A stretch of 64,000 nt of DNA. It comes from an uncultured Alphaproteobacteria bacterium (GTDB lineage Bacteria > Pseudomonadota > Alphaproteobacteria > Rs-D84). Where the stretch lies: assembly GCA_944389345.1 (NCBI GenBank), contig CALXMA010000001.1, positions 69,117 to 133,116 on the forward strand, read 5' to 3'. The stretch's first letter is position 1, and the number at the start of each line of letters is the position of its first letter. The notes under the pieces are model-generated. The model had not been told where the DNA came from, searched no databases, and saw nothing but the letters and a program-made list of their open reading frames with translations. The position numbers and the translations under genes are program-made. Shown here piece by piece: positions 1 to 64,000 of the stretch.

Positions 1-948
1 CGATTTGTTTAATAATTCAACCGTAATTTCACGATTCGATAAATTACGAACCAGTCCCATCGAACCGTTATGCCATTTATCGCCATTTTTTACAAACACA
101 ACCAGTGCCCCAACCTTTAACGTTAAATTCATTGGTGCGGGGACATCGCGTTCATTAAATGTCCCAGACAATTCGCCCGTATACGTTATTTCTGGTGCGT
201 TTATTTCGGCCAGACGCGACGCATTTATGCGTTCGGCAACCGCACGGAACGGCGTTATAATAACCGCATTCGCCAAACGCGACGCATCAGATATCCGACA
301 CGCGTTAAAAAATTCCAATGCTGTTAAATCGTTATGGCGCAACCGGCGCAGGTTTTCCAACAGTTCAATGTCGCTTTGTCGATATACTAAATCAAAATCA
401 TAACGAATAAAATCCGCGCGACGATATGCGGAACTGTCAAAAAAATAGGCGTTATCGTGTTCGTAAAACTGGCGATAATAATCCATTGCATCGCGTGTTA
501 TAACCGGTGGCAATTGAAACAAATCACCAATTGCAACAATTTGTATTCCGCCAAATGGTTCATTATTATGACGCGCCATTCGCGCCAATACATCTATGGC
601 GTCCAACAAGTCTGGCGCAACCATAGATATTTCATCAATCACCAATACATCTGTGGCCGTCAGTATATTTCGCGGTTTTGCCTTTAACTTCAAAAATTCA
701 GGCATAATGAAATCGCGTGGCTGGATTTGAAACAGTGAATGAATCGTTTGTCCCCCGACATTCAATGCAGATACCGCCGTCGGACACGCACAAACAATAC
801 GTTTATGCGACGCGGTTTTCAGATAATTTACAAATGTTGATTTGCCGGTGCCCGCCTGGCCCAAAATAAGTATGTTTGAATATGTGCGTTCAATCGCATT
901 AAACGCAGACATTTGTACATCGCTTAAAATCTTGACCAGTTCTGACAT
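1..948 (-). CDS. Pif1/RecD-like P-loop DNA helicase; C-terminus lies left of the window, 316 N-terminal codons present
   Basis: Absent from the ORF track because the stop is outside the window. My minus-strand translation from ATG (948-946) reads MSELVKILSDVQMSAFNAIERTYSNILILGQAGTGKSTF...VLVIDEISMV...IVAIGDLFQLPPV. It shows Walker A GQAGTGKST, Walker B VIDEISM and the QLPPV motif typical of Pif1/AAA_30 helicases. The frame stays open to base 1. Confidence 0.75.
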   Translation of the reverse strand, partial: MSELVKILSDVQMSAFNAIERTYSNILILGQAGTGKSTFVNYLKTASHKRIVCACPTAVSALNVGGQTIHSLFQIQPRDFIMPEFLKLKAKPRNILTATDVLVIDEISMVAPDLLDAIDVLARMARHNNEPFGGIQIVAIGDLFQLPPVITRDAMDYYRQFYEHDNAYFFDSSAYRRADFIRYDFDLVYRQSDIELLENLRRLRHNDLTALEFFNACRISDASRLANAVIITPFRAVAERINASRLAEINAPEITYTGELSGTFNERDVPAPMNLTLKVGALVVFVKNGDKWHNGSMGLVRNLSNREITVELLNKS

Positions 949-1041
949 ATTGAACGTATGTTTGCACACGACGAAATAAAAATAAAGAACATTATAAAAA
1001 TCACTTGCAACAAAATTGATATTGTATATAATTGCGGGCGT

Positions 1042-1118
1042 GGGTTAGTAGCTCAGTTGGTTAGAGCGGAGCGCTCATAACGCTTTGGTCGTGGGTTCGA
1101 GTCCTACCTAACCCACCA
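1042..1118 (+). tRNA. tRNA with CAU anticodon (elongator Met, or Ile2 if lysidine-modified)
   Basis: Cloverleaf by hand: acceptor GGGTTAG/CTAACCC, D arm GCTC-AGTTGGTTA-GAGC, anticodon stem GAGCG/CGCTT with loop CTCATAA, T arm GTGGG-TTCGAGT-CCTAC, encoded ACCA. Confidence 0.9.
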
Positions 1119-1210
1119 CAATAATGTGGAAAAAGTATGCGTCAATCATGGCGCGTTTTTTATTGTGAAAATGTTATTTGAAATAATTATATAAAAAATT
1201 CATTTTTCCC

Positions 1211-1240
1211 TTGCACGATATACGTGATTTTTTCTAGAAT
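1211..1240 (+). promoter_or_regulatory. sigma70-like promoter for the giant Cys-rich protein gene
   Basis: TTGCAC (1211-1216), 18-nt spacer, TAGAAT (1235-1240), about 20 nt upstream of the SD GAGAGGA and ATG 1263. Confidence 0.4.
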
Positions 1241-1262
1241 AAAATACAAAAGAGAGGAAAGT

Positions 1263-4200
1263 ATGGGAAAAAATCGCTGTTTTCTGGCTATCTTAGCTTC
1301 TTTGGTTATCGGTATTTTTGCGGGTACGGGTGCACACGCGGCGTACGATAACTGCTCTATTCAGTATACCAGTTGTAATTCTGGGTACTATATGAGTGGT
1401 TCGGGTGCCGGTAATTCGTGTAACGCATGTTCCAGTGCAAACAACACCACGTCTACGCGGTCGTGTACGCGGACTTGTTCTATTTCTAATGGAACTTGCT
1501 CCTATTCCGGTTCTACCCAGAAATGTAATGGTAAGTATACCGGTGGTGCCGGTGGCACATCGGGGGTCAGTTCATGTACTGGGTGTTCCAGTTATGGTGA
1601 GTGTACCGGCGGGACGATGAGTATTTCCTGTAACGCGAGTTATGAACTGTCGGGCAGTTCTTGCGTTGCGTGCGGTACCGGTGAATATAGTACCAAGGGT
1701 TCCAACAGTTGTAGTGCATGTACAAACAAACCAGCGAATTCCCATTACACCGGCAATGGTACATCCAATAACTGTTCGTGGGCATGTGATTCTGGGTATC
1801 ATGAAGAAGGCGGTTCTTGTGTACCAGATTGTTCCACATCAAAAGCATGTTCGTCGTTGGGTGCCGGTTGGCAGGGTACGTATAACGAATGTACCCAGAA
1901 CCAAGGTTCGCAGTGTTATAAGGCTTGTTTGGTCAGATGCAGTGGTAATGACACAGGTGAATGTCCGGCGAACGCATCATGTACATATAACACCGGTTAT
2001 AACTACTCTGGCACACAATATTATGGCGGTTCGTGCAATGCAGGCGGTTTGTGCCCAGTCAGCACCATATCATGTAATTCTGGATACTATAAAAATGGCA
2101 GTTCGTGTATTGGCTGTTCCACGGTCAGTGCCAGTGGCGATATAGTAGACAGCACATCAATCACGGGTGGCGACAGAATAACCGAATGTACCGGGAATCA
2201 CACGGGTGGTGCCGGTGGCAGCAGTGGTTCGGGTTCTTGTACCGGATGTTCTTCGACCAGAACATACTGTGAATGCGATTCGGGATATCATGTCGTAGGT
2301 TCGGGTGCCAGTTGCTATTGCGCATTGGATTGTAGCACAAGTGTTGCATGTCCGTCTGGTTATCCCGGCACATATAATGAATGCGACGGCGAAGACGAAA
2401 CAGATTGTAGCAGAACGTGCAGTACGCCATGTTCTGGACGCGCGTCATGCCCGGCCAATGCAAGTTGTTCGTACAACACCAGTTATACAACATCTGGCAC
2501 ACAATATTATGGCAGTTCGTGCGATGCCAGGGCTGTGGCCTGTCCAGTATCGTCGTTCACATGTAATCCGGCGTATCAAAAAAGTGGCAGTTCGTGTGTT
2601 GCATGTTCCTATAACGAAACCAGTGGCGCGTGCAGTTGTTCTGGTGGAACACACCCGAATGGTTCCGGGTCCTGCGTCAGTTGCAGCAAATCTTGCGCCA
2701 GTGTTTCGGGCTATACCCAGGGTACATATAACGCGTGCGATGGCGAAACAAACAACAAGTGCTATCGTGCATGCGTGGCGTCCGATATTGCGAACGCAAC
2801 CAGCGTAACGGGTACCGTGACCAAGGGTGGTGTAAAAACTTGTAAGGCAACAATGTGCGCGGATGGATATTTCGTGTCTGGTTCCGGATGCAAGGTTTGC
2901 CCGGCGAATTCTGGTGCGTGCGGTGAATCTTCGGATCCTGATGGATTTACATGCAACCCGGGATATCACAAAGATGGTGATTCTTGCGTACCTGATGAAT
3001 ATTCCATCGCGTTGAACAAGAACGGTGGTACCGGCGATATCGCGGCCAGTGTGACGTGTCGTCATGGTGAAAATTGCCAGTTGCCGACATCGGGTCTGAC
3101 ACGTGCTAACTATGACTTTACTGGTTGGGGCACCGAATCAACATGCACCCAGGGTGTATATTCCAAGGTGTTCACTTCTGCGACCACGATGTACGCATGC
3201 TGGTCCCAGAATACTGAAAAGTGCCAGGTTGGCAAGTACTATAATGGTTCCACACACGTGGCCTGTCCAAAGGGTTCATACTGCACAGGTGAAGGCAGTA
3301 CCAACGCAGGAACCGCGGGATGCAGTCAGGCATGTCCAAACAGTGGTACAACCGACGGCACGGGCGCATCTGCAATCACGTCGTGCTATATAACCTGCTC
3401 TGGTAAAACTATTACGGGCGGTACATTGACGGCGGATTCGGCCAAAGAATATTACAGTGGTTCGGCGTATGGCACATGTACATATACCGCAGACTGCGAT
3501 CCGGGTTATGTTGCCCAGAATAATGGTACGGCGTCTGCGACGTGCCGTGTGTGCACCGCTGGTGAAAACTGTCCGGGTGGCACAGATGACACTGAACCTG
3601 ATGACTGTCCCGAAGGCGAATATTGTGGCCCGGGCGAAGAACCCCAGGCATGTCCAGAAGGTGGAACGTCTGACGTTGGTGCGGGTTCTATAACAGAATG
3701 CTATAAGACATGTCCGTCGACAATCAGTGTTGATCATGCATCGTCGGTGAAATCTGATGGTCATGCGTATCACGACGGGACCAGTGGGTACAAGGCATGT
3801 ACATATACGGTGACGTGTGAAAGTGGCTATGAAGCCCAAGGAAACGGTACCGCATCGCCAAAGTGCGTATGGGCCGATCCGGATGCATGTCCGCCGGGGT
3901 CATACTGCCCACCCGAAGAAGAAGAACCCCTGTCCTGTCCAGCAGGTGGAACATCTGATGGTGGCGCAACCGAAGTGGCCGACTGCTATCGCGCATGTTC
4001 GGGCACGTCCACAACAGGTGGCACATTGGCACCCGTCAATGCCAAGGAATACTATACAAGTGGCGCGTATCCAGCATGTAAGTATAACGCAACATGCCAG
4101 GCAGGATACATGGCCGTGGGTAATGGCACCGCGTCGGCAAAGTGCGAACCGTGCGAAGATGGTGATTACTGTCCGGCCGGCACAACCGAAGACGACGAGC

Positions 4201-7200
4201 CAGAAGAATGCCCGCCTGACCAGGTTTGCGAAGGTGGTGAAGAACCCGTGGCTTGCCCAGACGGTGGTAAAACCGACGGTGGCGCAGGTTCTGTGACAGA
4301 ATGCTATAAGACATGTCCGGCGACCATAACGGTTGAAAACGCATCGTCGGTGAAATCTGATGGCAACGCGTATCACAATGGCACAACCGGGTACAAAGAA
4401 TGTACATATACGGTAACCTGTGCCGAAGGATACAGCCCGCGCAATAACGGCAGTGCAAACCCGACATGCGTTTGGGGTGATGCCAGCGAATGCCCAGAAG
4501 GATTCTATTGCCCGCCAGACAGCGATACACCTATTGCATGTCCAGAAGGCGGTGATTCCGACAAAGGTACAACGACCGAAACAGAATGCTTCAAGGAATT
4601 CGACCCATACAGTGGATTCGAAAAAGGTACTGCGTCGGCCAAATGTAAATGGGATGCTGGTGAAAAGGACTATATACGTTGCTCTATCGTGAACGTACAT
4701 ACGTGTGACGCGGGATATTACTATGGCCAGCAAAATGCGTTCAGCTGTATCGATCCGGGTTCGGGTTATTACAGCCCGGCGGGTGATGTGGATCGTACCG
4801 CATGTCCGACAGACGCAAATGGTGGTCGTGTCCAGTCCACCCCGAATGCAGAAAGTTATAGCGATTGCTATACCACATGCGATTTGAGCAAGGAAGACGT
4901 CGCGAATTCTACGACCGTGGCGGCGGCACAGAATACAGTGTCCGCAACCAGCGAAACCGCGTACCAGGCATGCTCTTATAGTGTGACATGCGAAACGGGT
5001 TATACGGTCGGTGGCAACAATACGGCGAATCCGTCTTGTAATGCCAATGAATACACGATTACGCTGAATAAAAACGGTGGCACCGGCAGTGTACCAGAAA
5101 CAATGAAGTGCACATTTAACAGTGGTAAATGCGAACTGCCCAAGACAGACGCGTTGACCCGCCCGGGATATTCTACCCAGGATAACAAGTGGTGCACCGG
5201 CCGTGATGGTACAGGTTCATGCTACTATGGTGGCCAGAACACGGGCGTCAACATATCCGAAGACGGTACGGCGGCTACGCTGTACGCGGTATGGGTGCCA
5301 AATGTGTACACGGTTAATCTGGATCACCAGAATGCCGATACAGACGGCGCACCGGGTACTGTGTACCTGAAATATGCGACGGGTTGGTTCAGCAACCAAG
5401 GTGCGACAACACCTATTGCGAAACTGACAACCGTTCCGGTTCGTGCGGGATATGAATTCGCGGGTTATTACAACGCGACAACCGCAGGTACCCAGGTTAT
5501 CGGTACAGATGGTACGTTCATAACATCTGAAAATGCGTTGACAATGACGACCAAAGAACCGACAACTATCTATGCAAGATGGGCAACGGGTACCATAACC
5601 TGTGAAGAAGGTACTTATTATCCAGGTACTGGTGCGGAATGTCTGCCCTGTGAAGATGGCAAATACTGTCCGGGTGGTGAATACGAAACCGACAGTGGCG
5701 AACAAGGTGGTTTGGAATCGTGCCCAGACGATGGTATCGCTGGCGAAGATGCAACATCTATGGCCGCGTGCTATAAGACAGGTCTGGATTACACCGCAGA
5801 ACATGGTTCAGGAACACAAACCTGCGACTATGACGTAGATTCCAGAACGTACAGTGCAGAATGTCGCGATTTCAAGATTGACGCATGTAACGCCGGTTAT
5901 TGGCGCCAAGGCGAAAGCGATACGGATTGTACAGCTGTTGGCCAGGGTTGGTACAGTGGTGCGAATACAATCACACGTACCCAGTGCCCGAATGGCGGAA
6001 ACACAGAAACTGAAACCGCAACCCAGGTTCAGGACTGCTATAAGACTGGTGTAGATTATACAGCGAACTATGGTTCCGGAACCCAGCGTTGCTTCTATAC
6101 CAGTGGCGAAGGCACCAGTGCAATATACCAGCGCGACTGCGACACCAAGAAGATTGACGAATGTCGTGGTGGATATTACCTGGCAGGTCAAGACGATACA
6201 GACTGTACCGAAGTTGGAAACAACTATTACAGTCCGCAGAGCGACACCGAACGCTATGCCTGCCCGGCCGGTGGTGAAACAGGCGAAGACATGAAGACCG
6301 CCGACACGCCGATGGTGTGTAAACGTGATGGCGAACCATATACGGGCGCACATGGTACTGGGGAACGCACATGCTTCTATACCAGTGGCGAAGGTGATGA
6401 TGCAATATATCTGAGTAGTTGCGAAAATGTTACAATGACTAAGTGCGACGCTGGATATTATTACAGCATATCGCTGAAAGACGACTGTACCGCGGTTGGC
6501 AAGGGTTGGTACAGCCCCGCCGATGACCTGAGCCGTTATCAGTGCGTGGACGGTGGTACAACAGAAAACGCAACCAGTGCATCTGAGTCTATGTGCTATC
6601 GCACCGATATGGCGTGCCCAGTGGACAATGGTACGGGTGAACAGACATGTAATTACGACGAAAGTGCCGGTGATTACACAGCCAACTGTCAACAGTGTAT
6701 GGTTACAGCCTGTGACGAAGGATATTCGTTGGTTGATAATACGTGTACCCTGTGTCCAGAAGGCAGTGTCTGTGACGAAGGCGAAGAAAAGACCTGTGCC
6801 GATTTAACAGGTGGTCAGTATCCGAATTCTGAAATCGGTACCGAAGATGTGTCTATGTGCTATCGCGACTGTGCGTTGGCGCCAAACGCATCGGTGATGA
6901 CGGGTCATGATTACTATACCGCCCCAGACACCTGTGCAATACAACGTTGCGCGGCCGGATATACACTGGAAAATGGCGCGTGCGTTGAATGCCCCGAAGG
7001 CAGTTTCTGCGACGGCGAAACGGACCCAGACCCAGATGATCCAGGCAGTGATATAAAGTCCTGTGCCGATTTGGGTAATGGCGAATGGGCGAATTCGTTG
7101 CCAGGTGCCACGGATGAAAGCGGTTGCTATAAGGTCTGTAAAGCGTACGATGTAATCAATGGTACCGCAGAACCCGTCAGCGACAAGGCGTTCTGGCCGA

Positions 7201-7934
7201 ATGACTGCGAATTCGAAGGCAAGTCAGAAACCGGAAATCCGTGCGATATTATCGATGGCGTCTGTGTCGAAACGTCGTGCATCGGTGGATACGAAATGAT
7301 TGACGGTAAATGCGAACCGTGCAACCGCGAAGGCGCACAAGGATATCTGCCAACAGGTATTTGCCAAATCGAATCCTGTGTCAGTGGATATCACCCGAAC
7401 GGCGACCAGTGCGAAGAAGACGTGCAAGAATGTTCTGTGCCGAATGCAATCTATGCCGAAAAAGTTTGGGATTACAAACTGAAAGCGTACAGCGATTGCT
7501 TGGTCAGAGAATGCGAATACGGATTCCATATCGCATCTAATGCGTGCGTATCTGATGTCCAGCCGTGCGATGTCGACAATGGTGCCGGATTCAAAGAATG
7601 GGATCACGACCTGAATAAGTGGGGCGAATGCGAGGCATCGGTCTGCGACCCAGGTTATACATCTGACCCATCGATGACCAATGAACGCACCAAACAGTGT
7701 GGCAGATGCAAGAATGCATACAGCATTGACGGGGATTTGGCTGCAACAGATTTCAGACGTGAATGCGAAATTGCATCCTGTCTGTACCAAGGCGAACGGT
7801 TCGATTTGCAGAACAACGAATGCGTACCGATTTGCCCGACCGAAGAATATTCGGACGATACAGGTACTATGAAATGGAACCCAACCACAAAGAAGTGTGA
7901 ACGTACATGCTTTGACGGTTATACAATGTGGTAA
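1263..7934 (+). CDS. Giant (2223 aa) secreted cysteine-rich repeat protein with ephrin-receptor-like/GCC2_GCC3-type Cys modules and Listeria-Bacteroides-type repeats
   Basis: ATG 1263 follows the SD GAGAGGA; the track start 1224 (GTG) lies inside the predicted promoter/5'UTR. Signal peptide MGKNRCFLAILASLVIGIFAGTGAHA. Dozens of modules have the form C..GYY...C..CP.GG.[ST]D.GA.S...CY. Three repeats resemble YSIALNKNGGTG...YDFTGW...MYACW. A strong terminator follows the stop. Confidence 0.85.
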   Translation: MGKNRCFLAILASLVIGIFAGTGAHAAYDNCSIQYTSCNSGYYMSGSGAGNSCNACSSANNTTSTRSCTRTCSISNGTCSYSGSTQKCNGKYTGGAGGTSGVSSCTGCSSYGECTGGTMSISCNASYELSGSSCVACGTGEYSTKGSNSCSACTNKPANSHYTGNGTSNNCSWACDSGYHEEGGSCVPDCSTSKACSSLGAGWQGTYNECTQNQGSQCYKACLVRCSGNDTGECPANASCTYNTGYNYSGTQYYGGSCNAGGLCPVSTISCNSGYYKNGSSCIGCSTVSASGDIVDSTSITGGDRITECTGNHTGGAGGSSGSGSCTGCSSTRTYCECDSGYHVVGSGASCYCALDCSTSVACPSGYPGTYNECDGEDETDCSRTCSTPCSGRASCPANASCSYNTSYTTSGTQYYGSSCDARAVACPVSSFTCNPAYQKSGSSCVACSYNETSGACSCSGGTHPNGSGSCVSCSKSCASVSGYTQGTYNACDGETNNKCYRACVASDIANATSVTGTVTKGGVKTCKATMCADGYFVSGSGCKVCPANSGACGESSDPDGFTCNPGYHKDGDSCVPDEYSIALNKNGGTGDIAASVTCRHGENCQLPTSGLTRANYDFTGWGTESTCTQGVYSKVFTSATTMYACWSQNTEKCQVGKYYNGSTHVACPKGSYCTGEGSTNAGTAGCSQACPNSGTTDGTGASAITSCYITCSGKTITGGTLTADSAKEYYSGSAYGTCTYTADCDPGYVAQNNGTASATCRVCTAGENCPGGTDDTEPDDCPEGEYCGPGEEPQACPEGGTSDVGAGSITECYKTCPSTISVDHASSVKSDGHAYHDGTSGYKACTYTVTCESGYEAQGNGTASPKCVWADPDACPPGSYCPPEEEEPLSCPAGGTSDGGATEVADCYRACSGTSTTGGTLAPVNAKEYYTSGAYPACKYNATCQAGYMAVGNGTASAKCEPCEDGDYCPAGTTEDDEPEECPPDQVCEGGEEPVACPDGGKTDGGAGSVTECYKTCPATITVENASSVKSDGNAYHNGTTGYKECTYTVTCAEGYSPRNNGSANPTCVWGDASECPEGFYCPPDSDTPIACPEGGDSDKGTTTETECFKEFDPYSGFEKGTASAKCKWDAGEKDYIRCSIVNVHTCDAGYYYGQQNAFSCIDPGSGYYSPAGDVDRTACPTDANGGRVQSTPNAESYSDCYTTCDLSKEDVANSTTVAAAQNTVSATSETAYQACSYSVTCETGYTVGGNNTANPSCNANEYTITLNKNGGTGSVPETMKCTFNSGKCELPKTDALTRPGYSTQDNKWCTGRDGTGSCYYGGQNTGVNISEDGTAATLYAVWVPNVYTVNLDHQNADTDGAPGTVYLKYATGWFSNQGATTPIAKLTTVPVRAGYEFAGYYNATTAGTQVIGTDGTFITSENALTMTTKEPTTIYARWATGTITCEEGTYYPGTGAECLPCEDGKYCPGGEYETDSGEQGGLESCPDDGIAGEDATSMAACYKTGLDYTAEHGSGTQTCDYDVDSRTYSAECRDFKIDACNAGYWRQGESDTDCTAVGQGWYSGANTITRTQCPNGGNTETETATQVQDCYKTGVDYTANYGSGTQRCFYTSGEGTSAIYQRDCDTKKIDECRGGYYLAGQDDTDCTEVGNNYYSPQSDTERYACPAGGETGEDMKTADTPMVCKRDGEPYTGAHGTGERTCFYTSGEGDDAIYLSSCENVTMTKCDAGYYYSISLKDDCTAVGKGWYSPADDLSRYQCVDGGTTENATSASESMCYRTDMACPVDNGTGEQTCNYDESAGDYTANCQQCMVTACDEGYSLVDNTCTLCPEGSVCDEGEEKTCADLTGGQYPNSEIGTEDVSMCYRDCALAPNASVMTGHDYYTAPDTCAIQRCAAGYTLENGACVECPEGSFCDGETDPDPDDPGSDIKSCADLGNGEWANSLPGATDESGCYKVCKAYDVINGTAEPVSDKAFWPNDCEFEGKSETGNPCDIIDGVCVETSCIGGYEMIDGKCEPCNREGAQGYLPTGICQIESCVSGYHPNGDQCEEDVQECSVPNAIYAEKVWDYKLKAYSDCLVRECEYGFHIASNACVSDVQPCDVDNGAGFKEWDHDLNKWGECEASVCDPGYTSDPSMTNERTKQCGRCKNAYSIDGDLAATDFRRECEIASCLYQGERFDLQNNECVPICPTEEYSDDTGTMKWNPTTKKCERTCFDGYTMW
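3337..4540 (+). repeat. Tandem ~600-bp intragenic duplication (module order A-B-A-B) inside the giant gene
   Basis: 3650-3880 and 4250-4480 align almost base for base (gaatgctataagacatgtccg...gcatcgtcggtgaaatctgatgg...tgtacatatacggt). 3340-3555 and 3940-4150 encode the parallel CP..GT[ST]DG.GA....CY..CSG...TGGTL...AKEYY block. Confidence 0.8.
5052..5582 (+). repeat. Two adjacent Listeria-Bacteroides (Flg_new-like) repeats at protein level; a third copy lies at 2999-3203
   Basis: YTITLNKNGGTGSVPETMKC...RPGYS...LYAVW, followed by YTVNLDHQNADTDG...RAGYEFAGYY...TIYARW. The spacing matches the Y.v.fd.nGG...GY.F.GW...lyA.W pattern as I recall it. Confidence 0.6.
5772..6740 (+). repeat. Four consecutive ~85-aa Cys modules (intragenic tandem repeat)
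   Basis: Each unit reads Y[KR]T[GD].(D)YT(A).[HY]G[ST]G[TE]Q.C.Y......C.......C.[AG]GY[WY]......DCT[AE]VG.[GN][WY]YS......R..CP.GG. Confidence 0.7.
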
Positions 7935-7962
7935 TGGGAAACCCCAGGAGAGAGAAACCAAT

Positions 7963-7988
7963 GTCCGCGCAATGCGCGGACATTTTTT
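7963..7988 (+). terminator. Rho-independent terminator of the giant gene
   Basis: GTCCGCGC-AAT-GCGCGGAC hairpin (7963-7981) followed by A-TTTTTT. Confidence 0.8.
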
Positions 7989-8135
7989 ATCATCTGTTTA
8001 CTATCTGCTTTACAAAGTAGTTTCCACATTTTCAACAGCCATCCATAATGCGTCTTGATATAAACTTGGAACGAATGGTTATTCATGGAAATATATTATT
8101 ACAGGTATCCCGGGGCAATATACTAGATGATGAGA

Positions 8136-8327
8136 TTAATTGCAACGATCGTTGCACGTGTATACTGTTGTGGACGATGAACAATAACTGCTGACCGTTA
8201 CGCCAGAACTGCTAACACTGTATCCCGATGGTACGGTACTTGTTGTGATACACTGGTACGTCCCAGCGATACCGGGTCCGGCCAGACCACATATAAGTGT
8301 GGCAATAATTGGTATTTTGATTTTCAT
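8136..8327 (-). CDS. Small (63 aa) secreted Cys/Ser/Thr-rich protein, member A of the small Cys-rich family
   Basis: Strong SD GGGAGG lies 7 nt before the ATG. Signal-like N-terminus MKIKIPIIATLICGLAGPGIAG. The mature part has 4 Cys. It is preceded by the conserved leader also seen at 48.4-48.7 kb and 31.5 kb. Confidence 0.6.
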   Translation of the reverse strand: MKIKIPIIATLICGLAGPGIAGTYQCITTSTVPSGYSVSSSGVTVSSYCSSSTTVYTCNDRCN

Positions 8328-8545
8328 TGATAAACCTCCCTTTTCTCATTGTGTTTTGATAATGAAAAAACCACCGGAAAAATTCAGGTGGTTGGAGGTT
8401 CACAGCTATATCAGGTATAGTGTGCTTATTCGATATATTCGCACCCTCCAACCCAAATAAGAAGTTGGAGATTTTTTTCGTCGTCTAGACGCCTGATGCG
8501 GGCTGTGACACCCCGACGGGGGAATTCCCCCACGCCACTGTGTAG
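8328..8545 (-). promoter_or_regulatory. Structured 5' leader (attenuator/riboswitch-like), copy A
   Basis: Minus-strand RNA contains CGUCGGGGUGU (8518-8508), ACGACGAAAAA (8484-8474), hairpin CUCCAAC (8470-8464)/GUUGGAG (8452-8446), the competing strand CCUCCAACC (8398-8390) and a terminator. It is homologous to 48442-48681 with compensatory changes. Confidence 0.6.
8363..8393 (-). terminator. Intrinsic terminator inside leader A, about 37 nt upstream of the start codon
   Basis: RNA AACCACC-(11-nt loop)-GGUGGUU followed by UUUU. Its 5' arm shares AACC with the alternative helix strand CCUCCAACC. Confidence 0.65.
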
Positions 8546-8608
8546 TGTACCTGAATTTATTGCTTATAACAATAGATTTTTTTCAATGCATTGTATAAAA
8601 TCAATGTT

Positions 8609-9760
8609 ATGAAGAAATATGACGTCATTATTATCGGTGCGGGGGCCAGTGGACTGGTCGCGGGCGCGGTCGCCGTCCGCCGTAGACAACGTGTCGCAAT
8701 TATTGATATGGGCGAAAATCCCGCGCGTAAAGTACGGGCATCTGGTGGTGGGCGGTGCAATTTTACAAACCAGGCCGTTGCCCCCAATCGATACTTTGGT
8801 AAAAATCCGGACTTTGTACGCGGGGCAATCGCACGCGTAACCCCAGATGATATTCTGGAATGGGCGCAAAATCACAAGATTCGTTATGTCCAGAAAAATC
8901 CCGGTCAGTATTTCTGTGCAAACGGCGCCGAAGATATCGTTAATGCATTAATGGATGATGCACGTGGTGCAGATTGTTATTTCGGTGTATCTGCGAATGA
9001 TATTATTCGCACGAACGGCGGATTTAATATATTGACCGATGGTGGCGATTTTATGTGTCGTTCTGTTGTTATCGCCACGGGTGGTGTATCGTATCCCAAT
9101 TTTGGCGTATCGGATTTTGGACACAAAATCGCAAAAAAATTCGGGCACAAAATTGTACCTGTTCGCCCCGCCCTGGGGCCGATACGTTGTAATATGTTTC
9201 CGCCGGAACTGTCGGGAATTTCAATTGACGTTGTCATAACAATTGGGCAAGAAAAAATACACGATTCTATGTTATTTACGCACTGGGGGCTGGGTGGACC
9301 GGCGATATATCGCGCAACGGTTCGCGACCAGAATGATTTTCATATTAATATGGCGCCCGGTGTCGATGTGTATGAAATTCTGCGTATTGCCAAACGCGAT
9401 GCCGGGCGTAAATCTGTTGCCGGTGTATTGTCCGAATTTTTACCCGCGCGATTGGCACGATGGATTTGTCCAAAGCCTGGTAATATCGCAGACTATAAAG
9501 ATTCGGAACTGGCCAGAATCGCAACACAAATTACAGACGTGATTTTGTCACGCGACGACATTCGTCCCATGGGGATGAACACTGCCGAAGTTGTACGTGG
9601 TGGCGTTGATGTCGCGGATATTTCGTCCAAAACAATGGAATCAAAATTGTGTCCCGGTTTATTCTTGGTTGGCGAGGTATTAGATATAGCCGGCGATTTA
9701 GGTGGGTTTAACCTGCATTGGGCGTGGGCCAGTGGACGCGTGGCGGGTGAAAATGTATAA
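8609..9760 (+). CDS. FAD-dependent flavoprotein, HI0933/YhiN (aminoacetone-oxidase-like) family
   Basis: MKKYDVIIIGAGASGL dinucleotide-binding motif, ASGGGRCNFTN, and C-terminal GEVLDIAGDLGGFNLHWAWASG, all typical of this family. Start moved to ATG 8609. Confidence 0.85.
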   Translation: MKKYDVIIIGAGASGLVAGAVAVRRRQRVAIIDMGENPARKVRASGGGRCNFTNQAVAPNRYFGKNPDFVRGAIARVTPDDILEWAQNHKIRYVQKNPGQYFCANGAEDIVNALMDDARGADCYFGVSANDIIRTNGGFNILTDGGDFMCRSVVIATGGVSYPNFGVSDFGHKIAKKFGHKIVPVRPALGPIRCNMFPPELSGISIDVVITIGQEKIHDSMLFTHWGLGGPAIYRATVRDQNDFHINMAPGVDVYEILRIAKRDAGRKSVAGVLSEFLPARLARWICPKPGNIADYKDSELARIATQITDVILSRDDIRPMGMNTAEVVRGGVDVADISSKTMESKLCPGLFLVGEVLDIAGDLGGFNLHWAWASGRVAGENV

Positions 9761-9769
9761 TAAATTCGA

Positions 9770-10246
9770 CTAGGCCACGCAGATGTCCGCAAATTTCAGT
9801 GGTATTAATTTTTCCAATTCGTTTGGCGTAATTTCAACCTGGGCACCGGGACGGCCCGCACTGAATATTATCGTTTCAAAATTTTTCGCAGATGCGTCCG
9901 CAACCGTCTGGAATTGTTTTTTCATACCAATCGGACTGCATCCGCCGTGTATGTATCCGGTCAGCCCCAGCAAATCGCGCATTTTTAACATATCTATGGA
10001 CTTTTCCCCGACGGATGTGGCCGCACGCTTTAAGTCCAGTTCCGCGCACACAGGCACCATAAACACGTAATTTCGCCCAGAACGTGCAACGGTTACCAAT
10101 GTCTTGAAAACCTGGTGCGGGTTTTGACCCAATGCGCTTGCCACCGCACAACCATCGGGCGCAGTGGCGACATCATACGTATAATGCCGATACGGAACGT
10201 GATGCGCGTCCAAAATTCTCATCACATTGGTTTTTGATTCTGTCAT
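9770..10246 (-). CDS. ybaK: Cys-tRNA(Pro)/aminoacyl-tRNA deacylase, YbaK/EbsC family
   Basis: About 158 aa with TNVMRILDAHHVPYRHYTYD...HQVFKTLV...GYIHGGCSPIG, the pattern of the YbaK editing domain. Confidence 0.8.
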   Translation of the reverse strand: MTESKTNVMRILDAHHVPYRHYTYDVATAPDGCAVASALGQNPHQVFKTLVTVARSGRNYVFMVPVCAELDLKRAATSVGEKSIDMLKMRDLLGLTGYIHGGCSPIGMKKQFQTVADASAKNFETIIFSAGRPGAQVEITPNELEKLIPLKFADICVA

Positions 10247-10285
10247 AATCGAACTATATACCCGCATCAGGCGATGCGCAATATT

Positions 10286-10789
10286 TTAATGCTCGCGCAA
10301 CATGGCTAGGCGCGACACCAACGCGAAAATATCTATGTCGGACCTTTCGCGCCGGGGCATTTTACCAGCAATAAATTTTATACCGGAATTATCACGGGTC
10401 GCGGTAAATGTGCCATGCTGGATATAATTCAACGCGGGAAATGCCAATTTACCAAAACTGGGGAAATGAACACTGGTGATGCGTTTTCGCGCACTGTCCC
10501 AAATATTACACGAATTTGACCCACTGAGTGGTGAACCAATAATTGCGTATACGTACATGTTATCTGTATGCCAATCGGTGTCTTGCCACAGTACCAGCAA
10601 ATCGCCCAACATTAATTTGTGCGCGCCAATGTACAGCCCCGATACAGAACACCCAGGAATTTGCACGTTATAATATTCTGGGGTATTCAGAATCAGTGTG
10701 CGGTTTGCCAGTATCGTATCCAAATTATTAAACAAGTGTGAAATTGCGCCCCTGTCAACGGTCGGCGCAGAAACCATATATTTTTTCAT
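10286..10789 (-). CDS. Hypothetical protein (167 aa)
   Basis: Long ORF with an AGGAG-type SD (aaggagttttttt ATG). I recognise no motif. Confidence 0.5.
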   Translation of the reverse strand: MKKYMVSAPTVDRGAISHLFNNLDTILANRTLILNTPEYYNVQIPGCSVSGLYIGAHKLMLGDLLVLWQDTDWHTDNMYVYAIIGSPLSGSNSCNIWDSARKRITSVHFPSFGKLAFPALNYIQHGTFTATRDNSGIKFIAGKMPRRERSDIDIFALVSRLAMLREH

Positions 10790-10916
10790 AAAAAAACTCC
10801 TTATTTAGTCCATTAACGCAGGACAAGTCAGGATATAAATCCGCGTGAAACAACGTCTGTTGTTTCATTCTGTTATTATACACTAAATTTTTAGAAATTC
10901 AATTCTTTATTATGGG

Positions 10917-11345
10917 TTGATGATGGTATATAGTAAAACCATGACAAAATTAACACGTGGATTTTGTAATATGCGTGATGAAATATTGGCGCGATGCGCA
11001 AAAAAATATAAAACAAAACCAGAACACCTGTGGAAACGGTGGCCCGGGTATGTCGTATTACGACGCAATGACAACAATAAATGGTATGCCGTAATTATGG
11101 ACGTGCCACGCAATAAACTGGGGATGGATGGGCGCGACGTCATAGACATCATAAATGTTAAATGCGACGCGGGACTGTACGCATTATTACCCAAAGACGA
11201 TGGCATACGACGCGCATATCACATGGGCGGAACGTGGGTTTCTGTATTACTGGACGGGTCGGTTGATATCGACCAAGTATGGGCACTGGTCAACGCCAGT
11301 TATAATATCGTCGGTCAAACGAAACCGAAAAAGCACGCGCAATAA
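10917..11345 (+). CDS. MmcQ/YjbR-family DNA-binding protein (start uncertain; may be ATG 10971)
   Basis: ...KPEHLWKRWPGYVVLRRNDNNKWYAVIMDVPRNKLG...INVKCD...YHMGGTWVSVLLDG resembles YjbR-family proteins. Confidence 0.65.
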   Translation: MMMVYSKTMTKLTRGFCNMRDEILARCAKKYKTKPEHLWKRWPGYVVLRRNDNNKWYAVIMDVPRNKLGMDGRDVIDIINVKCDAGLYALLPKDDGIRRAYHMGGTWVSVLLDGSVDIDQVWALVNASYNIVGQTKPKKHAQ

Positions 11346-11354
11346 TTGCCCCCC

Positions 11355-12686
11355 CTAGTCTGCGTTATCGTTTGTGTCAGAATTCGAATCATGTTTCAAA
11401 TCTGCAAACATTTTGGTCATCGTGGGATTGCCACGGGTCAAACGTTTAATAGTCAAATCTTGGGCGCGATTATTTGCCAGACGCAGGTTGTTTTCAGTCC
11501 CCAACAATGCGTCTTTGATTTTTTGCAGATGGTCTATGGTTTTATCTATTTCTTCTATGGCCTTTTTGAATTTGTCAGACGCCAATGTGTAATTGCGTCC
11601 AAATTTTTCTTTGAATTCGTTTACTTCGGCTTCGAAATTAGAAACGTCTATATTTGTACGCTGGTAATCTGCAATTTGACGGCGGTACTGGACCGTGTTC
11701 AACGCAGAATTACGCAACAATGTTATAATCGGTATAAAACACTGGGGACGAACAACGTACATCTTGGGATAATGATACGAAACATCGACTATGCCCGCGT
11801 TGTACAATTCGCTGTCTGATTCCAACAAAGACACCAATACCGCGTATTCACAGCCCTTTTCGCGACGATCTTTGTCCAATTCTTTGAAAAAGTCTTCGTT
11901 TTTATGCTTAGTCGCGGTGGTATCCATTTCGTTTTTCATTTCAAACATTATGGATATAAATTCTGAATCTGGGTCGCCGGGCGTCGCAAAATCGCGAAAG
12001 ATATAATCACCCTTGCTTCCTGTCTTGACGTCGTTATCTTTGCGAAAATATGCGTTTTTGAATGCGGTCGATCGCAAAGAATTAAATTGATTTTCACAAT
12101 GCTGTTCCAGACTTTCACCCACCATTTTGGTCGACATACGCGTTTTCATATCTTTGTACAACGCAATTTCCGCGTCTTTGGCGCGCAGTGCAATCGCATG
12201 TTCGTTTTTCATGGATTCTTGTTTCAGGCGTAATTCAGAAATTTCCGTATCTTTGGCGCGCAATGTGTCTGAAATGCGATTTTTCATTTCGTTAACCGCC
12301 ATAGTTTTATCTTTTTCGCCGTCATCGATTTTGACTTTTAATAAATCAATTTGATGGCGCAGTTCGGAAATTTCCGCATCTTTGCGATTTTGTACGTCGG
12401 CAACCTGTAATTTTATTTCCGCGTCTTTGTTTTTTGCATCAGATTCCACGCGGGATTTTAATTCAATAATCTGGCGATTTAATTCCGCCACAGTTTTATC
12501 GTTGTCTTGGGCGATTTTTGTTTCGGCCAGTTCCATTTTAGCACGCGTTTCACGTTCGTACTGGGCCAGACGTTCGTGTAATTCATTATGAAATTGCTGG
12601 TCACGAACCTGGGCCACGATGGCCGCATAACCAGATTCATCAATCGAAAATACCGTGCCACATTTTGGACATTTAATTTCTTGCAT
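11355..12686 (-). CDS. DUF2130/RmuC-like coiled-coil protein with N-terminal zinc ribbon
   Basis: Start moved to [20 protein letters not shown] (ATG 12686), because the longer track ORF overlaps argS. It has a long Lys/Glu coiled coil and a C-terminal region (GDYIFRDF...FEMKNE...CEYAVLVS) that looks nuclease-like. Confidence 0.7.
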
Positions 12687-12760
12687 ATTTTTCCCCGCGT
12701 GCGTTTGATGTTGATATAAAGCAAAATCCCCCGAACGGGGGACCATGGGTTGGATGATTA

Positions 12761-14497
12761 TTACATCACCTCTTTCAATGTGCACCCCAACGTTCTTAAT
12801 CCGTTGGCGATTACGTTCTTGAACGCCATAACCAGCAACATGCGATTATCAGTCCCGGTTTTGTCGTCTTCGTTTATTAATTTCACACCACTGTGTGGCG
12901 CCCACAACGAATGGAATGTGGCGGATAAATCTTCCATGTATTTGGTCAGCAAATTCGGCGCCTTGTTTTTACCCGCACTTTCAATCACCTTGGGATAATC
13001 GCCCATTAATCTGATCAGGTCTTGTTCAACCTTGGTCGTAGACGCATAATCATATTTGTTCTGGGACAATTTATCCAAATCGCCCGGATACAGATTTTCA
13101 TATTTCTTTAACACCGAATTAGCACGCGCGTACGCATACTGCATGTAATACACCGGATTGTCTTTGGATTGTTCTTTGGCCTTTTGCAGGTCGAACGTCA
13201 TCTGGGTATCTGGGCTTTTTATCACCATAAACAATCTTAATACGTCGGCGTCAATTTCGTCCAAGACGTCTTCTATCATAACAAAATTGCCGGCGCGTTT
13301 GGACATTTTGAATGGCTTGCCATCTTTTTCCAAATTAACAATTTGACACAAGACGATATCCAAATCCGCACGATTGTCGGTAACCGCACCCAATGCCGCC
13401 TTGATACGTTTGACATAGCCACCATGGTCCGCACCCCAAACGTCAACCTGTTTTGCAAAACCACGTTTGTATTTATTCCAATGATACGCAATGTCGGACG
13501 CAAAGTATGTTGTTTCACCACTGGCACGGGCAATAACACGATCGGCTTCGTCGCCAAATTCTGTGGATTTGAACAATAATTGTTCTGTGGGCGTCCAATC
13601 TTCTTCGGCTTCGCCCAACGGTTTTGGTAATGTACCAACATACAGCAAACCACGGTCTTGCATATATTTAATCGTGTCGGACACCTGGCCAGATTCAACC
13701 AATTCGCGTTCAGATGTAAACACGTCGAATTCAATGTCTATTTTGCGCAAACTGGCCTTGATTAATTCCATCATGGCACCCGTGGCAATTTTCTTGAAAT
13801 ATGGCACATATTCATCTTCGGTCGCGTTCAGCCATTTGTCCCCGTCCCTGTTTTTAATTTCGGTTGCAACCGGTATCAAATAGTCGCCAGGATACGCACC
13901 ATCGGGCAGTGTTTCACCATCATGCAGACCAAATAATTCTTGATAACGCCAAAACACAGAATGCGCCAGAACATCTACCTGGTGTCCATAGTCGTTAATA
14001 TAATATTCTTTGGTAACGTCAAAGCCGTTCTTTTTCAGCAAACGCGCCAATACATCGCCCAAAATCGCACCACGTGCGTGTCCGATATGCACAGGCCCCG
14101 TCGGATTGGCCGACAAAAATTCTATATTTACCTTTTCCCCGCCACCAAAATCTGTATTTCCGTACGTATCCGGGTTCTGCAAAATATTGTTTACCAAATC
14201 TTGCCACAGCGAATCCGATATATTTATGTTTATAAACCCGGGCCCCGCCACAGAAACATCCTTGATTCCGTCAATCTGTTGAATGTATGGCAACAGCATA
14301 TTGGCGATTTCACGCGGATTTTTACCCAATTCGCGCGTTAAAACCATCGCAACATTGGTGGAAAAATCACCAAAATCACGATTTTTTGGGACTTCTACCA
14401 CCACGCCGTCCCATGCGGAATCCGAAACCCCGGCCAGTTCGGGAATGTCCTGTAATTTTTGTTTAATTTGTCCAGATATTAATTTGTAAATATTCAT
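12761..14497 (-). CDS. argS: Arginine--tRNA ligase
   Basis: [15 protein letters not shown] (HIGH region), MSKRAGNFV (KMSK-like) and the overall ArgRS layout. Start at [12 protein letters not shown]. Confidence 0.95.
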
Positions 14498-14643
14498 TTT
14501 TATCGCCTGTGATTTGTTTTTATAAACGCCTGAGCCAATCATAATAATTTTATTATTATTTTCAACCTATTTATGAACCGGACGATATCAAAATAGGAAT
14601 ATACCGCATTGCGAAATCCCGACATCTGTGTTGTGCACATTCA

Positions 14644-15678
14644 TCATACAGGGCTTATACAGGATTTTAGTTTTTCAAACGAATCCGACGTGTTTTCATT
14701 GCCGTTGACTTGTTTTACATTCCCGGCAGATACAGACGCGCACTGGGGATTCTTGTTTGTAAACAATCTGCCAGAATATGGGTGCGACCCACCAGTTTTA
14801 TATTGATGCAATTCTGGGATAAAATCGACCATCCCGGAACGAGTATAGATAGGTGTGCCCCGCCCCATTACATAGCGAATTAAACATCTTGTAAAAAACC
14901 AGGAAGATAGCCCCGTGATTAACGCAATATTATCGTTGTCATTGGGACTGCCAAATATTTCTGAGGCGTATGGGACCAATTCTATATCCGCGACCCAAGT
15001 ATGCACCGGACCACAAGCCCCAGAAACTTGGTTCAAACCATTCTTTACATTTGTTATATTTCTGTTCCACCATATTTGTCCCTTGTCTTGTGGATTACAA
15101 ACAATCTGTGGGTAATCTGTTCTTAAAAATACAAAGCCATTATTATAGGTTGTTGGCATCTGTAAATTATCCAAAATTGTCTGTGTCCACGGGTGCTGAT
15201 TAATACGTTTTGAGTCTTGGAAATAATCCAGACCCGGATTTTTTAATAACATTACGAATCTGGCGGTCTTCAAATTACCAACAAACGGCGTTGGCAGTAA
15301 GTTTGTTGTTTTTATTTCCCGTTTTTTGCCACCGTATTTAATGTTATGTTTGTCAATAACGCCCGCATCATGATTGTTCAATATAAATTGTGGCACTTGG
15401 GTATTCGCTTTATAATTTCTGGCATAGACCGCCCACGGATTAAAAGTGTTAATATAATGTTCTAATGCCATCTGTTGCAGTTCATTGGCAATCGTTTTAT
15501 CGCCCGACGTCGCGGTCAAATCTGCTGTGATACCATCAAATTTATTAATGATTTTTTGCATTAAATCTGTGGGCGTTTTCCATTTTTTATATATTTCTTC
15601 ACATGAATTGACCCAGATCAATTTGATGCCCGTTAATTCATCTGTCAGATTTTTTAGTTCTTTTAATTGGGTTTGCAT
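14644..15678 (-). CDS. Hypothetical protein (344 aa), orphan gene next to the att scars
   Basis: ATG 15678 follows the SD AAGGA. The longer track ORF would run into the tRNA-Ser fragment at 15754-15780. No confident family assignment. Confidence 0.55.
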   Translation of the reverse strand: MQTQLKELKNLTDELTGIKLIWVNSCEEIYKKWKTPTDLMQKIINKFDGITADLTATSGDKTIANELQQMALEHYINTFNPWAVYARNYKANTQVPQFILNNHDAGVIDKHNIKYGGKKREIKTTNLLPTPFVGNLKTARFVMLLKNPGLDYFQDSKRINQHPWTQTILDNLQMPTTYNNGFVFLRTDYPQIVCNPQDKGQIWWNRNITNVKNGLNQVSGACGPVHTWVADIELVPYASEIFGSPNDNDNIALITGLSSWFFTRCLIRYVMGRGTPIYTRSGMVDFIPELHQYKTGGSHPYSGRLFTNKNPQCASVSAGNVKQVNGNENTSDSFEKLKSCISPV

Positions 15679-15753
15679 GATTGGTCCTTTTACATGTGCT
15701 ATTTTTACAATATAACACAAGAATGCGACAAACCTGGTCATAATGTCAATTTT

Positions 15754-15780
15754 ATTATTCCCAGCGGAGACGAAGGGATT
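15754..15780 (-). repeat. att-like scar 1: copy of the tRNA-Ser 3' end plus its downstream flank
   Basis: attattccCAgcggagacgaagggatt versus 30335-30361 attattccTGgcggagacgaagggatt (25/27 identical). Confidence 0.75.
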
Positions 15781-15939
15781 ATTTCGCTGTGCTTCATCGC
15801 CTGGCAAAATTTGCGCATGCGCGCAAACCGGCGTACGCCCGTCCGCCTTTTTGCGGCGGTTCGAACCCTTGTCCCCGGGTTCGAATCCATATTATCAAAC
15901 ACAATAAAAAATCACGCCCGTTGGGCGTGTTTTTTATTG

Positions 15940-15960
15940 TGGCGGAGACGAAGGATTCCC
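15940..15960 (-). repeat. att-like scar 2: degenerate tRNA-Ser 3' end
   Basis: tggcggagacgaagg-attccc versus tRNA tggcggagacgaagggattcg. It is preceded by a bidirectional hairpin terminator (15906-15935, CACGCCC-GTT-GGGCGTG). Confidence 0.65.
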
Positions 15961-16121
15961 TCGCACGGCACAGTGTGCCGGCTGTGGGGCAACCGTAACG
16001 ATTTGACAGCGTTGTACTTGTCAAATCTACTTGTTGTCGAACCTGCAATCTGCGATTGCGATGGATTCGCACCGTTTCATTTCACTGGGAATAATAAAAA
16101 ATGCCCTGCGTGGGCATTTTT

Positions 16122-16135
16122 ATTATTCCTGGCGG
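16122..16135 (-). repeat. att-like scar 3: 14-nt repeat of the tRNA-Ser terminal CCGCC plus downstream flank
   Basis: attattcctggcgg is identical to 30335-30348. It is preceded by the hairpin ATGCCC-TGCG-TGGGCAT. Confidence 0.6.
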
Positions 16136-16202
16136 TGCAAGAAACCTTTTACATTTGGCTTATGAAAGACCTGCGCCCAACACACGAACGAAAGGGTTAA
16201 AA

Positions 16203-16381
16203 ACAGGGAAAAACAGGGAATTTTTGCAAAAAATGGTCTTTCTAGGCAATTTTTACACAACCCACGATAGAACACGTCCGCAGATTTTCGGTGTTTTACC
16301 CTACCAGCCACAAAATTCCCTGCAAAAATAACAGGGAATTTTTCAGAACATATCAGGGAATTATCAGCGAATAACAGGGAA
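16203..16381. repeat. Array of six CAGGGAA heptamers (five direct, one inverted) at the island's left end
   Basis: ACAGGGAA at 16203, 16213, 16331 and 16374; TCAGGGAA at 16353; inverted TTCCCTG at 16316-16322. Confidence 0.7.
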
Positions 16382-16491
16382 CTTTATTTCAGCCCCCATT
16401 CCACACAAAACAAACCAAAATGCGCCAATATTACCCAACTTTGACATTGTGGTATGCCTGTGATAGTTTATATACAACCAAGGGACTAGCT

Positions 16492-16620
16492 ATGGCTGAA
16501 ATTAAAAAAATATTTAACGAATATGGTCTGGACTTTGATAACAACAAATATGGTATTGGCCAAAGCAGCGAAATAGAATATACCGACGGCACTGAAAGCA
16601 GGACTAACAAAAAAAGTTAA
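16492..16620 (+). CDS. Possible small protein (42 aa)
   Basis: ATG 16492 follows the SD AAGGGA. The peptide is MAEIKKIFNEYGLDFDNNKYGIGQSSEIEYTDGTESRTNKKS. No other support. Confidence 0.3.
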   Translation: MAEIKKIFNEYGLDFDNNKYGIGQSSEIEYTDGTESRTNKKS

Positions 16621-17191
16621 AATAAATCATATCCAAGCGCGTTATTTTCGTATTTGGATTGGTAAAAAAGTCCTGATAATAGATTCTGACAAGCCCCACT
16701 TTTCAATTCGCGACAAAAAGCGTTGGAACTTCAAAGTAGTATACGGCAGAAGCGGCAAATAACTATTTTATAACATTCTCATTCTTTCATAAATTATTAT
16801 ATATTTATTTTTCTTGAAATTTAATAACTATCGGTAGGAATTATTAACAATAATATTTAATGCCATCTATTGTAAAATCAAGCCACTATTTGCGTACCGA
16901 TTTCAAAAATTATACATTGTGCCAACATCCAAACCCCACTCTTTCTTGACTATATTTTAGAAACAAAATGCACTATTATAAGAGCAGGAGTGACATTTAT
17001 GTACACGAAACATTGAGTTAAAATTCTTGTAACAATCGTAAAACATAAGACCAATAGCCCTTAAGTTTAAACGTATTTTTGATAGGCTGATAAGTTTTAA
17101 ACAATCTAAATACTCAACTAAAAAAGATTATAAAAAGCGATAAATTGTGCGCCCCTTATAAAAAATATACTTCCCTTATCTATAGAATGCC

Positions 17192-18166
17192 TTATTTGTT
17201 ATTAAATATTTTATTTATAACTTCCTCAAAAGAAATCTGACCTTTAGAAAAGTCTTTTGTAATTTGTAGATATTCATTAGATGAAATCAATCCAGTAATA
17301 ACAAACTTATTTTCTGGCCTACCTAGTCTTTTGCAAACTATACTCAATAAAGAATTCATCTGTTCTACAAATTCTTCCCTAACTTTAGCACAAAAATAGG
17401 CCCTTTTTAGTTGACTATAAAGAAAATAATACTCTGTTATGTCTTCGGAACTTTCAAATCTTCCACAACCTACATCTGCAAACATCCTTTTATGAAATAA
17501 TTTTTCTTCTTTAATACCATCAAACTGAACACCATGTTTCTGGCAGTTTATATGAGTTTCTGCAAAATTAACAGATCCAAGCATACAAGAGCGTAGTGCG
17601 AATTTTGGAAATTTTTTCAAAAATATTTTAGGGGCACGCAAAATAAAGAAATCGTCTTTATCAAAATAGATCTGTTTTTGCCCATCTTCAGGAAAATTGT
17701 TCTGTAATGTCGAATTTATGTATTTTGCTTTGTTCTTCGGGAATTTTTGATAATATTTCCCACGTAACCATGAAAACCTCAATGATCGTGCTGAAAATTG
17801 AAAAAAAGACACCTCGCCATTTTTTATAAATATTTCTAATCCAATTTTACTTTCATAAAACAACTCTCTTAACTTGCTCTTGAAAAATTCGCTCATATCT
17901 CTATCGCAATAATGGCTGCAATTTCTGCAAAAGGCTTTATAAATTATATCATCATCATTTTGCAACGATAGTTGCCAATCACGACTATTTAATTTGGGTG
18001 GAAACGCGTATATTTCTACATCTTCTGCAAAAGATTGATGATAGGAATCCATATATATTTGCTTGTTTTTGCGGCGCTTTCCCTGCCTAAAAAAATGTTC
18101 TAAATATGGTTCTGGCCACAAATCAAATCCCATTGGAAAAAGAAAAGTTTTATTTTGCTTCGTCAT
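17192..18166 (-). CDS. Hypothetical protein (324 aa), downstream gene of an uncharacterised two-gene operon
   Basis: Its start overlaps the stop of the 889-aa ORF by 17 nt. Cys/His clusters CRNCSHYCDRD and HINCQKHG. No family recognised. Confidence 0.7.
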   Translation of the reverse strand: MTKQNKTFLFPMGFDLWPEPYLEHFFRQGKRRKNKQIYMDSYHQSFAEDVEIYAFPPKLNSRDWQLSLQNDDDIIYKAFCRNCSHYCDRDMSEFFKSKLRELFYESKIGLEIFIKNGEVSFFQFSARSLRFSWLRGKYYQKFPKNKAKYINSTLQNNFPEDGQKQIYFDKDDFFILRAPKIFLKKFPKFALRSCMLGSVNFAETHINCQKHGVQFDGIKEEKLFHKRMFADVGCGRFESSEDITEYYFLYSQLKRAYFCAKVREEFVEQMNSLLSIVCKRLGRPENKFVITGLISSNEYLQITKDFSKGQISFEEVINKIFNNK

Positions 18167-20819
18167 CTCTGCTATCCCTATAAACTCTAGAAGTTTCCGA
18201 GTTTTTTAATAATTCTTTTTGTTGTGCTTCGTCACATTTATCTAACAAGTATAAAACTATAAAAATATCGTGTCCTTTTGGGCATCTCCACATATTGCTA
18301 TCTTTATGGCAAATATTTTCTAATAATTTAGTTTTGTATTGTTTGGTTGGTTTTTCTTTTTCACCTTGATTACAGAAACTATAATGTGAAGTGCCCCACA
18401 ACAAACCCAGCTCTGATATTTTATAGCTAGCAGCTGTTTGCAAGATATTATCGAAAACACTCCATTTTGCCGTTGACAAAGTGGGTCTCTTGTAAGAACT
18501 AATTTGAGATATTAAAGTTTTTATTCCTAGTTTTTCTATAATGTACTCCCAGACAGGGATAATTTGTAATTTAAGATTTTTATTTTCGTATATATCATCA
18601 AAGAGAAAAATGTATCCTGACAAATCCATTAATTCTGCAAAAAACATTTCAATTTTCGCAGAATACCAATTCATATTATTATGAATAAATACTACTGGCT
18701 TACCAGATTTAACTAGATTAACTACATCTTCACCTATATCTTGCATTTGTGCTTCAACTACATGAACCATTGTACGTAATAAATCGCCCACAATATCATC
18801 ATTCTCTGTTTTCTCTTCAAAAATTATATTCAATAATTCTTTATGCAATATTATATAAACAAACCCCAAATGATCTGGAGTTTTCCCATCTGTAGGCCTT
18901 ATATATGGTGATATTTTTATAACTAGTCTAAGTAGCTGATTTTTTATAGCATCTAATTGATTTTGCAATAATACAAAACTTTTATCATTTTTGAATGCTT
19001 TTTTGCTTGTCTCTAATGCGTTATGAAGCTTATGGTAAAATTCGTATACTCTATTGAATATCACTACAGATATGTCGGGATTATTCTTTATAAATTCATC
19101 TTCCGAATAGTCACATATGATTTTAGACACACGAGAGATTATGTCTTGATACCATTGTTTTGTGAACTCTAAGCTATTTTCAATTAACAAGTTTCTTATA
19201 TGCCAATTGGGGGTTTTTATGTTTCCTTCAACTTTGCTTTCAAACCACAATCGATTATGTAAATCTTCCATAACTTTTTTGAGAGAATTAGGCAAATTCA
19301 TAGAATTATGAATAAACCCGCGTTTCATAATCTTTTTTATAGTAATTTTCTCAATTCCTTGTTTAATATTTGTATTAAAAGAAAGCGCTAAATCAACATA
19401 AATTGATACATAGGCATCAGCAATATATGTATAAAATTTATCTGAAGAGTTACTTACAAAGTTGACCGAAAAAGGATTATATATTTTGTCTAGAATAAAG
19501 ACAACTTCATCTGTTTTGCTTTTCGCATTTAACCATTTTACATACTGACCGACCTGTAGTATTACACTGTAGTATAATTTGTATTTTCCTTTCTCAAATA
19601 ATTTTTTTAAACAACGATTTATAATCTGAATAAAGCGTTCTTCTACCCACATAGTGTCATGAACAGTAGCTGGGATGAATCCTGTTCCGGTTTTTTGCGA
19701 TAAGTCAATATCACTAAAACTAGCCGATGTATATTTTTTAAATTGATAGGTTTGCGGGAACCAATAACTGTTTGTTGGTATTTTTGATTTTATAGCAATA
19801 TAATTGGACATTGATACAAACGCTTGGTTAATTATATCAATAACAACATTTGTTTGTAGCAAATCCTGATTAAGAGCAAACTCAACAATATTATCATACG
19901 TATTAAACGTATCATTTGTGATTTTGCATAAATGGTTCTGAAAATTAGCATCATATTTATATAATGATGAATTTGTGGCTAGATTTATATTTTTTTGAAT
20001 ACTTGGATATATATATTGAGAAATAAGGTTTGCGGGATTAAAAAATAAAAATATATATGAAGCCAACTCCCAAAATGATACAAGTGATGTAAAGCTAAAT
20101 ATAGCGACAAGGTAGAAATTCCATATACTCAGTTTTATACCCTGAACCATCATAAATATAGAGACTAATAAAATTGCCATCAATACAATTATGGATTTTA
20201 CATATATATTGGATAGACGTATTGAAGTTAACAGCTTACCAATTTCTCCGTTAACCTTCGCATAAATGGTTTGAGCAATAATTGATGCCGCTGCAAAGTA
20301 CAAACCAAGAAATGTTCCTATAATTCCTGCAAGACTAACGTACAAATCAAATAACTTTTTCTGATTGGGAGAATTAATCAACTCGCGCGCAAGAGTCACT
20401 AGCCCAAATTTGATAGTTCCTTGATAATCTAAAAGGAAAATTCCAAAACAAACTACGAAGGCGAAAAGACTGAGTTTCCAATGCCTCAAAAATATTTCTT
20501 TAAAATATAAAACGGCATCACCCTTAGCATCCTTGATACATCTTGCTAAACTAAAGAAAAATCGTTTTATTCGAAAGATGGGATATATATAAAAGCATTT
20601 TCTTACCTTTAAAAACTTTACAGAAGTCATAAGTTTAAAACGAATAGTACTTGGCGCACAATAATAACCAAAAGCTTTAATTTTATAAAGAAAAATACGA
20701 AAAAAATCTTTGAAGCTTTCATACGAAAAAGCCAAACCTTCATAGAAACATGTAAAAAATTGACATACCTTTACTTTTAACTTCGCTCTAAAAGATTTTT
20801 TCTTTACGACCTTTACCAT
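18150..20819 (-). CDS. Hypothetical large membrane protein (889 aa): N-terminal multi-TM block plus ~600-aa soluble helical domain
   Basis: Uninterrupted 2.7-kb ORF in 28-30% GC DNA. Hydrophobic helices include LSLFAFVVCFGIFLL, LYVSLAGIIGTFLGLYFAAASIIAQ, IIVLMAILLVSIFMMV and FYLVAIFSFTSLVSFWELASYIFLFF. No catalytic motif recognised. Confidence 0.75.
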   Translation of the reverse strand: MVKVVKKKSFRAKLKVKVCQFFTCFYEGLAFSYESFKDFFRIFLYKIKAFGYYCAPSTIRFKLMTSVKFLKVRKCFYIYPIFRIKRFFFSLARCIKDAKGDAVLYFKEIFLRHWKLSLFAFVVCFGIFLLDYQGTIKFGLVTLARELINSPNQKKLFDLYVSLAGIIGTFLGLYFAAASIIAQTIYAKVNGEIGKLLTSIRLSNIYVKSIIVLMAILLVSIFMMVQGIKLSIWNFYLVAIFSFTSLVSFWELASYIFLFFNPANLISQYIYPSIQKNINLATNSSLYKYDANFQNHLCKITNDTFNTYDNIVEFALNQDLLQTNVVIDIINQAFVSMSNYIAIKSKIPTNSYWFPQTYQFKKYTSASFSDIDLSQKTGTGFIPATVHDTMWVEERFIQIINRCLKKLFEKGKYKLYYSVILQVGQYVKWLNAKSKTDEVVFILDKIYNPFSVNFVSNSSDKFYTYIADAYVSIYVDLALSFNTNIKQGIEKITIKKIMKRGFIHNSMNLPNSLKKVMEDLHNRLWFESKVEGNIKTPNWHIRNLLIENSLEFTKQWYQDIISRVSKIICDYSEDEFIKNNPDISVVIFNRVYEFYHKLHNALETSKKAFKNDKSFVLLQNQLDAIKNQLLRLVIKISPYIRPTDGKTPDHLGFVYIILHKELLNIIFEEKTENDDIVGDLLRTMVHVVEAQMQDIGEDVVNLVKSGKPVVFIHNNMNWYSAKIEMFFAELMDLSGYIFLFDDIYENKNLKLQIIPVWEYIIEKLGIKTLISQISSYKRPTLSTAKWSVFDNILQTAASYKISELGLLWGTSHYSFCNQGEKEKPTKQYKTKLLENICHKDSNMWRCPKGHDIFIVLYLLDKCDEAQQKELLKNSETSRVYRDSRDDEAK

Positions 20820-20995
20820 GCCTTAGTTTTAGCAAAAAAACACCAAATATTCAACATATTATTCCTAATAACTAGCTTGTTTTTACTATAAATACCTTTT
20901 CCCTTATAATACAACTTGTAATACAGCCCCTAAAAAATAACAAGTTAATTCTAATATCAGCTTGAAAACCTTAAAATCTTTCTTATTTTTTAGAT

Positions 20996-21577
20996 ATGAC
21001 AGTGGGTGTTTGTAAGTTTTGCGGTCAAGAAAAAGAACTCATCGCATCACATATTATTCCAAAAGTATTATATCAATTGGAAAAGTATGGTAGCGTTGTT
21101 GATGTTGATGTCAAAAATACACGCATCAAAAAAGATCCCAAGCATCAAAATGGCGTTAAAGAAGCGTTGCTGTGTAAAGAATGCGATACTGCATTGGGGT
21201 ATTTTGACGGGTACATAAACAAAGTTCTCAATATAGAAGTTCCCAAAATAGATAAAAACAAAACATTTTATGATACTCCATGTATTTGCCTGCCAGCAGA
21301 TAAGTACAACTTGGACAGATTGCGTAGATTTTTTATCTCTCTTTTATGGCGATCATCAATATGTTCTAGGCCAATTTCTTTAGGCAAATACCAGGATATC
21401 GCTTTAAAAATATTAAAAAATGAAATTCCTGATAATACAGACCTGTTTTTACCTCTGATTTATAGACGTGTTGGTCGTGGTCACGTAAATAATATGACTG
21501 GAATTTTTGGCACCAAGTACCTAGGGAAACGTGCTTTTATATTCAGATTTCCTGGTTATGAAGTAATGATTATATAA
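20996..21577 (+). CDS. HNH-like (HNH_5-type) zinc-finger protein, possibly truncated
   Basis: N-terminus CKFCGQEKELIASHIIPK plus LCKECDTALG resembles the CxxC...H-IIP...CxxC layout of HNH_5 endonuclease-like proteins. Confidence 0.55.
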   Translation: MTVGVCKFCGQEKELIASHIIPKVLYQLEKYGSVVDVDVKNTRIKKDPKHQNGVKEALLCKECDTALGYFDGYINKVLNIEVPKIDKNKTFYDTPCICLPADKYNLDRLRRFFISLLWRSSICSRPISLGKYQDIALKILKNEIPDNTDLFLPLIYRRVGRGHVNNMTGIFGTKYLGKRAFIFRFPGYEVMII

Positions 21578-21582
21578 ATACT

Positions 21583-21861
21583 TTGCATAGCTCATCCCCA
21601 CAAACGATGGAGATACACCGCCAACAATTCTCAACTAAGGAAGCCCTTATTTTTGATATTGATTATAATACACCACTTGATTATTTACTTGTATCAAATC
21701 TATTTAAGTGTCGTGATAACACTCCGGGATTAAAGCGTCCACCAGATTATGTCCCGGGACAAATACCGCTACCTCGCCGTACCTTCGTTTTAGGTGGCGG
21801 GCTGCAAAACAATTTGCACATAAAAAGCCCGTATATAATTTTACCAAAATACGATACTTAA
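21583..21861 (+). pseudogene. ORF fragment, possibly the frameshifted C-terminal part of the HNH-like gene
   Basis: It begins 5 nt after the stop of 20996-21577 in a different frame, with a TTG start and no SD. Confidence 0.3.
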
Positions 21862-22153
21862 CCGCATTAGCAGTTTCACTGTTTTTATGTGTCTACTGAT
21901 AAAATACCAAAATACTTGTGTATAGGTTCAAAACAATTCAACCACAAACTCACCCAAATGGTAGGTGTGTGGAAAAACAGCTTTCATTAACCCCGGCAAT
22001 ATCAGAAAGCATATCATAAACTAAATAACTATTTATAAAAAATCGCCCGTTTTTTGCCAACGTCTAAAAATCGTGTTTTTTGAAAAAATGACAGAATAAA
22101 GCAACTTTACCTTGAAAATCAAAAAATATGACTTACATCATACTCATAATTAA

Positions 22154-23548
22154 ATGAATGACAAAGGCGCTAAAATGGTAAAAATTTGTGCGATAGGAAT
22201 AAATATACCAGGGCTTCCATCTCTTGATATACTTCAACCCCAATCTTTGGATGATTATGACGTAATCTTTTTTAACCCCGAACAAATAACTAGTAAATTA
22301 AGCCATGCTAAACAGCTAAACTTTGTTAACGGGAACACAACATTGAACGAACAGGAAAGTGCTAAAGCTATAACATATTTTTCACATTGGACTAGCGAAA
22401 TAGCCTTTGCTTTAGATGCTGGGAAAACAATTGTTGTAACAGCAAGTTTAAACAGTTTAATAAAATACGCCCACAGAAGCTCCCATAATACTAACACTTG
22501 GGTCACCAACGCTAGTACTCTTTATGAACCTTTCGGACTGTCCGAATTGAATACGACTTCACTGCAGGGTGAAATTGTTTCGGCTACACCTTCTTGCATA
22601 CAAAATATATTATCTCCATTAGCTAAACATCTTTCTTATTCTGTTGTCTTTAACGACATAAGGAAACTAGAAAACACACAGCCTGTTTTAACGACGACAG
22701 GAGGGCGCTGTGTGGGTTTACTAAAACTATTCAACGAAAAAAAAGGAAAAATTCTTATCATTCCAAAACCAATATTTGACTATGCCCCCTTCGACGACAC
22801 AGAAAAAGACGCACAGCTCGGGAAAATACTAACCCAGACTGCTGTTGACTTACATAAATTTGGTATCCAAGCATGTGAAGCTTTACCAGAATGGGTCAAT
22901 GACGAATTATACAAAACAGAAACAGAAAAAATGCTGGATTCACAATTGACTGATATAGACACCCAGATTCAACGTCTAAAAGATTCAAAATTGCCAATTG
23001 AACAACAAAAAGAAGAGGAAATGGTACTCAAACAGTTGCTTTTTGGCAAAGGCAAGCCACTAGAAAACGCCGTAAATACAGCATTAAATATTATAGGCAT
23101 TTCAGCAAAATCGTATCGTTTTACAAAAAAAGATTTAGAAATCGATCAACTGGCCAATGTCGGAGACCGCATATTGATTGGTGAATGTGAAGGCAAAGAT
23201 AACAAAGATATAGACAAAACAAAGATAAGCCAGTTAATAATTAACAAAGGTGAGTATTATGCGGAACCAGACGTAGACACATCCAAGCAAATAAAACTTG
23301 TTCTTTTTGGAAATCCGATGAGACTTACTGTCCCCAAAGACAGAACCTTAGATTTCACAAAAGCATGTAAAGATATCGCAAATAACAACCAGGTAGCATT
23401 AGTAAAAACAGAAGACCTGTTTTATGTTGCTAAGTACATCAAAGCCTCAGGCGATAAGAAGTTTGCAACAACTTGTTTAAATACAATTATGGACACCGAA
23501 CAAGGAATTGTTAAATTCCCAGATGTACCACGAAGCAAAAAACAATGA
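22154..23548 (+). CDS. Hypothetical protein (464 aa) with central coiled coil and C-terminal PD-(D/E)xK-like nuclease signature
   Basis: The C-terminal third reads LENAVNTALNIIGISAKSYRFTKKDLEIDQLANVGDRILIGECEGKDNKDIDKTKISQL, a D...E.K restriction-endonuclease-like pattern. A coiled coil lies around QLTDIDTQIQRLKDSKLPIEQQKEEE. Confidence 0.7.
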   Translation: MNDKGAKMVKICAIGINIPGLPSLDILQPQSLDDYDVIFFNPEQITSKLSHAKQLNFVNGNTTLNEQESAKAITYFSHWTSEIAFALDAGKTIVVTASLNSLIKYAHRSSHNTNTWVTNASTLYEPFGLSELNTTSLQGEIVSATPSCIQNILSPLAKHLSYSVVFNDIRKLENTQPVLTTTGGRCVGLLKLFNEKKGKILIIPKPIFDYAPFDDTEKDAQLGKILTQTAVDLHKFGIQACEALPEWVNDELYKTETEKMLDSQLTDIDTQIQRLKDSKLPIEQQKEEEMVLKQLLFGKGKPLENAVNTALNIIGISAKSYRFTKKDLEIDQLANVGDRILIGECEGKDNKDIDKTKISQLIINKGEYYAEPDVDTSKQIKLVLFGNPMRLTVPKDRTLDFTKACKDIANNNQVALVKTEDLFYVAKYIKASGDKKFATTCLNTIMDTEQGIVKFPDVPRSKKQ

Positions 23549-23600
23549 TTGTGCTGAATTTTATCCCCGCGTAATCATTATGTATAACAAATTATATAAA

Positions 23601-24497
23601 TTATTTTAACAACTCCTCAAACACACCTTTTTGAACCATATCGATATTTAAAATATAATCAGTTGTATTAAAAGTATCGCGTAATGGTCGCTGAGTTTTC
23701 TGCCAGCCTAAACCATCCGTTATCCATATAAACTGGTGTCCGTCTTTTGTCCACTGATGATAAATATCTGCATATTCGCCTGCGGTTGATTTTAATTTTG
23801 ATCCGCCACCGCCATAGAAATTTGTTTCTATCAGATATAGTTTATTAGGGGTATTTATAGCAAAATCAACACGCTTGGATGATTTATTCACAGTAATATT
23901 TTTACCCCATTTTTTATAAATTTTATCTGCGGTCGCTTGTGCGATATATTCATAGCCATTACGCTCACAAATATCTTTTATAAAATATTCCATCAAGTTT
24001 TCCATTGATGTGCCACTGCGGTTCTTGCGCCCATTTGAATCAAGCCCAACTTCTACCCCAAGAAAATAATCTGGGATAGATTTAATTGTACGGTCAGATA
24101 CTAAATCAAGGAAGCCACTTGCTTTCATAAATAGGACACCATCCTCTGCAGACATAGGCTTTGAAAAGTCAAAGCATTTAAGTTCAAAAGTTTTTATATC
24201 TGAAACAAGTTTGATTTTCTTTTCTCTATCAGCCAAAAGCGCCGGTATAACACCTATAATTTTTGGATATTCCTTTAATAAATCTTTTGCTGCTTTTTCA
24301 ACATCCGCCTTACCAATCAGAGTATTCAATAAGTTTAGTGCAATCTCTGCTTCGTGATAATTATTGATAACTTTTGACCAGTTAACAAAATAATCCCAAG
24401 ATTTTATACTTTCTTTTAGGCTTGAAATCAAATAACTAAAAACGTCATCTTCGTTCTTGCAACCCAAAAGTTCATCAAAAATTTTAGAATACTTCAT
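23601..24497 (-). CDS. dpnB: Type II restriction endonuclease, DpnII/MboI family (GATC)
   Basis: GVEVGLDSNGRKNRSGTSMEN, LYLIETNFYGGGGSKLKST and FIWITDGLGW match the blocks I remember from R.DpnII (GVEVGMDTNGRKNRTG..MEN, EVNFYSGSGSKL, WITDGQGW). Confidence 0.85.
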   Translation of the reverse strand: MKYSKIFDELLGCKNEDDVFSYLISSLKESIKSWDYFVNWSKVINNYHEAEIALNLLNTLIGKADVEKAAKDLLKEYPKIIGVIPALLADREKKIKLVSDIKTFELKCFDFSKPMSAEDGVLFMKASGFLDLVSDRTIKSIPDYFLGVEVGLDSNGRKNRSGTSMENLMEYFIKDICERNGYEYIAQATADKIYKKWGKNITVNKSSKRVDFAINTPNKLYLIETNFYGGGGSKLKSTAGEYADIYHQWTKDGHQFIWITDGLGWQKTQRPLRDTFNTTDYILNIDMVQKGVFEELLK

Positions 24498-25282
24498 TTT
24501 ATTCCTTTCTTTTCAAGGATATCATACAGCCTTTTTTCTGCCAATTCAACAAATTGCGCTTCCTGATCTATGCCGACAAATTTTCTGTCATACTTTAATG
24601 CCGCAACCCCAGTTGTCCCACTGCCCATAAATGGGTCTAATATTAAATCTCCTGGATTTGTACAACATAAAATTATTCTTTCCAATAAGTCCAATGGCTT
24701 TTGTGTCGGATGCTTGCCGAAAGTTTTTTCTGATTTTGACGGTGTTGGAATAGACCAAACACTTCTCATCTGACAATCGGGCTTTTTCAAAATATCTTTT
24801 GGAAATGCACCACATTTCATAGCATCGTAATTAAATATATGCTTTGCGTTCTTACTTTTTCTTGCCCAAATAAGTGTTTCATGGCTAGCAGTAAAGTATC
24901 TACAAGACATATTTGGACTGGCATTTGGTTTGTACCACGCAACATCATTTAATATATGAAAACCCAACAACTGCATCGCAAAGCCACACGAATATATACT
25001 GTGGTATGTACCACTTATCCAAATTGTGCCATTGGGTTTTAATACTCGCCGGCATGCAGAAAGCCACTTTTTATGAAACTCAAAATCAGCCATCAACCCG
25101 TGCGACTCGTCCCACTTGCCTTTATTAACTGACACAACTTGACCATTTTGGCACGTTATACCCCCATTTGACAACATATAAGGCGGATCCGCAAAAATCA
25201 TATCAAAGGTATTTTCTGGAATCTGTTCCAGACACGTTAAGCAATCTTCACAATAAAGACGGAAGGGTTTCTTTGTCATCAC
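24494..25282 (-). CDS. dpnA: DNA adenine methyltransferase, DpnA-like (beta class, DPPY)
   Basis: MIFADPPYMLSNGGI...VVSVNKGKWD...LKPNGTIWISG...SCRYFT.SHETLIWARK...GKHPTQKP..LLERII...ILDPFMGSGTTG is nearly collinear with M.DpnA as I recall it. A 4-nt overlap links it to both neighbours. Confidence 0.9.
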   Translation of the reverse strand: MMTKKPFRLYCEDCLTCLEQIPENTFDMIFADPPYMLSNGGITCQNGQVVSVNKGKWDESHGLMADFEFHKKWLSACRRVLKPNGTIWISGTYHSIYSCGFAMQLLGFHILNDVAWYKPNASPNMSCRYFTASHETLIWARKSKNAKHIFNYDAMKCGAFPKDILKKPDCQMRSVWSIPTPSKSEKTFGKHPTQKPLDLLERIILCCTNPGDLILDPFMGSGTTGVAALKYDRKFVGIDQEAQFVELAEKRLYDILEKKGIK

Positions 25283-25806
25283 TTATTGCCAATAAATGTC
25301 GCAGTACTTATAATAGAATATAAATCTCTATCTGTTAATAGCGCATCTAAAATAGATTTAAACATAAACGCATTTGGATTATTTGTTTTTTCTTGAAACA
25401 TAAGTAGCGTCATTACCGTATATATAAATTGTATATCATATGTATCAGGAAAACTTAATTTCTGAAACATCTTTATTTTATCGTAATCAATGTTATCCAT
25501 TAGTTGTTTTCGCTCTGATATAGAACTGACACCTTTTATTTCCGCCCATTGCTCTTGCATACTCTCTATAAAACTGCATGTTAGCTTATTGTTTTTTACT
25601 TTCTTCATTAACAAATCTACAGTCCAATGAATATGTTTAGGCTGTCTTATGCGGCTATGTTTTTCTTTATATGCGACCCTAAAATCAAACTCAGATAACC
25701 CGCCTTCGTATATAGCAACAAAGTATTTATTATCAATCTGTCTTGCTGCTATTGGAACACCATGTCTCTTATCTGTCATTTCTAATAAAACATCTTGTTC
25801 TGACAT
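25279..25806 (-). CDS. Hypothetical protein (175 aa) embedded in the DpnII cassette
   Basis: ORF with an SD (aaggagttttt ATG). Its stop overlaps the dpnA-like start (ATGA). No motif recognised. Confidence 0.65.
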   Translation of the reverse strand: MSEQDVLLEMTDKRHGVPIAARQIDNKYFVAIYEGGLSEFDFRVAYKEKHSRIRQPKHIHWTVDLLMKKVKNNKLTCSFIESMQEQWAEIKGVSSISERKQLMDNIDYDKIKMFQKLSFPDTYDIQFIYTVMTLLMFQEKTNNPNAFMFKSILDALLTDRDLYSIISTATFIGNK

Positions 25807-25863
25807 AAAAACTCCTTATAAAAAAGAGTCTAATATTACAGGATAATAAACACAACAAAATAT

Positions 25864-26793
25864 TTAATAGTTTGTTATTAACAACTCACGAATAGCACTA
25901 CGACCATCTGCATTTGCGTTTATCAGACGTTTTGCAAGTATTCTGTTTATATTATAGTCTTGGTATAAATCATCAAAGAATGTATCGTTTACATAATTTG
26001 TTGGGTCTGAATTACTTAACATCTGTAAAGCACCTGCTTTATCACACGCTTCAAAAACGTTCTTAAGGCGAATTTGCTCATCATCATTAAAATCCCCAAT
26101 AGCATAAGAATTAAACGAAGATGTTTTTCTAATCGGGCGATATGGTGGGTCGTAATAGATAAACGTATCTTTTTTTACATACTCTTGAACAGAACTAAAA
26201 TCTGTTTGGATGATAGTCGCAATTTGTAAAGCGTCTGATACGTTACGCAAATTTTCCGCATCTAATATTCTTGGGTTGGAGTACTTACCCATCGGAACAT
26301 TAAACATATTTTTTGAATTAACACGAAATAATCCGTTAAAACATGTTCGGTTCAAGAATATGGTCAACGCTGCACGTCTGATAAACCGCTGATTATAAAT
26401 ATTTGCATCGAGAGTTTTGTCCATGCTGTTATATTCATCACGCCTTGCGTAATAATATTCTTTTTTATCTTCTGTATGATTGTACTCTGTACTTATTTTT
26501 GTCAGTTCAACTATCAATTTTTCAACATCATATTTGATAACATTATACAGAATAACCAGCTCAGGATTGATATCGAACAAGAAGGCCTCTTTGATTGAGA
26601 ATCGATTATAAATATCGAAGAACACAGCCCCACCACCAACAAACGGTTCTATATATCTTTTTATCCCGCCCATTTTCAATTTTAAAGGCAGTTTTTCATT
26701 GATTTTATCTAATAGCTGCCCCTTGCCACCTGCCCATTTTAATACAGGTTTGCACTCAATATAATCTGCTAATTTTACCGGTAGTGGCGCCAC
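25864..26793 (-). CDS. dpnM: Dam-type N6-adenine DNA methyltransferase, DpnM-like (GATC)
   Basis: LKWAGGKGQLL, YIEPFVGGGAVFFD, FNGLFRVNSKNMFNVPMGKY, FIYYDPPY and MLSNSD are the D12-class Dam/DpnM motifs. GTG start. Confidence 0.9.
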   Translation of the reverse strand: MAPLPVKLADYIECKPVLKWAGGKGQLLDKINEKLPLKLKMGGIKRYIEPFVGGGAVFFDIYNRFSIKEAFLFDINPELVILYNVIKYDVEKLIVELTKISTEYNHTEDKKEYYYARRDEYNSMDKTLDANIYNQRFIRRAALTIFLNRTCFNGLFRVNSKNMFNVPMGKYSNPRILDAENLRNVSDALQIATIIQTDFSSVQEYVKKDTFIYYDPPYRPIRKTSSFNSYAIGDFNDDEQIRLKNVFEACDKAGALQMLSNSDPTNYVNDTFFDDLYQDYNINRILAKRLINANADGRSAIRELLITNY

Positions 26794-26913
26794 TTTTTCC
26801 TTTCCTTTACAATTTGATATTACAAAATCACAAAACCTAAATCCAGTAGTAATTTTTTACTTATATTTGTTTTTATTTGCTTTTAGTTACTAAGAAAATG
26901 TGCGCCTATATAC

Positions 26914-27209
26914 TAACTTGACTTTAAGACAATAGTAAGCGCAAATGCAGCAACTGAGTAAAAGGGTGTCGCATGAAGTATAAATCCTATGAAGATATCA
27001 AGCCAAACAATGTTTCTACCTGCAGTATGCTTTATTATTGTGCTTGTCGCATTTTGAATAAAATGGAGCATCGTATCAGACGCCGTAATGGTGGCTATCT
27101 GCCCTGTCGCGACAGAATCCTGTTGCGTCGCCTTCAACGCAAAATTACGCAACTGACTGCGGTGTATAAAAACAAATCTATTTAACTTGACTTTCTATGA
27201 AAGGTAAGC
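26914..27209 (+). repeat. Two copies of a ~27-nt promoter-like module (taacttgacttt-N9/10-gtaagc), 269 bp apart
   Basis: 26914-26940 taacttgactttaagacaatagtaagc and 27183-27209 taacttgactttctatgaaaggtaagc. The second gives TTGACT-N17-AGTAAT upstream of the 27257 gene. Confidence 0.45.
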
Positions 27210-27256
27210 AGTAATTGGGCAAACTTAAAAACATGGTAAAAACAAAGGAGTCCAAT

Positions 27257-27451
27257 ATGCCTAAATACCCTGATATAAAGGTTTATTTAACCAATCGTGA
27301 TGGTAATGCTTTCGCTATACTTGCGCGGTGTAAAAATGCCCTAACCTTAGCCGGCAAAGAAGATAAATGGTCTGAATTCTTGACCGAGGCCACCAGCGCC
27401 GATTATCCGCACTTGCTTGTCACTGTTATGAAATGGTTTGAGGTTGAATAA
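27257..27451 (+). CDS. Small phage/MGE-associated protein (64 aa)
   Basis: SD AAAGGAG before ATG 27257. MPKYPDIKVYLTNRDGNAFAILARCKNALTLAGKEDKWSEFLTEATSADYPHLLVTVMKWFEV resembles a small conserved phage protein family (GNAF.I(L/M)G...EA.SGDYD.LL). Confidence 0.6.
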   Translation: MPKYPDIKVYLTNRDGNAFAILARCKNALTLAGKEDKWSEFLTEATSADYPHLLVTVMKWFEVE

Positions 27452-27636
27452 TGCCATACAAAAATCCACCCAAAACAACCAGATTCCATATTGGTACGTC
27501 CGGCAATCCGTTCGGGCGTATGCCCGTAATTACCAATAAAGACCTGTATTACAACCTGCGTATTCTACGGGCATTGATTGATATTGCTATGCAACAGCTA
27601 CGACAAAAAGGAAACAATAATGCAACGGAAAGTTAA
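27451..27636 (+). CDS. Small protein with DUF5681-like GNP.GR motif
   Basis: Its ATG overlaps the preceding stop (TAATG). IGTSGNPFGRMP resembles the SGNP.GRP motif of DUF5681 phage/MGE proteins. Confidence 0.5.
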   Translation: MPYKNPPKTTRFHIGTSGNPFGRMPVITNKDLYYNLRILRALIDIAMQQLRQKGNNNATES

Positions 27637-28069
27637 AGATATTTTGCCAAAGACATTTGAAGAGTTAAAAGCGTTATCACAAGATGAGCGCGCGCGTTTA
27701 TGGGCACGGTATTCGCCCCACCCTTTTAAGCGATAAATGCGATCGCTTTGGTACTATATTCAATGCGAACGACTAAACCTGCGTATTGAGCCAAAGTTCA
27801 TCAAGAAAATAAAAAAGTATAAAGACAACCCCGCCGAATGCGTAGATCGTGTATTAAAGCACAGGTATAACATTGCACCCGGCACAACTATCATCAGGAA
27901 CTTTCGGAATATAGAGCACAAGGTCCTGGTCAATTATGACAATACGTTTTTATATAACGAAAAGCAGTATCGTTCCCTATCCGCAATTGCGTCTGATATT
28001 TGTGGTGCGAAGACATCAGGACCACACTTTTTTGAACTGGATAAAAGGAAAGTAAATGCCAGTGATTAA
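27620..28069 (+). pseudogene. DUF2924-like recombinase-associated gene interrupted by an in-frame TAA (27734-27736)
   Basis: ATG 27620 gives MQRKVKDILPKTFEELKALSQDERARLWARYSPHPFKR-stop. The same frame continues MRSLWYYIQCERL...GTTIIRNFRNIEHKVLVNYDNTFLYNEKQYRSLSAIASDICGAKTSGPHFF, the G..l.R.w.G..h.V.v...f.y.g..Y.SLSaiA..ItG...sGp.FF pattern of DUF2924. It lies directly upstream of, and overlaps, the serine recombinase gene. Confidence 0.6.
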
Positions 28070-29651
28070 ATGCGCTGTTTATGTCCGTAAGTCAACAGAA
28101 CATGGGTTGGAACAAGAGTTTAATTCCCTGTTAAACCAGGATGAATCTTGTAAAGCATACATTGCGTCCCAGGCATTTAATAATTGGGAATATGTTCGCA
28201 CTTATACTGATGCGGCGATTTCTGGCGGGACTATGGAACGGCCTGCCCTGAAACAAATGTTGGACGATATGGCACATGGTTTGGTCAATACGGTTGTGGT
28301 TTATAAGGTTGACCGACTGTCGCGTTCCATATTGGACTTTCATAAGATGATGCAGTATTTCAACAAGTATAACGCGAACTTTGTGTCCATAACCCAATCG
28401 TTTGATACCAGTACATCCATGGGTAAATTGACATTGAACATGTTGCTGTCATTCGCCCAATTTGAACGCGAGGTTTCCAGCGAACGAGTACGGGATAAAA
28501 TACGTGCCAGTAAGGCCAAAGGCATCTGGATGGGTGGGATGCCACGGTTGGGATATGATGTCGTGGACAAGAAGCTGATTGTAAATCCAGCCGAAGCCGA
28601 GCAAGTTAGACAACTGTTTGGTAAATACTTGGAGCTGCAATCTGTGAACGACTTGACCCTGTGGGCCGAAAGCAACGGTATTCGCGCCAAGGCATGGACA
28701 ACCGCCAAAGGGGTGCTGCGTGGTGGCAAGCCCATTACACCGAACAGCATGCACAAGATTTTGCGAGACAAAATCTATATCGGAATGATCGAAAATAAGG
28801 TCAGCAATAATGTTGCCCGTGGCGAACATCAGGCGATCGTATCGCCGGAAGTATTTGAACAGGTACAGGATGCATTGAGGGCGAATTCTAATAATACCAG
28901 TCATCGCAGGCGGTCGCCAAACCTGCTGTCACGAAAGCTGTATAACGACAAAGGTGTGCGTTTTACCAATCAGCACGCATGCTCCAAGGACAAGGTGGGG
29001 CCATATTACTATGCAACACGGGGGTTCTATCTGCCGGCGGCACAGGTGGATGAAATAGCCATGTCTGTTGTGGCGGATTTTCTGGACAGTGATATGAGTG
29101 CCCTGGCCCAAAATGTGGTCATGGCATTGAAACGGATTGTGTGGGAAGACCTGTCATACCTGCAAAGGCGGGAATTGGTTCGCGTTATGATTGAACGAGC
29201 AGTTTATTCGCAAGAACAACTGATATTCTGTATCAATATCAACCCACAGCTGTATAATTCATTTTTATCTACATACCACATCAATCACAATAGCCGTCCA
29301 ATGGAATATACAGTAAATGGCGATAATGTGACGATTGTGCGACCGGTTGTACTGCGCCGATATGCCAACACCAGATTTAGCGGTGGACGTAATGGCACGC
29401 TAAGTATTACAGAAAATAACCACTTGATATTAAAGGCCTTTGCCACGGCGTGGAAATATAGAGAATTGTATGAACGAGATGGGGATATCCACAGGATATT
29501 CCAAGAAGAACGCACGTCACCACGTCAGTTTTACCGACACCTGGACATTGCATATATGAATCCGGACAATGTTAATGAAATACTGTCCGGGAAAATACAC
29601 ATAAATGTTAATGACTTGTTTCAGATTGCGAGAGAGAATCAACTATATTAG
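28056..29651 (+). CDS. Large serine recombinase (resolvase N-terminal domain plus recombinase/zinc-ribbon region)
   Basis: CAVYVRKSTEHG (catalytic Ser region), VVVYKVDRLSRS, the SFAQFERE..SERV E-helix and a ~380-aa C-terminal extension. Confidence 0.9.
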   Translation: MPVIKCAVYVRKSTEHGLEQEFNSLLNQDESCKAYIASQAFNNWEYVRTYTDAAISGGTMERPALKQMLDDMAHGLVNTVVVYKVDRLSRSILDFHKMMQYFNKYNANFVSITQSFDTSTSMGKLTLNMLLSFAQFEREVSSERVRDKIRASKAKGIWMGGMPRLGYDVVDKKLIVNPAEAEQVRQLFGKYLELQSVNDLTLWAESNGIRAKAWTTAKGVLRGGKPITPNSMHKILRDKIYIGMIENKVSNNVARGEHQAIVSPEVFEQVQDALRANSNNTSHRRRSPNLLSRKLYNDKGVRFTNQHACSKDKVGPYYYATRGFYLPAAQVDEIAMSVVADFLDSDMSALAQNVVMALKRIVWEDLSYLQRRELVRVMIERAVYSQEQLIFCININPQLYNSFLSTYHINHNSRPMEYTVNGDNVTIVRPVVLRRYANTRFSGGRNGTLSITENNHLILKAFATAWKYRELYERDGDIHRIFQEERTSPRQFYRHLDIAYMNPDNVNEILSGKIHINVNDLFQIARENQLY

Positions 29652-30119
29652 TTTCAAATACTTACCGAACAAGTCTATCATATAACCAGACGACATCTGT
29701 TCATCCCACTTCTTAATAATTTCGCACTTCTGATCGTCATCAACAATTTGTATATTGTTGACACCGAATAAGCGTGCTACATCTAAACGTAGCTCACAAA
29801 TATAACTGCGTATATTTTCATCTTTAAACAACAAATCTGCATCACTTATTAACGAACTAACTTTATTATATAAAGGACGCACAAATTTTGCATCGATTCC
29901 ATCAATCTCTTTATTATTTAAAGCAAACAATTCGGAGCTTGCACTTAGTATTATATCTTTTATATCATTGTACACTTGGAAACGCTTATCATATAAAAAA
30001 TCGTCTTTTTTATGTTTATCGATTTTTAACTGAGCCTTAGAAATAAAAAATGCAGCGATCCCAATAGCAGCAGCAGAAAAAGCACTTATTCCGGCAAATA
30101 CACAATTTAATACATTCAT
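29643..30119 (-). CDS. Hypothetical membrane-anchored protein (158 aa)
   Basis: ATG 30119 follows the SD AAAGGA. One N-terminal TM helix: VFAGISAFSAAAIGIAAFFI. Confidence 0.5.
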   Translation of the reverse strand: MNVLNCVFAGISAFSAAAIGIAAFFISKAQLKIDKHKKDDFLYDKRFQVYNDIKDIILSASSELFALNNKEIDGIDAKFVRPLYNKVSSLISDADLLFKDENIRSYICELRLDVARLFGVNNIQIVDDDQKCEIIKKWDEQMSSGYMIDLFGKYLKLI

Positions 30120-30342
30120 TTTTAATCCTTTATATTCATGTGACAAATATAAGAAACATTGGCATATTTTCAAGACATGCACGATACTGGCATCGGGATT
30201 TTGAGGCTTGTATGTAAGCGATGGGGATATTTGATTATTTGACAACTTCGTTGTACATACTGGTAACTTCGTGGTGAAAAAGTGGCGGAAGTCCGCCTAA
30301 AAACAAAGCCCCGACAGATTTTGTCGGGGGTTTGATTATTCC

Positions 30343-30433
30343 TGGCGGAGACGAAGGGATTCGAACCCTTGATACCCTTGCGGGTATACTACATTTCCAA
30401 TGTAGCGCACTAGACCAACTATGCGACGTCTCC
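30343..30433 (-). tRNA. tRNA-Ser(GGA)
   Basis: Minus strand reads GGAGACG-TC-GCAT-AGTTGGTCTA-GTGC-G-CTACA-TTGGAAA-TGTAG, then a long variable arm TATACCCGCAAGGGTATC, then AAGGG-TTCGAAT-CCCTT-CGTCTCC-G-CCA. A terminator hairpin follows (CCCCGACA-AAAT-CTGTCGGGG). Confidence 0.9.
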
Positions 30434-30450
30434 GTATCTGGTGTATTATA

Positions 30451-30825
30451 TTATTCCGCAGACAAATCGGCCGTTTCTTCGGTTTCGTCCGGTTCAATTG
30501 GGTCTTCTATTAACGTATTTTCCAATTCGGCGTCGATTTCGCGGGTTTGCGGATCTTCCACGTTTGCAATTTCCAAAGAATCTTCACCATCGGACACCGC
30601 CGGGGTTTCTTTGTACGATTGCACAAATTCGTGACGCAGATTGTCGACATCCAGTTTTCCCGTGGCGATTTCACGCAATGCGACAACCGTCAATTTATCG
30701 CCATCACGTTCAACAACAGGTTCGGCACCGCCGTTCAAGTCGCGCACGCGTTGCGACGCCAGCATTCCCAATTCATAACGACTTTCCACGTATGGTAATG
30801 TATCTGAATTTGTTGTACGGGCCAT
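30451..30825 (-). CDS. rpoZ: DNA-directed RNA polymerase subunit omega with acidic C-terminal tail
   Basis: MARTTNSDTLPYVESRYELGMLASQRVRDLNGGAEPVVERDGDKLTVVALREIATGKL matches the RpoZ core (NR[FY]EL..LA..RAR.L......V.RD.DK..V.ALREIA). Confidence 0.9.
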   Translation of the reverse strand: MARTTNSDTLPYVESRYELGMLASQRVRDLNGGAEPVVERDGDKLTVVALREIATGKLDVDNLRHEFVQSYKETPAVSDGEDSLEIANVEDPQTREIDAELENTLIEDPIEPDETEETADLSAE

Positions 30826-30963
30826 TTTTTAATTTCCTTTGCTAAAAACGTTTCTAACCGAGTTATATTGCCCCAAGAATATAAAAAAAGCAAGAAAAAA
30901 ATAAATATAAAATCCCCATTGCGGGGATTTTTTGTTCCTGGTAATGGTTCGCAAACTGTTTAA

Positions 30964-31482
30964 TTACCTGTAATAGCAATTTGATGTGTACACATAGGTC
31001 CCCGTGGAATCGGAACCCACGGTTCCAGACGGCAAATAGCACGATGTAATAGATGTTGATGCCTGGGCCGAAGTGCCAGAATTTGGGCACGGCGTACAGC
31101 CAGACGTCCCATTAGACGTCACACCATAATATCCCGCCGCACAGGCGTACGAATATGTCTTGTCACACGTACCATTGCAATTGCATACACCCGTGTATTT
31201 ACGGACATATCCCGTACCATAGTCCGTCCATCCACTGCCGGAACAACTGCTGGCACACTGTATACAGCAATCTTCGAAAGTAACCATTTTGCACCGACCT
31301 TTGCTGGGCAATGTTACATTTTTAGGAATAAATCCAGAATAACGTTTGGCGCACGCGTATATGCGATCACAGTGCTTTGTGCTGTGGTCGCAACTGTATT
31401 TGTATTAAGTACTGCTGCAATGGCCGGCATATGCATACCCCGATATTCCGCACAATACAACTGCTATTAGTGTTTTTTTAAT
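30964..31482 (-). pseudogene. Decayed member B of the small Cys-rich secreted family (ATT in place of ATG; in-frame TAA at 31407-31405)
   Basis: The frame reads (I)KKTLIAVVLCGISGYAYAGHCSST-stop-YKYSCDHSTKHCDR...CTPCPNSGTSAQASTSITSCYLPSGTVGSDSTGTYVYTSNCYYR. Its C-terminus parallels member C (CASPGTSSAGTTSISGCCIPSGTTGTDSTGSYRYSSSCCWS). The track lists only the 115-aa tail. Confidence 0.6.
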
Positions 31483-31640
31483 TTCAGAACCCCTTTTTCG
31501 GTTTGTTAAACGAAAAAAACACCAGAAAAATTCAGGTGGTTGGGGGTATTTCACGTCCCCACGGACGCACAGCATAGAGGTTTAGATGCCTCAGTACAGG
31601 AATTCCCCGTACCGCTTGCGCGGTCTAGCACGAAAGATAT
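31483..31640 (-). promoter_or_regulatory. Degenerate copy B of the conserved leader
   Basis: Plus strand 31513-31546 aaaaaaacaccagaaaaattcaggtggttggggg versus 8365-8398 aaaaaaccaccggaaaaattcaggtggttggagg. It shares GGGGAATTCC with copy A. The terminator stem is weakened by a mismatch and the middle hairpin is missing. Confidence 0.45.
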
Positions 31641-31718
31641 TTTATGACAAGTTTTTTGTACACAGGCATATCTTTTATTTATTGCACCGGCCGAACCGTG
31701 CGCTATAATCGTTGCGAT

Positions 31719-32945
31719 ATGTCAGACGAAAATAATATAAAAACTTTATCTATGGGATGTCGGCTGAACGCGTTAGAGGCGGAAAAAATCAAACGGATGA
31801 TTGCGCCCAGACTGAAATGCGGAATTGTCGTCAATACTTGTGCCGTTACCGGCGAAGCAGAACGACAATCGGGCCAAGCGGTACGAAAAATCGCCCGCGA
31901 CAATCCAAATGTGCCGATATTTGTTACGGGGTGTGGCGCAACGCACAATCCGGGTGTTTTTGACAAGATTCCAAACACATTTGTCGTTCATAATCGCGAT
32001 AAATTAAACCCCGCCGTTTACACCAACATTATCAATAATTACGTCTGTAATTCTGACAGTGCGTGTCATATCAATATGACGCATCACGATTCCGAATTGT
32101 CTAAGCAATTTGTCCAGGTTCAAAATGGGTGTAATCATAAATGCACGTACTGTATAACGCGCATTTTGCGTGGGTCGGCGGTATCGTTCCCATATACAGA
32201 CATTCTGGCCGATGTACGCAATGCGGTCGCAAATGGGTTCGGCGAAATAGTACTGACCGGGGTGGACACGGCCAGTTATGCGCACGACGGGATGTTAATT
32301 TCTGATGTGTGCGCGAATTTATTGCGCGACGTGCCAGAAATCCGGCGTTTGCGTATATCTTCGTTCGACCCGGCATCACCACAAATTTATAAAATCATAG
32401 ATATGATGAAATCTGATGCGCGAATGATGCCACATATGCACCTGTCGATGCAGTCGGGGTCTGATACCATTTTGCGTGCCATGCAACGGCGACACAACGC
32501 GCAAAGCGTACGAAATATTGTTGCGTATGCCGGCCCGGGGATTACATTCAGTTGGGATATCATTTGCGGTTTCCCTGGCGAAACAGATGACCTGTTCCGC
32601 GAAACACTGGATTTAGTACGTGATGTCCGTCCAATAAAAATACACGCGTTTCCATTTTCTGCGCGTCCGGGGACGGTTGCGTTTGATATGCCGAACAAGA
32701 TTCCGCACGCCGTGGCCAAAGAACGCGTGCATCAAATTTCCGCCATTGCCGACGCGTTTCGTAACGATTTTATGCGATTGCAAGTGGGGCAATCCGTTCC
32801 TGTATTAGTTGAAAAGAACAATATTGCCCGCACCCCGCATGACATAGATGTAAAAATTGATGGCGCCCCGATTGCACCACGTACGATTTGCAATGTAAAA
32901 CTGGTTGATGTGTGCGATGGACGATACGTCGGAATGCCCGTATAA
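31719..32945 (+). CDS. mtaB: Radical-SAM methylthiotransferase, MtaB-like
   Basis: N-terminal TLSMGCRLNALEAE, radical SAM cluster CNHKCTYC and a C-terminal TRAM-like region. Start moved to ATG 31719. Confidence 0.8.
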   Translation: MSDENNIKTLSMGCRLNALEAEKIKRMIAPRLKCGIVVNTCAVTGEAERQSGQAVRKIARDNPNVPIFVTGCGATHNPGVFDKIPNTFVVHNRDKLNPAVYTNIINNYVCNSDSACHINMTHHDSELSKQFVQVQNGCNHKCTYCITRILRGSAVSFPYTDILADVRNAVANGFGEIVLTGVDTASYAHDGMLISDVCANLLRDVPEIRRLRISSFDPASPQIYKIIDMMKSDARMMPHMHLSMQSGSDTILRAMQRRHNAQSVRNIVAYAGPGITFSWDIICGFPGETDDLFRETLDLVRDVRPIKIHAFPFSARPGTVAFDMPNKIPHAVAKERVHQISAIADAFRNDFMRLQVGQSVPVLVEKNNIARTPHDIDVKIDGAPIAPRTICNVKLVDVCDGRYVGMPV

Positions 32946-32999
32946 TAAATATCAAAAAATCTGTTGGCATTGTGATTTATAGTTGCTATTATCAGCAAC

Positions 33000-34175
33000 A
33001 TGAACAAGAAAATATTTATCCTGTTATTAGCATTAATAACAACATCTGCGCGCGCGGATTTTTCTACGCGGGCAAAATCTGCGTTTCTGGTTGATTATGA
33101 TTCTGGGGCCGAAATTGTGGCCAAGAATGCCGACGAATTGATGCCACCATCGTCTATGATTAAACTGATGACGTTGGCCGTGTTGTTCGACGAAATCAAG
33201 GCGGGAAATTTAACACTGGACGACAGACTGACGGTCAGTGAAAATGCGGACTATAACAATCCGTTGTGGTACCCCGCCAGCAAGATTTGTTTGGTCGCAG
33301 GCCAAACTATTTCTGTGCGCGATGCGATATTGGGATTGATTGTTCTGTCGGGTGGTGATGCGTCTGTTGTTGTCGCAGAAAAATTAGCCGGCAGTGAAAC
33401 CGCATTCACAGAATTAATGCAGAAAAAGGCCCGGGATATCGGGATGCCGTTGTCTACGTTCGGCAACGCCAGTGGTTTACCAAACCCAAACAATTTGATG
33501 ACCAGTCGCGAACTGGCCACGTTGGCGACGCACATTATTGCGGATTACCCCGACCTGTACCCCATGTTTGCAACAAAACGGTTCCAATTCAAAGAATACA
33601 AATCTGATTGGTGCCAGGATTGGGGACGTACGCATACGATGAACTATAACAAACTGTTGTTCATTATGCCGGGCGCAGATGGTCTGAAAACGGGCCACAC
33701 CAGCGAAGGTGGATATGGTATGGTGGCCAGTGCGAAAATCGGTGGTCGGCGTTTGGTCGGGGTTATTAATGGATTTAACGGACAAAACCATGACGCATTA
33801 GCCAAAGAAATGAAAAAGTTGTTGGAATACGGATACGCCGAAACAATGAACAAAGTATTCTTTAACCCGGGCGATGTTATCGTTAATGTTCCCGTGTGGT
33901 ATGGACGCCAGGATACCGTTCCCGCAACAGTCCAAAAACCATTTGTCATAACCGTTCCAAAAGAAAACGGCATGACCGGGGTGCGCGTTGTTGCACGATA
34001 CAACGAACCACAACCTGCCCCGATTGCCCAAGGCGCAGAAGTTGGTGAAATTATCGCGCAAAAAGACGGCCAGGTTATTGCGCGTGCGCCACTGGTCGCG
34101 GTTAACCAAGTTAAAAAAGTCCAATTCTTTGGACGGATTATCAGAAACATTCGCGTAATTTTGGGAATTGACTGA
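33000..34175 (+). CDS. D-alanyl-D-alanine carboxypeptidase (PBP5/6 family, S11)
   Basis: Signal peptide, SxxK (PSSMIKLMT), a SGGDA SxN-like motif, KTGHT, and a C-terminal PBP5_C-like domain. Confidence 0.9.
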   Translation: MNKKIFILLLALITTSARADFSTRAKSAFLVDYDSGAEIVAKNADELMPPSSMIKLMTLAVLFDEIKAGNLTLDDRLTVSENADYNNPLWYPASKICLVAGQTISVRDAILGLIVLSGGDASVVVAEKLAGSETAFTELMQKKARDIGMPLSTFGNASGLPNPNNLMTSRELATLATHIIADYPDLYPMFATKRFQFKEYKSDWCQDWGRTHTMNYNKLLFIMPGADGLKTGHTSEGGYGMVASAKIGGRRLVGVINGFNGQNHDALAKEMKKLLEYGYAETMNKVFFNPGDVIVNVPVWYGRQDTVPATVQKPFVITVPKENGMTGVRVVARYNEPQPAPIAQGAEVGEIIAQKDGQVIARAPLVAVNQVKKVQFFGRIIRNIRVILGID

Positions 34176-34176
34176 T

Positions 34177-35079
34177 ATGGCACCAAGAAAACCCAGCAAT
34201 CCTTATAAATTCCCAGACCCGATGGACAACGATATTTTGGTCGGCCACCAAGATGTCTTGAACGATTTTGTCGTGGCATGGAATGGACGGAACGAACATC
34301 CAATACACCCGGTATGGATGCTGGCGGGGCCACGCGGTATCGGCAAGGCGACATTGGCGTACAAAATCGCAAAAATGGTGTACGGAAATGTTGGCGATTT
34401 CTTTATATTGGACAATACGCGCAGTCTGGACAAAGACGGGGTCATAAAACCAGACAGCAAAAGTATTTCCGTATACACGGTCCGCGCAATGATTGACCGT
34501 ATGCAATTGTCATCTATGTCCGGCGATTGGCGTGTCGTTTTAATTGATTCTATGGACGATTTGAATACGTCGGCATCGAATGCATTGCTGAAATTACTGG
34601 AAGAACCGCCCGCAAAAACATTATTTCTGTTAATCGTGCACCAGTTGGCGAATATTTTACCAACCATTCGGTCGCGGGCACGCGTCGAAAAAATGCGACC
34701 TTTGTCGATGGCGCAATTGCGCGAACTGTGTGATAAATTTTTGTCGTCCGCCAACGTCAGCGACGAAACATTACGTCTGGCAAATGGCAGTTTCGGTCAA
34801 ATTGCATCTATGACGAAATCTGGGGGCGACGCATTATACGACGAATTAATAGAATGTCTGGAAAACCCGCAATGCGACAGTGCGGACATGATGGCGATTG
34901 CAAAAAGAATTGCCAGTCAACCGGATTTGCATAAAATCTTGCTGGACGCGATTGCAAAATACAATTTGGCAGAACTGTACCCGGTGGCAACGCATGCAAT
35001 ATCAGATATTTCGCGGTTAAACCTGGAACCAGAAATTGCCCTGTTCAAAATAATAAATCAGATAAAAAAATGTTTATAG
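34177..35079 (+). CDS. holB: DNA polymerase III subunit delta'
   Basis: GPRGIGKATLA P-loop-like motif, NALLKLLEEPP and ILPTIRSRA (SRC motif). Confidence 0.85.
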   Translation: MAPRKPSNPYKFPDPMDNDILVGHQDVLNDFVVAWNGRNEHPIHPVWMLAGPRGIGKATLAYKIAKMVYGNVGDFFILDNTRSLDKDGVIKPDSKSISVYTVRAMIDRMQLSSMSGDWRVVLIDSMDDLNTSASNALLKLLEEPPAKTLFLLIVHQLANILPTIRSRARVEKMRPLSMAQLRELCDKFLSSANVSDETLRLANGSFGQIASMTKSGGDALYDELIECLENPQCDSADMMAIAKRIASQPDLHKILLDAIAKYNLAELYPVATHAISDISRLNLEPEIALFKIINQIKKCL

Positions 35080-35825
35080 ATACGCATTGTCATTTAACGG
35101 ATAACTATGTGTCCGGTGATTTGCGCGACGTTGTTGCGCGCGCATTCGACGCCGGTGTTAAAACACTGATTTGCCCGACCGCAAATCCGGCCGATATTCC
35201 CGATGCGATTAAAATCGCCGAAGAATACAATAACGTTTTCGCAACTGTTGGCATTCACCCAGAATACGCCGGCGTGGACGCCCAACAGTTTTTGACCGAC
35301 GATGTACTGCGCCACCCGCGCGTAATTGGCGTTGGCGAAATCGGGTTGGACTATCACGGTGGCGACGATAATCGCAACGCGCAAATACAATTATTCGAAC
35401 AACAGTTGGATTTGGCGCGCAAATACAATCTGCCGGTGGCGGTACATACGCGCGATGCAGAATCTGATACCGCAGACATTCTGGGGGGCGATGTGCGCGG
35501 GGTTATGCACTGTTTTACCAGTTCTTGGAATTTGGCGAAAGTAATGTTAGACCGTGGATTTTTCTTTTCCGCCAGTGGCATTTTAACATTCAAAAACGCC
35601 GCCGATGTACGCGATACATTCGCAAAGATTCCCATCGACCGCATTGTTATCGAAACAGACAGTCCGTACTGTGCCCCTGTGCCGTATCGTGGCAAGGTCT
35701 GTGAACCTGCGTATGTTATTGAAACCGCGCGCGTGTTGGCCGATATACACAAAATGTCGTTGGATGAAATGGGACCAATATTGGTTCAAAACACCAAACA
35801 ATTGTATCCTAAAATGAACATATAA
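35070..35825 (+). CDS. tatD: TatD-family metal-dependent hydrolase
   Basis: MFIDTHCHL, GEIGLDY, PVAVHTRDA, GVMHCF and IVIETDSPY are canonical TatD motifs. Confidence 0.9.
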   Translation: MFIDTHCHLTDNYVSGDLRDVVARAFDAGVKTLICPTANPADIPDAIKIAEEYNNVFATVGIHPEYAGVDAQQFLTDDVLRHPRVIGVGEIGLDYHGGDDNRNAQIQLFEQQLDLARKYNLPVAVHTRDAESDTADILGGDVRGVMHCFTSSWNLAKVMLDRGFFFSASGILTFKNAADVRDTFAKIPIDRIVIETDSPYCAPVPYRGKVCEPAYVIETARVLADIHKMSLDEMGPILVQNTKQLYPKMNI

Positions 35826-35827
35826 AA

Positions 35828-35851
35828 ACGCGCCATATGGCGCGTTTTTTT
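35828..35851. terminator. Bidirectional hairpin terminator between tatD and the convergent ORF
   Basis: AAAAACGCGCC-ATAT-GGCGCGTTTTTTT. Confidence 0.75.
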
Positions 35852-36407
35852 AGTGTTTTGTACGCTGATTCTGTTGTGATAATTGGTGGACAAACTGCGG
35901 CGTCAGCATGCGATTATGGTGGAACGCAAAATACGGCGCCATATGTCGCATTAATTTCAGATTCTGGGCATCGTCCAACGCAACGCAAACCACATTCGTA
36001 TTCAAATGCATTTCTTTGGTATAAATAATTTCTGTTTTGAATCCGATTTTTTGCAACATTGTGGCAACAAAGTTAATCGCCCACTGTTGTTCCGAACGGT
36101 GTGATTCTGTTTTATATTTTTGCGCAATACACGGCGCGAACATTACCACGGGGCGCGTACCAACATATTCAAAGTATATATCCGCAGACTGGTTTATAAA
36201 TCTTGTTAACACGTCATATCTGTTGGCCAATGTTCTGATTTTATAAAACACATTAGGCACACCAAAATACGGCCGAATTGCGGTGTACAAATGTCTGTGC
36301 GTTAATATGTTTTTAGTATCCCATAGCCATGGATTGTATTGTTCCCATTTCATGCGTATACACCCCTTTGTATACGTCCAAGATAGCACAGCGGATAAAA
36401 TTTGCAA
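35850..36407 (-). CDS. Hypothetical protein (185 aa; start may be the internal Met at 36353)
   Basis: ORF only; no motif recognised. Confidence 0.45.
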   Translation of the reverse strand: MQILSAVLSWTYTKGCIRMKWEQYNPWLWDTKNILTHRHLYTAIRPYFGVPNVFYKIRTLANRYDVLTRFINQSADIYFEYVGTRPVVMFAPCIAQKYKTESHRSEQQWAINFVATMLQKIGFKTEIIYTKEMHLNTNVVCVALDDAQNLKLMRHMAPYFAFHHNRMLTPQFVHQLSQQNQRTKH

Positions 36408-36438
36408 TTTTTTATATCATGATATAGAATATGCCATC

Positions 36439-36906
36439 ATGCCACGTCAGATAATAAAATTTGGTCAGGTCGCAGAAAACCGCAAGGCCCGGTACAGTTA
36501 TTCTATCGAAGACACTGTCGAGGCGGGAATTTCTTTGACCGGTGCAGAAATCAAGTCCGTGCGATACGGACTGGTCAGTATTGTTGACGGATTCGTTCAA
36601 CGACGCGGGCGTGATTTGTTCTTGGCGGGGGTGGAAATTCAAAAACTGCCCACGGCCGCACGCATAGTCAATTTCGACGAACGGCGTCCGCGCCAACTGT
36701 TATTGCATCGGACACAGATTAATCGACTGATTGGGAAATTACAGGAAAAAGGCGCGACGATCGTTCCGTTAAAATTCTATTTCAATAATCGTGGCCGGTT
36801 AAAGGTTTTACTGGGCGTCGGGTACGGTAAATCCAAGGTTGACAAGCGTGAAACTATCAAGCGTCGCGAATGGGATAAAAACCGCGCACGAATATTAAAG
36901 GGGTAA
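36439..36906 (+). CDS. smpB: SsrA-binding protein SmpB
   Basis: ENRKARYSYSIEDTVEAGISLTGAEIKS...RRPRQLLLHRTQINRL...ATIVPLKFYFNNRGRLKVLLGVGYGKSKVDKRE. Start moved to ATG 36439. Confidence 0.9.
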   Translation: MPRQIIKFGQVAENRKARYSYSIEDTVEAGISLTGAEIKSVRYGLVSIVDGFVQRRGRDLFLAGVEIQKLPTAARIVNFDERRPRQLLLHRTQINRLIGKLQEKGATIVPLKFYFNNRGRLKVLLGVGYGKSKVDKRETIKRREWDKNRARILKG

Positions 36907-36910
36907 GCAC

Positions 36911-37252
36911 ATGGAACATTCAGAAATGCAACAAATTGTCCACAGTATGATAACTTTTTCCGATTATAACCGGGCAAAGTTCGCCATGTTGAACGCGGAT
37001 ACGGTTCGTGTGCCGGCGGGATTGTGGCGACGTCATTCTGCCGACAGAATAATGAATTGCGCGCACTGGGTTATTGTGAACTATGAACACCCAGACTATA
37101 CGTTTAATGCGATGGCGCCGTATATGGATGAAAAGCATGTTATTAAATTATTGCGGGCGTCTGTGCCAACGTGGCGTCGCACAATTGATGCGTTTCACAA
37201 GGCGCGCGATGCATACGCAAAAAAAGTATACGGAATATCGAAACAAAAATAA
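36911..37252 (+). CDS. Hypothetical protein (113 aa)
   Basis: The ORF starts 5 nt after smpB and is followed by the hairpin terminator ATCCGC-GTTT-GCGGAT. Confidence 0.5.
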   Translation: MEHSEMQQIVHSMITFSDYNRAKFAMLNADTVRVPAGLWRRHSADRIMNCAHWVIVNYEHPDYTFNAMAPYMDEKHVIKLLRASVPTWRRTIDAFHKARDAYAKKVYGISKQK

Positions 37253-37301
37253 AAAATCCGCGTTTGCGGATTTTTTATTTGCAATATCAGAACGTTGGAA
37301 A

Positions 37302-37847
37302 TTAATCGTCCATTTCCGCACGCATTTGACGATGCAATTCTGCATAAACCGCGTCGAATTCTGCACGTGTTATGCAACCATCTTGGTCCATATCCATAAT
37401 TGGCACCGCCAATTGTAATTGTGGACATTTTACAGATGATGTATCCAGGCACCCATCGTCAAAATCAACATGCGCACCCGGAAAATAACGACCATCGTCC
37501 AGAACCTTGGCCACACCAAAGCCCAATGCAAAAACGATTAAAATCATAATCAGTTTGACCATAAACCGACCGAAACCACCGCGTGTGCATTTTGCGCCAT
37601 CGCCACAATGACAATTGTCGCCACAATGGCATTCCGGGGCACATTTGCAATCATGACCGCATGGACATTTTTCCATAACCGGTTCAACAACCGGGCGCGC
37701 CGTATCAACAGACGGTTTTGCCGGACGACGCGTTGTCGCAGGACGACGTGCGGTCGTGGCACGATTTGTCGTTGTTTTCTTGGCCGTTGCGGTTTTCGCA
37801 GTTTTTGTGGTTTTCGCCGTTGGTTTCTTTACTGACTTAGTTGGCAT
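37302..37847 (-). CDS. Membrane protein with Lys/Thr/Arg-rich tail, metallothionein-like Cys/His cluster, one TM helix and one canonical EF-hand
   Basis: KKPTAKTTKTAKTATAKKTTT..., then CPCGHDCKCAPECHCGDNCHCGDGAKC, then TM FMVKLIMILIVFALGFGVA, then DMDQDGCITRAEF (D.D.DG.I...E). Confidence 0.7.
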   Translation of the reverse strand: MPTKSVKKPTAKTTKTAKTATAKKTTTNRATTARRPATTRRPAKPSVDTARPVVEPVMEKCPCGHDCKCAPECHCGDNCHCGDGAKCTRGGFGRFMVKLIMILIVFALGFGVAKVLDDGRYFPGAHVDFDDGCLDTSSVKCPQLQLAVPIMDMDQDGCITRAEFDAVYAELHRQMRAEMDD

Positions 37848-37987
37848 TTTCCCCTTCCTTTTTATAATGTTTGTGTTCTGATTCTATTCAATCGAATAAA
37901 ATATGTAAAGAATAAAATGCAATTTGCAAACAGAAATCCGCCACATGGCGGATTTCTGAAAATCACATCAAATCGATGCATACGTTA

Positions 37988-38260
37988 TTAATTCAAAGAA
38001 TCTTTTAACGCCTTGCCCGGTTTGAATTTCGGCTGAATCGAAGAAGGAATCTTGATCGCGGCACCCGTCTGAGGATTGCGGCCGGTTGTTGCCTTGCGCT
38101 TTGCGGTTGTGAATGTACCGAAACCAACCAAGCGAACTTCACCCTTCTTTTTCAAAACTTTTGTAACGGTGTTGATGAAAGAATCCAGGCATGCAGCGGC
38201 AGTAGCCTTGGTCACTTCGACATCGTTTGCGATTGCTTCAATCAATTGCTGTTTGTTCAT
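37988..38260 (-). CDS. hup: Nucleoid-associated DNA-binding protein HU
   Basis: MNKQQLIEAIA...VRLVGFGTFTTAKRKATTGRNPQTGAAIKIPSSIQPKFKPGKALKD. Confidence 0.95.
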   Translation of the reverse strand: MNKQQLIEAIANDVEVTKATAAACLDSFINTVTKVLKKKGEVRLVGFGTFTTAKRKATTGRNPQTGAAIKIPSSIQPKFKPGKALKDSLN

Positions 38261-38490
38261 TATGTTTCTCCTTTCATAAATTTATATAAGGTGTCCGGCA
38301 GTCCCAAGGCAATGTCAGTGGAACCCAATATACCCGTGCCGTTCGTTATACCAATCCGCGCAACAAGTTGTATTCCACGGACATTGCCTGTCCTGCTTGT
38401 ACGAATCGTAGAGAATTCGGGCCTTTAAGTCAAGAGCATATTTATTTCTGGCCGTATTTTATCAATGTTGACAAATTTTATATAATCAGA

Positions 38491-38967
38491 CTAGTTATGA
38501 ACCGTGTTCGCCGGAACCGCCGTCGCATTGCCAGAAAAACTGTCGCACAGGACGTATTCGCCAGGCATACCATCAACATGAACCGTACGAAAATAATTGG
38601 GTGTCATCACAAACAACAGCACTATGACCGACGCCCAAAACAACCATTTTGTCATCTGCCACGGTTTCTTGAAACTGTCGCGTTTGAATGAATCGGTCAA
38701 TAAATTTTGATACAGCGCCCACCCCCAACTGAACGCCAAAACCATAATTGCGAAAAACAACGCCATTACCAAGTAATGCCTGAACGGGGCAATCGCCATC
38801 GCAAATTCGTCCCAAAACATCGATTCCGTGGGACACACATACAATGTCTGGGCCAGAACGTCCGGCGACAGTGTCGTTGGTTCGGCCGGTATAATCTGCA
38901 TACCAAACGATACCGCAATAACTATGGATACCAACGCGACAATCGCAAATAACATTAATGGCTTCAT
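38491..38967 (-). CDS. Hypothetical integral membrane protein (158 aa, about 4 TM helices)
   Basis: ORF with hydrophobic helices. No family recognised. Confidence 0.5.
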   Translation of the reverse strand: MKPLMLFAIVALVSIVIAVSFGMQIIPAEPTTLSPDVLAQTLYVCPTESMFWDEFAMAIAPFRHYLVMALFFAIMVLAFSWGWALYQNLLTDSFKRDSFKKPWQMTKWLFWASVIVLLFVMTPNYFRTVHVDGMPGEYVLCDSFSGNATAVPANTVHN

Positions 38968-39057
38968 TTATTTGATTCCCAAAATTCTTTGTTGTATATT
39001 ATATCACAACTAAGTAATACATTGCAATTTTATAAACTTTTATTTAGAATCTGGGTC

Positions 39058-39888
39058 ATGATGCGCAAGAAAAATAACATTGTCATAGGTTTAACAACAA
39101 TGGGCAACGAAATGTTGCAGATTTCTGTGCCTGCGTTGGGAAAATTGCGCCAAAAATTTATGCTGGTCATATTTAATGACAATCCTGTTGAAACCGTGTC
39201 GCGCCGACAAATTCGAAAATTGGGATACTGTGGCGATTTGGAAATAATCAACAGTGTTGAAAACATGGGAACGTTGGGCGCACGCATGGAAATCGTAAAT
39301 TTTGTGCGAAATAAAATGCCCGCAAAACCCGACTGGATTGTGTTCTGTGATGACGACGATATGCTGATAGACCTGGAAATTCCCGATGTCGCAGATGACA
39401 ATTTTGCAATTATCCAGGGTGCGTATTTACTGAATCATCGCGTTGCGGATTTATTACGCGCAATCAATTCGCCCAATGAACTGGAACCCGATGGGGAAAA
39501 TATAGAACTGGCACGGCCACACATCGGCTTTGCCGGGACGCCATTGCGGACCAATATTTTATTCGGTGTTGCCGATATTATCCCGGAAATTAACGACGCC
39601 ATACAAAAGGTAAATGACGAACTGGATTATCGTGCGCCGGTTGATTTAATGATGTGGAACTTTGTAAACATGTATGCCCGTGCGGTTAATCCCGATGCGG
39701 TTCCAATCTATATGGACAAAATTAATTACATAAAAAATAATTTGGACAGCACGCGTATGAAGTACGGACGTTTGACACGACCGGTACGCAACCGCGAAGA
39801 ACACTATCGCCGTGCATTGGCTAAATATGACGCGATATTCAAAACCGCGCTGGATATCGCCCGCGCCCGTATGGGCACACAGAATTAA
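39058..39888 (+). CDS. Hypothetical protein, possibly a glycosyltransferase-like enzyme (DxD)
   Basis: IVIGLTTMGN...LVIFNDNP...DWIVFCDDDDML suggests a GT-A-like DxD motif. This is weak. Confidence 0.45.
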   Translation: MMRKKNNIVIGLTTMGNEMLQISVPALGKLRQKFMLVIFNDNPVETVSRRQIRKLGYCGDLEIINSVENMGTLGARMEIVNFVRNKMPAKPDWIVFCDDDDMLIDLEIPDVADDNFAIIQGAYLLNHRVADLLRAINSPNELEPDGENIELARPHIGFAGTPLRTNILFGVADIIPEINDAIQKVNDELDYRAPVDLMMWNFVNMYARAVNPDAVPIYMDKINYIKNNLDSTRMKYGRLTRPVRNREEHYRRALAKYDAIFKTALDIARARMGTQN

Positions 39889-39966
39889 TTTAGTTGTTGA
39901 AACAACTGTACAATACTTATAAAATTTCACGAAATTAAAACCGATTTATGCAAGGGGAAATATAAA

Positions 39967-42024
39967 ATGACATATAATGATGTTCGCAAAGTTTTCTTGG
40001 ATTTTTTTGAATCCAAAGGACATAAAATTGTGCCATCGGCATCGCTGATACCAAATGATCCGACACTGTTGTTCACCGTGGCGGGGATGGTCCCATGGAA
40101 GGGAATTTTACAGGGCACAGAACCCGCATTCGCACCGCGCGTTGCAGACGTACAGAAATGTATCCGCGCGGGGGGTAAACATAACGACCTGGACGAAGTT
40201 GGATTCGATGGACGACATCATACTTTTTTTGAAATGGTCGGAAATTGGTCGTTTGGCGATTATTTCAAAGAAGGTGCAATCGAAATGTCTTGGGAATTAT
40301 TGACCAAGGTTTTGAAGTTAGATCCCGCACGTCTGCGTGTTACAACGCACGAAACCGATGAAGAATCCACAGAAATCTGGCGCAAGGTTGCCGGTAAAGA
40401 GGCTATTCGTCTGGGGGATAAAGACAACTGGTGGTCGGCGGGCGACACCGGTCCATGCGGTCCGTGCACCGAAATATTCTATGACTTTGGCGACAGTTTC
40501 GAAAACGAAGACGATCGCTGGGTCGAAATATGGAACGACGTTTTTATGCAATACGACCGCGACGCAAACGGCAATCTGACCCCGTTGCCAAAACAAAACG
40601 TCGATACAGGTGGTGGTCTGGAACGCTGGGTCGCAATGATGCAGGGAAAAACAGACAACTATGACACGGATTTATTTGTTAACCTGATTCACGCCACAGA
40701 AGACGTTGTTGGGGTAAAGAAAACAGACGAAAACACCGCATCATTCAAAGTAATTGTTGACCACCTGCGCGCCGTTGGGTTCGCCATTGCAGACGGTGTT
40801 ATCCCCAGCAATACAGACCGCGGGTATGTTATCAGACGTATTCTGCGCCGGGCGATGCGTCATGGACAAATCTTGGGTCATCGGGGCGCACTGTTGTCGC
40901 GTTTGTATCCGGCGTTAATAACGGAAATGGGCGACGTGTATCCAGAACTGGGGCGCGAAGAAAAACGCGTTGTGGAAATTATACAAAACGAAGAAAACGC
41001 CTTTGCAGACATGTTGCAGAACGGTATGAAGTTGTTAGACAACGAAATTCCAAAGGTTCACAACGGCGTTTTATCGGGCGACGTCGCATTCAAATTATTT
41101 GATACGTATGGATTTCCGCTGGATTTAACACAAATGATTTTGCGCGATAAAAATATGTCTGTGGATACGGATGGTTTTGAACGCGCAATGGCAGAACAAA
41201 AAGAACGCAGTCGTGCAAATACCAAGGGTACACGCGTACTGTGGGAATCTTTGTCCGATTTGCCGGCGACCGACGATTCCACAAAATATGCACCCGTGGC
41301 CGATTTAGAATCACGTGTATTGGCCATTTTGCGCGATGGCGAATTTGTACAGTCTGCAAACGCCGGCGACGCGGTAGAAGTTGCACTGGACAAAACTAAT
41401 TTCTATGGCACCCAAGGTGGCCAGGTCGGCGATTCTGGTGATTTAATCAAGGGTACAGATGTTGTGATGAATGTGGTCGAAGCCGGTCGCGTCGACAACA
41501 TTGTTATTCACAAGGGTAATTTGGTTGCGCCGTTATCTGTGGGCGATGTTGTCAAAACGGCAATCAACACCAACGTGCGTCAACAGACCGCGCGCGCACA
41601 CACGGCAACGCATTTATTGCAATCTGCCCTGCGCCATGTTCTGAACGAAGACGTTGAACAACGTGGGTCCAAGGTTTCGCCTGATTCTGTACGCTTTGAT
41701 TTCTCGTTCGGGCGTGCGATGACCGCCGAAGAAAAACAGGCTGTTGAAGATTTGGTCAACAAATGGATTGCCGCAGATATGCCCGTGGCACACGAAGAAA
41801 TGTCGTTGGATATGGCACGGCAACGTGGTGCAATGGCGCTGTTTGGCGAAAAATACGGCGACACGGTCAAGGTTATCACCGCCGGCGACGTATCTTGCGA
41901 ACTGTGCGGTGGGACACACGTGTATCACACCGGCGAAATTATCCGCGCCCATGTGAACAAGGAAAAATCCATCAGCAGTGGTATCCGACGCATAACCATG
42001 TCCGTTGGAACATTGGCAGAATAA
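39967..42024 (+). CDS. alaS: Alanine--tRNA ligase, short form (685 aa; ends after the editing domain, no C-Ala domain)
   Basis: FLDFFESKGH, PNDPTLLFTVAGM, RAGGKHNDLDEVG, FFEMVGNWSFGDYFK, editing-domain motifs HTATHLL and CGGTHV. The stop is followed immediately by a strong terminator. Confidence 0.95.
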   Translation: MTYNDVRKVFLDFFESKGHKIVPSASLIPNDPTLLFTVAGMVPWKGILQGTEPAFAPRVADVQKCIRAGGKHNDLDEVGFDGRHHTFFEMVGNWSFGDYFKEGAIEMSWELLTKVLKLDPARLRVTTHETDEESTEIWRKVAGKEAIRLGDKDNWWSAGDTGPCGPCTEIFYDFGDSFENEDDRWVEIWNDVFMQYDRDANGNLTPLPKQNVDTGGGLERWVAMMQGKTDNYDTDLFVNLIHATEDVVGVKKTDENTASFKVIVDHLRAVGFAIADGVIPSNTDRGYVIRRILRRAMRHGQILGHRGALLSRLYPALITEMGDVYPELGREEKRVVEIIQNEENAFADMLQNGMKLLDNEIPKVHNGVLSGDVAFKLFDTYGFPLDLTQMILRDKNMSVDTDGFERAMAEQKERSRANTKGTRVLWESLSDLPATDDSTKYAPVADLESRVLAILRDGEFVQSANAGDAVEVALDKTNFYGTQGGQVGDSGDLIKGTDVVMNVVEAGRVDNIVIHKGNLVAPLSVGDVVKTAINTNVRQQTARAHTATHLLQSALRHVLNEDVEQRGSKVSPDSVRFDFSFGRAMTAEEKQAVEDLVNKWIAADMPVAHEEMSLDMARQRGAMALFGEKYGDTVKVITAGDVSCELCGGTHVYHTGEIIRAHVNKEKSISSGIRRITMSVGTLAE

Positions 42025-42030
42025 ATAAAA

Positions 42031-42052
42031 ACGGGGTATTGCCCCGTTTTTA
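42031..42052 (+). terminator. Rho-independent terminator of alaS
   Basis: ACGGGG-TATT-GCCCCGT followed by TTTTT. Confidence 0.8.
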
Positions 42053-42298
42053 TTTCATAAACGCTGGGCATTATTCCCCTTGCATTTATTTCAATTTGTA
42101 CTAGAATTAACAGGGTCAGAGAGATTTTGGACAAGTTCCAAAAAATGACAATCCCCGCAGTTTTAATTGCTTGATTGATTATCCGCGGGGCAAAAATGTC
42201 GTGTTGCCACAGATTCACTACACATAAAGATTTACGTCTTTATTGGCAATGGATTTTGTGGCAACACACTGGTTAAACCATTAAAAAGGATTTTATTT

Positions 42299-44101
42299 AT
42301 GGTAAAAGTTAGACAAAAACAAAACGCGCCGGAAACCGTCGTGTCTGATGCACCGGCCAAGCATGCCAAGATGACCGGCATGAACAAATTTGAAAATGAT
42401 AAAAACGATGAAAAATTGTACTTTATGGCGTTGGGCGGACTGGAACACGTCGGCCAAAATATGTACGTTTACAAGTACAAGGGTAAATATCTGGTCGTGG
42501 ATTGCGGTATGGGATTTCTGGAAGAAGAAATCGGTGCCGGTGATGTACAATACTGTGATACAACATGGCTGGAAAAGCGCAAAAAAGATGTCGTCGGTTT
42601 CGTTTTAACACACGGACACGAAGACCATATCGGCGCATTGAAATATGTTTGGCCGAAATTCAGAAAGCCTATTTATTGCACTCGTTTTCCGGCCGAAATA
42701 CTGCGTCAAACATTCCAAGGTATCGAATTAGATTTTAATCCAGAAAAAGATATTATCGTATTCGACCATCATGGTGCGACGTTAAATCTGGCACCGTTCG
42801 AAGTGGAAACATTCCATGTTTCGCATTCCGTGCCCGAAGCACAAATGTTAATTATCAAAACGCCCGCTGGGAAAGTATTACATACAGGCGACTGGACTTT
42901 TAACGACGGGAACCCAATCGAAGATCCGACCGATTATGCACGTTTGCGTGAAATTGGTTCTGATCCGAAATTGTTGGCATGTATGTCAGATTCTACGTCT
43001 GCATCACGTCAAGAGGCGCAAACCACAGAATTACAGGTTCGCGATACTTTGACAGAAATTATGAAAAACGCACCTGGGCGCGTTCTGGTCACGGGATATT
43101 CACGCAGTATCGCGCGTATGAAAATGTTTGCCGAGGCCGCACACGCCGCCGGGCGCATCGCCGCAATCAAAGAACGCAGTAATCCAAACCCGGTGCCATT
43201 CGTGGGTCTGCCAGAATTCCGCGAAATGGGAATCGAATTTGGATACCTGGGCAAGGATGATGTTTACCTGCACAGCGAAATCAAAGATTTGCCCGCAGAA
43301 AAACAGGCCATATTCCTGACCGGGTCCCAAGGCGAACAGTTCGCAATGCTGACCCGTTTGTGTCGTGGTCATGTTAAGGAAATGAAACTGCAACCGACAG
43401 ATACTGTTTTATTCAGTTCTATCATTATTCCGGGACGTGAACAGGATGTTTCGTATCTGTACAACAAACTGGCACGTATGGGCATCAAAACGCATACTAT
43501 TTACGACACAGACCATCTGCACGCCAGTGGTCATGCCGGACGTCCAGAATTTGAACGGTTCTATGACATGGTGCACCCACAGGTATCCGTACCAATGCAT
43601 GGCGATTACATTAATGAAATGCTGAACGGTAAAATGGCAATGGAACGCGGTGGCGCAAAATACATGATGGTTGTTCATAATGGCGAAATGATTGCACTGA
43701 GTGATGGCGAAGCGCCATATATCGCAGAAACAATCGAAACAGGTTTCGTCGTTATGGAGGGTGAAACCGAACGCAGTACAGATGACCCCGTGTATAAAAC
43801 ACGTAAAAAAATCGCCACAAACGGTGCTATATTCGTTACGTTGCCCGTTGATAAACGCGGTTTTCTGAAAGGCACCCCAGAAGTTTCCAGTGCCGGCATA
43901 TTCGAAACCGATGACACCGGTTTTATGAAACGCCAAATCCAGATTGAAATAACCAAGGCGATTGATGGTCTGACCAAGGCCGAACGCAAGGAAAAATCGA
44001 ATCTGATTCGCGCGGTTCAATCGGCGTCTAATCGTGTTGTGCGCGCATCATTGGGGGCGGATAAAAAACCGCAATACAGTGTGCATTTCGTTCAAAAATA
44101 A
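42299..44101 (+). CDS. rnj: Ribonuclease J (metallo-beta-lactamase/beta-CASP family); start may be the internal Met at 42371
   Basis: FMALGGLEHVGQNMYVY, LVVDCG, LTHGHEDHIGAL, HTGDW and ASGHAG are beta-CASP RNase J-type motifs. Confidence 0.85.
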   Translation: MVKVRQKQNAPETVVSDAPAKHAKMTGMNKFENDKNDEKLYFMALGGLEHVGQNMYVYKYKGKYLVVDCGMGFLEEEIGAGDVQYCDTTWLEKRKKDVVGFVLTHGHEDHIGALKYVWPKFRKPIYCTRFPAEILRQTFQGIELDFNPEKDIIVFDHHGATLNLAPFEVETFHVSHSVPEAQMLIIKTPAGKVLHTGDWTFNDGNPIEDPTDYARLREIGSDPKLLACMSDSTSASRQEAQTTELQVRDTLTEIMKNAPGRVLVTGYSRSIARMKMFAEAAHAAGRIAAIKERSNPNPVPFVGLPEFREMGIEFGYLGKDDVYLHSEIKDLPAEKQAIFLTGSQGEQFAMLTRLCRGHVKEMKLQPTDTVLFSSIIIPGREQDVSYLYNKLARMGIKTHTIYDTDHLHASGHAGRPEFERFYDMVHPQVSVPMHGDYINEMLNGKMAMERGGAKYMMVVHNGEMIALSDGEAPYIAETIETGFVVMEGETERSTDDPVYKTRKKIATNGAIFVTLPVDKRGFLKGTPEVSSAGIFETDDTGFMKRQIQIEITKAIDGLTKAERKEKSNLIRAVQSASNRVVRASLGADKKPQYSVHFVQK

Positions 44102-44104
44102 AAA

Positions 44105-44125
44105 ACGCCCGTTTGGGCGTTTTTT
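44105..44125. terminator. Bidirectional terminator between rnj and the recombinase gene
   Basis: AAAAAACGCCC-GTTT-GGGCGTTTTTT. Confidence 0.8.
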
Positions 44126-44134
44126 ATTGGTTTG

Positions 44135-45082
44135 TTATTGCTTTGTACCATCGTCGTCCGCGCCGTCCGGGTCCGAATGCGCCAATGGGTGCGCGTGTTC
44201 ATAGATATTCATTATCTCGGACATATTGACGCGGGTGTATAACTGGGTCGTGGATAACGATGAATGCCCCAATAATTCTTGTAAACTGCGCAAATCCGCC
44301 CCACCCGCCAACAACGCCGTTGCAAATGTATGGCGCAACGCGTGCGGGGTTACATAATCTGGCAATTGTAAATAAATGCGCAATTTTTCTATGACTTTTT
44401 CCGCCATACGCGACGACATAGGCAGTCCGCGAACACTGCGAAACAGCGGGTCGTTTGGTCGCGTACCAAACGGCGATACGCGCATATATTTTTCCACCGC
44501 GTCCAGAACAATCGGCAATGTCGGAACAATGCGCTCTTTGCCACCCTTGCCCATGATTCGCAACGCATCTGGACGGCCCCGTAAATCAACATTACGCAGG
44601 GATAGTGCTTCGGATATGCGCAGACCGCATCCAAACATCAATACCACCAACGCCCAATCGCGCGCAGAAATCCACGGCTCATTTGCGTCCAGTTCGCGAA
44701 TTGCATCGTGCATATGTTCAACATCGCTGACTTCGATGGCCTTGGACAATTTGCGCGGGACCTTTGGCGAAGATATCAGTCCGATGGATTTGTTTGATAT
44801 ATTATGCTTTTTCGCCAAAAATTTATAAAAACCGCGCAAAGACGATAACGCCCGCGCGGTCGATTTATGTGCCAGATTACGGCGCGCCCTGTCCGCCAAC
44901 CACGCGCGAAAGCAAATAGTGTCCGCACGGGCAACATCGTCCAGGGTTGCCGTATCGCCATTATATTCGCCACAGAACCGCAAGAAGTCAATTACATCTG
45001 ATTCATAGGCATTAACCGTATGTTCAGAATAATTTTTAGTCCGCGACAAATATTCAATAAATTCAGCAAGATATTCGTTCAT
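44135..45082 (-). CDS. Tyrosine site-specific recombinase, XerC/XerD family
   Basis: N-terminal SAM-like domain (SEHTVNAYESDVIDFLRF). Catalytic region GLRISEAL...HALRHTFATALL..GADLRSLQELLGHSSLSTTQLYT. Confidence 0.85.
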   Translation of the reverse strand: MNEYLAEFIEYLSRTKNYSEHTVNAYESDVIDFLRFCGEYNGDTATLDDVARADTICFRAWLADRARRNLAHKSTARALSSLRGFYKFLAKKHNISNKSIGLISSPKVPRKLSKAIEVSDVEHMHDAIRELDANEPWISARDWALVVLMFGCGLRISEALSLRNVDLRGRPDALRIMGKGGKERIVPTLPIVLDAVEKYMRVSPFGTRPNDPLFRSVRGLPMSSRMAEKVIEKLRIYLQLPDYVTPHALRHTFATALLAGGADLRSLQELLGHSSLSTTQLYTRVNMSEIMNIYEHAHPLAHSDPDGADDDGTKQ

Positions 45083-45084
45083 CT

Positions 45085-45828
45085 TTATCTGATTTCAAAT
45101 GTTGCAGATACAGATACTGAAACTTCGGTATCTTTGGCAACAATACTGCCCGTGGCGGAAAAAGCCTCGGCATCGGCGACCGCCATTTTGGCAGATGACG
45201 CCAAGAAGTTTGTCGCACGTGGCTGTATCGATGACGTTCCGCCCGTACTGTACGATACGCGCAACATATTGCCAACCGTATCACCATCACCGCCGACCAA
45301 CGCCGTCGCACGTTCGCGCGCATTTTCAACAGCACTGCTTAGACAACTTTCCAATGCGGGTTTCATTGCTTCGGCACTGGTATACATACGCAAATTTTCA
45401 GAATATACGTCTGTTTGGCCCGCAAATTGGGTCAAGATTTTTTCAATGGTTTCAATATTGTCCGCGGAAACGTCCAACGCAATCGTCGTTTCTGTACCCA
45501 ACACAACCGATTTTTCCAGTTCGCGATTCCATTCACTGCGTTCATAAGAATTAAATTCTGTGGTTTGGACCTGGACATCTTGTTTTTTCAGATAGTTCGT
45601 GATTTCGGCAATTTTTGCAGTGGCCTGTTTCATAGAAACCGCCGGATTTTTATCCAACGTTGTTACGCGCAATGTGATTGCCGTTCTGTCCTTGGGCACG
45701 GTGGTCAGACATTCTCCCGTCACAGAAACTTCGCGTGGGGTTGTCGGTTTTTCCAACCATCCAAACAATAATGCCAATACGGCACCAACACCAATTACAC
45801 TGCCCGCCCAGATTAATGCGTTTTTCAT
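45085..45828 (-). CDS. SIMPL/DUF541 (BP26-like) periplasmic protein
   Basis: N-terminal TM/signal, then VSVTGECLTTVPKDRTAITLRV..., with size and pattern typical of SIMPL-domain proteins. Confidence 0.65.
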   Translation of the reverse strand: MKNALIWAGSVIGVGAVLALLFGWLEKPTTPREVSVTGECLTTVPKDRTAITLRVTTLDKNPAVSMKQATAKIAEITNYLKKQDVQVQTTEFNSYERSEWNRELEKSVVLGTETTIALDVSADNIETIEKILTQFAGQTDVYSENLRMYTSAEAMKPALESCLSSAVENARERATALVGGDGDTVGNMLRVSYSTGGTSSIQPRATNFLASSAKMAVADAEAFSATGSIVAKDTEVSVSVSATFEIR

Positions 45829-45856
45829 ATTTTCTCCTTTGCCTTGGTTTTATATT

Positions 45857-46849
45857 TTATCCCAACATAGCGCGACGTACGCGTTCGTATGTTTGTTCGG
45901 CCACCGCGCGCGCACGTGGCGCACCATTGGCCAAAATAGCATCCAATTCATCTGTATTCGCCATCAAGCGTTCGTATTCCATACGCGGTGTGGCCAATAC
46001 CGAATTTATTTTTTCAAACAATATCTTTTTCGCATCACCGTATCCCATGCCACCGTTTTCAAAGCGCGCACGAAAATCCGCGACTTCATTTTCATTCGCA
46101 AAATGCTTGTACAATTGGAATATCGTGGATTCGTCCGGATTTTTCGGTTCTGCGGGCAATTTACTGTCTGTGATTATGCGCATAATCTTTTTTTTCAATT
46201 CTGATTCAGGCGCAAATAATGGGATGACGTTGTCATAAGATTTGCTCATCTTGCGCCCGTCCAGTCCCGGAATAATGCCCGTGTCCGCGCCAATCATTGG
46301 TTCCGGCAATTTGAATGTTTCACCGTAAATATGATTGAAATATCCCGCAATGTCGCGCGCAAATTCAACATGCTGTTTCTGATCCGCACCAACGGGGACA
46401 ATGTCGGAATTATACAGTAATATATCCGCCGCCATCAGTATCGGATATGTATATAGTCCCATATTTATGCCCGCATCTGCATCCGCACCAACGGCGGTAT
46501 TTTTATCAACCGCGGCCTTGTATGAATGCGCCCGGTTCATCAAACCCTTGGGCGTGACATTCATCAACATGGTGGTTAATTGAGAAACCTGGACCACGTC
46601 AGATTGACGGAATAGAATCGCGTTATCTAAATTCAACCCCAATGCCATCAAAATTGCGGCAATTTCGTATGTGTGTTGTCGAATTAGTTTCGGGTCATGG
46701 ATTATATTTAACGCGTGCAAATCGGCAATAAACACAAATGTTTTGTTTGTTTTTGCCATTTCAATTAACGGTTTTAACGCGGCGACGTAATTCCCCAAAT
46801 GCGGTGTGCCGGTTGGCTTGATTCCGGTTAAGACAACTTTATCTGACAT
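45857..46849 (-). CDS. trpS: Tryptophan--tRNA ligase
   Basis: Start moved to MSDKVVLTGIKPTGTPHLGNY (HIGH-type). KMSKS motif RKMSKS. Confidence 0.95.
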   Translation of the reverse strand: MSDKVVLTGIKPTGTPHLGNYVAALKPLIEMAKTNKTFVFIADLHALNIIHDPKLIRQHTYEIAAILMALGLNLDNAILFRQSDVVQVSQLTTMLMNVTPKGLMNRAHSYKAAVDKNTAVGADADAGINMGLYTYPILMAADILLYNSDIVPVGADQKQHVEFARDIAGYFNHIYGETFKLPEPMIGADTGIIPGLDGRKMSKSYDNVIPLFAPESELKKKIMRIITDSKLPAEPKNPDESTIFQLYKHFANENEVADFRARFENGGMGYGDAKKILFEKINSVLATPRMEYERLMANTDELDAILANGAPRARAVAEQTYERVRRAMLG

Positions 46850-46950
46850 TATAAAATCCTTTTGCGTTGTATGATAAAACGTTTGTGATACATTTACCAG
46901 TAAAAAGAAATCCCGCCGGATGGGCGGGATTAAATTCTGTCGCGTTATTA

Positions 46951-47583
46951 TTAACGAGAATAGAATTCGACGACCAGTTCCGGGAACATCTGGACAGGAT
47001 ATGGAACGTCGGCAAACAATGGTACGCGCGTAAATGTCGCGGTAAAGTTTGCACTGTCCACGCTGATATAATCCGGCCAATTACGTTCACCAGATTCCAA
47101 TGCCAAAACAACCAATGGCATCTGTTTTGCCTTGTCGCTGACGGTGATGACATCGCCCGGTTTAACCTGGTACGATGCGATTTTTACGCGTTTGCCGTTA
47201 ACATAGATGTGGCCGTGGCTGACCAATTGGCGGGCAGAAAAGACCGTCGGTGCCAATTTAGAACGGTACACAACCGCGTCCAAACGACGTTCCAGCAAAC
47301 CAATTAAGTTATCTGGGGTGTCGCCACGCATATTAGAAGCCTCTAAATAATACGCACGGAATTTCTTTTCGCCAATGTTGCCATAGTATCCCTTTAATGT
47401 TTGTTTGGCGCGCATCTGTTTTGCGTAATCAGATGAATTGCCACCGCGGGATGTTGGCCCATGCTGGCCCGGTTTATATTTACGTTTGTTAAATGGGGAT
47501 TTAGACTGGCCCCACAGGTTGACGCCCAGACTGCGTCCGATTTTCAATTTTCTGGTACTGCGCTTTGCGCCCAATCTTGCCAT
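46951..47583 (-). CDS. rpsD: 30S ribosomal protein S4
   Basis: KPGQHGP..., LERRLD.VVYR and the S4 domain [30 protein letters not shown] terminator hairpin (AATCCCGCC-CATC-CGGCGGGATT on the minus strand) follows. Confidence 0.95.
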
Positions 47584-47799
47584 AATTTTATCCTTTTGGT
47601 TTTTATGGTGCCGAACATTTCACAGAATCCTTATCATGAATATGACCAAAAGACATATCACTTAATCAGTTCTGGTTATCCAGCGGTGCCCAGTCTATAT
47701 CAAATATTTCGAAAAATCAAGTAAATTCCGCATAACGCGTATAACAAACCCCGTAAAGAGATTCACGGGGTGTGGATAACTGCGTAAAATATATTTTGA

Positions 47800-48441
47800 T
47801 TAAGACCAACAACAACTGGACGAATATCTGTATGAACCAGTGCTGTCCGTTCCGGTTGTGCCAGATGGTATACAACATCCACTGATGCTGGTGGTGCCGG
47901 CCGATGACGTGCCCGGTGATGCACATGCCGTGCACCCAACGCCCGTTGACATATCGATTATACCTGTTCCCCAATATCCGGCGGAGCAACGATACTGTAC
48001 CTTTTTACTGCATACGCATGTACTGGTATTACATGTTGCGGTAATTTTTTGTTCGCGACCGCCACCGACACTGGTCCATCCGGTTGATTCACAATCATCG
48101 CACGTACCGTCGCAACCAGACCCACCAGATTTCTCGCATAAATACCATGTGTAGGGCCCACAAGAACCATGGCTGTATGTTTGCGCCTTGCGCGTATATC
48201 CAGACAGACAAGATGAACAACTGTTTATTTTGAATCCAGAACCAACCACTGTACCATCGGTATAACAAGACGAAGTTTGCGTTGCACATGGACCCGGATT
48301 GGTCGCCGCCACGCCACCACCAGACAGATTTGAACAAGACGTGGCACGGCACAGCGATGTAATTGCCAACGCCGGTTCGGGCACCGCCAACACGCCAACG
48401 GCGCACACGGCGCACAGTTTTGAAATTATTTGCGTTTTCAT
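47800..48441 (-). CDS. Small (213 aa) secreted cysteine-rich protein, member C of the family
   Basis: SD CAGGAG before ATG 48441. Signal MKTQIISKLCAVCAVGVLAVPEPALA. The mature part has more than 25 Cys and includes CSAGYWG...GCTACASPGTSSAGTTSISGCC, the same module as the giant protein's C..GYY...C..CP.sGt...ga.si..CY. Confidence 0.8.
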   Translation of the reverse strand: MKTQIISKLCAVCAVGVLAVPEPALAITSLCRATSCSNLSGGGVAATNPGPCATQTSSCYTDGTVVGSGFKINSCSSCLSGYTRKAQTYSHGSCGPYTWYLCEKSGGSGCDGTCDDCESTGWTSVGGGREQKITATCNTSTCVCSKKVQYRCSAGYWGTGIIDMSTGVGCTACASPGTSSAGTTSISGCCIPSGTTGTDSTGSYRYSSSCCWS

Positions 48442-48681
48442 TTCAATCTCCTGAACTATTGTTGCGATAACAAAAAACCACCGCTTTGCATTGGTGGTCA
48501 GGAGGTTGAGAACAATCTTGAGAATTGTGTCGCTTATTATGATATTCACGACCCTCCTGACCCTTTGGAATCAGGAGTTTATTTTTCGTCGTGATATTAA
48601 AATGGGCGCATTTGCGCCACGCTGAACACCCCGACGCTCAAGCACGGGTTCTCACACCCCATCGACGAAACACTCGTCGAC
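48442..48681 (-). promoter_or_regulatory. Structured 5' leader (attenuator/riboswitch-like), copy C
   Basis: RNA blocks are CGUCGGGGUGU (48636-48626), ACGACGAAAAA (48592-48582), hairpin CUCCUGA (48577-48571)/UCAGGAG (48560-48554), competing strand CCUCCUGACC (48505-48496), then a terminator. Confidence 0.65.
48472..48498 (-). terminator. Intrinsic terminator inside leader C, about 30 nt upstream of the start codon
   Basis: RNA ACCACC-AAUGCAAAGC-GGUGGU followed by UUUUU. Confidence 0.65.
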
Positions 48682-48687
48682 ACTTCT

Positions 48688-48716
48688 ATATTATCGCAAA
48701 CGGAAATTGATAGCAA
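48688..48716 (-). promoter_or_regulatory. sigma70-like promoter driving leader C
   Basis: Minus strand TTGCTA (48716-48711), N17, TAATAT (48693-48688). Confidence 0.55.
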
Positions 48717-48786
48717 GAGTAAACATTTAACACAACACCGGTCGTGTTAATAACAGCAAAATAAAAACGCCCCATTGGGGCGTTTG

Positions 48787-49326
48787 TTAGAATTTTACCT
48801 GGGGCGCTTTCTTTTCAGATTCGTCCATTTCAAACATTTTTTCGGGCGTTATGTTAAACATACGCGCAACGATGTTTGACGGGAACTGTTCAATTTGGGT
48901 ATTCAGGCCCATTACAACATTATTGTAAAACTGGCGCGTGGCCTGAATCTTGGTTTCTGTATCCGTCAATTCGCGCTGTAATTCCAAGAAATTTTCGTTC
49001 GCACGCAATGTCGGGTAATTTTCCGCAACCGCAAACAGACTTTTCAGTGTTTCTGTCAGATGATTTTCTGCATCTGCCTTGGTCGGGCCGTTGGCAGACA
49101 TTGCCGCATCACGCGCCGCCGTAACCGATTGCAATGTTTCACGTTCGTGTTTCGCCGCACCACGCACAGATTCCACCAAATTCGGAATTAAATCATAACG
49201 ACGCTTTAACTGGGTATCGATTGTTGACCATGCCTCGCGTACCTGGTTACGGCGCGAAACCAATCCGTTGTATACAGCGATAAAGTACAATAAAATAACG
49301 GCGACAACAGCAATTGCAATCCACAT
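48787..49326 (-). CDS. lemA: LemA family membrane protein
   Basis: Start at MWIAIAVVAVILLYFIAVYNGLV..RN.V.EAWS.IDTQLKRRYDLIPNLVE, the canonical LemA N-terminus. Confidence 0.9.
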   Translation of the reverse strand: MWIAIAVVAVILLYFIAVYNGLVSRRNQVREAWSTIDTQLKRRYDLIPNLVESVRGAAKHERETLQSVTAARDAAMSANGPTKADAENHLTETLKSLFAVAENYPTLRANENFLELQRELTDTETKIQATRQFYNNVVMGLNTQIEQFPSNIVARMFNITPEKMFEMDESEKKAPQVKF

Positions 49327-49438
49327 AGTAAAAACTCCTTTATTTATCTTGGTGTCATATATTCTATATTGATGGGTGGCGAATTTCAAATAAAAAACGC
49401 CCCATGCGGGGCGTTAAAGTCAATAAATTCATAAAAAA

Positions 49439-49783
49439 TTATTTTTTCCAAAATGCAAATCCAGAACGACGTTCGGCCTTGTCTTCGCGTTGTTTACGAT
49501 CTTCGGCCGCGCGACGGCGTTCTGCGCGACGTTCTTGGAATCTGCGTGCGGATTCTTCGTCGCGTTGAATCAATGTCAATGTCGTAACAGATAATTTGCC
49601 GTTACGAACTTCCTCTTCAAATTCTACGATATCATTTTCGTTCAAGAACCGTATGCCGGCGGCCTTTAACGCACTGGAATGAACAAAAACATCGTCCATA
49701 TTTCCATCTTCGTTCGGGGTGTCCGGGGTAATAAAGCCAAAGCATTTCTTACCATTGTACCATTTTACTTTACCTTGACGCAT
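49439..49783 (-). CDS. Cold-shock domain protein with Arg/Glu-rich C-terminal extension
   Basis: GKVKWYNGKKCFGFI (RNP1-like) and DVFVHSSAL (RNP2-like), followed by a ~45-aa tail RDEESARRFQERRAERRRAAEDRKQREDKAERR. Confidence 0.85.
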   Translation of the reverse strand: MRQGKVKWYNGKKCFGFITPDTPNEDGNMDDVFVHSSALKAAGIRFLNENDIVEFEEEVRNGKLSVTTLTLIQRDEESARRFQERRAERRRAAEDRKQREDKAERRSGFAFWKK

Positions 49784-49922
49784 AATGTACCTTCCTTTGC
49801 TTATGCTTGTTATGGTTCCCAAGGATAACAGTGAACCTGTATTCATTGTTGCCGATTAGTTATGGGAATGCAAGAAAAAACACCCCACGGGATTACTGTT
49901 TTATTTCCCATGGGGCGGCGGA

Positions 49923-51350
49923 TTATTTGCTAGCCTTTTTATAATAACGCTGGACCTCGGTCATGACAAAGTTAAACAATTTGCCCGCCATATTGTCAGA
50001 CGGCACCGTCCAGTCATGCTGGAAATACGGCATCGCGCAGACCAATATAAACCACGCCATATAGTGAAAAATCTCGCTTTCTTGGGCCTGGGTCAATTTA
50101 ATCGGGGCATTGGTGATGTGAAACACCTCGTTTTCTATGGCGTTATCCAGTTTGTCCACGATTATATCCAGAATCTTTGGCGGATAATACAGTTTACACG
50201 GCTTTGGAAACCCGTCAAACATCGATACGTCTGAACCCTGGCTGTACAGGATATTCCAACCAACACGATCGAACAAATCTTCCAGGCATTGGCATATCAT
50301 CAAATTATATTCTTTGACGCCACCTTCCATAAAATCGGCCAATTTGCGTTCTATGTTCGCACTGGCGACCGCGGTTTTACGACCACGACGATTTTCCGCG
50401 CGACGCGAAATTTCGTAATGCTCGTGCGTTTTACGTTCAAATTCAAAGAACGTACGTACCTGGCATATTATTTCCATGGGGACAACGCGACCGTCTTTGC
50501 CAATGTCTATTATCAATTTAGCATCGCGATAATTACGCGGATTTTTCATATCATAGAAATTATCGCGCACAGATAATATTCTGTCTGGCATCATTTCACG
50601 GACACGTTCGATAAACGTACGCGCCTGGGGTATCAAATCAAACAAACATTTTACACGCCATATATCTTGCAAACGCATACGCGGACGCGGAACCTGGTCC
50701 AGGGCACGCACCAATTCAACCGCAATCTTTTCATGTCCCGACCCAATAATCGACAATACCGTTTCTGATGGCGTTGATATATACTTTTCATTTAACTTGG
50801 CGCGAATTTTGTCCGCAATCGCGCGCGCAGATGCCAAACGGCCGTGTGATGCAATAACACGGTACACGGTCATTGCAACTTCGTCCACATAGGCGGAATA
50901 ATATTTTCCCGTCATTTTATCCAAGGCACGATTGACACTTTTCTGGGCACCAACAATAACCGTTACGATTGACGACACGGCCAAATCAATTTTGTGCCCC
51001 GCCCCACTGGTAAAAAACTGATTACGCATCGGGTCGGCATCCAAACGATGGTGTACGATATACGGGGATAACGGATTTATGTCCGATAATTTTATTGGCT
51101 CTGGGACGGCACTGTCGGTGGCATAATCATATCGCATAACCGGAGCCTTGGGTGCACCGAAACATTTACCCAGGAAATAAAACACTTCGCGGAACCATAC
51201 CAAACTGTCCGAATACAATTCCGTCAGGTATGCGGCGGCTTCATCATTTATACGACCGGATTGGCGTGCTTCTTCAATAACTTGCTGATTCTTCCGATCG
51301 TGTTCAGCTGCTAAATCGGCCGTACGACTGTCAGAATATGGTGTCATCAT
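49923..51350 (-). CDS. Hypothetical 475-aa protein with a divergent RelA/SpoT-like nucleotidyltransferase core
   Basis: DIWRVKCLFDL...(about 35 aa)...NYRDAKLIIDIGKDGRVVPMEIICQVRTFFEFERKTHEHYEISR parallels D..G.R.i...GYRS.H......vE(I/V)Q(I/V)RT......E..H..YK of (p)ppGpp-synthetase-fold enzymes. Confidence 0.6.
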   Translation of the reverse strand: MMTPYSDSRTADLAAEHDRKNQQVIEEARQSGRINDEAAAYLTELYSDSLVWFREVFYFLGKCFGAPKAPVMRYDYATDSAVPEPIKLSDINPLSPYIVHHRLDADPMRNQFFTSGAGHKIDLAVSSIVTVIVGAQKSVNRALDKMTGKYYSAYVDEVAMTVYRVIASHGRLASARAIADKIRAKLNEKYISTPSETVLSIIGSGHEKIAVELVRALDQVPRPRMRLQDIWRVKCLFDLIPQARTFIERVREMMPDRILSVRDNFYDMKNPRNYRDAKLIIDIGKDGRVVPMEIICQVRTFFEFERKTHEHYEISRRAENRRGRKTAVASANIERKLADFMEGGVKEYNLMICQCLEDLFDRVGWNILYSQGSDVSMFDGFPKPCKLYYPPKILDIIVDKLDNAIENEVFHITNAPIKLTQAQESEIFHYMAWFILVCAMPYFQHDWTVPSDNMAGKLFNFVMTEVQRYYKKASK

Positions 51351-51359
51351 CGTCCCCCA

Positions 51360-52838
51360 TCATTTCATTATCGGGAATAATATCACGTCGCGCAGTGTCG
51401 GCGCGTCCGCAATAATGGAAAAGAATCTGTCTATGCCCAGACCCAACCCAGAAATTGGTGGCATACCATGTTCCATCGCACGCAAGAAATCTTCGTCCAG
51501 GTCAAAGGCTTCGTCATCGCCGGCGGCCTTGTTGCGGGCCTGTTCTTCGAATGCGTTGCGTTGAACAATTGGGTCGACCAATTCCGAATATGCCTTGATC
51601 AATTCGGCACCACATACAACCAACTGGAATATATCAATACGGCGATTATCCGCATCATTGCGTCGCGCCAGCGGTATCAAATACGCCGGATAGTTATACA
51701 CAATTGTCGGTTGAATTATTTGTTCGCGAATCTTGTGCTTGAACACGTAATCAACAATCGCAGGTACGGACTTTAACGGTTCCAATTCGTCGGCCGAAAA
51801 CATTTTCTGGGCCACCAGTTGCCGTTTCAATGCATCTGTGTCCGAAAATTCCAGAATGTCCACCCCCAGCAATTCATTCATACGGGCGGTGTAATCTATT
51901 TCTTCGTATTTACTGAAATCCAGTTTTGTGCCCTGGTATTCAATCTGTAATGTTCCGCGCAGGTCCATCAACAATTTTTGAATCATATCCCACGAGAATT
52001 TTATATTATCACGATAGTTCCAATACGCCACATACCATTCCAGCATGGTGAATTCTTGCAAATGCATTGCATCCATGCCTTCGTTGCGGAAATTTTTACC
52101 CAGTTCATACACACGGTCAAAACCCGCCGCAATGGTCTGTTTCAAGAATAATTCGGGTGCAATACGCAGATAAAAATCCGCGTCCAATGCATTGTGATGC
52201 GTGACAAATGGACGCGCGGCGGCACCACTGGCCACGACCTGCATAATTGGGGTTTCAACCTCTATAAATCCGTTATTGTTCAGGTATTCGCGTATCAGGC
52301 GCAACATCTGGAAACGCATTTTCATTGTTCGCCGTGTGTCTTCGTTGGAAATTATATCCAAATAACGCTGGCGATATCTGGTTTCCATGTCTGTCAGACC
52401 GTGGAACTTTTCCGGCAATGGGCGCAATGCCTTGGATAATATTTCATATTTTGCAACGCGAACCGTCAATTCGCCCGCAGTCGTATGGTACAATTCCCCA
52501 TCAATGCCGATAAAATCCCCCAAATCAACATTGGACTTCATAAATTTGTATTGTTCTTCGCCCAGTTCTTCGCGGGACATAGAAAACTGAATTTCGCCAT
52601 CAATATCGTAAATACGGCCGAACATTAATTTCCCCAGCCAACGCAATGCCGTAACACGACCCGCCAGGCGCACATGTGTGCCGTCCGCTAATTCGCGCGC
52701 ATCAATAATTCTGTGGGTGCGGTCAAATTTGTCTTTCCAGACAACACCATCGCGCGCACGAATATTCTCTGCCTTTTGCAGGCGTGCCTGTAATTCATTT
52801 GTGGATATTTTGGTTGTATTGTTCGTGTTGTCTGCCAT
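51360..52838 (-). CDS. lysS: Lysine--tRNA ligase, class II
   Basis: N-terminal OB domain, YRQRYLDII, FIEVETPIM (motif 1 region), class II motifs 2 and 3 (FRNEG..., GLGLGIDR). Confidence 0.95.
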   Translation of the reverse strand: MADNTNNTTKISTNELQARLQKAENIRARDGVVWKDKFDRTHRIIDARELADGTHVRLAGRVTALRWLGKLMFGRIYDIDGEIQFSMSREELGEEQYKFMKSNVDLGDFIGIDGELYHTTAGELTVRVAKYEILSKALRPLPEKFHGLTDMETRYRQRYLDIISNEDTRRTMKMRFQMLRLIREYLNNNGFIEVETPIMQVVASGAAARPFVTHHNALDADFYLRIAPELFLKQTIAAGFDRVYELGKNFRNEGMDAMHLQEFTMLEWYVAYWNYRDNIKFSWDMIQKLLMDLRGTLQIEYQGTKLDFSKYEEIDYTARMNELLGVDILEFSDTDALKRQLVAQKMFSADELEPLKSVPAIVDYVFKHKIREQIIQPTIVYNYPAYLIPLARRNDADNRRIDIFQLVVCGAELIKAYSELVDPIVQRNAFEEQARNKAAGDDEAFDLDEDFLRAMEHGMPPISGLGLGIDRFFSIIADAPTLRDVILFPIMK

Positions 52839-53025
52839 TGTTATTATCCTTTTTAGGCGTTAAAAATTAAAAAAACGGACGCCTGAACAGTGCGTCCGTC
52901 AAATTCTGATGGTCGCACCGTATCAATCAAAGAATTTCAAAACCAATTTCATTTTTCGTATGTCCCCATCCGATGAAATTCTGGCACTTGATCCGTCGCA
53001 CCAAAACCCGTCACACTTTCAGGGT
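52839..53025 (-). promoter_or_regulatory. ~185-nt lysS 5' leader ending in an intrinsic terminator (candidate attenuator)
   Basis: The terminator ACGGACGC-ACUGUUCAG-GCGUCCGU plus U7 (plus coordinates 52869-52899) lies about 30 nt before the lysS ATG. There are two copies of GGUGCGAC (52996-53003 and 52913-52920 on the plus strand as gtcgcacc). Confidence 0.5.
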
Positions 53026-53029
53026 CAGA

Positions 53030-53057
53030 TTATAAACAGTTTTTTGAAAATGTAAAC
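53030..53057 (-). promoter_or_regulatory. sigma70-like promoter for the lysS leader
   Basis: Minus strand TTTACA (53057-53052), N16, TATAAT (53035-53030). Confidence 0.55.
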
Positions 53058-53169
53058 ATATTTTTAATGGGGTGGCGAAATTTTATCCCCCGACCATCGT
53101 TGGATTTCGCCCCCCCCGGCCAAAGACCGCAACAAAAAAATCCACCATTCGGTGGATTTTTATGAAACC

Positions 53170-53184
53170 TTGGTGCGAGCAAAG
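53170..53184 (-). repeat. 15-nt direct repeat of the tRNA-Gly 3' end (islet boundary)
   Basis: ttggtgcgagcaaag is identical to 56408-56422. Confidence 0.7.
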
Positions 53185-53261
53185 TACTTCGCCATGCTGG
53201 CGCATGAGCGTCTGGCAACCCTGCGGGTTCTTCGCCCCTTGGGCAAACAAGTTTTGAATAT

Positions 53262-53468
53262 GTGGACTATAACAAAGCCCCATCTGTTGTATGTCTGAAA
53301 ATCACAGAAAAACAAGCAAAAAAACTATCATATGACGGTTTAATAAAATCAGATTGTATCTATTTTTATGACAACAGCGACACAGTATTAAGAAACCCAC
53401 AAGCATTTAACGATTATGTTGCCAGATTAAAATTATTGGCCACAATGACACCCAAGAATGTTTTTTAA
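53262..53468 (+). CDS. Possible small protein (68 aa)
   Basis: ORF only. Confidence 0.25.
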   Translation: MDYNKAPSVVCLKITEKQAKKLSYDGLIKSDCIYFYDNSDTVLRNPQAFNDYVARLKLLATMTPKNVF

Positions 53469-53752
53469 TGTTCTGTCCTTTACTTTTTCCGAATAACCAT
53501 ATAAAATAAGAACTGAATCCAAGAGATTGGGTTCAGGGCTATTGCAGGCCTTATGTGTTCGGTGCGAAAGCATCGTTAAAATGATGTTTCGGTGTTTTTC
53601 GCACCGTGATATCCCTGGCTTATGGTCGGGGAGTCGTTGGTTATAAAACAGGGGCAACCCAAAGACCGCGGAATCATTTAACACATATGATTGCAATCTC
53701 CCTGACCGCTCTTTCTTTTGGAGCGGTTAACTTTTTACCAAACTAGTAAGAA

Positions 53753-54763
53753 ATGAAAAAACTGTTCTTAATGGCCTTAATTTTATCATTAACAGCCTGT
53801 GCTGGTGGTTCAGGGGGTAGTTCTGGAAACACTGGTAATACAACACCCAACACACCAGGTCAATCAGCATACGAATTATGGTTGGCCCAAGGGCATACAG
53901 GAACAGAACAAGATTTCTTAGATTGGTTGCTTTCTGGCGGAAACAACGGTTCCAATGAAGTAGTAACAAGAAATTTCAACAAACAAGTTGAATTAGACGA
54001 ATATGTTGAATTTGGAGACCCCCAAGGTGGACACGATTACCACTATACACAAACCGATAAACCCTGGGCAAAATACGGAGGGTTCAAACAATATAATGCT
54101 AATTATTTAACCAATGTTCCTGGCACATACGTTGTGGTAACATACAACGAAAAGGAATTAGATTTAAGTAATTATGGTGTTGCTTTTTATAAAACTTGGA
54201 CCAGTTCGGGTGGTTGGGCAAACTATTCCGCAAATGGGTATGTAACTAATCGCGACATAGATTACGGCTCTAATGCCTATATTCCAGAAACTGGTACTGT
54301 TTTCACGGGCGGAACATTGGCATATATTTATAAAAATTTTAAATATGACCCTGACGAGTCTGACAAAATTTTAATAAAAGGGGATGCAACCTTTACTTAT
54401 AACCCAACAAATCCAAGTTTAGTTTTAGATTTTGATAATTATTATACATTTGCTATGAATTTTCCTAACTCTGCAAGTGGCGGAGCTGCATATGGATTAA
54501 CATCCAGTCCCAATGGAACATCGGTTGCCAATGTTACCGTTTCTGGAACAAATAATACTGGCAATTCTGACTATAATTTAACTCCTGGTGCATATTCTAA
54601 TACAAATGCTTATTTACGCACACAGCATTTTCAACAAAATAATACAGAGGAAGCCACTGGAATGTATTACATAAATAGTTATTCCGTTGGAGGAACAAAT
54701 AATTGTACTATGGGTAGCGATTGTTTCCAGATAACTGGTGGTTTTGGCGGCACCAAACAATAA
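53753..54763 (+). CDS. Surface lipoprotein (predicted Slam substrate) with TbpB/fHbp-like C-terminal beta-barrel signature
   Basis: Lipobox LSLTAC followed by a Gly/Ser linker. The C-terminus ...ATGMYYINSYSVGG...CFQITGGFGGTKQ resembles the G.fyG...E..G.f....GaFGakkq ending of Slam-dependent lipoproteins. The stop overlaps the Slam start (TAATG). Confidence 0.7.
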   Translation: MKKLFLMALILSLTACAGGSGGSSGNTGNTTPNTPGQSAYELWLAQGHTGTEQDFLDWLLSGGNNGSNEVVTRNFNKQVELDEYVEFGDPQGGHDYHYTQTDKPWAKYGGFKQYNANYLTNVPGTYVVVTYNEKELDLSNYGVAFYKTWTSSGGWANYSANGYVTNRDIDYGSNAYIPETGTVFTGGTLAYIYKNFKYDPDESDKILIKGDATFTYNPTNPSLVLDFDNYYTFAMNFPNSASGGAAYGLTSSPNGTSVANVTVSGTNNTGNSDYNLTPGAYSNTNAYLRTQHFQQNNTEEATGMYYINSYSVGGTNNCTMGSDCFQITGGFGGTKQ

Positions 54764-56121
54764 TGTTAAAAAAACTGTTCTATGCTTTTTTTATACTTAT
54801 GTCTTTACAGGCACAAGCTGCAAACACAGACAATACAACAGGCATAGCTCTGACAGATTCACAAGCATTATCAGTAGCCCATATTATGATTGACTCTGGT
54901 GATTTAGATAAAGCAACAGCATTGTTGAACGAAATTTTACAAAGCGATGACACAAATGCACGCACAGGAGCGTTATTGGAACTCGGACGAGTCGCGGCAG
55001 CACGCGGCGATTATTCAACGGCTGAACGATATTTTTTAGCAATACTGAAATACAACCCTGACGCAACATTTGTTCGTATAGAATTAGCAAAAGTATATTT
55101 GCTAGACGGGAAATACAATTCTGCTGATTTTAATCTGCGTTTAGCATTGGCAGATAAAACATTACCTCCTGAAATACAAACACAAATCAAACAAATGATA
55201 AATTTTGCCCGACGCAAAAAAGATTGGAATGTTTATACAGGTTTTTCCATTGTGCCAGATTCTAACTTAAATTATGCCACAGGCAGACGCGAGGAATGTA
55301 TAAATACTATGTTTGGCATTTTGTGCCGCGAATTAGACGATAAATCAACAGGGGTAGGTATTCAATATAATATCGGTGGTGATTATTATATCAAACTAAC
55401 AGACCATTTTGGCTTAAAAACAAGTTTATCTTTTAACGCCCTTGATTTTCCAAATTCAACATTTGACGATTATCTGCTGTATATGGCCGCAGGTCCCAGG
55501 TATATATTTGACGGCATTGGTGAAATCAGCATTCAACCATTTACACAATTACGCTGGTATGGTGGAAAATACTACAATACTGTGCCAGGGGTGCGTGCTG
55601 ATATAGACCTGGATTTCGCAAAACGCATTCATTTATCGCTTGGAGGTTCTTATAGCAAAGATATTTATTACAACGACAATATAGACAACATATTGCGTGG
55701 AAACGAATATTCAACTTATATTCAACCAAGATATTACATAAACAATAAAAGTTTCGCATTTATTGGCTTGTCTTATACAACCAATACAGCAAAATTGAAA
55801 TCGTATGGCAGTAACAACATAGGTTATTCTTTGGGTTATTTCGCTGAATTGCCACTGACTTTAACCATATTTACAAAACTAGATTTGATACAAACAAAAT
55901 ATAAGGGACCACAATATTTTATAATGAACGATTATACACTGGATAGATTCACACGCAAAGACATCGACTATCGTGCATATGTGCGGTTATCAAGTCGCTA
56001 CTTAGAATACAAGCGTTTATACCCGTCAATTAGTTACACATATACAAAACGCAATTCCAACGCCCCAGCATACGAATTTGATAAACACAGAATGCAAATA
56101 GAATTAAATTACAGATTTTGA
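54763..56121 (+). CDS. Surface lipoprotein assembly modifier (Slam; TPR plus DUF560 outer-membrane beta-barrel)
   Basis: Signal peptide MLKKLFYAFFILMSLQAQA. TPR-like N-domain (GDLDKATALLNEIL, GDYSTAERYFLAILKYNPD, VRIELAKVYLLDGKY). The C-terminal beta-strand-rich domain ends ...HRMQIELNYRF (aromatic terminal residue). Confidence 0.75.
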   Translation: MLKKLFYAFFILMSLQAQAANTDNTTGIALTDSQALSVAHIMIDSGDLDKATALLNEILQSDDTNARTGALLELGRVAAARGDYSTAERYFLAILKYNPDATFVRIELAKVYLLDGKYNSADFNLRLALADKTLPPEIQTQIKQMINFARRKKDWNVYTGFSIVPDSNLNYATGRREECINTMFGILCRELDDKSTGVGIQYNIGGDYYIKLTDHFGLKTSLSFNALDFPNSTFDDYLLYMAAGPRYIFDGIGEISIQPFTQLRWYGGKYYNTVPGVRADIDLDFAKRIHLSLGGSYSKDIYYNDNIDNILRGNEYSTYIQPRYYINNKSFAFIGLSYTTNTAKLKSYGSNNIGYSLGYFAELPLTLTIFTKLDLIQTKYKGPQYFIMNDYTLDRFTRKDIDYRAYVRLSSRYLEYKRLYPSISYTYTKRNSNAPAYEFDKHRMQIELNYRF

Positions 56122-56195
56122 TTGTTTCCGTCATATTCGTCATTTACAATTTTTGCACGAATCAAAACACCATACCCACAATTATCAGACCCCGT

Positions 56196-56219
56196 GCCCC
56201 CCTCCCTGGGGGCTTTTTT
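56196..56219 (+). terminator. Rho-independent terminator after the Slam gene
   Basis: GCCCCC-CTCCCT-GGGGGC followed by TTTTTT. Confidence 0.7.
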
Positions 56220-56408
56220 ATACCGACAAACAACACAAAAGGTTACACCACCGCAAAGCAAAACCTCCGATTCTGTTCGCTTTGTTTTTCTATATTATTC
56301 CAATTTTTTCATACGATTTGTCGATATAGTGTTGATAAAAAAGAAAGACGGTTATTCTAACCGTCTTTGTGTTTCCGTGTAATTATTTGATTCCACTTAC
56401 AAAAACTT

Positions 56409-56485
56409 TGGTGCGAGCAAAGGGGCTCGAACCCTCGACCTCAACCTTGGCAAGGTTGCGCTCTAGCCAACTGAGCTACGCTCGC
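56409..56485 (-). tRNA. tRNA-Gly(GCC)
   Basis: Minus strand reads GCGAGCG-TA-GCTC-AGTTGGCTA-GAGC-G-CAACC-TTGCCAA-GGTTG-AGGTC-GAGGG-TTCGAGC-CCCTT-TGCTCGC-A-CCA. Confidence 0.9.
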
Positions 56486-56569
56486 ACTGTGTGGCATATT
56501 CTGACATATCTTTTTTTATATTGCAAGTATTTTTTTAACAAATAACCCGCATTACGCGGGTCATTGTTA

Positions 56570-57601
56570 TTACAACCATTTCCACGGCTGGATAATTTGC
56601 AGGAATCCGTACGCCGTACGCTTATCTGCGAATGTATGACCACAGCGCGGGCACACAATAAACGGCGCGATAACTGCCTTGGTCTTTTTGAACATGGCAT
56701 ACCATATCCACAGTCCCAATACCCAGAACGCAATTACCAATCCCCATGCAACATAACCAAAATATTTATCCACAGTGTCGGTAATGACGGTTATAACCTG
56801 GACATCTGATTTGGACAAATCATCATAAATCTGGGTCGCAACCGGCCAAGACGACGGACGCCACGGATAAACGTGTTCTATGCCATAATTGGTCAACAGC
56901 GTTGTCCCCAAACCACCCGTGTTTTTATCCAACTGTGATTTGATGACACCATCTATGACCTCGTCAACCTGGACCTGTAACAGGCTGGTCAATTCTGTTT
57001 CGATATCATCCAGTTTGGTATTAACCATTTCTGCGACATCATCGACCTGGGCAATTGTTTCGTTTGCCTTGTCAATGCCGGAATTAACCTGGTCTACGCC
57101 CTTGTTCACTTCGTCCAGCGCATTTGTCACGCCACTGGTATCAATACCAAAACGACCAACCAGTCCCGCCAATTTTCCAACCTTGGACGTTGTTTCACTG
57201 ACCTTGTCGGTGGCCTGTTGTGCGTCGGCGGTAACATCTTTGGCCTTGGCCGTGGTATCCGTTACGACATCAACCGCGTCGCCAACCATACGAACCTTGT
57301 CCACGGCGAACGCAACCGGTTCTTCCAGATTAATCGCATCCTTGATACCGTCCAATAATTTTTCGTACTGTTCAACGATATTGCGTTGCAAATCAAAGAA
57401 CATTGATACAACTATTGATTTCTTTATAGGCTGGGAATATGTGTTTTTTACCCATAACGGCACACTGATGACCAGCGCAATCCATATAATAGACACAATT
57501 GCAAAAATCATCTTTACGCGTGTGATAAACGATTTTTTCTTTTTGACGGTCTTGGCACCGCCCATATCGATAACTTCGACTTCTTTTTTCTTCCTGGGCA
57601 T
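56570..57601 (-). CDS. Hypothetical membrane protein (343 aa) with helical Asp/Val-rich repeat region and C-terminal CPRCGH zinc-ribbon-like motif
   Basis: N-terminal TM IFAIVSIIWIALVISV, a central low-complexity helical region and a second TM near the C-terminus followed by CPRCGHTF. Confidence 0.55.
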   Translation of the reverse strand: MPRKKKEVEVIDMGGAKTVKKKKSFITRVKMIFAIVSIIWIALVISVPLWVKNTYSQPIKKSIVVSMFFDLQRNIVEQYEKLLDGIKDAINLEEPVAFAVDKVRMVGDAVDVVTDTTAKAKDVTADAQQATDKVSETTSKVGKLAGLVGRFGIDTSGVTNALDEVNKGVDQVNSGIDKANETIAQVDDVAEMVNTKLDDIETELTSLLQVQVDEVIDGVIKSQLDKNTGGLGTTLLTNYGIEHVYPWRPSSWPVATQIYDDLSKSDVQVITVITDTVDKYFGYVAWGLVIAFWVLGLWIWYAMFKKTKAVIAPFIVCPRCGHTFADKRTAYGFLQIIQPWKWL

Positions 57602-57666
57602 AATAATCCTCCTTTGGTCCTGATGTGTGCAGTTTAATAAAGTTTAGGTTTTTATTTCAACTGTTT

Positions 57667-58028
57667 TTATCGCATACGCGCGTTAAAAGCCTCTATCGCC
57701 TGGTGCAATACAGAATGCAAATCTGCAATCCCAGGCAATTTTTTCTGGTGTTCCATAATGGCGTTTACCGTTTTATGATATATCTTGGCATCTGTTTCAT
57801 TATCAAACGTTGCGATTTCTGTCATAGGACGCAGTGGAAACATTCCACGGTCATCCCGCGCACAGACCAATGTATAAACAAACGTTAATGGCCGTGCCGA
57901 ACGTACCGCCGTCGCCAAATACAATCTGTCCGCGTCATTCAGAATCAATTTCGGCATACCCGGTTTAGATTTTGTATCCTTGTTCGCTGTAATTTTTGAT
58001 GTATTATCCATTGCATTATTTTTTGTCA

Positions 58029-58029
<1 letters not shown>
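57667..58029 (-). CDS. Hypothetical protein (120 aa)
   Basis: Its start overlaps the tgt stop by 1 nt (TAATG coupling). Confidence 0.5.
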
Positions 58030-60459
<2,430 letters not shown>

Positions 60460-60460
<1 letters not shown>

Positions 60461-61509
60461 TACAAATTCTCCTTTTTGAATAACAGACAGCAATCGCCGT
60501 ATGAAAAGAATCGATACTTTTCCGATACGGCGTGCGCGTATGCGTTCTTCATTTCATCCAGTCCCGCAAACGCCGACACCAACATAAACAGCGTCGATTT
60601 AGGCAAATGAAAATTCGTCAGCAATATATCAACCGCACCAAAATTGTATCCCGGCGTGATAAAAATATCCGTACTGCGACAAATTGGCGCAACACGTGCG
60701 AAACGTTCGCCATCTGGGCGCGCGCGGTTGTCCATTGCCGCACTTTCCAATGTTCGCATAGATGTGGTTCCGACCGCAATTACGCGCGATGCATTATTTA
60801 TTACATCAGCCTGGGCCGGCGTGATACAGCACCATTCACTGTGCATTTTATGTTCGTTCAAATTTTCTGTTTTTACCGGCATCCATGTGCCCGCGCCGAC
60901 ATGCAATGTAATCTTTACAATTTTTGCGCCACGCCGTTCGATTTCATCCATCAATTCGGGGGTAAAGTGCAACCCCGCCGTCGGCGCCGCCATCGACCCC
61001 AGCGGTTCTGCGTACACCGTTTGATAGCGTTCACGGTCCGCGGTTTCAGCGTCGCGCTTCATATACGGGGGCAATGGCATTTTGCCGACCGCGTCCAAAA
61101 CCGCAAATAAATTTTCACAATTAAATTCCAATTTCAAACCGCTGTCGTCGCCACGTTCCAATACGCGCGCGGTTGTGCCGTCGGTCAGTGTCAGAATTTC
61201 GCCAACGGGGATTTTATTAAATTTCTTGCACAGTCCCCACCATACTTTATCATTTTCCGCCGTATGCAATGTTATTTCGTGCATCGCACCGCGTGAATCC
61301 GTTGCATCAAAGCGCGCCGGAATCACACGCGAATTATTAAAAACAACCACGTCGCCAGGTTGCAGATAATCCACGAAATCGCGGATATGTTTATCGGCCA
61401 ATTCGCCCCCACGCACAACCAGCATGCGGGACGCATCACGTTGCTGTAACGGATGCGACGCAATTAATTCTGTTGGTAATTCAAAGTCAAAATCAGATGT
61501 ATGCAACAT
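60460..61509 (-). CDS. queA: S-adenosylmethionine:tRNA ribosyltransferase-isomerase
   Basis: Start at MLHTSDFDFELPTELIASHPLQQRDASRMLVV. PLPPYM, TAGLHFT, HVGAGTW and the C-terminal FFSYGD. Confidence 0.95.
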
Positions 61510-61520
61510 AATATTAATAA

Positions 61521-62414
61521 CTATTTCTTGAATTCCAGACCCTGGTCCGTGTAATTTTCGGCGGTATCTTCCCAATTCGGTTCTACGCGCACAAACAGGT
61601 GCAGGCGCGCATTTACGCCCCATTGATTTTGGATATCATGGCGGGCATCTGTGCCTATTTTCTGCAACTGGGTCCCGCCACGGCCAATAACTATTTTTTT
61701 ATGCGCGTCGTTACGTACCGCAATTTTTTGGTATATATCCAGTACGCCCGCGTCATCAACGTCCACGCGTTCGGTTATAACGTTGATGTGGTACGGTAAT
61801 TCTTGGTGAATATATTTATATATCTTTTCGCGCGTTAATTCCGCCAGGTACAAGTTATCGGGAACATCTGTCGCATCATGCGGTTCAAATAAATATGGCC
61901 CCGCCGGCATAACGTCCGCCAATGCGCGCAACATTTCATCCACCCCATCGTTTTTCAATGCGGATATCATAAATATATCGCGCGGGTGCGCCAATTCGTT
62001 TATTTCCGCCGTTATTGGCAATAATTCCTGTTTGTGAATGGCATCAACCTTGTTCAATGCGACAAACAGATTTTTATGGTCGCGAATTTTATCAATCAAT
62101 GAACGAACCGTATCCGTAATACCCTTGGTCGCGTCAATCACCAATAAAACCGCATCAGCGTCCGATGTCGCAGACATAGCCGCCCCCACCATGGCACGAT
62201 CCAAACGACGCGCGGGGCGGAATATCCCGGGGGTGTCCACAAATATCAATTGACGGTCGCCAACCATCTTGATTGCGCGCAACGCCGTACGTGTTGTTTG
62301 TACTTTGTGCGACACGATTGATACCTTGCGCCCCATAATTTGGTTCATCAACGTACTTTTGCCCGCATTAGTCGGGCCAACAATTGCAATAAATCCTGAA
62401 TATGTCTTGGTCAT
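61521..62414 (-). CDS. era: GTPase Era
   Basis: GFIAIVGPTNAGKSTLMN (G1), DTPG (G3), NKVD (G4) and a C-terminal KH domain. Start moved to MTKTYS. Confidence 0.95.
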   Translation of the reverse strand: MTKTYSGFIAIVGPTNAGKSTLMNQIMGRKVSIVSHKVQTTRTALRAIKMVGDRQLIFVDTPGIFRPARRLDRAMVGAAMSATSDADAVLLVIDATKGITDTVRSLIDKIRDHKNLFVALNKVDAIHKQELLPITAEINELAHPRDIFMISALKNDGVDEMLRALADVMPAGPYLFEPHDATDVPDNLYLAELTREKIYKYIHQELPYHINVITERVDVDDAGVLDIYQKIAVRNDAHKKIVIGRGGTQLQKIGTDARHDIQNQWGVNARLHLFVRVEPNWEDTAENYTDQGLEFKK

Positions 62415-62520
62415 GCCCGTAGAATAGCACACTAAATGTAAAAGTGAATAAAAATCTTGCAAATCTGGACCTGTATTGTAAAATCCACGCCGGAGAGGCA
62501 ACCGCAGAAAGGATTAGATT

Positions 62521-63240
62521 ATGCAACTGACGGGACCCGAAATATTACGACGTATGCGCGTGAATAACGCGCAAAATCCTGGTGGAAAACCAGATATTGT
62601 TATCCAGCCGTTCGATGAAAAGTGTTTGGGCAGTAATAGTTATGACCTGCACCTGGGGGCGATATTGAAATACTATAAGAATACCCTGCCGAACGGAATG
62701 CGACCAATTATCCCGTATCAGCGCGAAAAAAAGTATTCTATGCGCGATTGGTTTGAAACGTACAACGATTACCTGTATTTTCACCAACACCCGGAACGCT
62801 TTGATATTCGTAATCCGCAATTTTTACTGGACCCGTGTAATGAAAAATCGCACGAAACCGCGGATGTCATTATTCCAAACGGTGGCGCAATTTTGTCGCC
62901 AAACATCGGATATCTGGGATGCACGGTTGAATACACAGAAACATATAACCTGTTCCCGTATATAGATGGGAAATCGTCTGTGGGTCGTAATTTTATTCTG
63001 AACCATCATACGGCCGGTCGTGGCGATGATGGGTTCTGTGGCCAATGGACGTTGGAAATTCGCGTATTATACCCGACCGTGGTTTATCCGAATATGCGCA
63101 TAGGACAAATTTACTATGAACAATTTGTCGGCGACAGAAAGCCATATAACGAAAACCGGGCCAGTCATTATAATGGACAAATGGGGCCAACACCCGCCGC
63201 GGTTATCCCAATCGAAACCATAACCCAAAAACAGCGATAA
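62521..63240 (+). CDS. dcd: dCTP deaminase family protein (239 aa, longer than the usual ~190 aa)
   Basis: IQPFDEKCLGSNSYDLHLG, then the conserved core ...GKSSVGRNFILNHHTAGRGDDGFCGQWTLEI. Confidence 0.8.
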   Translation: MQLTGPEILRRMRVNNAQNPGGKPDIVIQPFDEKCLGSNSYDLHLGAILKYYKNTLPNGMRPIIPYQREKKYSMRDWFETYNDYLYFHQHPERFDIRNPQFLLDPCNEKSHETADVIIPNGGAILSPNIGYLGCTVEYTETYNLFPYIDGKSSVGRNFILNHHTAGRGDDGFCGQWTLEIRVLYPTVVYPNMRIGQIYYEQFVGDRKPYNENRASHYNGQMGPTPAAVIPIETITQKQR

Positions 63241-63325
63241 AAATCAACACCAAAAGTAAACATACGACACGGCACAACAAAAAAAAACGGGGCACTGCCC
63301 CGTTTTGTTAATATACAGACGGTTA

Positions 63326-64000
63326 TTAAATGCTGTCCGCGTTAATCCAACGACCATTACGCAACAGACCGGGGGCCATACCTTCGTTATTGCGCAATGC
63401 GTCAATTACACTGCGTGCCTGGGTCGCGTCCAGGTTTACAATACGTACCTTGTACATATCACCTTCTTGGACGACGACGGCATTGCCGTATTTAGACATT
63501 CTGGACGCCAATGAATCCGCACTGTCTTGGGCATAAAATGCCGCGATTTGCACACTGTATTCACCAGATGTCGCCGCCGGGGCGGTTGTTGTTACAACCG
63601 TACCAGGTGCCTGGGTCGTTGTGACAACGGTTGTCGTTTCAACAGTTTGCATTGGTTGTGCCACAGGCTGGGCCGGGGCCGGGGCGGTTGCGCCCAATGT
63701 TGCGTTTTTAACCGCGGTTGATTCTTGGGCCATAACTTGGACCTGGACCTTGGTCTGGCCATTCATGCCGATTTTTTGGGCGGCGGCCGGCGACAAGTCC
63801 ATAATACGAGTATTCACAAATGGACCACGATTATTTACGCGAACAACAACAGATTGACCGTTGTCCAGATTTGTTACGCGTGCAATTGTTGGTAATGGCA
63901 ACGTCTTGCTGGTGGCGACCATTTGATTCATATCAAAAACTTCGCCATTAGATGTTTTGGTACCATTCAATTCGGCCGGGATAATACCCGCGATGCCGGT
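63326..64000 (-). CDS. rlpA: Septal ring lytic transglycosylase RlpA-like (DPBB domain plus C-terminal SPOR domain); N-terminus beyond the window
   Basis: TSNGEVFDMNQMVATSKTLPLPTIARVTNLDNGQSVVVRVNNRGPFVNTRIMDLSPAAA (RlpA DPBB). SPOR-like YSVQIAAFYAQDSADSLASRM...YKVRIVNL. The frame stays open to base 64000. Confidence 0.85.
   Translation of the reverse strand, partial: TGIAGIIPAELNGTKTSNGEVFDMNQMVATSKTLPLPTIARVTNLDNGQSVVVRVNNRGPFVNTRIMDLSPAAAQKIGMNGQTKVQVQVMAQESTAVKNATLGATAPAPAQPVAQPMQTVETTTVVTTTQAPGTVVTTTAPAATSGEYSVQIAAFYAQDSADSLASRMSKYGNAVVVQEGDMYKVRIVNLDATQARSVIDALRNNEGMAPGLLRNGRWINADSI

Follow-up and report, generated by a model that had tools for sequence, protein, structure and literature searches.

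A doubly pseudoknotted leader RNA, very probably a transcriptional switch for secreted-protein genes in gut bacteria with tiny genomes, with termination and read-through inferred

The window considered here is a stretch of 64,000 nucleotides of DNA from an uncultured alphaproteobacterium. On its minus strand, a gene for a small secreted protein is preceded by a segment in which an initial annotation had recognized three strands capable of alternative pairing. The question raised by this locus is whether these strands belong to a regulatory RNA, and what such an RNA would control. The segment, referred to as copy A (8365-8537, minus strand), forms one family with a second leader in the window, copy C (48472-48685, minus strand). 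This leader very probably switches the transcription of secreted-protein genes in gut bacteria with tiny genomes, although termination and read-through are inferred. The features of copy A are as follows.

8544-8572, minus strand: promoter-like site, read from the sequence, with a −35 element TTGTTA (8567-8572), a 17-nt spacer and a −10 element TACACT (8544-8549)
8516-8533, minus strand: hairpin P1, GUGGGGG AAUU CCCCCGU
8500-8514, minus strand: hairpin P2, GGGU/GCCC, with loop residues U8508-A8504 as the 5′ strand of pseudoknot PK1
8492-8497, minus strand: 5′ strand of pseudoknot PK2, AUCAGG, partner of the P6 loop
8479-8491, minus strand: hairpin P3, CGUC UAGAC GACG, followed by an A-rich linker (8472-8478)
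8464-8470, minus strand: strand 1, CUCCAAC, 5′ arm of the putative anti-antiterminator hairpin (partner 8446-8452)
8445-8453, minus strand: strand 2, GGUUGGAGG, the partner common to strand 1 and strand 3
8422-8444, minus strand: stem-loop P5, GUGC/GCAC, whose 15-nt loop GAAUAUAUCGAAUAA (8426-8440) nearly repeats itself in the form GAAUAU-NNN-GAAUAA
8406-8420, minus strand: hairpin P6, CUAU/AUAG, with the loop CCUGAU (8410-8415) as the 3′ strand of PK2
8400-8404, minus strand: 3′ strand of PK1, UGUGA, partner of U8508-A8504
8390-8398, minus strand: strand 3, CCUCCAACC, forming the putative antiterminator with strand 2, its last 4 nt lying in the terminator 5′ arm
8365-8393, minus strand: predicted intrinsic terminator, AACCACC (8387-8393)/GGUGGUU (8369-8375), with a U-run (8365-8370), present in the RNAfold minimum free energy (MFE) fold
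8136-8340, minus strand: putatively regulated gene, with a Shine–Dalgarno (SD) sequence GGGAGG (8335-8340), ATG (8325-8327) and a 63-aa protein (8136-8327)

The transcription start of copy A is inferred to lie near 8537. The promoter was not flagged by a simple promoter and terminator scanner; in the family alignment, a TATAAT sequence is conserved approximately 7 nt upstream of hairpin P1, at the same place as the copy A −10 element. Only 24 nt separate the copy A U-run from the SD sequence, too short a distance for a second promoter. The 63-aa protein carries a signal peptide and is Cys-rich, and has no match to a Pfam family. The corresponding features of copy C are given below.

48472-48716, minus strand: copy C with its promoter, −35 element at 48711-48716 and −10 element TAATAT at 48688-48693
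48662-48680, minus strand: hairpin P1
48646-48659, minus strand: hairpin P2
48650-48654 with 48507-48511, minus strand: PK1
48637-48642 with 48517-48522, minus strand: PK2
48632-48636 with 48587-48591, minus strand: P3, whose loop holds a 39-nt insertion in the family alignment
48571-48577, minus strand: strand 1, CUCCUGA
48553-48562, minus strand: strand 2, GGUCAGGAGG
48529-48552, minus strand: hairpin P5
48512-48528, minus strand: hairpin P6
48496-48505, minus strand: strand 3, CCUCCUGACC
48472-48498, minus strand: predicted terminator, ACCACC/GGUGGU (48493-48498/48477-48482)
47800-48454, minus strand: putatively regulated gene, with an SD sequence UCAGGAG (48448-48454) identical to the core of copy C strand 2, ATG (48439-48441) and a Cys-rich 213-aa protein with a signal peptide

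The distance from the U-run to the SD sequence is 17 nt in copy C. The proteins encoded behind the two copies are unrelated, so the leader has not merely been co-duplicated with one gene.

The switch strings named by the initial annotation are present in both copies at the positions of strands 1, 2 and 3 above. It had also been claimed that three consecutive positions changed in a compensatory manner on all three strands. A matching change is indeed found on every strand, but it does not consist of three substitutions: two pairs (C-G and A-U) are replaced by a single one (U-A), through CA to U in strand 2 and UG to A in strands 1 and 3, and the helix of copy A is consequently 1 bp shorter. The proposal that the two copies share the same order of blocks holds in that they belong to one leader family, but GUCGGGGUGU of copy A (8508-8517) had been wrongly matched to CGUCGGGGUGU of copy C. 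Its homologue is GAUGGGGUGU (48654-48663); CGUCGGGGUGU (48626-48636) is the 5′ strand of another hairpin, which is followed by a copy-specific insertion. The comparative search that the annotation had proposed returned more than 200 further leader copies by pattern scans. Counts were made on 197 distinct leaders, covariation on 124 aligned leaders and the cis test for PK2 on 174. Part of the conservation seen in the P5 loop and in AACCUCC is imposed by the search patterns, and the leaders are related and multi-copy, which means that independent events are fewer than the covariation counts imply.

Across the 197 distinct leaders, the strand types change in concert, with 110 of the ‘UGA’ type, 67 of the ‘AAC’ type and fewer of the ‘AGC’ and ‘CGC’ types. 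Given the strand 3 type, those of strands 2 and 1 can be predicted almost perfectly (110 C/C/C and 67 A/A/A), and single changes are wobble-compatible, with A to G in strand 1 or 3 facing a U of strand 2. The few discordant leaders are parsing artefacts or decayed copies. Strands 2 and 3 form 9-12 contiguous bp in 191 leaders. In the 124 aligned leaders, strand 1 and strand 2 are 98.4% paired, and strand 2 and strand 3 are 96.6% paired. Both helix types are found together within the same genomes. The three-strand correspondence is far beyond chance, and selection on RNA pairing, inferred previously from copies A and C only, is supported by covariation throughout the family. The possibility that the region forms part of a longer protein-coding gene, which would have refuted the earlier claim, is not borne out, with no conserved ORF over it on either strand. 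The larger doubly pseudoknotted RNA, the multi-copy family, the coexisting helix types and a fourth, G-rich strand are points that go beyond the initial annotation.

The leader is found at no fewer than 120 genome loci, all in metagenome-assembled genomes (MAGs) of gut Alphaproteobacteria (Candidatus Enterousia and relatives), and at 85 or more metagenome loci, with the non-genome matches coming from gut metagenomes. There are many copies per genome, including at least eight loci within one MAG, and these genomes are smaller than 1 Mb; an nhmmer search gave 146 matches in 0.9 Mb of leader-bearing genomes. Termite-gut metagenome matches that share a 17-nt block were set aside, as they resemble eukaryotic repeat DNA. 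In nearly all cases an ORF on the same strand starts 40-105 nt downstream of the leader. The products mostly carry signal peptides and are often Cys-rich, and small XRE regulators are also among them. Many leaders of 200 nt represent a large investment for such genomes, and they apparently control the cell-envelope and secreted proteome. In MAGs that are almost without functional annotation, the leader marks transcription starts and membership of a regulon.

The switch occupies the 3′ end of an RNA of 175-215 nt that also holds a conserved loop of 15 nt and two pseudoknots, reciprocal in arrangement and very strongly covarying. Each of two hairpins pairs through its loop with the 3′ flank of the other, and this reciprocal pairing feeds the three-strand terminator switch, an unusual architecture. 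In the 124 aligned leaders, the whole ON structure (with strand 2 paired to strand 3) is 96.1% paired and 28 of its 46 pairs are changed on both sides. Its covariation score is 0.396, as against 0.148 for shuffled alignments (none of 500 reached 0.396) and 0.04-0.09 with slid partners. Hairpin P1 has all seven pairs changed on both sides and 96.7% of cells paired; P2 is paired at 99.2%, and a single pair of it shows G-C/G-U/A-U covariation; all four pairs of P3 covary, with 94.5% of cells paired. The P5 stem is 98.1% paired with C-G/U-A covariation, and its loop is kept with one or two changes in variant copies from the nhmmer and fuzzy searches. P6 is 99.4% paired and shows an A-U to U-A swap between helix types. 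In PK1, every one of 620 cells is paired and four of five pairs are changed on both sides (244 cells); a close relative, L246, has CAUAG/CUAUG in place of CACAG/CUGUG. For PK2, at least six contiguous Watson–Crick pairs form in cis in 149 of 174 leaders, as against approximately 1% for mismatched partners, and all five aligned pairs covary. The comparison of cis with trans pairing supports both pseudoknots, and by prediction each is retained whether the ON or the OFF fold is adopted. The helices and both pseudoknots are thereby established, and the conserved, covariation-supported domain that is expected of a riboswitch sensor is present. The notion that the pseudoknots act as unique ‘zip codes’ for each copy was discarded, since a single MAG can carry one and the same PK1 pentamer in several of its leaders.

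The terminator 5′ arm overlaps strand 3, as had been reported for copy A, with AACC common to both in copy A and ACC in copy C. A hairpin and U-run whose 5′ arm starts inside strand 3 are present in 180 of 197 leaders, and the stem begins 6-7 nt into strand 3; in these leaders the antiterminator and terminator are mutually exclusive, in keeping with the original claim. The sequence features expected of an attenuator are present: a predicted terminator between promoter and ATG, a helix mutually exclusive with it, and an upstream competitor for the antiterminator 5′ arm. The RNAfold MFE structure is the OFF fold for both copies (z = −4.65 for copy A and −5.58 for copy C), and RNAalifold predicts it independently. 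Both programs also predict that the P2 G-run of copy A (8511-8514) has an alternative partner in the ACCUC of strand 3, which makes the GGGG of P2 the fourth strand, although covariation specific to GGGG:CCUC is lacking. When both folds are scored in a nested energy model, OFF is favoured over ON by 11-16 kcal/mol; the ON pseudoknots go unscored there, but the ON fold may nevertheless depend on considerable help or be rare. The leader terminators were missed by the simple scanner on account of an outer loop longer than 8 nt; the scanner instead flags a GC hairpin and U-run within the copy C P3 insertion.

The leader family is probably a cis-acting, riboswitch-like transcription attenuator; with no transcript data, actual termination and the choice of fold by an effector are inferred. 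In the proposed mechanism, 8365-8537 would form the 5′ leader of the mRNA for the 63-aa secreted protein, with the RNA beginning approximately 7 nt past a sigma-70-type −10 box. It would fold into P1, P2, P3, the strand 1:strand 2 hairpin, P5 and P6. PK1 would join the P2 loop to the linker just 5′ of strand 3, tying the two halves of the leader together, and PK2 would provide a second tie by joining the segment after P2 to the P6 loop. In the OFF state, strand 2 would be held by strand 1. The 5′ half of strand 3 would pair with the GGGG of P2, stacking on PK1, and its last 3-4 nt would enter the GC hairpin that precedes the U-run, resulting in a stop 40-70 nt before the start codon. In the ON state, strand 3 would displace strand 1 and pair with strand 2 over 9-12 bp. 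This helix would close a three-way junction with P5 and P6, and P2 would close locally. The terminator stem would be left without its base, allowing RNA polymerase to read into the gene.

Comparison with known RNA classes did not assign the leader to any of them. At the gathering score, Rfam release 15 found only tRNAs in the window and 14 diverse loci, and at E up to 10 it gave nothing relevant for copies A and C, only weak terminator-driven matches (SgrS, ctRNA). A search of the literature on riboswitches or structured RNA in Enterousia or Rs-D84 also returned nothing. The leaders constitute a large family of structured RNA, well supported and without an entry in Rfam, whose host is a widespread uncultured gut lineage with genomes below 1 Mb. 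S-box (SAM-I) leaders and the Bacillus pyr (PyrR) attenuators have three-tier designs of anti-antiterminator, antiterminator and terminator. The new leader resembles them in its three successive mutually exclusive helices, with an upstream strand that sequesters the antiterminator 5′ arm, an antiterminator 3′ arm that overlaps the terminator 5′ arm, and an intrinsic terminator just before the SD sequence. It differs in having no sequence or Rfam similarity to them, in the two reciprocal pseudoknots linking its halves and in preceding secreted-protein genes as opposed to a metabolic pathway. Its anti-antiterminator is a plain hairpin with a variable loop, the conserved bases being found instead within the domain that the antiterminator closes, which suggests an effector that favours ON rather than OFF. 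The strand 1:strand 2 loop, where a PyrR binding motif would be expected, varies in sequence and length and there is no Rfam PyrR match, so a PyrR-type element is not supported.

T-box leaders share the multi-helix form of approximately 200 nt, the many copies per genome, the highly conserved antiterminator competing with a terminator, and a copy-specific variable segment within a conserved scaffold. However, the variable segments of the new leader pair in cis (PK1 and PK2) and not with tRNA, no specifier loop, T-box sequence or Rfam T-box match was found, and the genes behind it encode secreted or XRE proteins rather than aminoacyl-tRNA synthetases or amino-acid functions. The c-di-GMP (GEMM-I/II) and related second-messenger riboswitches are likewise present in many copies upstream of surface, secreted, regulatory and occasionally phage genes, but the GEMM architecture is different and no Rfam model matches. 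A GGDEF motif was not found in 1.05 Mb of sampled host DNA, which is weak evidence from a biased sample and not a whole genome. ZTP and cobalamin aptamers, in which a pseudoknot or kissing loop joins two subdomains, also use long-range pairing of 5′ and 3′ subdomains across a linker of variable length to position the strand that decides the expression platform; unlike them, the new leader has two reciprocal pseudoknots predicted to persist in ON and OFF. ANTAR-regulated leaders have two short tandem hairpins with conserved hexaloops, of which the second overlaps the terminator, whereas here the P5 loop is 15 nt, the P6 loop is variable (5-13 nt), and the terminator-overlapping strand is the closing helix of a three-way junction. 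A leader-peptide attenuator of the trp/his kind, which would need a conserved short ORF with regulatory codons across the first pairing strand, was rejected: the ORF within the copy A leader (35 aa) is unrelated to that within the copy C leader (39 aa), many indels in the family alignment are not multiples of three, and the P5-loop mini-ORFs (AUA-UAU-UGA or AUU-GAA-UAA) are not preserved in variants.

The nature of the effector has not been identified. It is a guess that it stabilizes the compact ON fold, made on the grounds that the most strongly conserved bases outside helices lie in or beside the domain that strands 2 and 3 close; they are GAAUAU-NNN-GAAUAA of the P5 loop, the junction GGAGGG/AACCUCC, and GAUGGGGUGU. 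Direct sensing of a small molecule or ion by the RNA is plausible though short of probable, an RNA-binding protein is somewhat less so, and the option that the effector is neither of these ranks lower still. The regulated genes offer no metabolic clue. It is tentatively postulated that the double-pseudoknot RNA is a new orphan riboswitch class that directly senses a small molecule or ion and, by three-strand exchange, turns on most of the secretome together with several XRE regulators. For this reading, the cue could be derived from the host or a partner of these bacteria (Candidatus Enterousia, order Rs-D84), and ligand binding remains hypothetical. The evidence does not exclude a more exotic version, in which the invariant GGAGG/CCUCC helix mimics an SD/anti-SD duplex and the leader reads ribosome availability. 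The identity of the effector would reveal the signal by which obligate gut dwellers deploy their surface proteins.

The same RNA switch could instead be operated by a trans-acting RNA-binding protein of the PyrR or TRAP kind, with the RNA serving as a binding platform and not a sensor. Such a protein might bind as a dimer to the tandem GAAUAU/GAAUAA repeat of the P5 loop, or might recognize the invariant GGAGG/CCUCC helix. A tandem hexamer repeat in a 15-nt loop atop a short stem suits this, as do a near-invariant switch-helix core and P6 beside freely drifting pseudoknots, which fits sequence-specific recognition, and a regulon of envelope and secreted proteins and XRE regulators with no common metabolite. 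Reduced genomes also frequently rely on few global regulators (PMC12306168). Nonetheless, no candidate protein has been identified, the double-pseudoknot fold of 175-215 nt exceeds the needs of known protein-dependent attenuators, and the distal switch helix tolerates four different sequences. Control by a protein is regarded as somewhat unlikely, while remaining a serious contender.

It could also be that the leader is no conditional switch but a structured 5′ UTR of constitutive effect, with a leaky terminator and folds that fix expression or protect or insulate the mRNA, the alternative pairings being mere folding intermediates. The OFF fold being the predicted minimum for both copies, the lack of a known effector and the movement of the element with its own promoter as a cassette are all compatible with this. 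Yet three-strand complementarity maintained through at least four helix types is difficult to account for if either pairing is dispensable, the overlap of strand 3 with the terminator is conserved, and many 200-nt leaders would be costly in a genome below 1 Mb. A constitutive role is considered unlikely. The four or more orthogonal versions of the switch helix, at times within one genome, amount to a natural compensatory-mutation experiment.

Control might be mainly translational, with the CCUCC-bearing strands 1 and 3 acting as anti-SD sequences that mask the ribosome binding site and the terminator being secondary. Behind UGA-type leaders, 38 of 64 GGAG-type sites have CAGGAG as the SD sequence, which matches strand 2 and complements strands 1 and 3, compared with only 7 of 80 in other genes of the same loci and 2 of 26 behind AAC-type leaders; in copy A, AACCUCC complements the SD region GGAGGUU. 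The extended match is found in only about a third of leaders, however, and could stem from the shared ancestry of leader-plus-SD cassettes, while a canonical terminator is present in 180 of 197 leaders and the SD sequence is unpaired in the predicted MFE folds. Transcription attenuation remains the preferred reading, and a mainly translational one is a little less credible than a constitutive 5′ UTR.

It is very improbable that the leader is a small RNA gene in its own right, or a mobile or repeated piece of DNA that just happens to lie in front of genes. The multiple copies, the promoter and terminator, from which a stable RNA of 175-215 nt is expected, and the three true leader copies, the only ones found on contigs classed as viral, could be taken in this sense. 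In opposition, the leader always shares its orientation with an ORF that has an SD sequence and starts 40-105 nt downstream, and the short interval from U-run to SD in copies C and A leaves the gene without a promoter of its own. There are also no terminal inverted repeats or target duplications, and phage and plasmid collections gave no BLAST match to the leader. The terminated leader could still act in trans. An antisense partner for the P5 loop, sought in all the DNA retrieved, yielded only more leader copies and chance matches. Lastly, although several blocks end up out of register when MAFFT aligns copies A and C as a pair (the 124-sequence alignment was used instead), the idea that the three-strand correspondence is due to chance or manual alignment can be set aside, as the strings stand at their positions in the DNA and the correspondence is seen again in 177 of 197 leaders that look independent, with four helix types.

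The window contains one further trace of the family.

31512-31615, minus strand: copy B, a decayed third leader, with P1-P3 kept and the terminator weakened

In copy B the interval from strand 1 to strand 3 has been deleted, leaving one hybrid, CCCCCAACC. It is followed by a pseudogenised paralogue of the copy C gene, an ORF at 30964-31311 with 44% identity to the copy C protein (E 3e-20).

Conditional transcription attenuation, in which three competing strands would exchange partners, is the best-supported reading of the leader RNAs represented in the window by copies A and C. Strand 1 pairs with strand 2 as an anti-antiterminator, strand 2 with strand 3 as an antiterminator, and strand 3 overlaps the terminator. 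The parts of the two copies, all on the minus strand and listed 5′ to 3′, are as follows.

Copy A, 8560 down to 8320, as read from the sequence:
TTGTTA-17-TACACT, promoter-like site, the first part
GGGGGAAUUCCCCC hairpin after the promoter-like site, then GUCGGGGUGUCACAGCCCG
CGUC/GACG hairpin and seven A, 3′ of GUCGGGGUGUCACAGCCCG
CUCCAAC, loop and GGUUGGAGGG, 3′ of the seven-A run
Short stem with loop GAAUAUAUCGAAUAA, 3′ of GGUUGGAGGG
CUAUA/UAUAG hairpin, 3′ of the GAAUAUAUCGAAUAA stem-loop
AACCUCCAACC contiguous with AACCACC...GGUGGUUUUUU, 3′ of the CUAUA/UAUAG hairpin
GGGAGG 3′ of GGUGGUUUUUU, then the start codon (ATG) of a Cys-rich 63-aa ORF with a signal peptide
Copy C, 48716 down to 48441:
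Parts ordered as in copy A, with strands 1/2/3 reading CUCCUGA / GGUCAGGAGG / CCUCCUGACC

When checked on the minus strand, the strings and coordinates of both copies in the initial annotation were correct. It had described the switch helices as differing by three consecutive compensatory changes on all three strands. The change is real, but these are not three substitutions: CA is replaced by U in strand 2 and UG by A in strands 1 and 3, that is, two base pairs become one and the helix of A is shorter by 1 bp. The shared order of blocks also holds, except that CGUCGGGGUGU of copy C (48626-48636) is not the homologue of A’s block; the family alignment matches A’s GUCGGGGUGU to C’s GAUGGGGUGU at 48654-48663. 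The gene behind copy C encodes a 213-aa Cys-rich secreted protein unrelated to the 63-aa product behind copy A.

Within the loop of hairpin P3, copy C carries an insertion (48594-48631, minus strand) that includes a second GGGGUGU as well as a GC hairpin (GGCGC AAAU GCGCC) with a U-rich run behind it. This insertion is present in most Enterousia-type leaders and is missing from copy A and about 10 others. A simple scanner calls it terminator-like, and it could serve as a pause site or as a terminator of a first stage.

Homologues of the copy C protein led to locus L008, with a clear AAC-type leader (the switch-helix variant of copy A), and locus L011, with a UGA-type leader (that of copy C). 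A first search pattern, built from blocks common to these four sequences and scanned against one genome per species, matched at least 120 stretches. All matches listed were from gut Alphaproteobacteria MAGs, many named Candidatus Enterousia, and among them a single MAG held at least eight leader loci. The genomes of these gut Alphaproteobacteria are mostly <1 Mb (PMC12306168). A second pattern, excluding U after AACCUCC and directed at metagenomes, gave at least about 85 true members among the matches listed, from rumen, human-gut and other gut samples. Nearly all of these are of the AAC type, which is therefore not a rare oddity. Among Enterousia-clade loci, nhmmer identified 146 leaders, 132 UGA-type and 8 AAC-type; both types sometimes occur on one contig, as they do in the window. 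Because GAAUAU, AAUAAGC and AACCUCC were fixed in the patterns, their conservation in the retrieved set is partly by construction; all other positions were unconstrained.

Strands 2 and 3 can form 9-12 contiguous pairs with each other in 191 of 197 distinct leaders. The combination GGUCAGGAGG/CCUCCUGACC occurs in about 110 and GGUUGGAGG/CCUCCAACC in about 70, with GGCUGGAGG/CCUCCAGCC, GCGGGAGG/CCUCCCGC and GUCGGGAGG/CCUCCCGAC in one leader each. All three strands agree in type as C/C/C (110 leaders) or A/A/A (67), the others being regex mis-picks or degraded copies. Single-base variants change A to G in strand 1 (7) or strand 3 (13), facing a strand 2 U and giving wobble pairs. In a 124-sequence alignment, pairing reaches 98.4% for strands 1:2 and 96.6% for strands 2:3, with the leftover ‘unpaired’ cells mostly arising because the AAC type is shorter and sits one column off. 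In 180 of the 197 leaders there is an energy-supported hairpin with a U-run at its end, whose 5′ arm begins 6-7 nt into strand 3. Antiterminator and terminator therefore exclude one another, which bears out what had been proposed for copy A.

The family alignment also supports the remaining hairpins, showing far more structure than the initial annotation had covered. Covariation is seen at 7/7 pairs of P1 and 4/4 pairs of P3, with compensatory changes in P5 and in P6; one pair of P2 (GGGU/ACCC) varies between G-C, G-U and A-U with zero mismatches. The most conspicuous features are two pseudoknots, both long-range helices, that join these elements. PK1 pairs five bases of the P2 loop with five bases between P6 and AACCUCC (CACAG/CUGUG in copy A, GAGAA/UUCUC in copy C); all 620 of its 620 cells are paired, 244 of them changed on both sides. 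PK2 pairs the joint 3′ of P2 with the P6 loop (AUCAGG/CCUGAU in A, CUUGAG/CUCAAG in C), forming at least six Watson-Crick pairs in cis in 149 of 174 leaders, compared with about 1% for partners swapped among leaders. Each hairpin is thus paired through its loop to the 3′ flank of its counterpart. The complete pseudoknotted structure is 96.1% paired with a covariation score of 0.396; shuffles gave 0.148 (0/500 reached 0.396) and slid partners 0.04-0.09.

A nested fold common to RNAfold (z = -4.65 for A, -5.58 for C) and RNAalifold (family) is read here as the OFF state. This predicted fold contains P1, a helix between the P2 GGGG and the strand 3 CCUC, the strand 1:strand 2 hairpin and the terminator, with PK1 and PK2 present as ordinary long-range helices. 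The GGGG:CCUC pairing has no covariation of its own and remains a prediction. In the ON state, P2 and P6 would form as local hairpins, the two pseudoknots would be present, and a three-way junction would be closed by strand 2:strand 3. This state lies beyond nested folding scores, and forcing strand 2:strand 3 carries a penalty of 11-16 kcal/mol with pseudoknots ignored. The ON-type helices are real, since local P2 and P6 show their own covariation. The helices, pseudoknots, terminator overlap and gene association are observed; actual termination, and an effector that tips the choice, are inferred. Conserved unpaired bases (the P5 loop GAAUAU-NNN-GAAUAA, the GGAGGG/AACCUCC junction and GAUGGGGUGU) suggest that an effector stabilises the ON fold; its nature (small molecule, ion or protein) is undecided. 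A crude search of 1.05 Mb of these genomes found no GGDEF motif.

The leaders follow the same logic as S-box and PyrR-type three-tier attenuators, and their multi-copy, regulon-wide use is like that of T-box and c-di-GMP leaders, yet they have none of the defining sequence features of these four. Rfam 15 models matched neither the window copies nor 14 diverse relatives, phage and plasmid records held no match to the leader, and literature searches found no description of it. It is rated here as a new family of RNAs in which an unusual reciprocal double pseudoknot acts through a familiar type of expression platform.

Nearly every leader is followed by a same-strand ORF with a Shine–Dalgarno (SD) site, beginning 40-105 nt 3′ of strand 3. 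In copies C and A the U-run lies only 17-24 nt from the SD, so transcription of the genes must pass through the leader. Almost all ORFs of the Enterousia set encode signal-peptide proteins from several unrelated families, many with 5-12% Cys and one an outer-membrane beta-barrel; most have no Pfam match. The metagenome AAC set also includes many XRE-type HTH proteins of 60-110 aa (Pfam HTH_3, HTH_31, HTH_19), at L142, L151, L158, L166, L190, L205, L206, L211, L217, L226, L230, L231 and other loci, and a few of its leaders stand before genes for a C5 DNA methylase, an HsdM subunit or a phage Rha protein. The regulon is therefore wider than secreted proteins, extending to regulators and mobile-element-like genes.

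Behind UGA-type leaders (copy C SD region, 48448-48454, and SD regions of loci L012-L131), 38 of 64 GGAG-type sites read CAGGAG, the sequence of strand 2. Among other genes of these loci the figure is 7 of 80, and it is 2 of 26 for sites following AAC-type leaders. This excess is a hint of additional masking of the actual ribosome-binding site by strand 1 or 3; it suggests either such pairing with the SD or a common ancestry of the cassettes.

Sweeping the window with BLAST and nhmmer revealed only one further copy, the decayed copy B (31512-31615, minus strand). Everything between strand 1 and strand 3 is missing, apparently through recombination between two CCUCCAACC direct repeats, and the terminator has lost one G. 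The gene behind it is a paralogue of the copy C gene in which ATT replaces ATG and a premature stop follows after 25 codons.

30964-31311, minus strand, ORF behind copy B, 44% identity to the C-terminal half of the copy C protein

A gene that converges on that of the 63-aa protein (1224-7934, plus strand) encodes a 2236-aa, extremely Cys-rich repetitive protein with CxxC-rich modules and a weak Listeria-Bacteroides repeat match. A tRNA-Met gene (1042-1118) lies directly upstream of it, and nhmmer detected no leader of this family there.

Three IMG/VR contigs classed as viral (L253, L255, L256) carry AAC-type leaders. One IMG/VR leader precedes a 595-aa membrane protein and has no evident terminator with a U-run, a hint of other expression platforms. 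Termite-gut metagenome contigs (L133, L148, L154, L173, L174, L204, L242, L248) contain a repeat, in apparently eukaryotic (termite) DNA, that shares with the leader GGAGG, a stem, the exact 17-nt GAAUAUAUUGAAUAAGC, a hairpin and AACCUCC. It has AGCUUGGAGGUU where the terminator would be, and the products of adjacent ORFs look like retrotransposon proteins; the repeat may be a true relative, or its likeness may be a coincidence multiplied by copy number.

In a relative (1.04-Mb scaffold; L006 2800-3000 and L009 2800-3000), an orthologue of the copy C protein lies behind a completely different leader. This has repeated competing strands of its own, CACCGAU/AUCGGUG with a U-run, then CCCCGAUU, AAUCGGUGGG and the SD AAUCGGGGGG, and is possibly an unrelated switch on the same gene family.

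Follow-up and report, generated by a model that had tools for sequence, protein, structure and literature searches.

What is the function of two overlapping genes, here named A and B, which lie beside restriction-modification (RM) and nuclease genes in an uncultured alphaproteobacterium of the gut? The window, meaning the whole stretch of DNA that was analysed, is 64,000 nucleotides long. A reading made from the letters alone, hereafter the sequence-only reading, had proposed that the pair is a novel defence system of the abortive-infection type. The genes are arranged as follows.

18150..20819, minus strand: gene A, an 889-aa predicted inner-membrane protein with an ATG start (ORF list and homologues)
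17192..18166, minus strand: gene B, a 324-aa soluble partner with a predicted minimal portal-like fold and an ATG start (ORF list and homologues)
18150..18166, minus strand: overlap of the A stop and the B start, 17 nt, translational coupling (read in the sequence)
20820..20995, no strand: divergent intergenic region between A and a ParB_N-like gene, putative promoter region of A

The 3' end of A reads ...GAT GAC GAA GCA AAA TAA, and inside it the 5' end of B reads ATG ACG AAG CAA AAT AAA. The two ORFs of the sequence-only reading were borne out, with coordinates, strand, lengths of 889 and 324 aa and the 17-nt overlap all exact. A promoter scan 5' of A gave a score not above the shuffled expectation. 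Therefore, the promoter assignment to 20820..20995 is positional only.

A and B are real genes beyond chance ORFs, with homologues at 20–87% identity and dN/dS values of 0.10–0.22. The values are 0.19–0.22 for A and 0.10–0.22 for B, which is purifying selection. An exhaustive profile search found about 1,300 clusters at 50% identity. The family is carried by 46 species-representative genomes, which belong to more than 15 phyla and whose loci were retrieved with the pattern FLGLYFAAAS, a motif in the second transmembrane (TM) helix of A. Three plasmids also carry the pair, including those of Burkholderia glumae and Paenibacillus (lautus), and the RefSeq label of the plasmid copies is 'hypothetical protein'. 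The copies are WP_209954640.1 and WP_209954642.1 in B. glumae (NZ_CP021077.1), and WP_119851504.1 and WP_119851503.1 on pAZOPL1 of P. lautus. The pair is notably common in Patescibacteria. Co-occurrence across genomes had been suggested as a check. In all of the roughly 50 loci with downstream DNA, the gene directly after A is a B homologue in the same orientation, and this order persists down to 20% identity. The claimed translational coupling also held up, as the overlap or close adjacency is kept in almost all related loci. One natural A-B fusion (P0103) was found. It is nearly certain that A and B exist as a selected, obligate pair. The pair is a single horizontally mobile two-gene module, patchily distributed over many phyla, on integrative elements and plasmids.

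Searches against known families were carried out with both proteins. No family of PADLOC-DB v2.0, whose HMMs cover Zorya, Kiwa, Druantia, Gabija, Septu, Thoeris, Lamassu, the Abi families, the PDC candidates and others, matched A or B at E <= 1. Pfam-A and NCBIfam gave only sub-threshold chance matches, a PHROG scan of A and B themselves gave no family, and a PDB sequence search with the A and B profiles gave chance matches only. None of the 41 homologue clusters carried a precomputed Pfam domain. The sequence-only reading could place the pair in no named system, and the negative results of PADLOC, Pfam, NCBIfam and PHROGs agree with it.

The architecture of A was derived from hydropathy, conservation and an AlphaFold model (pLDDT 78, pTM 0.70).

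20484..20819, minus strand: A residues 1–112, Lys/Arg-rich, predicted long amphipathic helices, presumed cytoplasmic
20046..20483, minus strand: A residues 113–258, four TM helices (hydropathy and AlphaFold model helices)
20283..20312, minus strand: A residues 170–179, FLGLYFAAAS in TM2, the best-conserved stretch of the family
18153..20045, minus strand: A residues 259–889, all-alpha soluble domain of 630 aa (conservation and model)

The N-terminal region has low pLDDT and is poorly conserved (column conservation 0.07–0.26). The block of about four to five N-terminal hydrophobic helices described earlier does exist, but it consists of four helices at about 113–258, and it follows a Lys/Arg-rich region of about 110 aa. 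The predicted helices lie at about 114–132, 151–184, 201–225 and 232–258. Residues 161–180 have the top conservation (0.65) among 204 sequences. G172, Y174 and S179 in TM2 are invariant. The large helical soluble domain seen in the sequence-only reading was recovered in the AlphaFold model as the 630-aa all-helical domain. In the 204 members, its near-invariant residues are Q294, Y340, K344, I347, P348, S351, W353, W391 and E393, and further C-terminal E518, E527, W539, E593, K597, P648, D649, G652, G735 and W757. The functional constraint in A is thus found in TM2 and in about 20 near-invariant polar or aromatic residues. A is predicted to be an inner-membrane protein with a cytoplasmic N-terminus and four TM helices. 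Because there are four TM helices and the N-terminus is strongly basic, the large all-helical domain, which carries the invariant Trp/Tyr/Glu/Asp/Lys site, is also predicted to face the cytoplasm. Foldseek of the A model against the PDB returned only generic alpha-solenoid or designed-repeat matches (TM 0.1–0.2) and no enzyme fold. Therefore, no fold was assigned to A.

The model of B is of medium confidence (pLDDT 65, pTM 0.68), and its folded part is placed as follows.

17195..18034, minus strand: B residues 45–324, folded part with portal-like match (model, Foldseek and conservation)

This part is composed of an alpha/beta region (45–180), a low-confidence segment (190–243) and a 41-residue helix (241–281), in which E245/Y246, R263 and N271 are invariant. 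The comparison of AlphaFold models by Foldseek, which had been proposed as a check, was run for both proteins; A had no informative match, and B matched almost only portals. The top 50 PDB matches of the B model, and every named match among the top 50 in BFVD, were portals or connectors, and the probabilities reached 1.0. The best E-values were 6.4e-4 (PDB) and 7.6e-5 (BFVD), with TM-scores of only 0.27–0.38, from a single model in which residues 190–243 are of low confidence. The stem/clip region looks reduced and is also a low-confidence part of the model. On the basis of the model, B is predicted to be a soluble protein with a minimal phage portal fold. This fold could not have been seen by the sequence-only reading. 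The earlier reading pointed instead to Cys/His clusters in B. They are present, but they are not conserved even among homologues of 48–80% identity; they were therefore rejected as metal sites and carry no functional signature.

Sequence comparison of B with portals gave little. The Pfam portal families did not match any of the 53 B sequences at E <= 10. In hhalign against an HK97-family profile built from 11 phage portals, the P value was 0.079 and the probability 0.7%, which is not significant; the faint colinear match in this same non-significant comparison spans the wing helix and a beta-strand. The PHROG 'portal protein' was the sole annotated PHROG among the weak matches, and it matched just two of the 53 members (E 0.016). 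The possibility that B works as the portal of a virus or satellite was rejected. No match to A-B was found in 50,697 phage genomes, IMG/VR contained no relative of A, and capsid or terminase genes are not linked to B. The genes beside the pair in related loci are RM, recombinase and helicase genes, not terminase or capsid genes.

The surroundings of the pair in the window were analysed next to those in related loci. GC content is about 30% over 16–27 kb of the window and about 45% elsewhere. On the island and at its borders lie the following elements.

23601..26793, minus strand: DpnII-type RM cassette with R.DpnII, an N6/N4 methyltransferase, a 175-aa unknown ORF and a Dam-family methyltransferase
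27737..29651, plus strand: DUF2924 protein and large serine recombinase, at the far end of the island, beside tRNA-Ser
30343–30433, strand not given: tRNA-Ser, adjoining the recombinase end of the island
16097..16121, no strand: bidirectional terminator-like hairpin at the collinearity break

The DpnII endonuclease near the pair was identified with a Pfam E-value of 3.5e-94, and two adenine methyltransferases and a ParB_N/HNH-like gene are also close to A-B. A sister strain is 98.3% identical, and its collinearity with the window ends at 16112, which is one edge of a shared segment that holds the pair. An Rfam scan of 10–32 kb found nothing except the tRNA-Ser. The island had been called a defence island. 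RM and nuclease genes are indeed next door, but it is more precisely a serine-recombinase integrative element. The pair of DUF2924 protein and serine recombinase flanks A-B in loci L008 and L013 too. In the related loci, recurrence of the ParB_N-like gene is confined to the Enterousia-like clade, where its position varies. Since it is clade-limited and variable in position, it was treated as a separate island gene.

Defence-rich surroundings, claimed earlier for the window, were found both there and in about 45 related loci, which are rich in RM genes, other defence genes and recombinases. The neighbour classes overall comprise type I, II and III RM, McrBC, DISARM-like helicases, AbiE, DRT and serine recombinases. 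The 204 genes nearest to the pair include matches to DrmD/DrmA, MTases, MADS, REase I/II, MTase III, AbiEi, DRT, MzaA and PDC-S57; the matches to the ZorD model among the neighbours were rejected as generic SNF2 helicases. AlwI RM, McrBC and type I RM plus Abi_2 stand beside the pair in related loci. The pair ends an hsdR-ygjP operon in two deep lineages, and in L014, L043 and L053 it stands at the end of hsdM-hsdS-hsdR-ygjP operons. Most loci are not in an RM operon, and in many, those of Patescibacteria above all, no gene nearby can be recognised as a defence gene. Some lie near VapBC, zeta toxin, AbiE and IS elements, others near glycosyltransferases. The pair is also found on conjugative or large plasmids and next to a relaxase and ArdA. 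Other copies are embedded in type I RM operons or occupy chromosomal hot spots that lack mobility genes. All-against-all clustering of 426 neighbour genes gave the large serine recombinase as the sole recurrent one. It adjoins A-B in about 11 of 43 loci and is present on the island of the window; among the 426 neighbours no other recurrent third gene was found, and no ATPase, relaxase or coupling protein was consistently linked. As a distal control, genes 6.5–10 kb away in the same loci were searched, and defence-model matches appeared there too, so that no distance-dependent enrichment was shown. This control is uninformative because the islands extend beyond 10 kb.

The pair is obligate across phyla and usually lies beside anti-virus genes. 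Therefore, it is probably an immune system not described before, with a part copied from viruses at its core. As a whole, the reading of A-B as an anti-phage or anti-mobile-element defence module, which rests on context, is given a probability of about 0.5. Abortive infection with A as the membrane effector is plausible. A portal-decoy mechanism, which leans on the model of B, is only a tentative proposal. It is possible, though doubtful, that a phage portal was domesticated and is tethered by its dedicated four-TM partner as bait or trap for the packaging machinery or for DNA itself. B would be the portal mimic, probably as a ring that the cytoplasmic domain of A keeps at the membrane. Its target would be something that normally recognises a phage portal or passes through one, for example DNA ends, the terminase-DNA packaging motor or another head-assembly protein. 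The engagement of B would be relayed to A, and the TM2 helix and the soluble-domain site of A would carry out the response. In the simplest case this would be a perturbation of the membrane by which the infection is aborted.

Portal rings are DNA conduits and valves. The pair may block entry or help restriction: a ring of B, anchored by A, would clamp or stall incoming foreign DNA at the inner face of the membrane, and the cell would survive; superinfecting phages would be excluded, or DNA would be held for neighbouring restriction enzymes. The portal-like fold of B, the tight operons after hsdR-ygjP in two deep lineages, the frequent RM neighbours and the location on integrative elements, which gain from exclusion, are in line with this. 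Against it, in most loci the operon of A-B contains no RM gene, and no DNA-binding motif was detected. A DNA channel is also uncertain, since the stem/clip of B appears reduced and is of low confidence. This explanation is unlikely. The pair may instead serve the mobile element without any role in defence, as a membrane-anchored conduit for DNA export or import or as a maintenance device for transfer or stability. The portal fold is a DNA-translocation device, serine recombinase and DUF2924 genes are adjacent in many loci, and the pair is present on plasmids and next to a relaxase and ArdA. Still, this function is quite improbable, considering that a consistent link to an ATPase, a relaxase or a coupling protein was not seen, that some copies of the pair lie inside type I RM operons or in chromosomal hot spots that have no mobility genes, and that phage genomes lack the pair and IMG/VR lacks any A relative.

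Two translationally coupled genes, with VapBC, zeta toxin, AbiE and IS elements nearby in some loci, call to mind an addiction module of the toxin-antitoxin type, in which A would be a membrane toxin, B its co-translated neutraliser and the island would be stabilised. However, both proteins are very large for such a pair and have many invariant residues over hundreds of positions, and the natural fusion is hard to square with a labile antitoxin, so that this explanation is highly improbable. The portal likeness itself may be an artefact of the modelling. In this case A and B would form an accessory membrane complex of unrelated role that hitchhikes in variable regions, for example for envelope modification by an enzymatic all-alpha domain. 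TM-scores below 0.4, the non-significant hhalign result and the lack of a Pfam portal match are consistent with this, and so are the glycosyltransferases near some loci and the conserved Trp, Tyr, Glu and Asp pattern in A, which is suggestive of all-alpha hydrolases or lyases. On the other side, about one hundred top matches from two independent libraries are almost only portals, the A model has no enzyme-fold match in the PDB, and its big domain is predicted to be cytoplasmic. An artefact of this kind is thus rather improbable.

The defence reading invites comparison with known systems. According to the model, the predicted fold of B is like that of phage portals (HK97 gp3, SPP1 gp6, 80alpha, SPbeta YonE and phi29 gp10). 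With 324 aa, B has about the size of the smallest portal matches, the SPbeta YonE chain of 300 residues and an 'upper collar protein' of 299 aa. In contrast to phage portals, B has no significant sequence similarity to them, is always paired with a four-TM membrane protein and has no adjacent terminase or capsid genes. Kiwa is a two-gene module of defence islands, composed of the four-TM KwaA and the soluble KwaB (DUF4868) of about 300 aa. A-B is similar in having two genes for a four-TM protein and a soluble partner of about 300 aa. However, A is about four times as large as KwaA and has the 630-aa soluble domain, B is portal-like and not KwaB-like, and neither a PADLOC Kiwa model nor DUF4868 matched A or B. 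Likewise, no PADLOC or Pfam match to Zorya, with its MotA/MotB-like ZorA/ZorB proton-channel pair, was found in A or B. RexAB of phage lambda and similar abortive-infection pairs combine a cytoplasmic sensor with a four-TM membrane partner on a mobile element. The likeness to A-B is in conceptual layout only, and A and B are much larger proteins. The accessory genes of type I RM operons (Abi_2, YgjP-like) take a similar position to that of A-B at the operon end in L014, L043 and L053, but they have no homology to A-B, and most A-B loci are outside RM operons.

The portal/terminase axis of phage assembly is a trigger of immunity for Avs sensors, and the Avs4-portal complex (8dgf) is among the Foldseek matches of the B model. 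RAZR is reported to be triggered by this axis as well (PMC13017515). Avs and RAZR recognise the portal of the phage, whereas here the host protein B looks like a portal, and A-B has no STAND NTPase or RNase. Two recently described systems with an abortive phenotype are also close in outline (PMC12366544, Cell Host Microbe 2025). San Juan is a two-gene system, and four TM domains are predicted for one of its proteins. Compared by description only, its TM protein is sjdB, whereas that of A-B is encoded by the first gene (PMC12366544). In Dallas, one gene is restricted to Patescibacteria, and T4 escapes through a mutation of the large terminase on its portal-facing side (PMC12366544). DdgA reportedly has no homologues outside Patescibacteria, whereas A and B are found in more than 15 phyla; this comparison, too, is by description (PMC12366544).

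If A-B defends against phages, it would be a widespread addition to the known systems, with about 1,300 sequence clusters and members in more than 15 phyla. It is recognised by no annotation resource today. Few defences are known in Patescibacteria. The sensor of the system would apparently be an exapted viral portal, a principle that was not found in the literature searched. If true, it would be a new class of immunity by mimicry of a viral structural protein, spread horizontally from Patescibacteria to Proteobacteria and Firmicutes. A portal decoy would be aimed at the machine that is best conserved among tailed phages, which could explain a function across very distant hosts, and it would give a new handle on terminase-portal recognition. 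Burkholderia glumae and Paenibacillus lautus can be cultured, and their plasmid homologues open the hypothesis to direct tests. Should the pair have no part in defence, a portal-like protein of cells that is tethered to the membrane would still be new cell biology.

The pair A-B consists of a gene for an 889-aa membrane protein (A) and a gene for its 324-aa partner (B). Their position and sizes in the sequence-only reading agreed with the ORF list of the window, where both lie on the minus strand. The overlap of 17 nt was also read in the sequence, where the end of A, GAT GAC GAA GCA AAA TAA, includes the start of B, ATG ACG AAG CAA AAT AAA.

Features of the window around A-B
12761-14542: argS, on one side of A-B
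14644-15807: 387-aa ORF, same side as argS, no family (Brig1 glycosylase model far sub-threshold, E 0.005)
15913-15929 and 16097-16121: bidirectional terminator-like hairpins
17192-18166, minus: B, 324-aa ORF
18150-20819, minus: A, 889-aa ORF
20996-21861, plus: ParB_N/HNH-like gene, divergent from A
22154-23548, plus: 464-aa protein, weak PHROG matches only (E 0.002)
23601-26793, minus: complete DpnII-type restriction-modification (RM) cassette with DpnII endonuclease (E 3.5e-94) and two methyltransferases, N6/N4 and Dam-family
25279-25806: 175-aa ORF between the two cassette methyltransferases, no Pfam family
27737-29651: DUF2924 protein and large serine recombinase, adjoining tRNA-Ser
30343-30433, minus: tRNA-Ser

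The GC content falls from ~45% to ~30% between ~16 and 27 kb of the window. The low-GC region of ~16.1-30.3 kb is an integrative element of roughly 14 kb, as marked by the DUF2924 protein and the large serine recombinase beside tRNA-Ser. The RM genes of the proposed defence island are present, and the element itself is an integrative one. Beyond the 387-aa ORF come 1.4 kb that contain both hairpins and no ORF of ≥100 aa. The ParB_N/HNH-like gene is split into ORFs of 193 and 92 aa by a frameshift near 21574 in the window assembly. The gene is unbroken in L016, the sister strain (288 aa), and in the related locus L001 (334 aa, Pfam ParB_N), and it was found repeatedly near A-B in the Enterousia-like clade with varying position and orientation. 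The 464-aa protein matched nothing in Pfam, NCBIfam or PADLOC and could be a further unknown gene of the island. Elsewhere in the window, a 2,236-aa ORF (1224-7934, plus) directly follows tRNA-Met (1042-1118), with a locally raised GC of ~52%.

The contig of the sister strain, an uncultured gut alphaproteobacterium (CALXMC010000006.1), is 98.3% identical to the window from 23762 down to 16112. Collinearity stops at 16112, at a bidirectional terminator-like hairpin. Downstream of B, at 7692-14366 of L016, the window sequence is replaced by genes for a WYL/WCX regulator, an ankyrin-repeat protein, an MBL-fold RNase and an FtsK/HerA-like ATPase. The comparison shows strain-level turnover at a hot spot. 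The nearest named relative with A-B is a MAG of Candidatus Enterousia, a genus of Alphaproteobacteria. In the window, L001 and L005, A-B lies within ~3-7 kb of argS. The A proteins of these three alphaproteobacterial lineages share 45-87% identity, and the genes between argS and A-B differ. The comparison suggests that the region beside argS has long been a variable hot spot.

Neither A nor B showed a significant match in Pfam, NCBIfam, PADLOC-DB or PHROGs, so that the pair fits no named defence model, as the sequence-only reading had supposed. Their profiles matched no PDB sequence, none of their homologue clusters carried a precomputed Pfam domain, and the plasmid copies are named "hypothetical protein" in RefSeq. 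A word-indexed search, with 16 A clusters and 6 B clusters, made the family look tiny, and a search with a B profile raised the B clusters to 25. With an exhaustive profile search of 1.84 billion representatives, the relatives of A rose to 1,300 at E ≤ 1e-3, of which 713 reached E ≤ 1e-30; most are full length (median 850 aa). Scanning one genome per species turned up A at 46 loci, a lower bound since a single peptide pattern was used. The hosts are Saccharibacteria and other Patescibacteria, Omnitrophota, Acidobacteriota-like bacteria, Actinobacteria, Bacteroidota, Rhodothermales, Gemmatimonadota, Ignavibacteria, Gammaproteobacteria, Chlamydiota (Simkania), Thermodesulfobacteriota, Firmicutes and others. 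The pair is also carried by three plasmids of cultured bacteria, one from Burkholderia glumae and two from Paenibacillus. No match to A or B was obtained in 50,697 phage genomes, and no relative of A in the 2.9 million contigs of IMG/VR.

The ORFs of all 61 loci were searched with profiles of A and B. In every locus with downstream DNA, A is immediately followed on its own strand by a B homologue, which overlaps it or lies within a few bases of it, and this order is kept down to 20% identity. Deviations come from contig ends, from frameshifts that split one B and one A, and from an IS3 insertion that interrupts one A. A metagenomic representative of 1,145 aa (P0103) holds an A part (residues 2-778) and a B part (842-1143) in a single polypeptide; this one case may be a real fusion, or a frameshift where the genes overlap may have joined the two. 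The dN/dS values of the three closest pairs were 0.19-0.22 for A and 0.10-0.22 for B. No third gene was consistently linked to A-B among 426 neighbours, where a large serine recombinase was the sole recurring one (~11 of 43 non-redundant loci). It is well supported that A-B is a mobile, selected and obligate two-gene module of a membrane protein and a soluble partner.

The neighbourhoods vary from locus to locus. Individual loci hold AlwI RM with DUF5677; McrBC with Fic; type I RM with Abi_2, ArdA and a relaxase; ParB_N, DUF4747 and NUDIX; a zeta toxin with Cas2; or VapBC with IS elements. A serine recombinase, DUF2924, an ADP-ribosylglycohydrolase and a terminase remnant were also found in the context of A-B. 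Immediately upstream of A stand, by locus, HsdR and YgjP, SNF2/ResIII helicases, a ResIII-TnsA nuclease, DUF499 or a DUF4011-REase helicase. Among the 204 nearest neighbours (three genes on each side), PADLOC models for DrmD, DrmA, MTase_II, MADS, BrxH, REase I and II, MTase III, AbiEi, MzaA, PDC-S57 and DRT reverse transcriptases were matched, and Pfam additionally identified serine and tyrosine recombinases. Defence genes also occurred among 99 genes 6.5-10 kb from A-B in the same loci; because the islands exceed the flanks used, no formal enrichment value is given. The operon hsdR-ygjP-A-B is found in two lineages, between which A is 22% and HsdR 29% identical. It is shared by MAGs assigned to Gammaproteobacteria (L043) and Patescibacteria (L053) with 75-86% protein identity and 34% GC in both. 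Either the operon was recently transferred between phyla or the binning is wrong.

Hydropathy and the AlphaFold model of A (all-alpha, pLDDT 78, pTM 0.70) gave four hydrophobic helices at residues ~114-132, 151-184, 201-225 and 232-258. They are preceded by a Lys/Arg-rich region of ~110 residues and followed by ~630 nearly all-helical residues. The strongly basic N-terminus, together with the four TM helices, predicts a cytoplasmic location for the large domain, in the same compartment as B, in which hydropathy revealed no hydrophobic segment. The model of A found no meaningful match in the PDB, only solenoids and designed repeats (TM 0.1-0.2). Among 204 diverse members, TM2 (FLGLYFxAxS) is the best-conserved stretch, and in the soluble domain ~20 positions show 90-100% conservation: Q294, Y340, K344, I347, P348, S351, W353, W391, E393, E518, E527, W539, E593, K597, P648, D649, G652, G735 and W757. 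This pattern in the alignment indicates a specific site, either for catalysis or for binding, and not simply a passive scaffold.

The AlphaFold model of B (pLDDT 65, pTM 0.68) is confident at residues ~45-180 and 245-324 and poor at 1-44 and 190-243. Its best 50 matches in the PDB were all portal or connector proteins, with probabilities up to 1.0, from HK97, SPP1, 80alpha, SaPI1, phage 812, T4, lambda, G20c, SPbeta, a gene-transfer agent and an archaeal tailed virus. All named entries among the best 50 in BFVD were portal or upper-collar proteins, 17 of them at E ≤ 1e-3. The TM-scores to portals were 0.27-0.38, low values that are expected for an elongated multi-domain monomer and that leave the model-based match short of proof. 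Pfam portal families matched none of 53 B sequences. The PHROG "portal protein" was the sole annotated family among the weak matches of B (2 of 53 members, E 0.016), and hhalign placed B 90-177 colinear with HK97 portal 112-184 at a non-significant P of 0.079. In B, D49, E111, Q140, R263 and N271 are invariant, and the Cys/His clusters once pointed out in B vary even between close homologues. We put the probability of a genuine portal-like fold in B at roughly 0.6-0.7.

A role of A-B in conflict with phages or other mobile elements is reasonably supported by the genomic context alone. The observation made from the sequence was confirmed, and its reading as a defence module is supported in part, by that context. 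We propose that B would mimic a portal, tethered to the membrane, and engage either the packaging machinery of a phage or DNA, and that A would act as the transducer and effector of this engagement. Four-TM partners are common in abortive systems. The proposed mechanism would fit such partners, a B that is portal-like yet absent from viruses, and the portal or terminase as a favoured immune trigger, of which RAZR (PMC13017515) and Avs4 are examples. The Avs4-portal complex (8dgf) is among the structural matches of B.

Other explanations are compatible with parts of these data. With RM genes as frequent neighbours, A-B may be an entry block or a restriction helper. It may also be an addiction module, or serve a mobile element in a non-defence function, given the recombinases and plasmids that accompany it. 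The fold match of B may be artefactual, with A-B having an unrelated membrane function; the low TM-scores allow this, and the uniformity of the portal matches argues for the portal-like fold.

A search of the literature on portal-like defence components found nothing that matches A-B. By their description, two systems reported in a functional-metagenomics study of 2025 (PMC12366544) could be related to A-B. San Juan is a two-gene system in which one gene encodes four TM domains and the phenotype is abortive, and Dallas includes a gene restricted to Patescibacteria and is escaped by T4 via a large-terminase mutation on the portal-facing side. It is unlikely that either belongs to the A-B family. 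The pair is a real and widespread two-gene module that lacks annotation and whose predicted viral-structural fold was unexpected, and by its context it is a candidate defence system. If San Juan or Dallas did belong to the family, a defence role would already be experimentally supported and the reading of B as a portal mimic would gain weight.

Follow-up and report, generated by a model that had tools for sequence, protein, structure and literature searches.

The window, by which we mean the whole 64,000-nt stretch of DNA analyzed here, carries on its minus strand a gene for a 213-aa secreted Cys-rich protein that is preceded by ~240 nt of untranslated RNA (Table 1). Upstream of this leader, which we term copy C, a lemA-like gene ends in its own terminator (48785-48765), so that copy C represents an independent transcription unit composed of promoter, leader, gene, and terminator. 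Homologues of the 213-aa protein were found in related MAGs only, and the protein has no Pfam domain.

The original prediction for this locus had placed a TTGCTA-N17-TAATAT promoter on the minus strand ahead of the untranslated RNA and the SD and ATG of the 213-aa gene, and these parts are borne out by the sequence. Because the promoter matches the consensus at only 8 of 12 positions, it was missed by a generic scan. An intrinsic terminator (ACCACC, a 10-nt loop, GGUGGU, and a U-tract) had been proposed ~30 nt before the start codon. We confirmed a GC-containing hairpin followed by a U-tract whose U6 run ends 30 nt before the ATG; the generic scan overlooked this hairpin since its 10-nt loop exceeds the scan's 8-nt loop limit. 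The RNAfold MFE structure of the leader contains both this terminator and a helix, P2, with a z-score of -5.1 versus shuffles. P2 is formed by the proposed pairing of CUCCUGA with UCAGGAG, both of which lie where they had been placed, and the predicted second sense copy, CCUCCUGACC, does overlap the 5' arm of the terminator.

Table 1. Coordinates of the copy C leader, its gene, and the other leader copies, counted from the first nucleotide of the window
Feature	Position	Strand	Basis or remark
Copy C promoter -35, TTGCTA	48711-48716	-	Read from sequence; 17-nt spacer to -10
Copy C promoter -10, TAATAT	48688-48693	-	At family-conserved promoter position; whole promoter 48688..48716
P0, 5'-terminal hairpin GUCGACGA / UCGUCGAU	48661..48681	-	8/8 pairs change on both sides
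P1a hairpin, GGGG...CCC	48646..48660	-	Covaries as GGG/CCC, AGG/CCU, GAG/CUC
Loop a of P1a, GAGAAC	48648-48653	-	Pairs with a' at 48508-48513 (H-type pseudoknot)
Segment b, CUUGAG	48637..48642	-	Partner is b' inside the P4 loop
P1, expanded in C subtype: CGUCG...CGACG around GC-rich hairpin GGCGCAAAUGCGCC, then U-rich run	48587..48636	-	Stem covaries
A-rich linker between P1 and P2, AAAAAUAAA	48578..48586	-	Moderately conserved; unpaired in consensus
Strand 1 (S1), CUCCUGA: 5' arm of P2, predicted anti-antiterminator	48571..48577	-	P2 pairing and three-way covariation
Strand 2 (S2), GUCAGGAGG: 3' arm of P2 and 5' arm of predicted antiterminator	48553..48561	-	Core UCAGGAG 48560-48554; full G-UCAGGAG-G
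P3 hairpin, GUCG/CGAC with A/U-rich loop UGAAUAUCAUAAUAAG	48529..48552	-	Family loop consensus GAAUAU-nn-GAAUAA
P4 hairpin, CAAU...AUUG	48513..48527	-	Loop contains b' CUCAAG, 48517-48522
a', GUUCUC: 3' strand of a:a' pseudoknot helix	48508..48513	-	2 nt 5' of strand 3
Strand 3 (S3), CCUCCUGACC: 3' arm of predicted antiterminator	48496..48505	-	Final 3 nt also open terminator 5' arm
Intrinsic terminator: ACCACC 48498-48493, 10-nt loop, GGUGGU 48482-48477, U6 to 48472	48472..48498	-	In RNAfold MFE structure
SD AGGAG 48448-48452, ATG 48439-48441, and 213-aa secreted Cys-rich protein gene	47800..48452	-	ORF list
Copy A, major CUCCAAC / GGUUGGAGG / CCUCCAACC subtype	8366..8572	-	122.9 bits with R1; promoter, full leader, terminator
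Copy A gene, 63-aa secreted peptide	8136-8327	-	Corresponds to N-terminus of Cys-rich family
Copy B remnant	31513..31650	-	27 bits; promoter, P0, P1a, P1, and terminator left
Copy D, divergent: S1 CCCUGGC, S2 GGUCGGGGAG, S3 CUCCCUGACC	53479..53736	+	19.9 bits, E = 0.003; promoter and terminator
Lipoprotein gene downstream of copy D	53753-54763	+	Outside Cys-rich family

Leader copies in the window and in related genomes

The original prediction counted three copies of the leader in the window. Copies A, B, and C are indeed present, and to these we add a fourth, divergent copy D. In copy B, the whole interval from S1 to S3 has been deleted relative to the intact orthologue L014:18154-18315, S1 and S3 being direct repeats, and its gene is a pseudogene with an ATT start and an in-frame stop. 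Copy D has orthologues in loci L003 and L004 that covary in the helices a:a' and b:b' and in the three competing strands.

Two short blocks had been pointed out as conserved. One of these, ACGACGAAAAA, is homologous in the two copies and corresponds to the 3' arm of P1 plus the A-rich linker. The other, CGUCGGGGUGU, is a coincidental match. In copy A it spans the 3' arm of P0 plus GGGGUGU, for which the copy C equivalent is CGAUGGGGUGU, starting at 48664, and copy C's own CGUCGGGGUGU sits inside its expanded P1. A search with both blocks matched only two high-GC actinobacterial MAGs, probably by chance.

The bacteria of Rs-D84, "Candidatus Enterousia" among them, are widely distributed in the guts of humans, livestock, and termites, and none has ever been grown in culture. 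To our knowledge, almost nothing is known about gene regulation in these organisms. The Rs-D84 order consists of uncultured gut bacteria with reduced genomes of <1 Mbp (PMC12306168). The lysS gene of the window shares 98% identity with its counterpart in an Enterousia-group MAG, which places the window in a "Ca. Enterousia"-like alphaproteobacterium, and BLAST with leaders A and C against 80 lysS-anchored loci of relatives recovered 17 homologues. When GTDB genomes were scanned with a separate pattern for each of two strand-2 subtypes, each scan gave at least 120 loci, and among the matches listed, nearly all were alphaproteobacterial MAGs from gut, rumen, or termite sources. An nhmmer search over the collected sequence produced 272 matches, from which 246 distinct copies were parsed, almost all of them in Rs-D84 or Enterousia MAGs. 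Because a match in the pattern scans had to include both S2 and the loop of P3, the diversity of the element in these two parts is undersampled, and the existence of copy D implies that more divergent members exist. A covariance model run on 1.31 Mb of lysS loci, which had not been selected for the element, detected 21 strong and 2 weak copies. We estimate a density of ~16-18 leaders per Mb, or about 12 to 18 copies per genome.

We also considered whether the leader has a phage origin and rejected this idea: strong copies occur in three IMG/VR contigs, yet the same kinds of genes lie downstream of them in a chromosomal or prophage-like context.

The leader had originally been matched to no known class, and our searches agree. 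With Rfam 15 (4,227 models at gathering thresholds), the whole window yielded three tRNAs and nothing else, and permissive scans of copies C and A gave nothing above 21 bits, compared with thresholds of 37 to 60. Scans of 18 loci holding top-scoring members likewise returned tRNAs only. We found no prior description in the searchable literature on Enterousia, Rs-D84, and structured-RNA surveys, a search that was not exhaustive, and string matching against 200 of the 408 supplementary files of a human-microbiome RNA survey gave no match in those files. Attenuation via alternative helices is a well-known principle; the novelty lies in the RNA family, in its sensor fold with a double pseudoknot, and in its lineage and regulon.

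Covariation supports a double-pseudoknot sensor fold

From 5' to 3', the leader is arranged as P0, P1a with loop a, segment b, P1, the A-rich linker, P2, P3, P4 with b' in its loop, a', 2 nt, S3, and the terminator. Two nested pseudoknots (P1a/a:a' and b:b'/P4) enclose the hairpins P1, P2, and P3. In a structure-blind MAFFT alignment of 74 non-redundant leaders (A3), helices were already visible; b:b', which MAFFT did not align, was aligned with the covariance model. This model, R1, comprises 158 positions and 37 bp, and to it we fitted an alignment of 118 leaders (A4) and a held-out alignment of 109 leaders (A6) from loci never used for R1. The structure-blind alignment and the held-out set agree.

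In the nested helices of A4 (P0, a:a', b:b', P1, P2, and P3), 95.7% of cells were paired, and 32 of the 37 pairs changed on both sides. The covariation score of 0.687 compares with 0.186 for column shuffles, which ignore phylogeny, and with at most 0.10 for slid controls. In the held-out alignment, 97.9% of cells were paired, 30 of the 37 pairs changed on both sides, and the score was 0.582 versus 0.178 for shuffles that again ignore phylogeny. A covariance-model search of relatives, as proposed with the original prediction, recovered homologues in related MAGs whose fold covaries, and structure-preserving covariation is present in the wider alignment, including its held-out part.

Individual helices behaved consistently. 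P0 was paired in 93.6% of cells in A4 and 98.8% in A6; a:a' was 99.4% paired, with all six pairs covarying; and b:b' was 94.5% paired, with changes on both sides at 6/6 pairs, and 98.6% paired in the held-out set. The P1 stem, often GNRA capped, covaries in A4 and in the held-out set, P2 (S1:S2) was 96% paired, and the covarying P3 stem (98 to 99% paired) carries a nearly invariant loop. The short stems P1a and P4 cross the nested helices and are both supported by covariation; P4 alternates between CUAU/AUAG and CAAU/AUUG, its second pair being UA in 70 leaders and AU in 41. The P1a stem of 3 to 4 bp and the 6-bp a:a' helix, both covarying, together form an H-type pseudoknot, with an L1 of 1 to 2 nt (U/UG) and with a running directly, without a spacer, into the 3' strand of P1a. 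G-U pairs were abundant on the sense strand only.

Conserved sequence concentrates in P2 and S3, in the loop of P3, and in the short stems of the pseudoknots; a, b, and the stems of P0, P1, and P3 vary freely in sequence with their pairing kept. As is generic for riboswitches, the leader possesses a conserved covarying sensor domain, which scores far above the shuffled and slid controls. A sensor domain had been suspected in the 5' ~100 nt of the leader; the domain is supported, and its extent must be revised to a double-pseudoknotted fold over the whole leader that includes P2. The predicted fold is compact, contains two pseudoknots, and is strongly supported by covariation. In the C subtype, the hairpin and U-run embedded in the expanded P1 scored as terminator-like in our scan, and such a module was present in 72 of 90 expanded P1s.

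These alignments also bear on whether the copies represent repetitive DNA, such as a REP/MITE-like element or a recombination site, or a set of chance hairpins, with no functional RNA. Such an element would fit the high copy number of ~16-18 per Mb and the arrangement of S1 and S3 as direct repeats with S2 inverted between them, along with the deletion from S1 to S3 in copy B, and CUCCAAC/GUUGGAG superficially resembles the integron attC core YYYAAC/GTTRRR. However, copies within the same genome differ widely in their stems through compensatory and strand-specific G-U changes, and the copies have no terminal repeats or target duplications. Furthermore, promoter, terminator, and gene keep a fixed position and orientation, and orthologous copies are syntenic (copy B with L014; copy D with L003, L004, and L005). 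We disfavor this explanation and consider it extremely improbable.

Three competing strands and a terminator

The layout originally proposed for copy C was that of an anti-antiterminator, an antiterminator, and a terminator. This layout is supported by S2:S3 pairing, by a covarying pair outside P2, by strand triples, and by nucleotides shared with the terminator. S2 and S3 can pair over 9 to 11 contiguous bp in 138 of 142 copies, compared with 5 to 11 bp for S1:S2, and in the held-out C-type set, the 10-bp S2:S3 helix was 96.4% paired. One base of S2 outside P2, that directly 3' of GGAG, covaries with the base that precedes CUCC in S3 (G-C in 100 copies, U-A in 26, U-G in 9, G-U in 1, and mismatches in 6), and the matching base adjacent to S1 is random. 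In A4, the same pair was GC in 85 leaders, UA in 24, and UG in 5.

The three strands also covary as sets. Across the 246 copies, S2 GUU-GGAG occurs with S1 and S3 CUCC-AAC, and S2 UCA-GGAG occurs with CUCC-UGA; these sets were never mixed, and such deviations as occur are all G-U wobbles. A third triple, CCCUGRCC / GGUCGGGGAG / CUCCCYGACC, is found in copy D and its orthologues. Because P2 and S3 are so conserved inside each subtype, covariation within subtypes is weak, and the evidence for the alternative helices comes from the one covarying pair and the comparison between subtypes. Strong conservation of the strands is what a three-way pairing constraint would produce. Since subtypes A, C, and D coexist in one genome, the switching strands appear to be constrained by pairing rather than by sequence recognition.

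A hairpin with a U-tract follows S3 in 128 of 142 copies under a strict test, its stem sequence varying between copies, and in 106 of these 128 the terminator stem shares the last 4 to 5 nt of S3. The leader combines the mutually exclusive helices with the cis 5'UTR platform that are generic to riboswitches. In energies calculated with a nested model, the fold containing P2 and the terminator was better than a forced S2:S3 fold in 96% of leaders, with a median advantage of 12.9 kcal/mol; given such a gap, spontaneous read-through is not obviously favored, and regulation could have the opposite sign to the one we prefer below. S2:S3 stands in a pseudoknot relation to both a:a' and b:b', which it crosses, so formation of the antiterminator may need the whole sensor domain to be unfolded.

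Cis context and downstream genes

A sigma-70-like promoter matching the consensus at 9 or more of 12 positions was present at a fixed position in 73% of 117 leaders, compared with 4% of random windows. In the family, the -10 element ends 0 to 1 nt before the start of the model and is exactly TATAAT in 53 of the 117. An SD-led ORF on the same strand follows 137 of 142 copies at a median of 49 nt past the model end (IQR, 43 to 56), and tandem leader units exist. Comparative analysis of these copies demonstrates the predicted fold with its alternative helices, the terminator, and the location of the leader in cis.

The regulated genes had been thought to belong to one protein family. For the genes of copies A, B, and C, all of the Cys-rich family, this holds; for copy D and across the wider leader family, it does not. 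Among 114 non-redundant downstream proteins, 54 have signal-peptide-like N-termini as judged by a heuristic, 48 are small and non-secreted, and 12 are of other kinds. Pfam searches of the small proteins identified XRE/Cro-type HTH domains (HTH_31 in 23, HTH_19 in 18, and HTH_3 in 16). The secreted proteins are mostly orphans, many of them Cys-rich, and a few contain Listeria-Bacteroides repeats or Ephrin-receptor-like Cys-rich domains; an ABC transporter, a DNA methylase, and a glycosyltransferase occur as single cases. As both secreted orphans and small XRE-type HTH regulators lie downstream, the regulon extends beyond a single protein family. The downstream context of secreted orphans and XRE regulators points to no ligand.

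Two other modes of cis regulation were considered and rejected. For leader-peptide attenuation, the in-frame GUG at 48549 opens a 249-aa ORF in copy C only, and the SD-like GGAGG of strand 2 is not followed by a conserved start codon, the loop positions that could give UUG being variable. The SD region matches S2 in a subtype-specific manner (29/91 C-type versus 3/113 major-type copies), which might suggest sequestration of the SD by S1 or S3; this match is inseparable from co-duplication of leader and 5'UTR.

The same SD match could be read as a sign that the units are independent small-RNA genes, each a promoter, a ~190-nt structured RNA, and a terminator, that act in trans, for example through CCUCC anti-SD-like strands on SDs. 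Each unit does have its own promoter and terminator, tandem units occur, S1 and S3 are anti-SD-like, and the terminated product is the predicted stable form. Nevertheless, we regard this reading as very unlikely. The units are fixed in orientation and spacing relative to the downstream start codon, and the interval from terminator to gene shows no evident promoter of its own. In addition, S2:S3, a conserved and covarying helix that overlaps the terminator, would have no function in a pure small RNA, and in copy B, the sole degraded example seen, loss of the switch accompanies decay of the gene.

DISCUSSION

Considering the covarying fold, the competing strands, and the position of the leader, we think it probable that copy C is a member of a new cis-acting, riboswitch-like attenuation family specific to Rs-D84, in which an effector would lock P2 and turn the gene off. 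We propose that transcription starts just 5' of P0 and that two nested pseudoknots hold the folded RNA together as a compact sensor domain. P2 would form first during transcription, a' would then close the sensor domain, and S3 would emerge thereafter. As a sequence copy of S1 located 2 nt past a', S3 may invade P2 from its base and displace S1, with the unpaired G after GGAG serving as a 1-nt toehold and a gain of 1 to 3 bp over S1. The resulting S2:S3 antiterminator would take 3 to 5 nt of the terminator 5' arm, so that RNA polymerase reads through. If P2 is kept closed, the terminator would form and transcription would stop ~30 nt before the start codon. We infer that an effector exists, whether a small molecule, an ion, or a trans factor, and that it most likely stabilizes the sensor fold and P2, leaving the gene off. 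By likeness to S-box and PyrR leaders, in which the anti-antiterminator lies inside the effector-bound fold, this off logic appears to be the most likely one.

The same helices could also work with the opposite logic, in which termination is the default and a trans factor (such as an RNA-binding protein, a small RNA, or a tRNA-like molecule) or a ligand stabilizes S2:S3 or sequesters strand 1 to turn the gene on, as in T-box, BglG/LicT-RAT, and ANTAR systems. Consistent with this, the terminator fold is the predicted ground state by ~13 kcal/mol, as in systems with an effector-stabilized antiterminator, and the near-invariant 16-nt P3 loop with its two GAAUA half-sites resembles a docking site. 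Tandem default-off units are seen, and a regulon of surface proteins and regulators would fit a dedicated activator. On the other hand, a dedicated anti-antiterminator, P2, inside a covarying sensor fold is typical of off switches, and our search of the window for sequence with which the P3 loop might pair in trans yielded no convincing partner, only the copy A antisense and 3-mismatch matches near chance. The three strand subtypes (A, C, and D) in one genome also argue against sequence-specific recognition beyond the CUCC/GGAG core. On balance, an on switch seems unlikely to us but is a serious rival.

An off switch of the kind we prefer finds its closest parallels in S-box (SAM-I)-type riboswitches, which share the four-strand logic of a sensor-fold helix (here P2) competing with an antiterminator and a terminator, a 5'UTR location, a complex covarying aptamer-like fold, and tandem occurrence. 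However, the leader has no sequence or structure match to SAM-I and instead consists of a nested double pseudoknot around a three-hairpin junction; moreover, its genes encode surface proteins and XRE regulators rather than metabolic functions, and its terminator state is strongly favored. In PyrR, TRAP, BglG/LicT (RAT), and ANTAR systems, a factor bound to a leader hairpin decides between terminator and antiterminator. The repeated GAAUA of the P3 loop could be a protein site of this sort, and RAT and ANTAR leaders share a default-terminated ground state with the Enterousia leader. In contrast, the sensor domain described here is far larger and more pseudoknotted than these protein-dependent attenuators, and by eye we noticed no PyrR binding loop, (G/U)AG repeats, RAT hairpin, or dual hexaloops in the leader.

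T-box leaders are similar in being multihelix RNAs of ~200 nt that occur in many copies per genome and in tandem, with a default-stable terminator and a competing antiterminator. Unlike them, the Enterousia leader lacks a specifier loop, the conserved T-box sequence, and a bulge in the antiterminator, its S2:S3 being a continuous 9- to 11-bp helix; its genes are unrelated to aminoacyl-tRNA supply, and copies A and C had no match to T-box RF00230 even at E <= 10. For c-di-GMP-I and -II riboswitches, the analogy is one of regulon only, with many copies per genome before surface, adhesion, and regulator genes of no single pathway. c-di-GMP-II also uses a pseudoknot, but size and architecture differ, and there is no match to Rfam GEMM-I or GEMM-II. 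The raiA motif likewise has ~200 nt, multiple pseudoknots, and strong covariation. It is thought to be a stand-alone noncoding RNA, whereas the platform and fixed ORF spacing of the Enterousia leader indicate cis regulation, and again no Rfam match was found.

More tentatively, it is plausible that the family acts as a global riboswitch specific to this lineage, or is targeted by a dedicated riboregulator, and responds to a signal that has not previously been linked to RNA sensing. Its ~12 to 18 copies might coordinate ~2% of the genes of a <1-Mbp gut symbiont, namely, its secreted and surface proteome and small XRE regulators, through a fold unlike that of any solved aptamer, and the early terminator-like module of C-type leaders might provide two serial checkpoints.

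The leader would be the most abundant regulatory element of Rs-D84 bacteria, and it precedes the genes likeliest to mediate contact with a host or with other microbes, which encode secreted, often Cys-rich orphans and small transcription factors. Represented by more than 240 sequences and endowed with two pseudoknots and a clean three-strand switch, this candidate orphan sensor RNA is ready for ligand screening and structural work, and the covariance model could serve as a marker for MAG annotation and for predicting a coregulated surface-protein regulon. The leaders also provide an example of three-way covariation in which the switching strands are frozen into a few discrete alleles.

Structural variants of the leader

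The CUCCUGA subtype of the leader has an expanded P1 hairpin with a median length of 52 nt, and in 72 of 90 cases it encloses a GC-rich hairpin with a U-run after it. The sequence of these P1-embedded hairpins varies from copy to copy. The hairpin and its U-run resemble a pause module or an intrinsic terminator located within the sensor domain.

The Shine-Dalgarno (SD) region of gene C, the Cys-rich gene behind copy C, could by base complementarity pair with either S1 or S3. Of 91 CUCCUGA-type leaders, 29 carry CAGGAG in their SD region, compared to 3 of 113 leaders of the major CUCCAAC subtype, to which copy A belongs. This match may provide a fourth strand for translational control, or it may merely reflect co-duplication of the leader with its 5' UTR.

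Copy B lost the interval from S1 to S3, which are direct repeats, and retained the promoter, P0, P1a, P1, and the terminator. Due to an ATT in place of the start codon and an in-frame TAA, the downstream gene is a pseudogene. An intact orthologue of copy B with its gene is present in a related sequence (L014:18154-18968).

Copy D contains its own strand triple, CCCUGGC / GGUCGGGGAG / CUCCCUGACC, and is followed by a lipoprotein gene (53753-54763). Because copy D scored only 19.9 bits against our covariance model of the family (R1), further divergent leader subfamilies probably exist.

Positions in the window of variant leaders, leader elements and associated genes
Feature	Position	Strand	Comment
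Gene behind copy A, 63 aa	8136-8327	-	Signal peptide and first Cys-containing module
Cys-rich pseudogene downstream of copy B	30964-31480	-	ATT at start-codon position; in-frame TAA
Copy B, deletion derivative of leader	31513-31650	-	
Gene C SD region, UCAGGAG	48447-48453	-	Same sequence as strand S2
GC-rich hairpin and U-run inside P1, copy C	48596-48618	-	Other examples: L214, L305 and L223 (held-out alignment A6)
Copy D, fourth leader copy, divergent	53479-53736	+	Promoter and terminator present

Genomic settings of the leader

Tandem leaders precede a single gene, whose product is an XRE regulator or is secreted, at L018:20140-20549, L021:20244-20607, L165:728-1151, and L180:3391-3739. Every tandem unit contains a terminator, and each unit inspected (L018 and L021) has a promoter-like box.

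Strong leader copies (nhmmer, 106-110 bits) also occur on IMG/VR contigs with a viral classification, at L325:12032-12175, L326:8454-8591, and L327:780-923. Genes for a PLD-family nuclease, a DNA methylase, and an endolysin-like protein are among their neighbours, with a secreted protein or ABC transporter still encoded downstream of the leader.

Two genes upstream of leader C lies a gene (49439-49846, minus strand) for a CspA-like cold-shock-domain protein whose C-terminal tail is long and basic. CspA-family proteins of E. coli are RNA chaperones and antiterminators.

The gene A product is 30% identical to the N-terminus of a 200-aa L014 protein, and gene A may be a truncated member of the Cys-rich family. 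Convergent with gene A is a gene (1224-7934, plus strand) for a giant, Cys-rich, and repeat-rich secreted protein of 2236 aa. We detected no leader copy upstream of this gene; a tRNA gene is located nearby (1042-1115).
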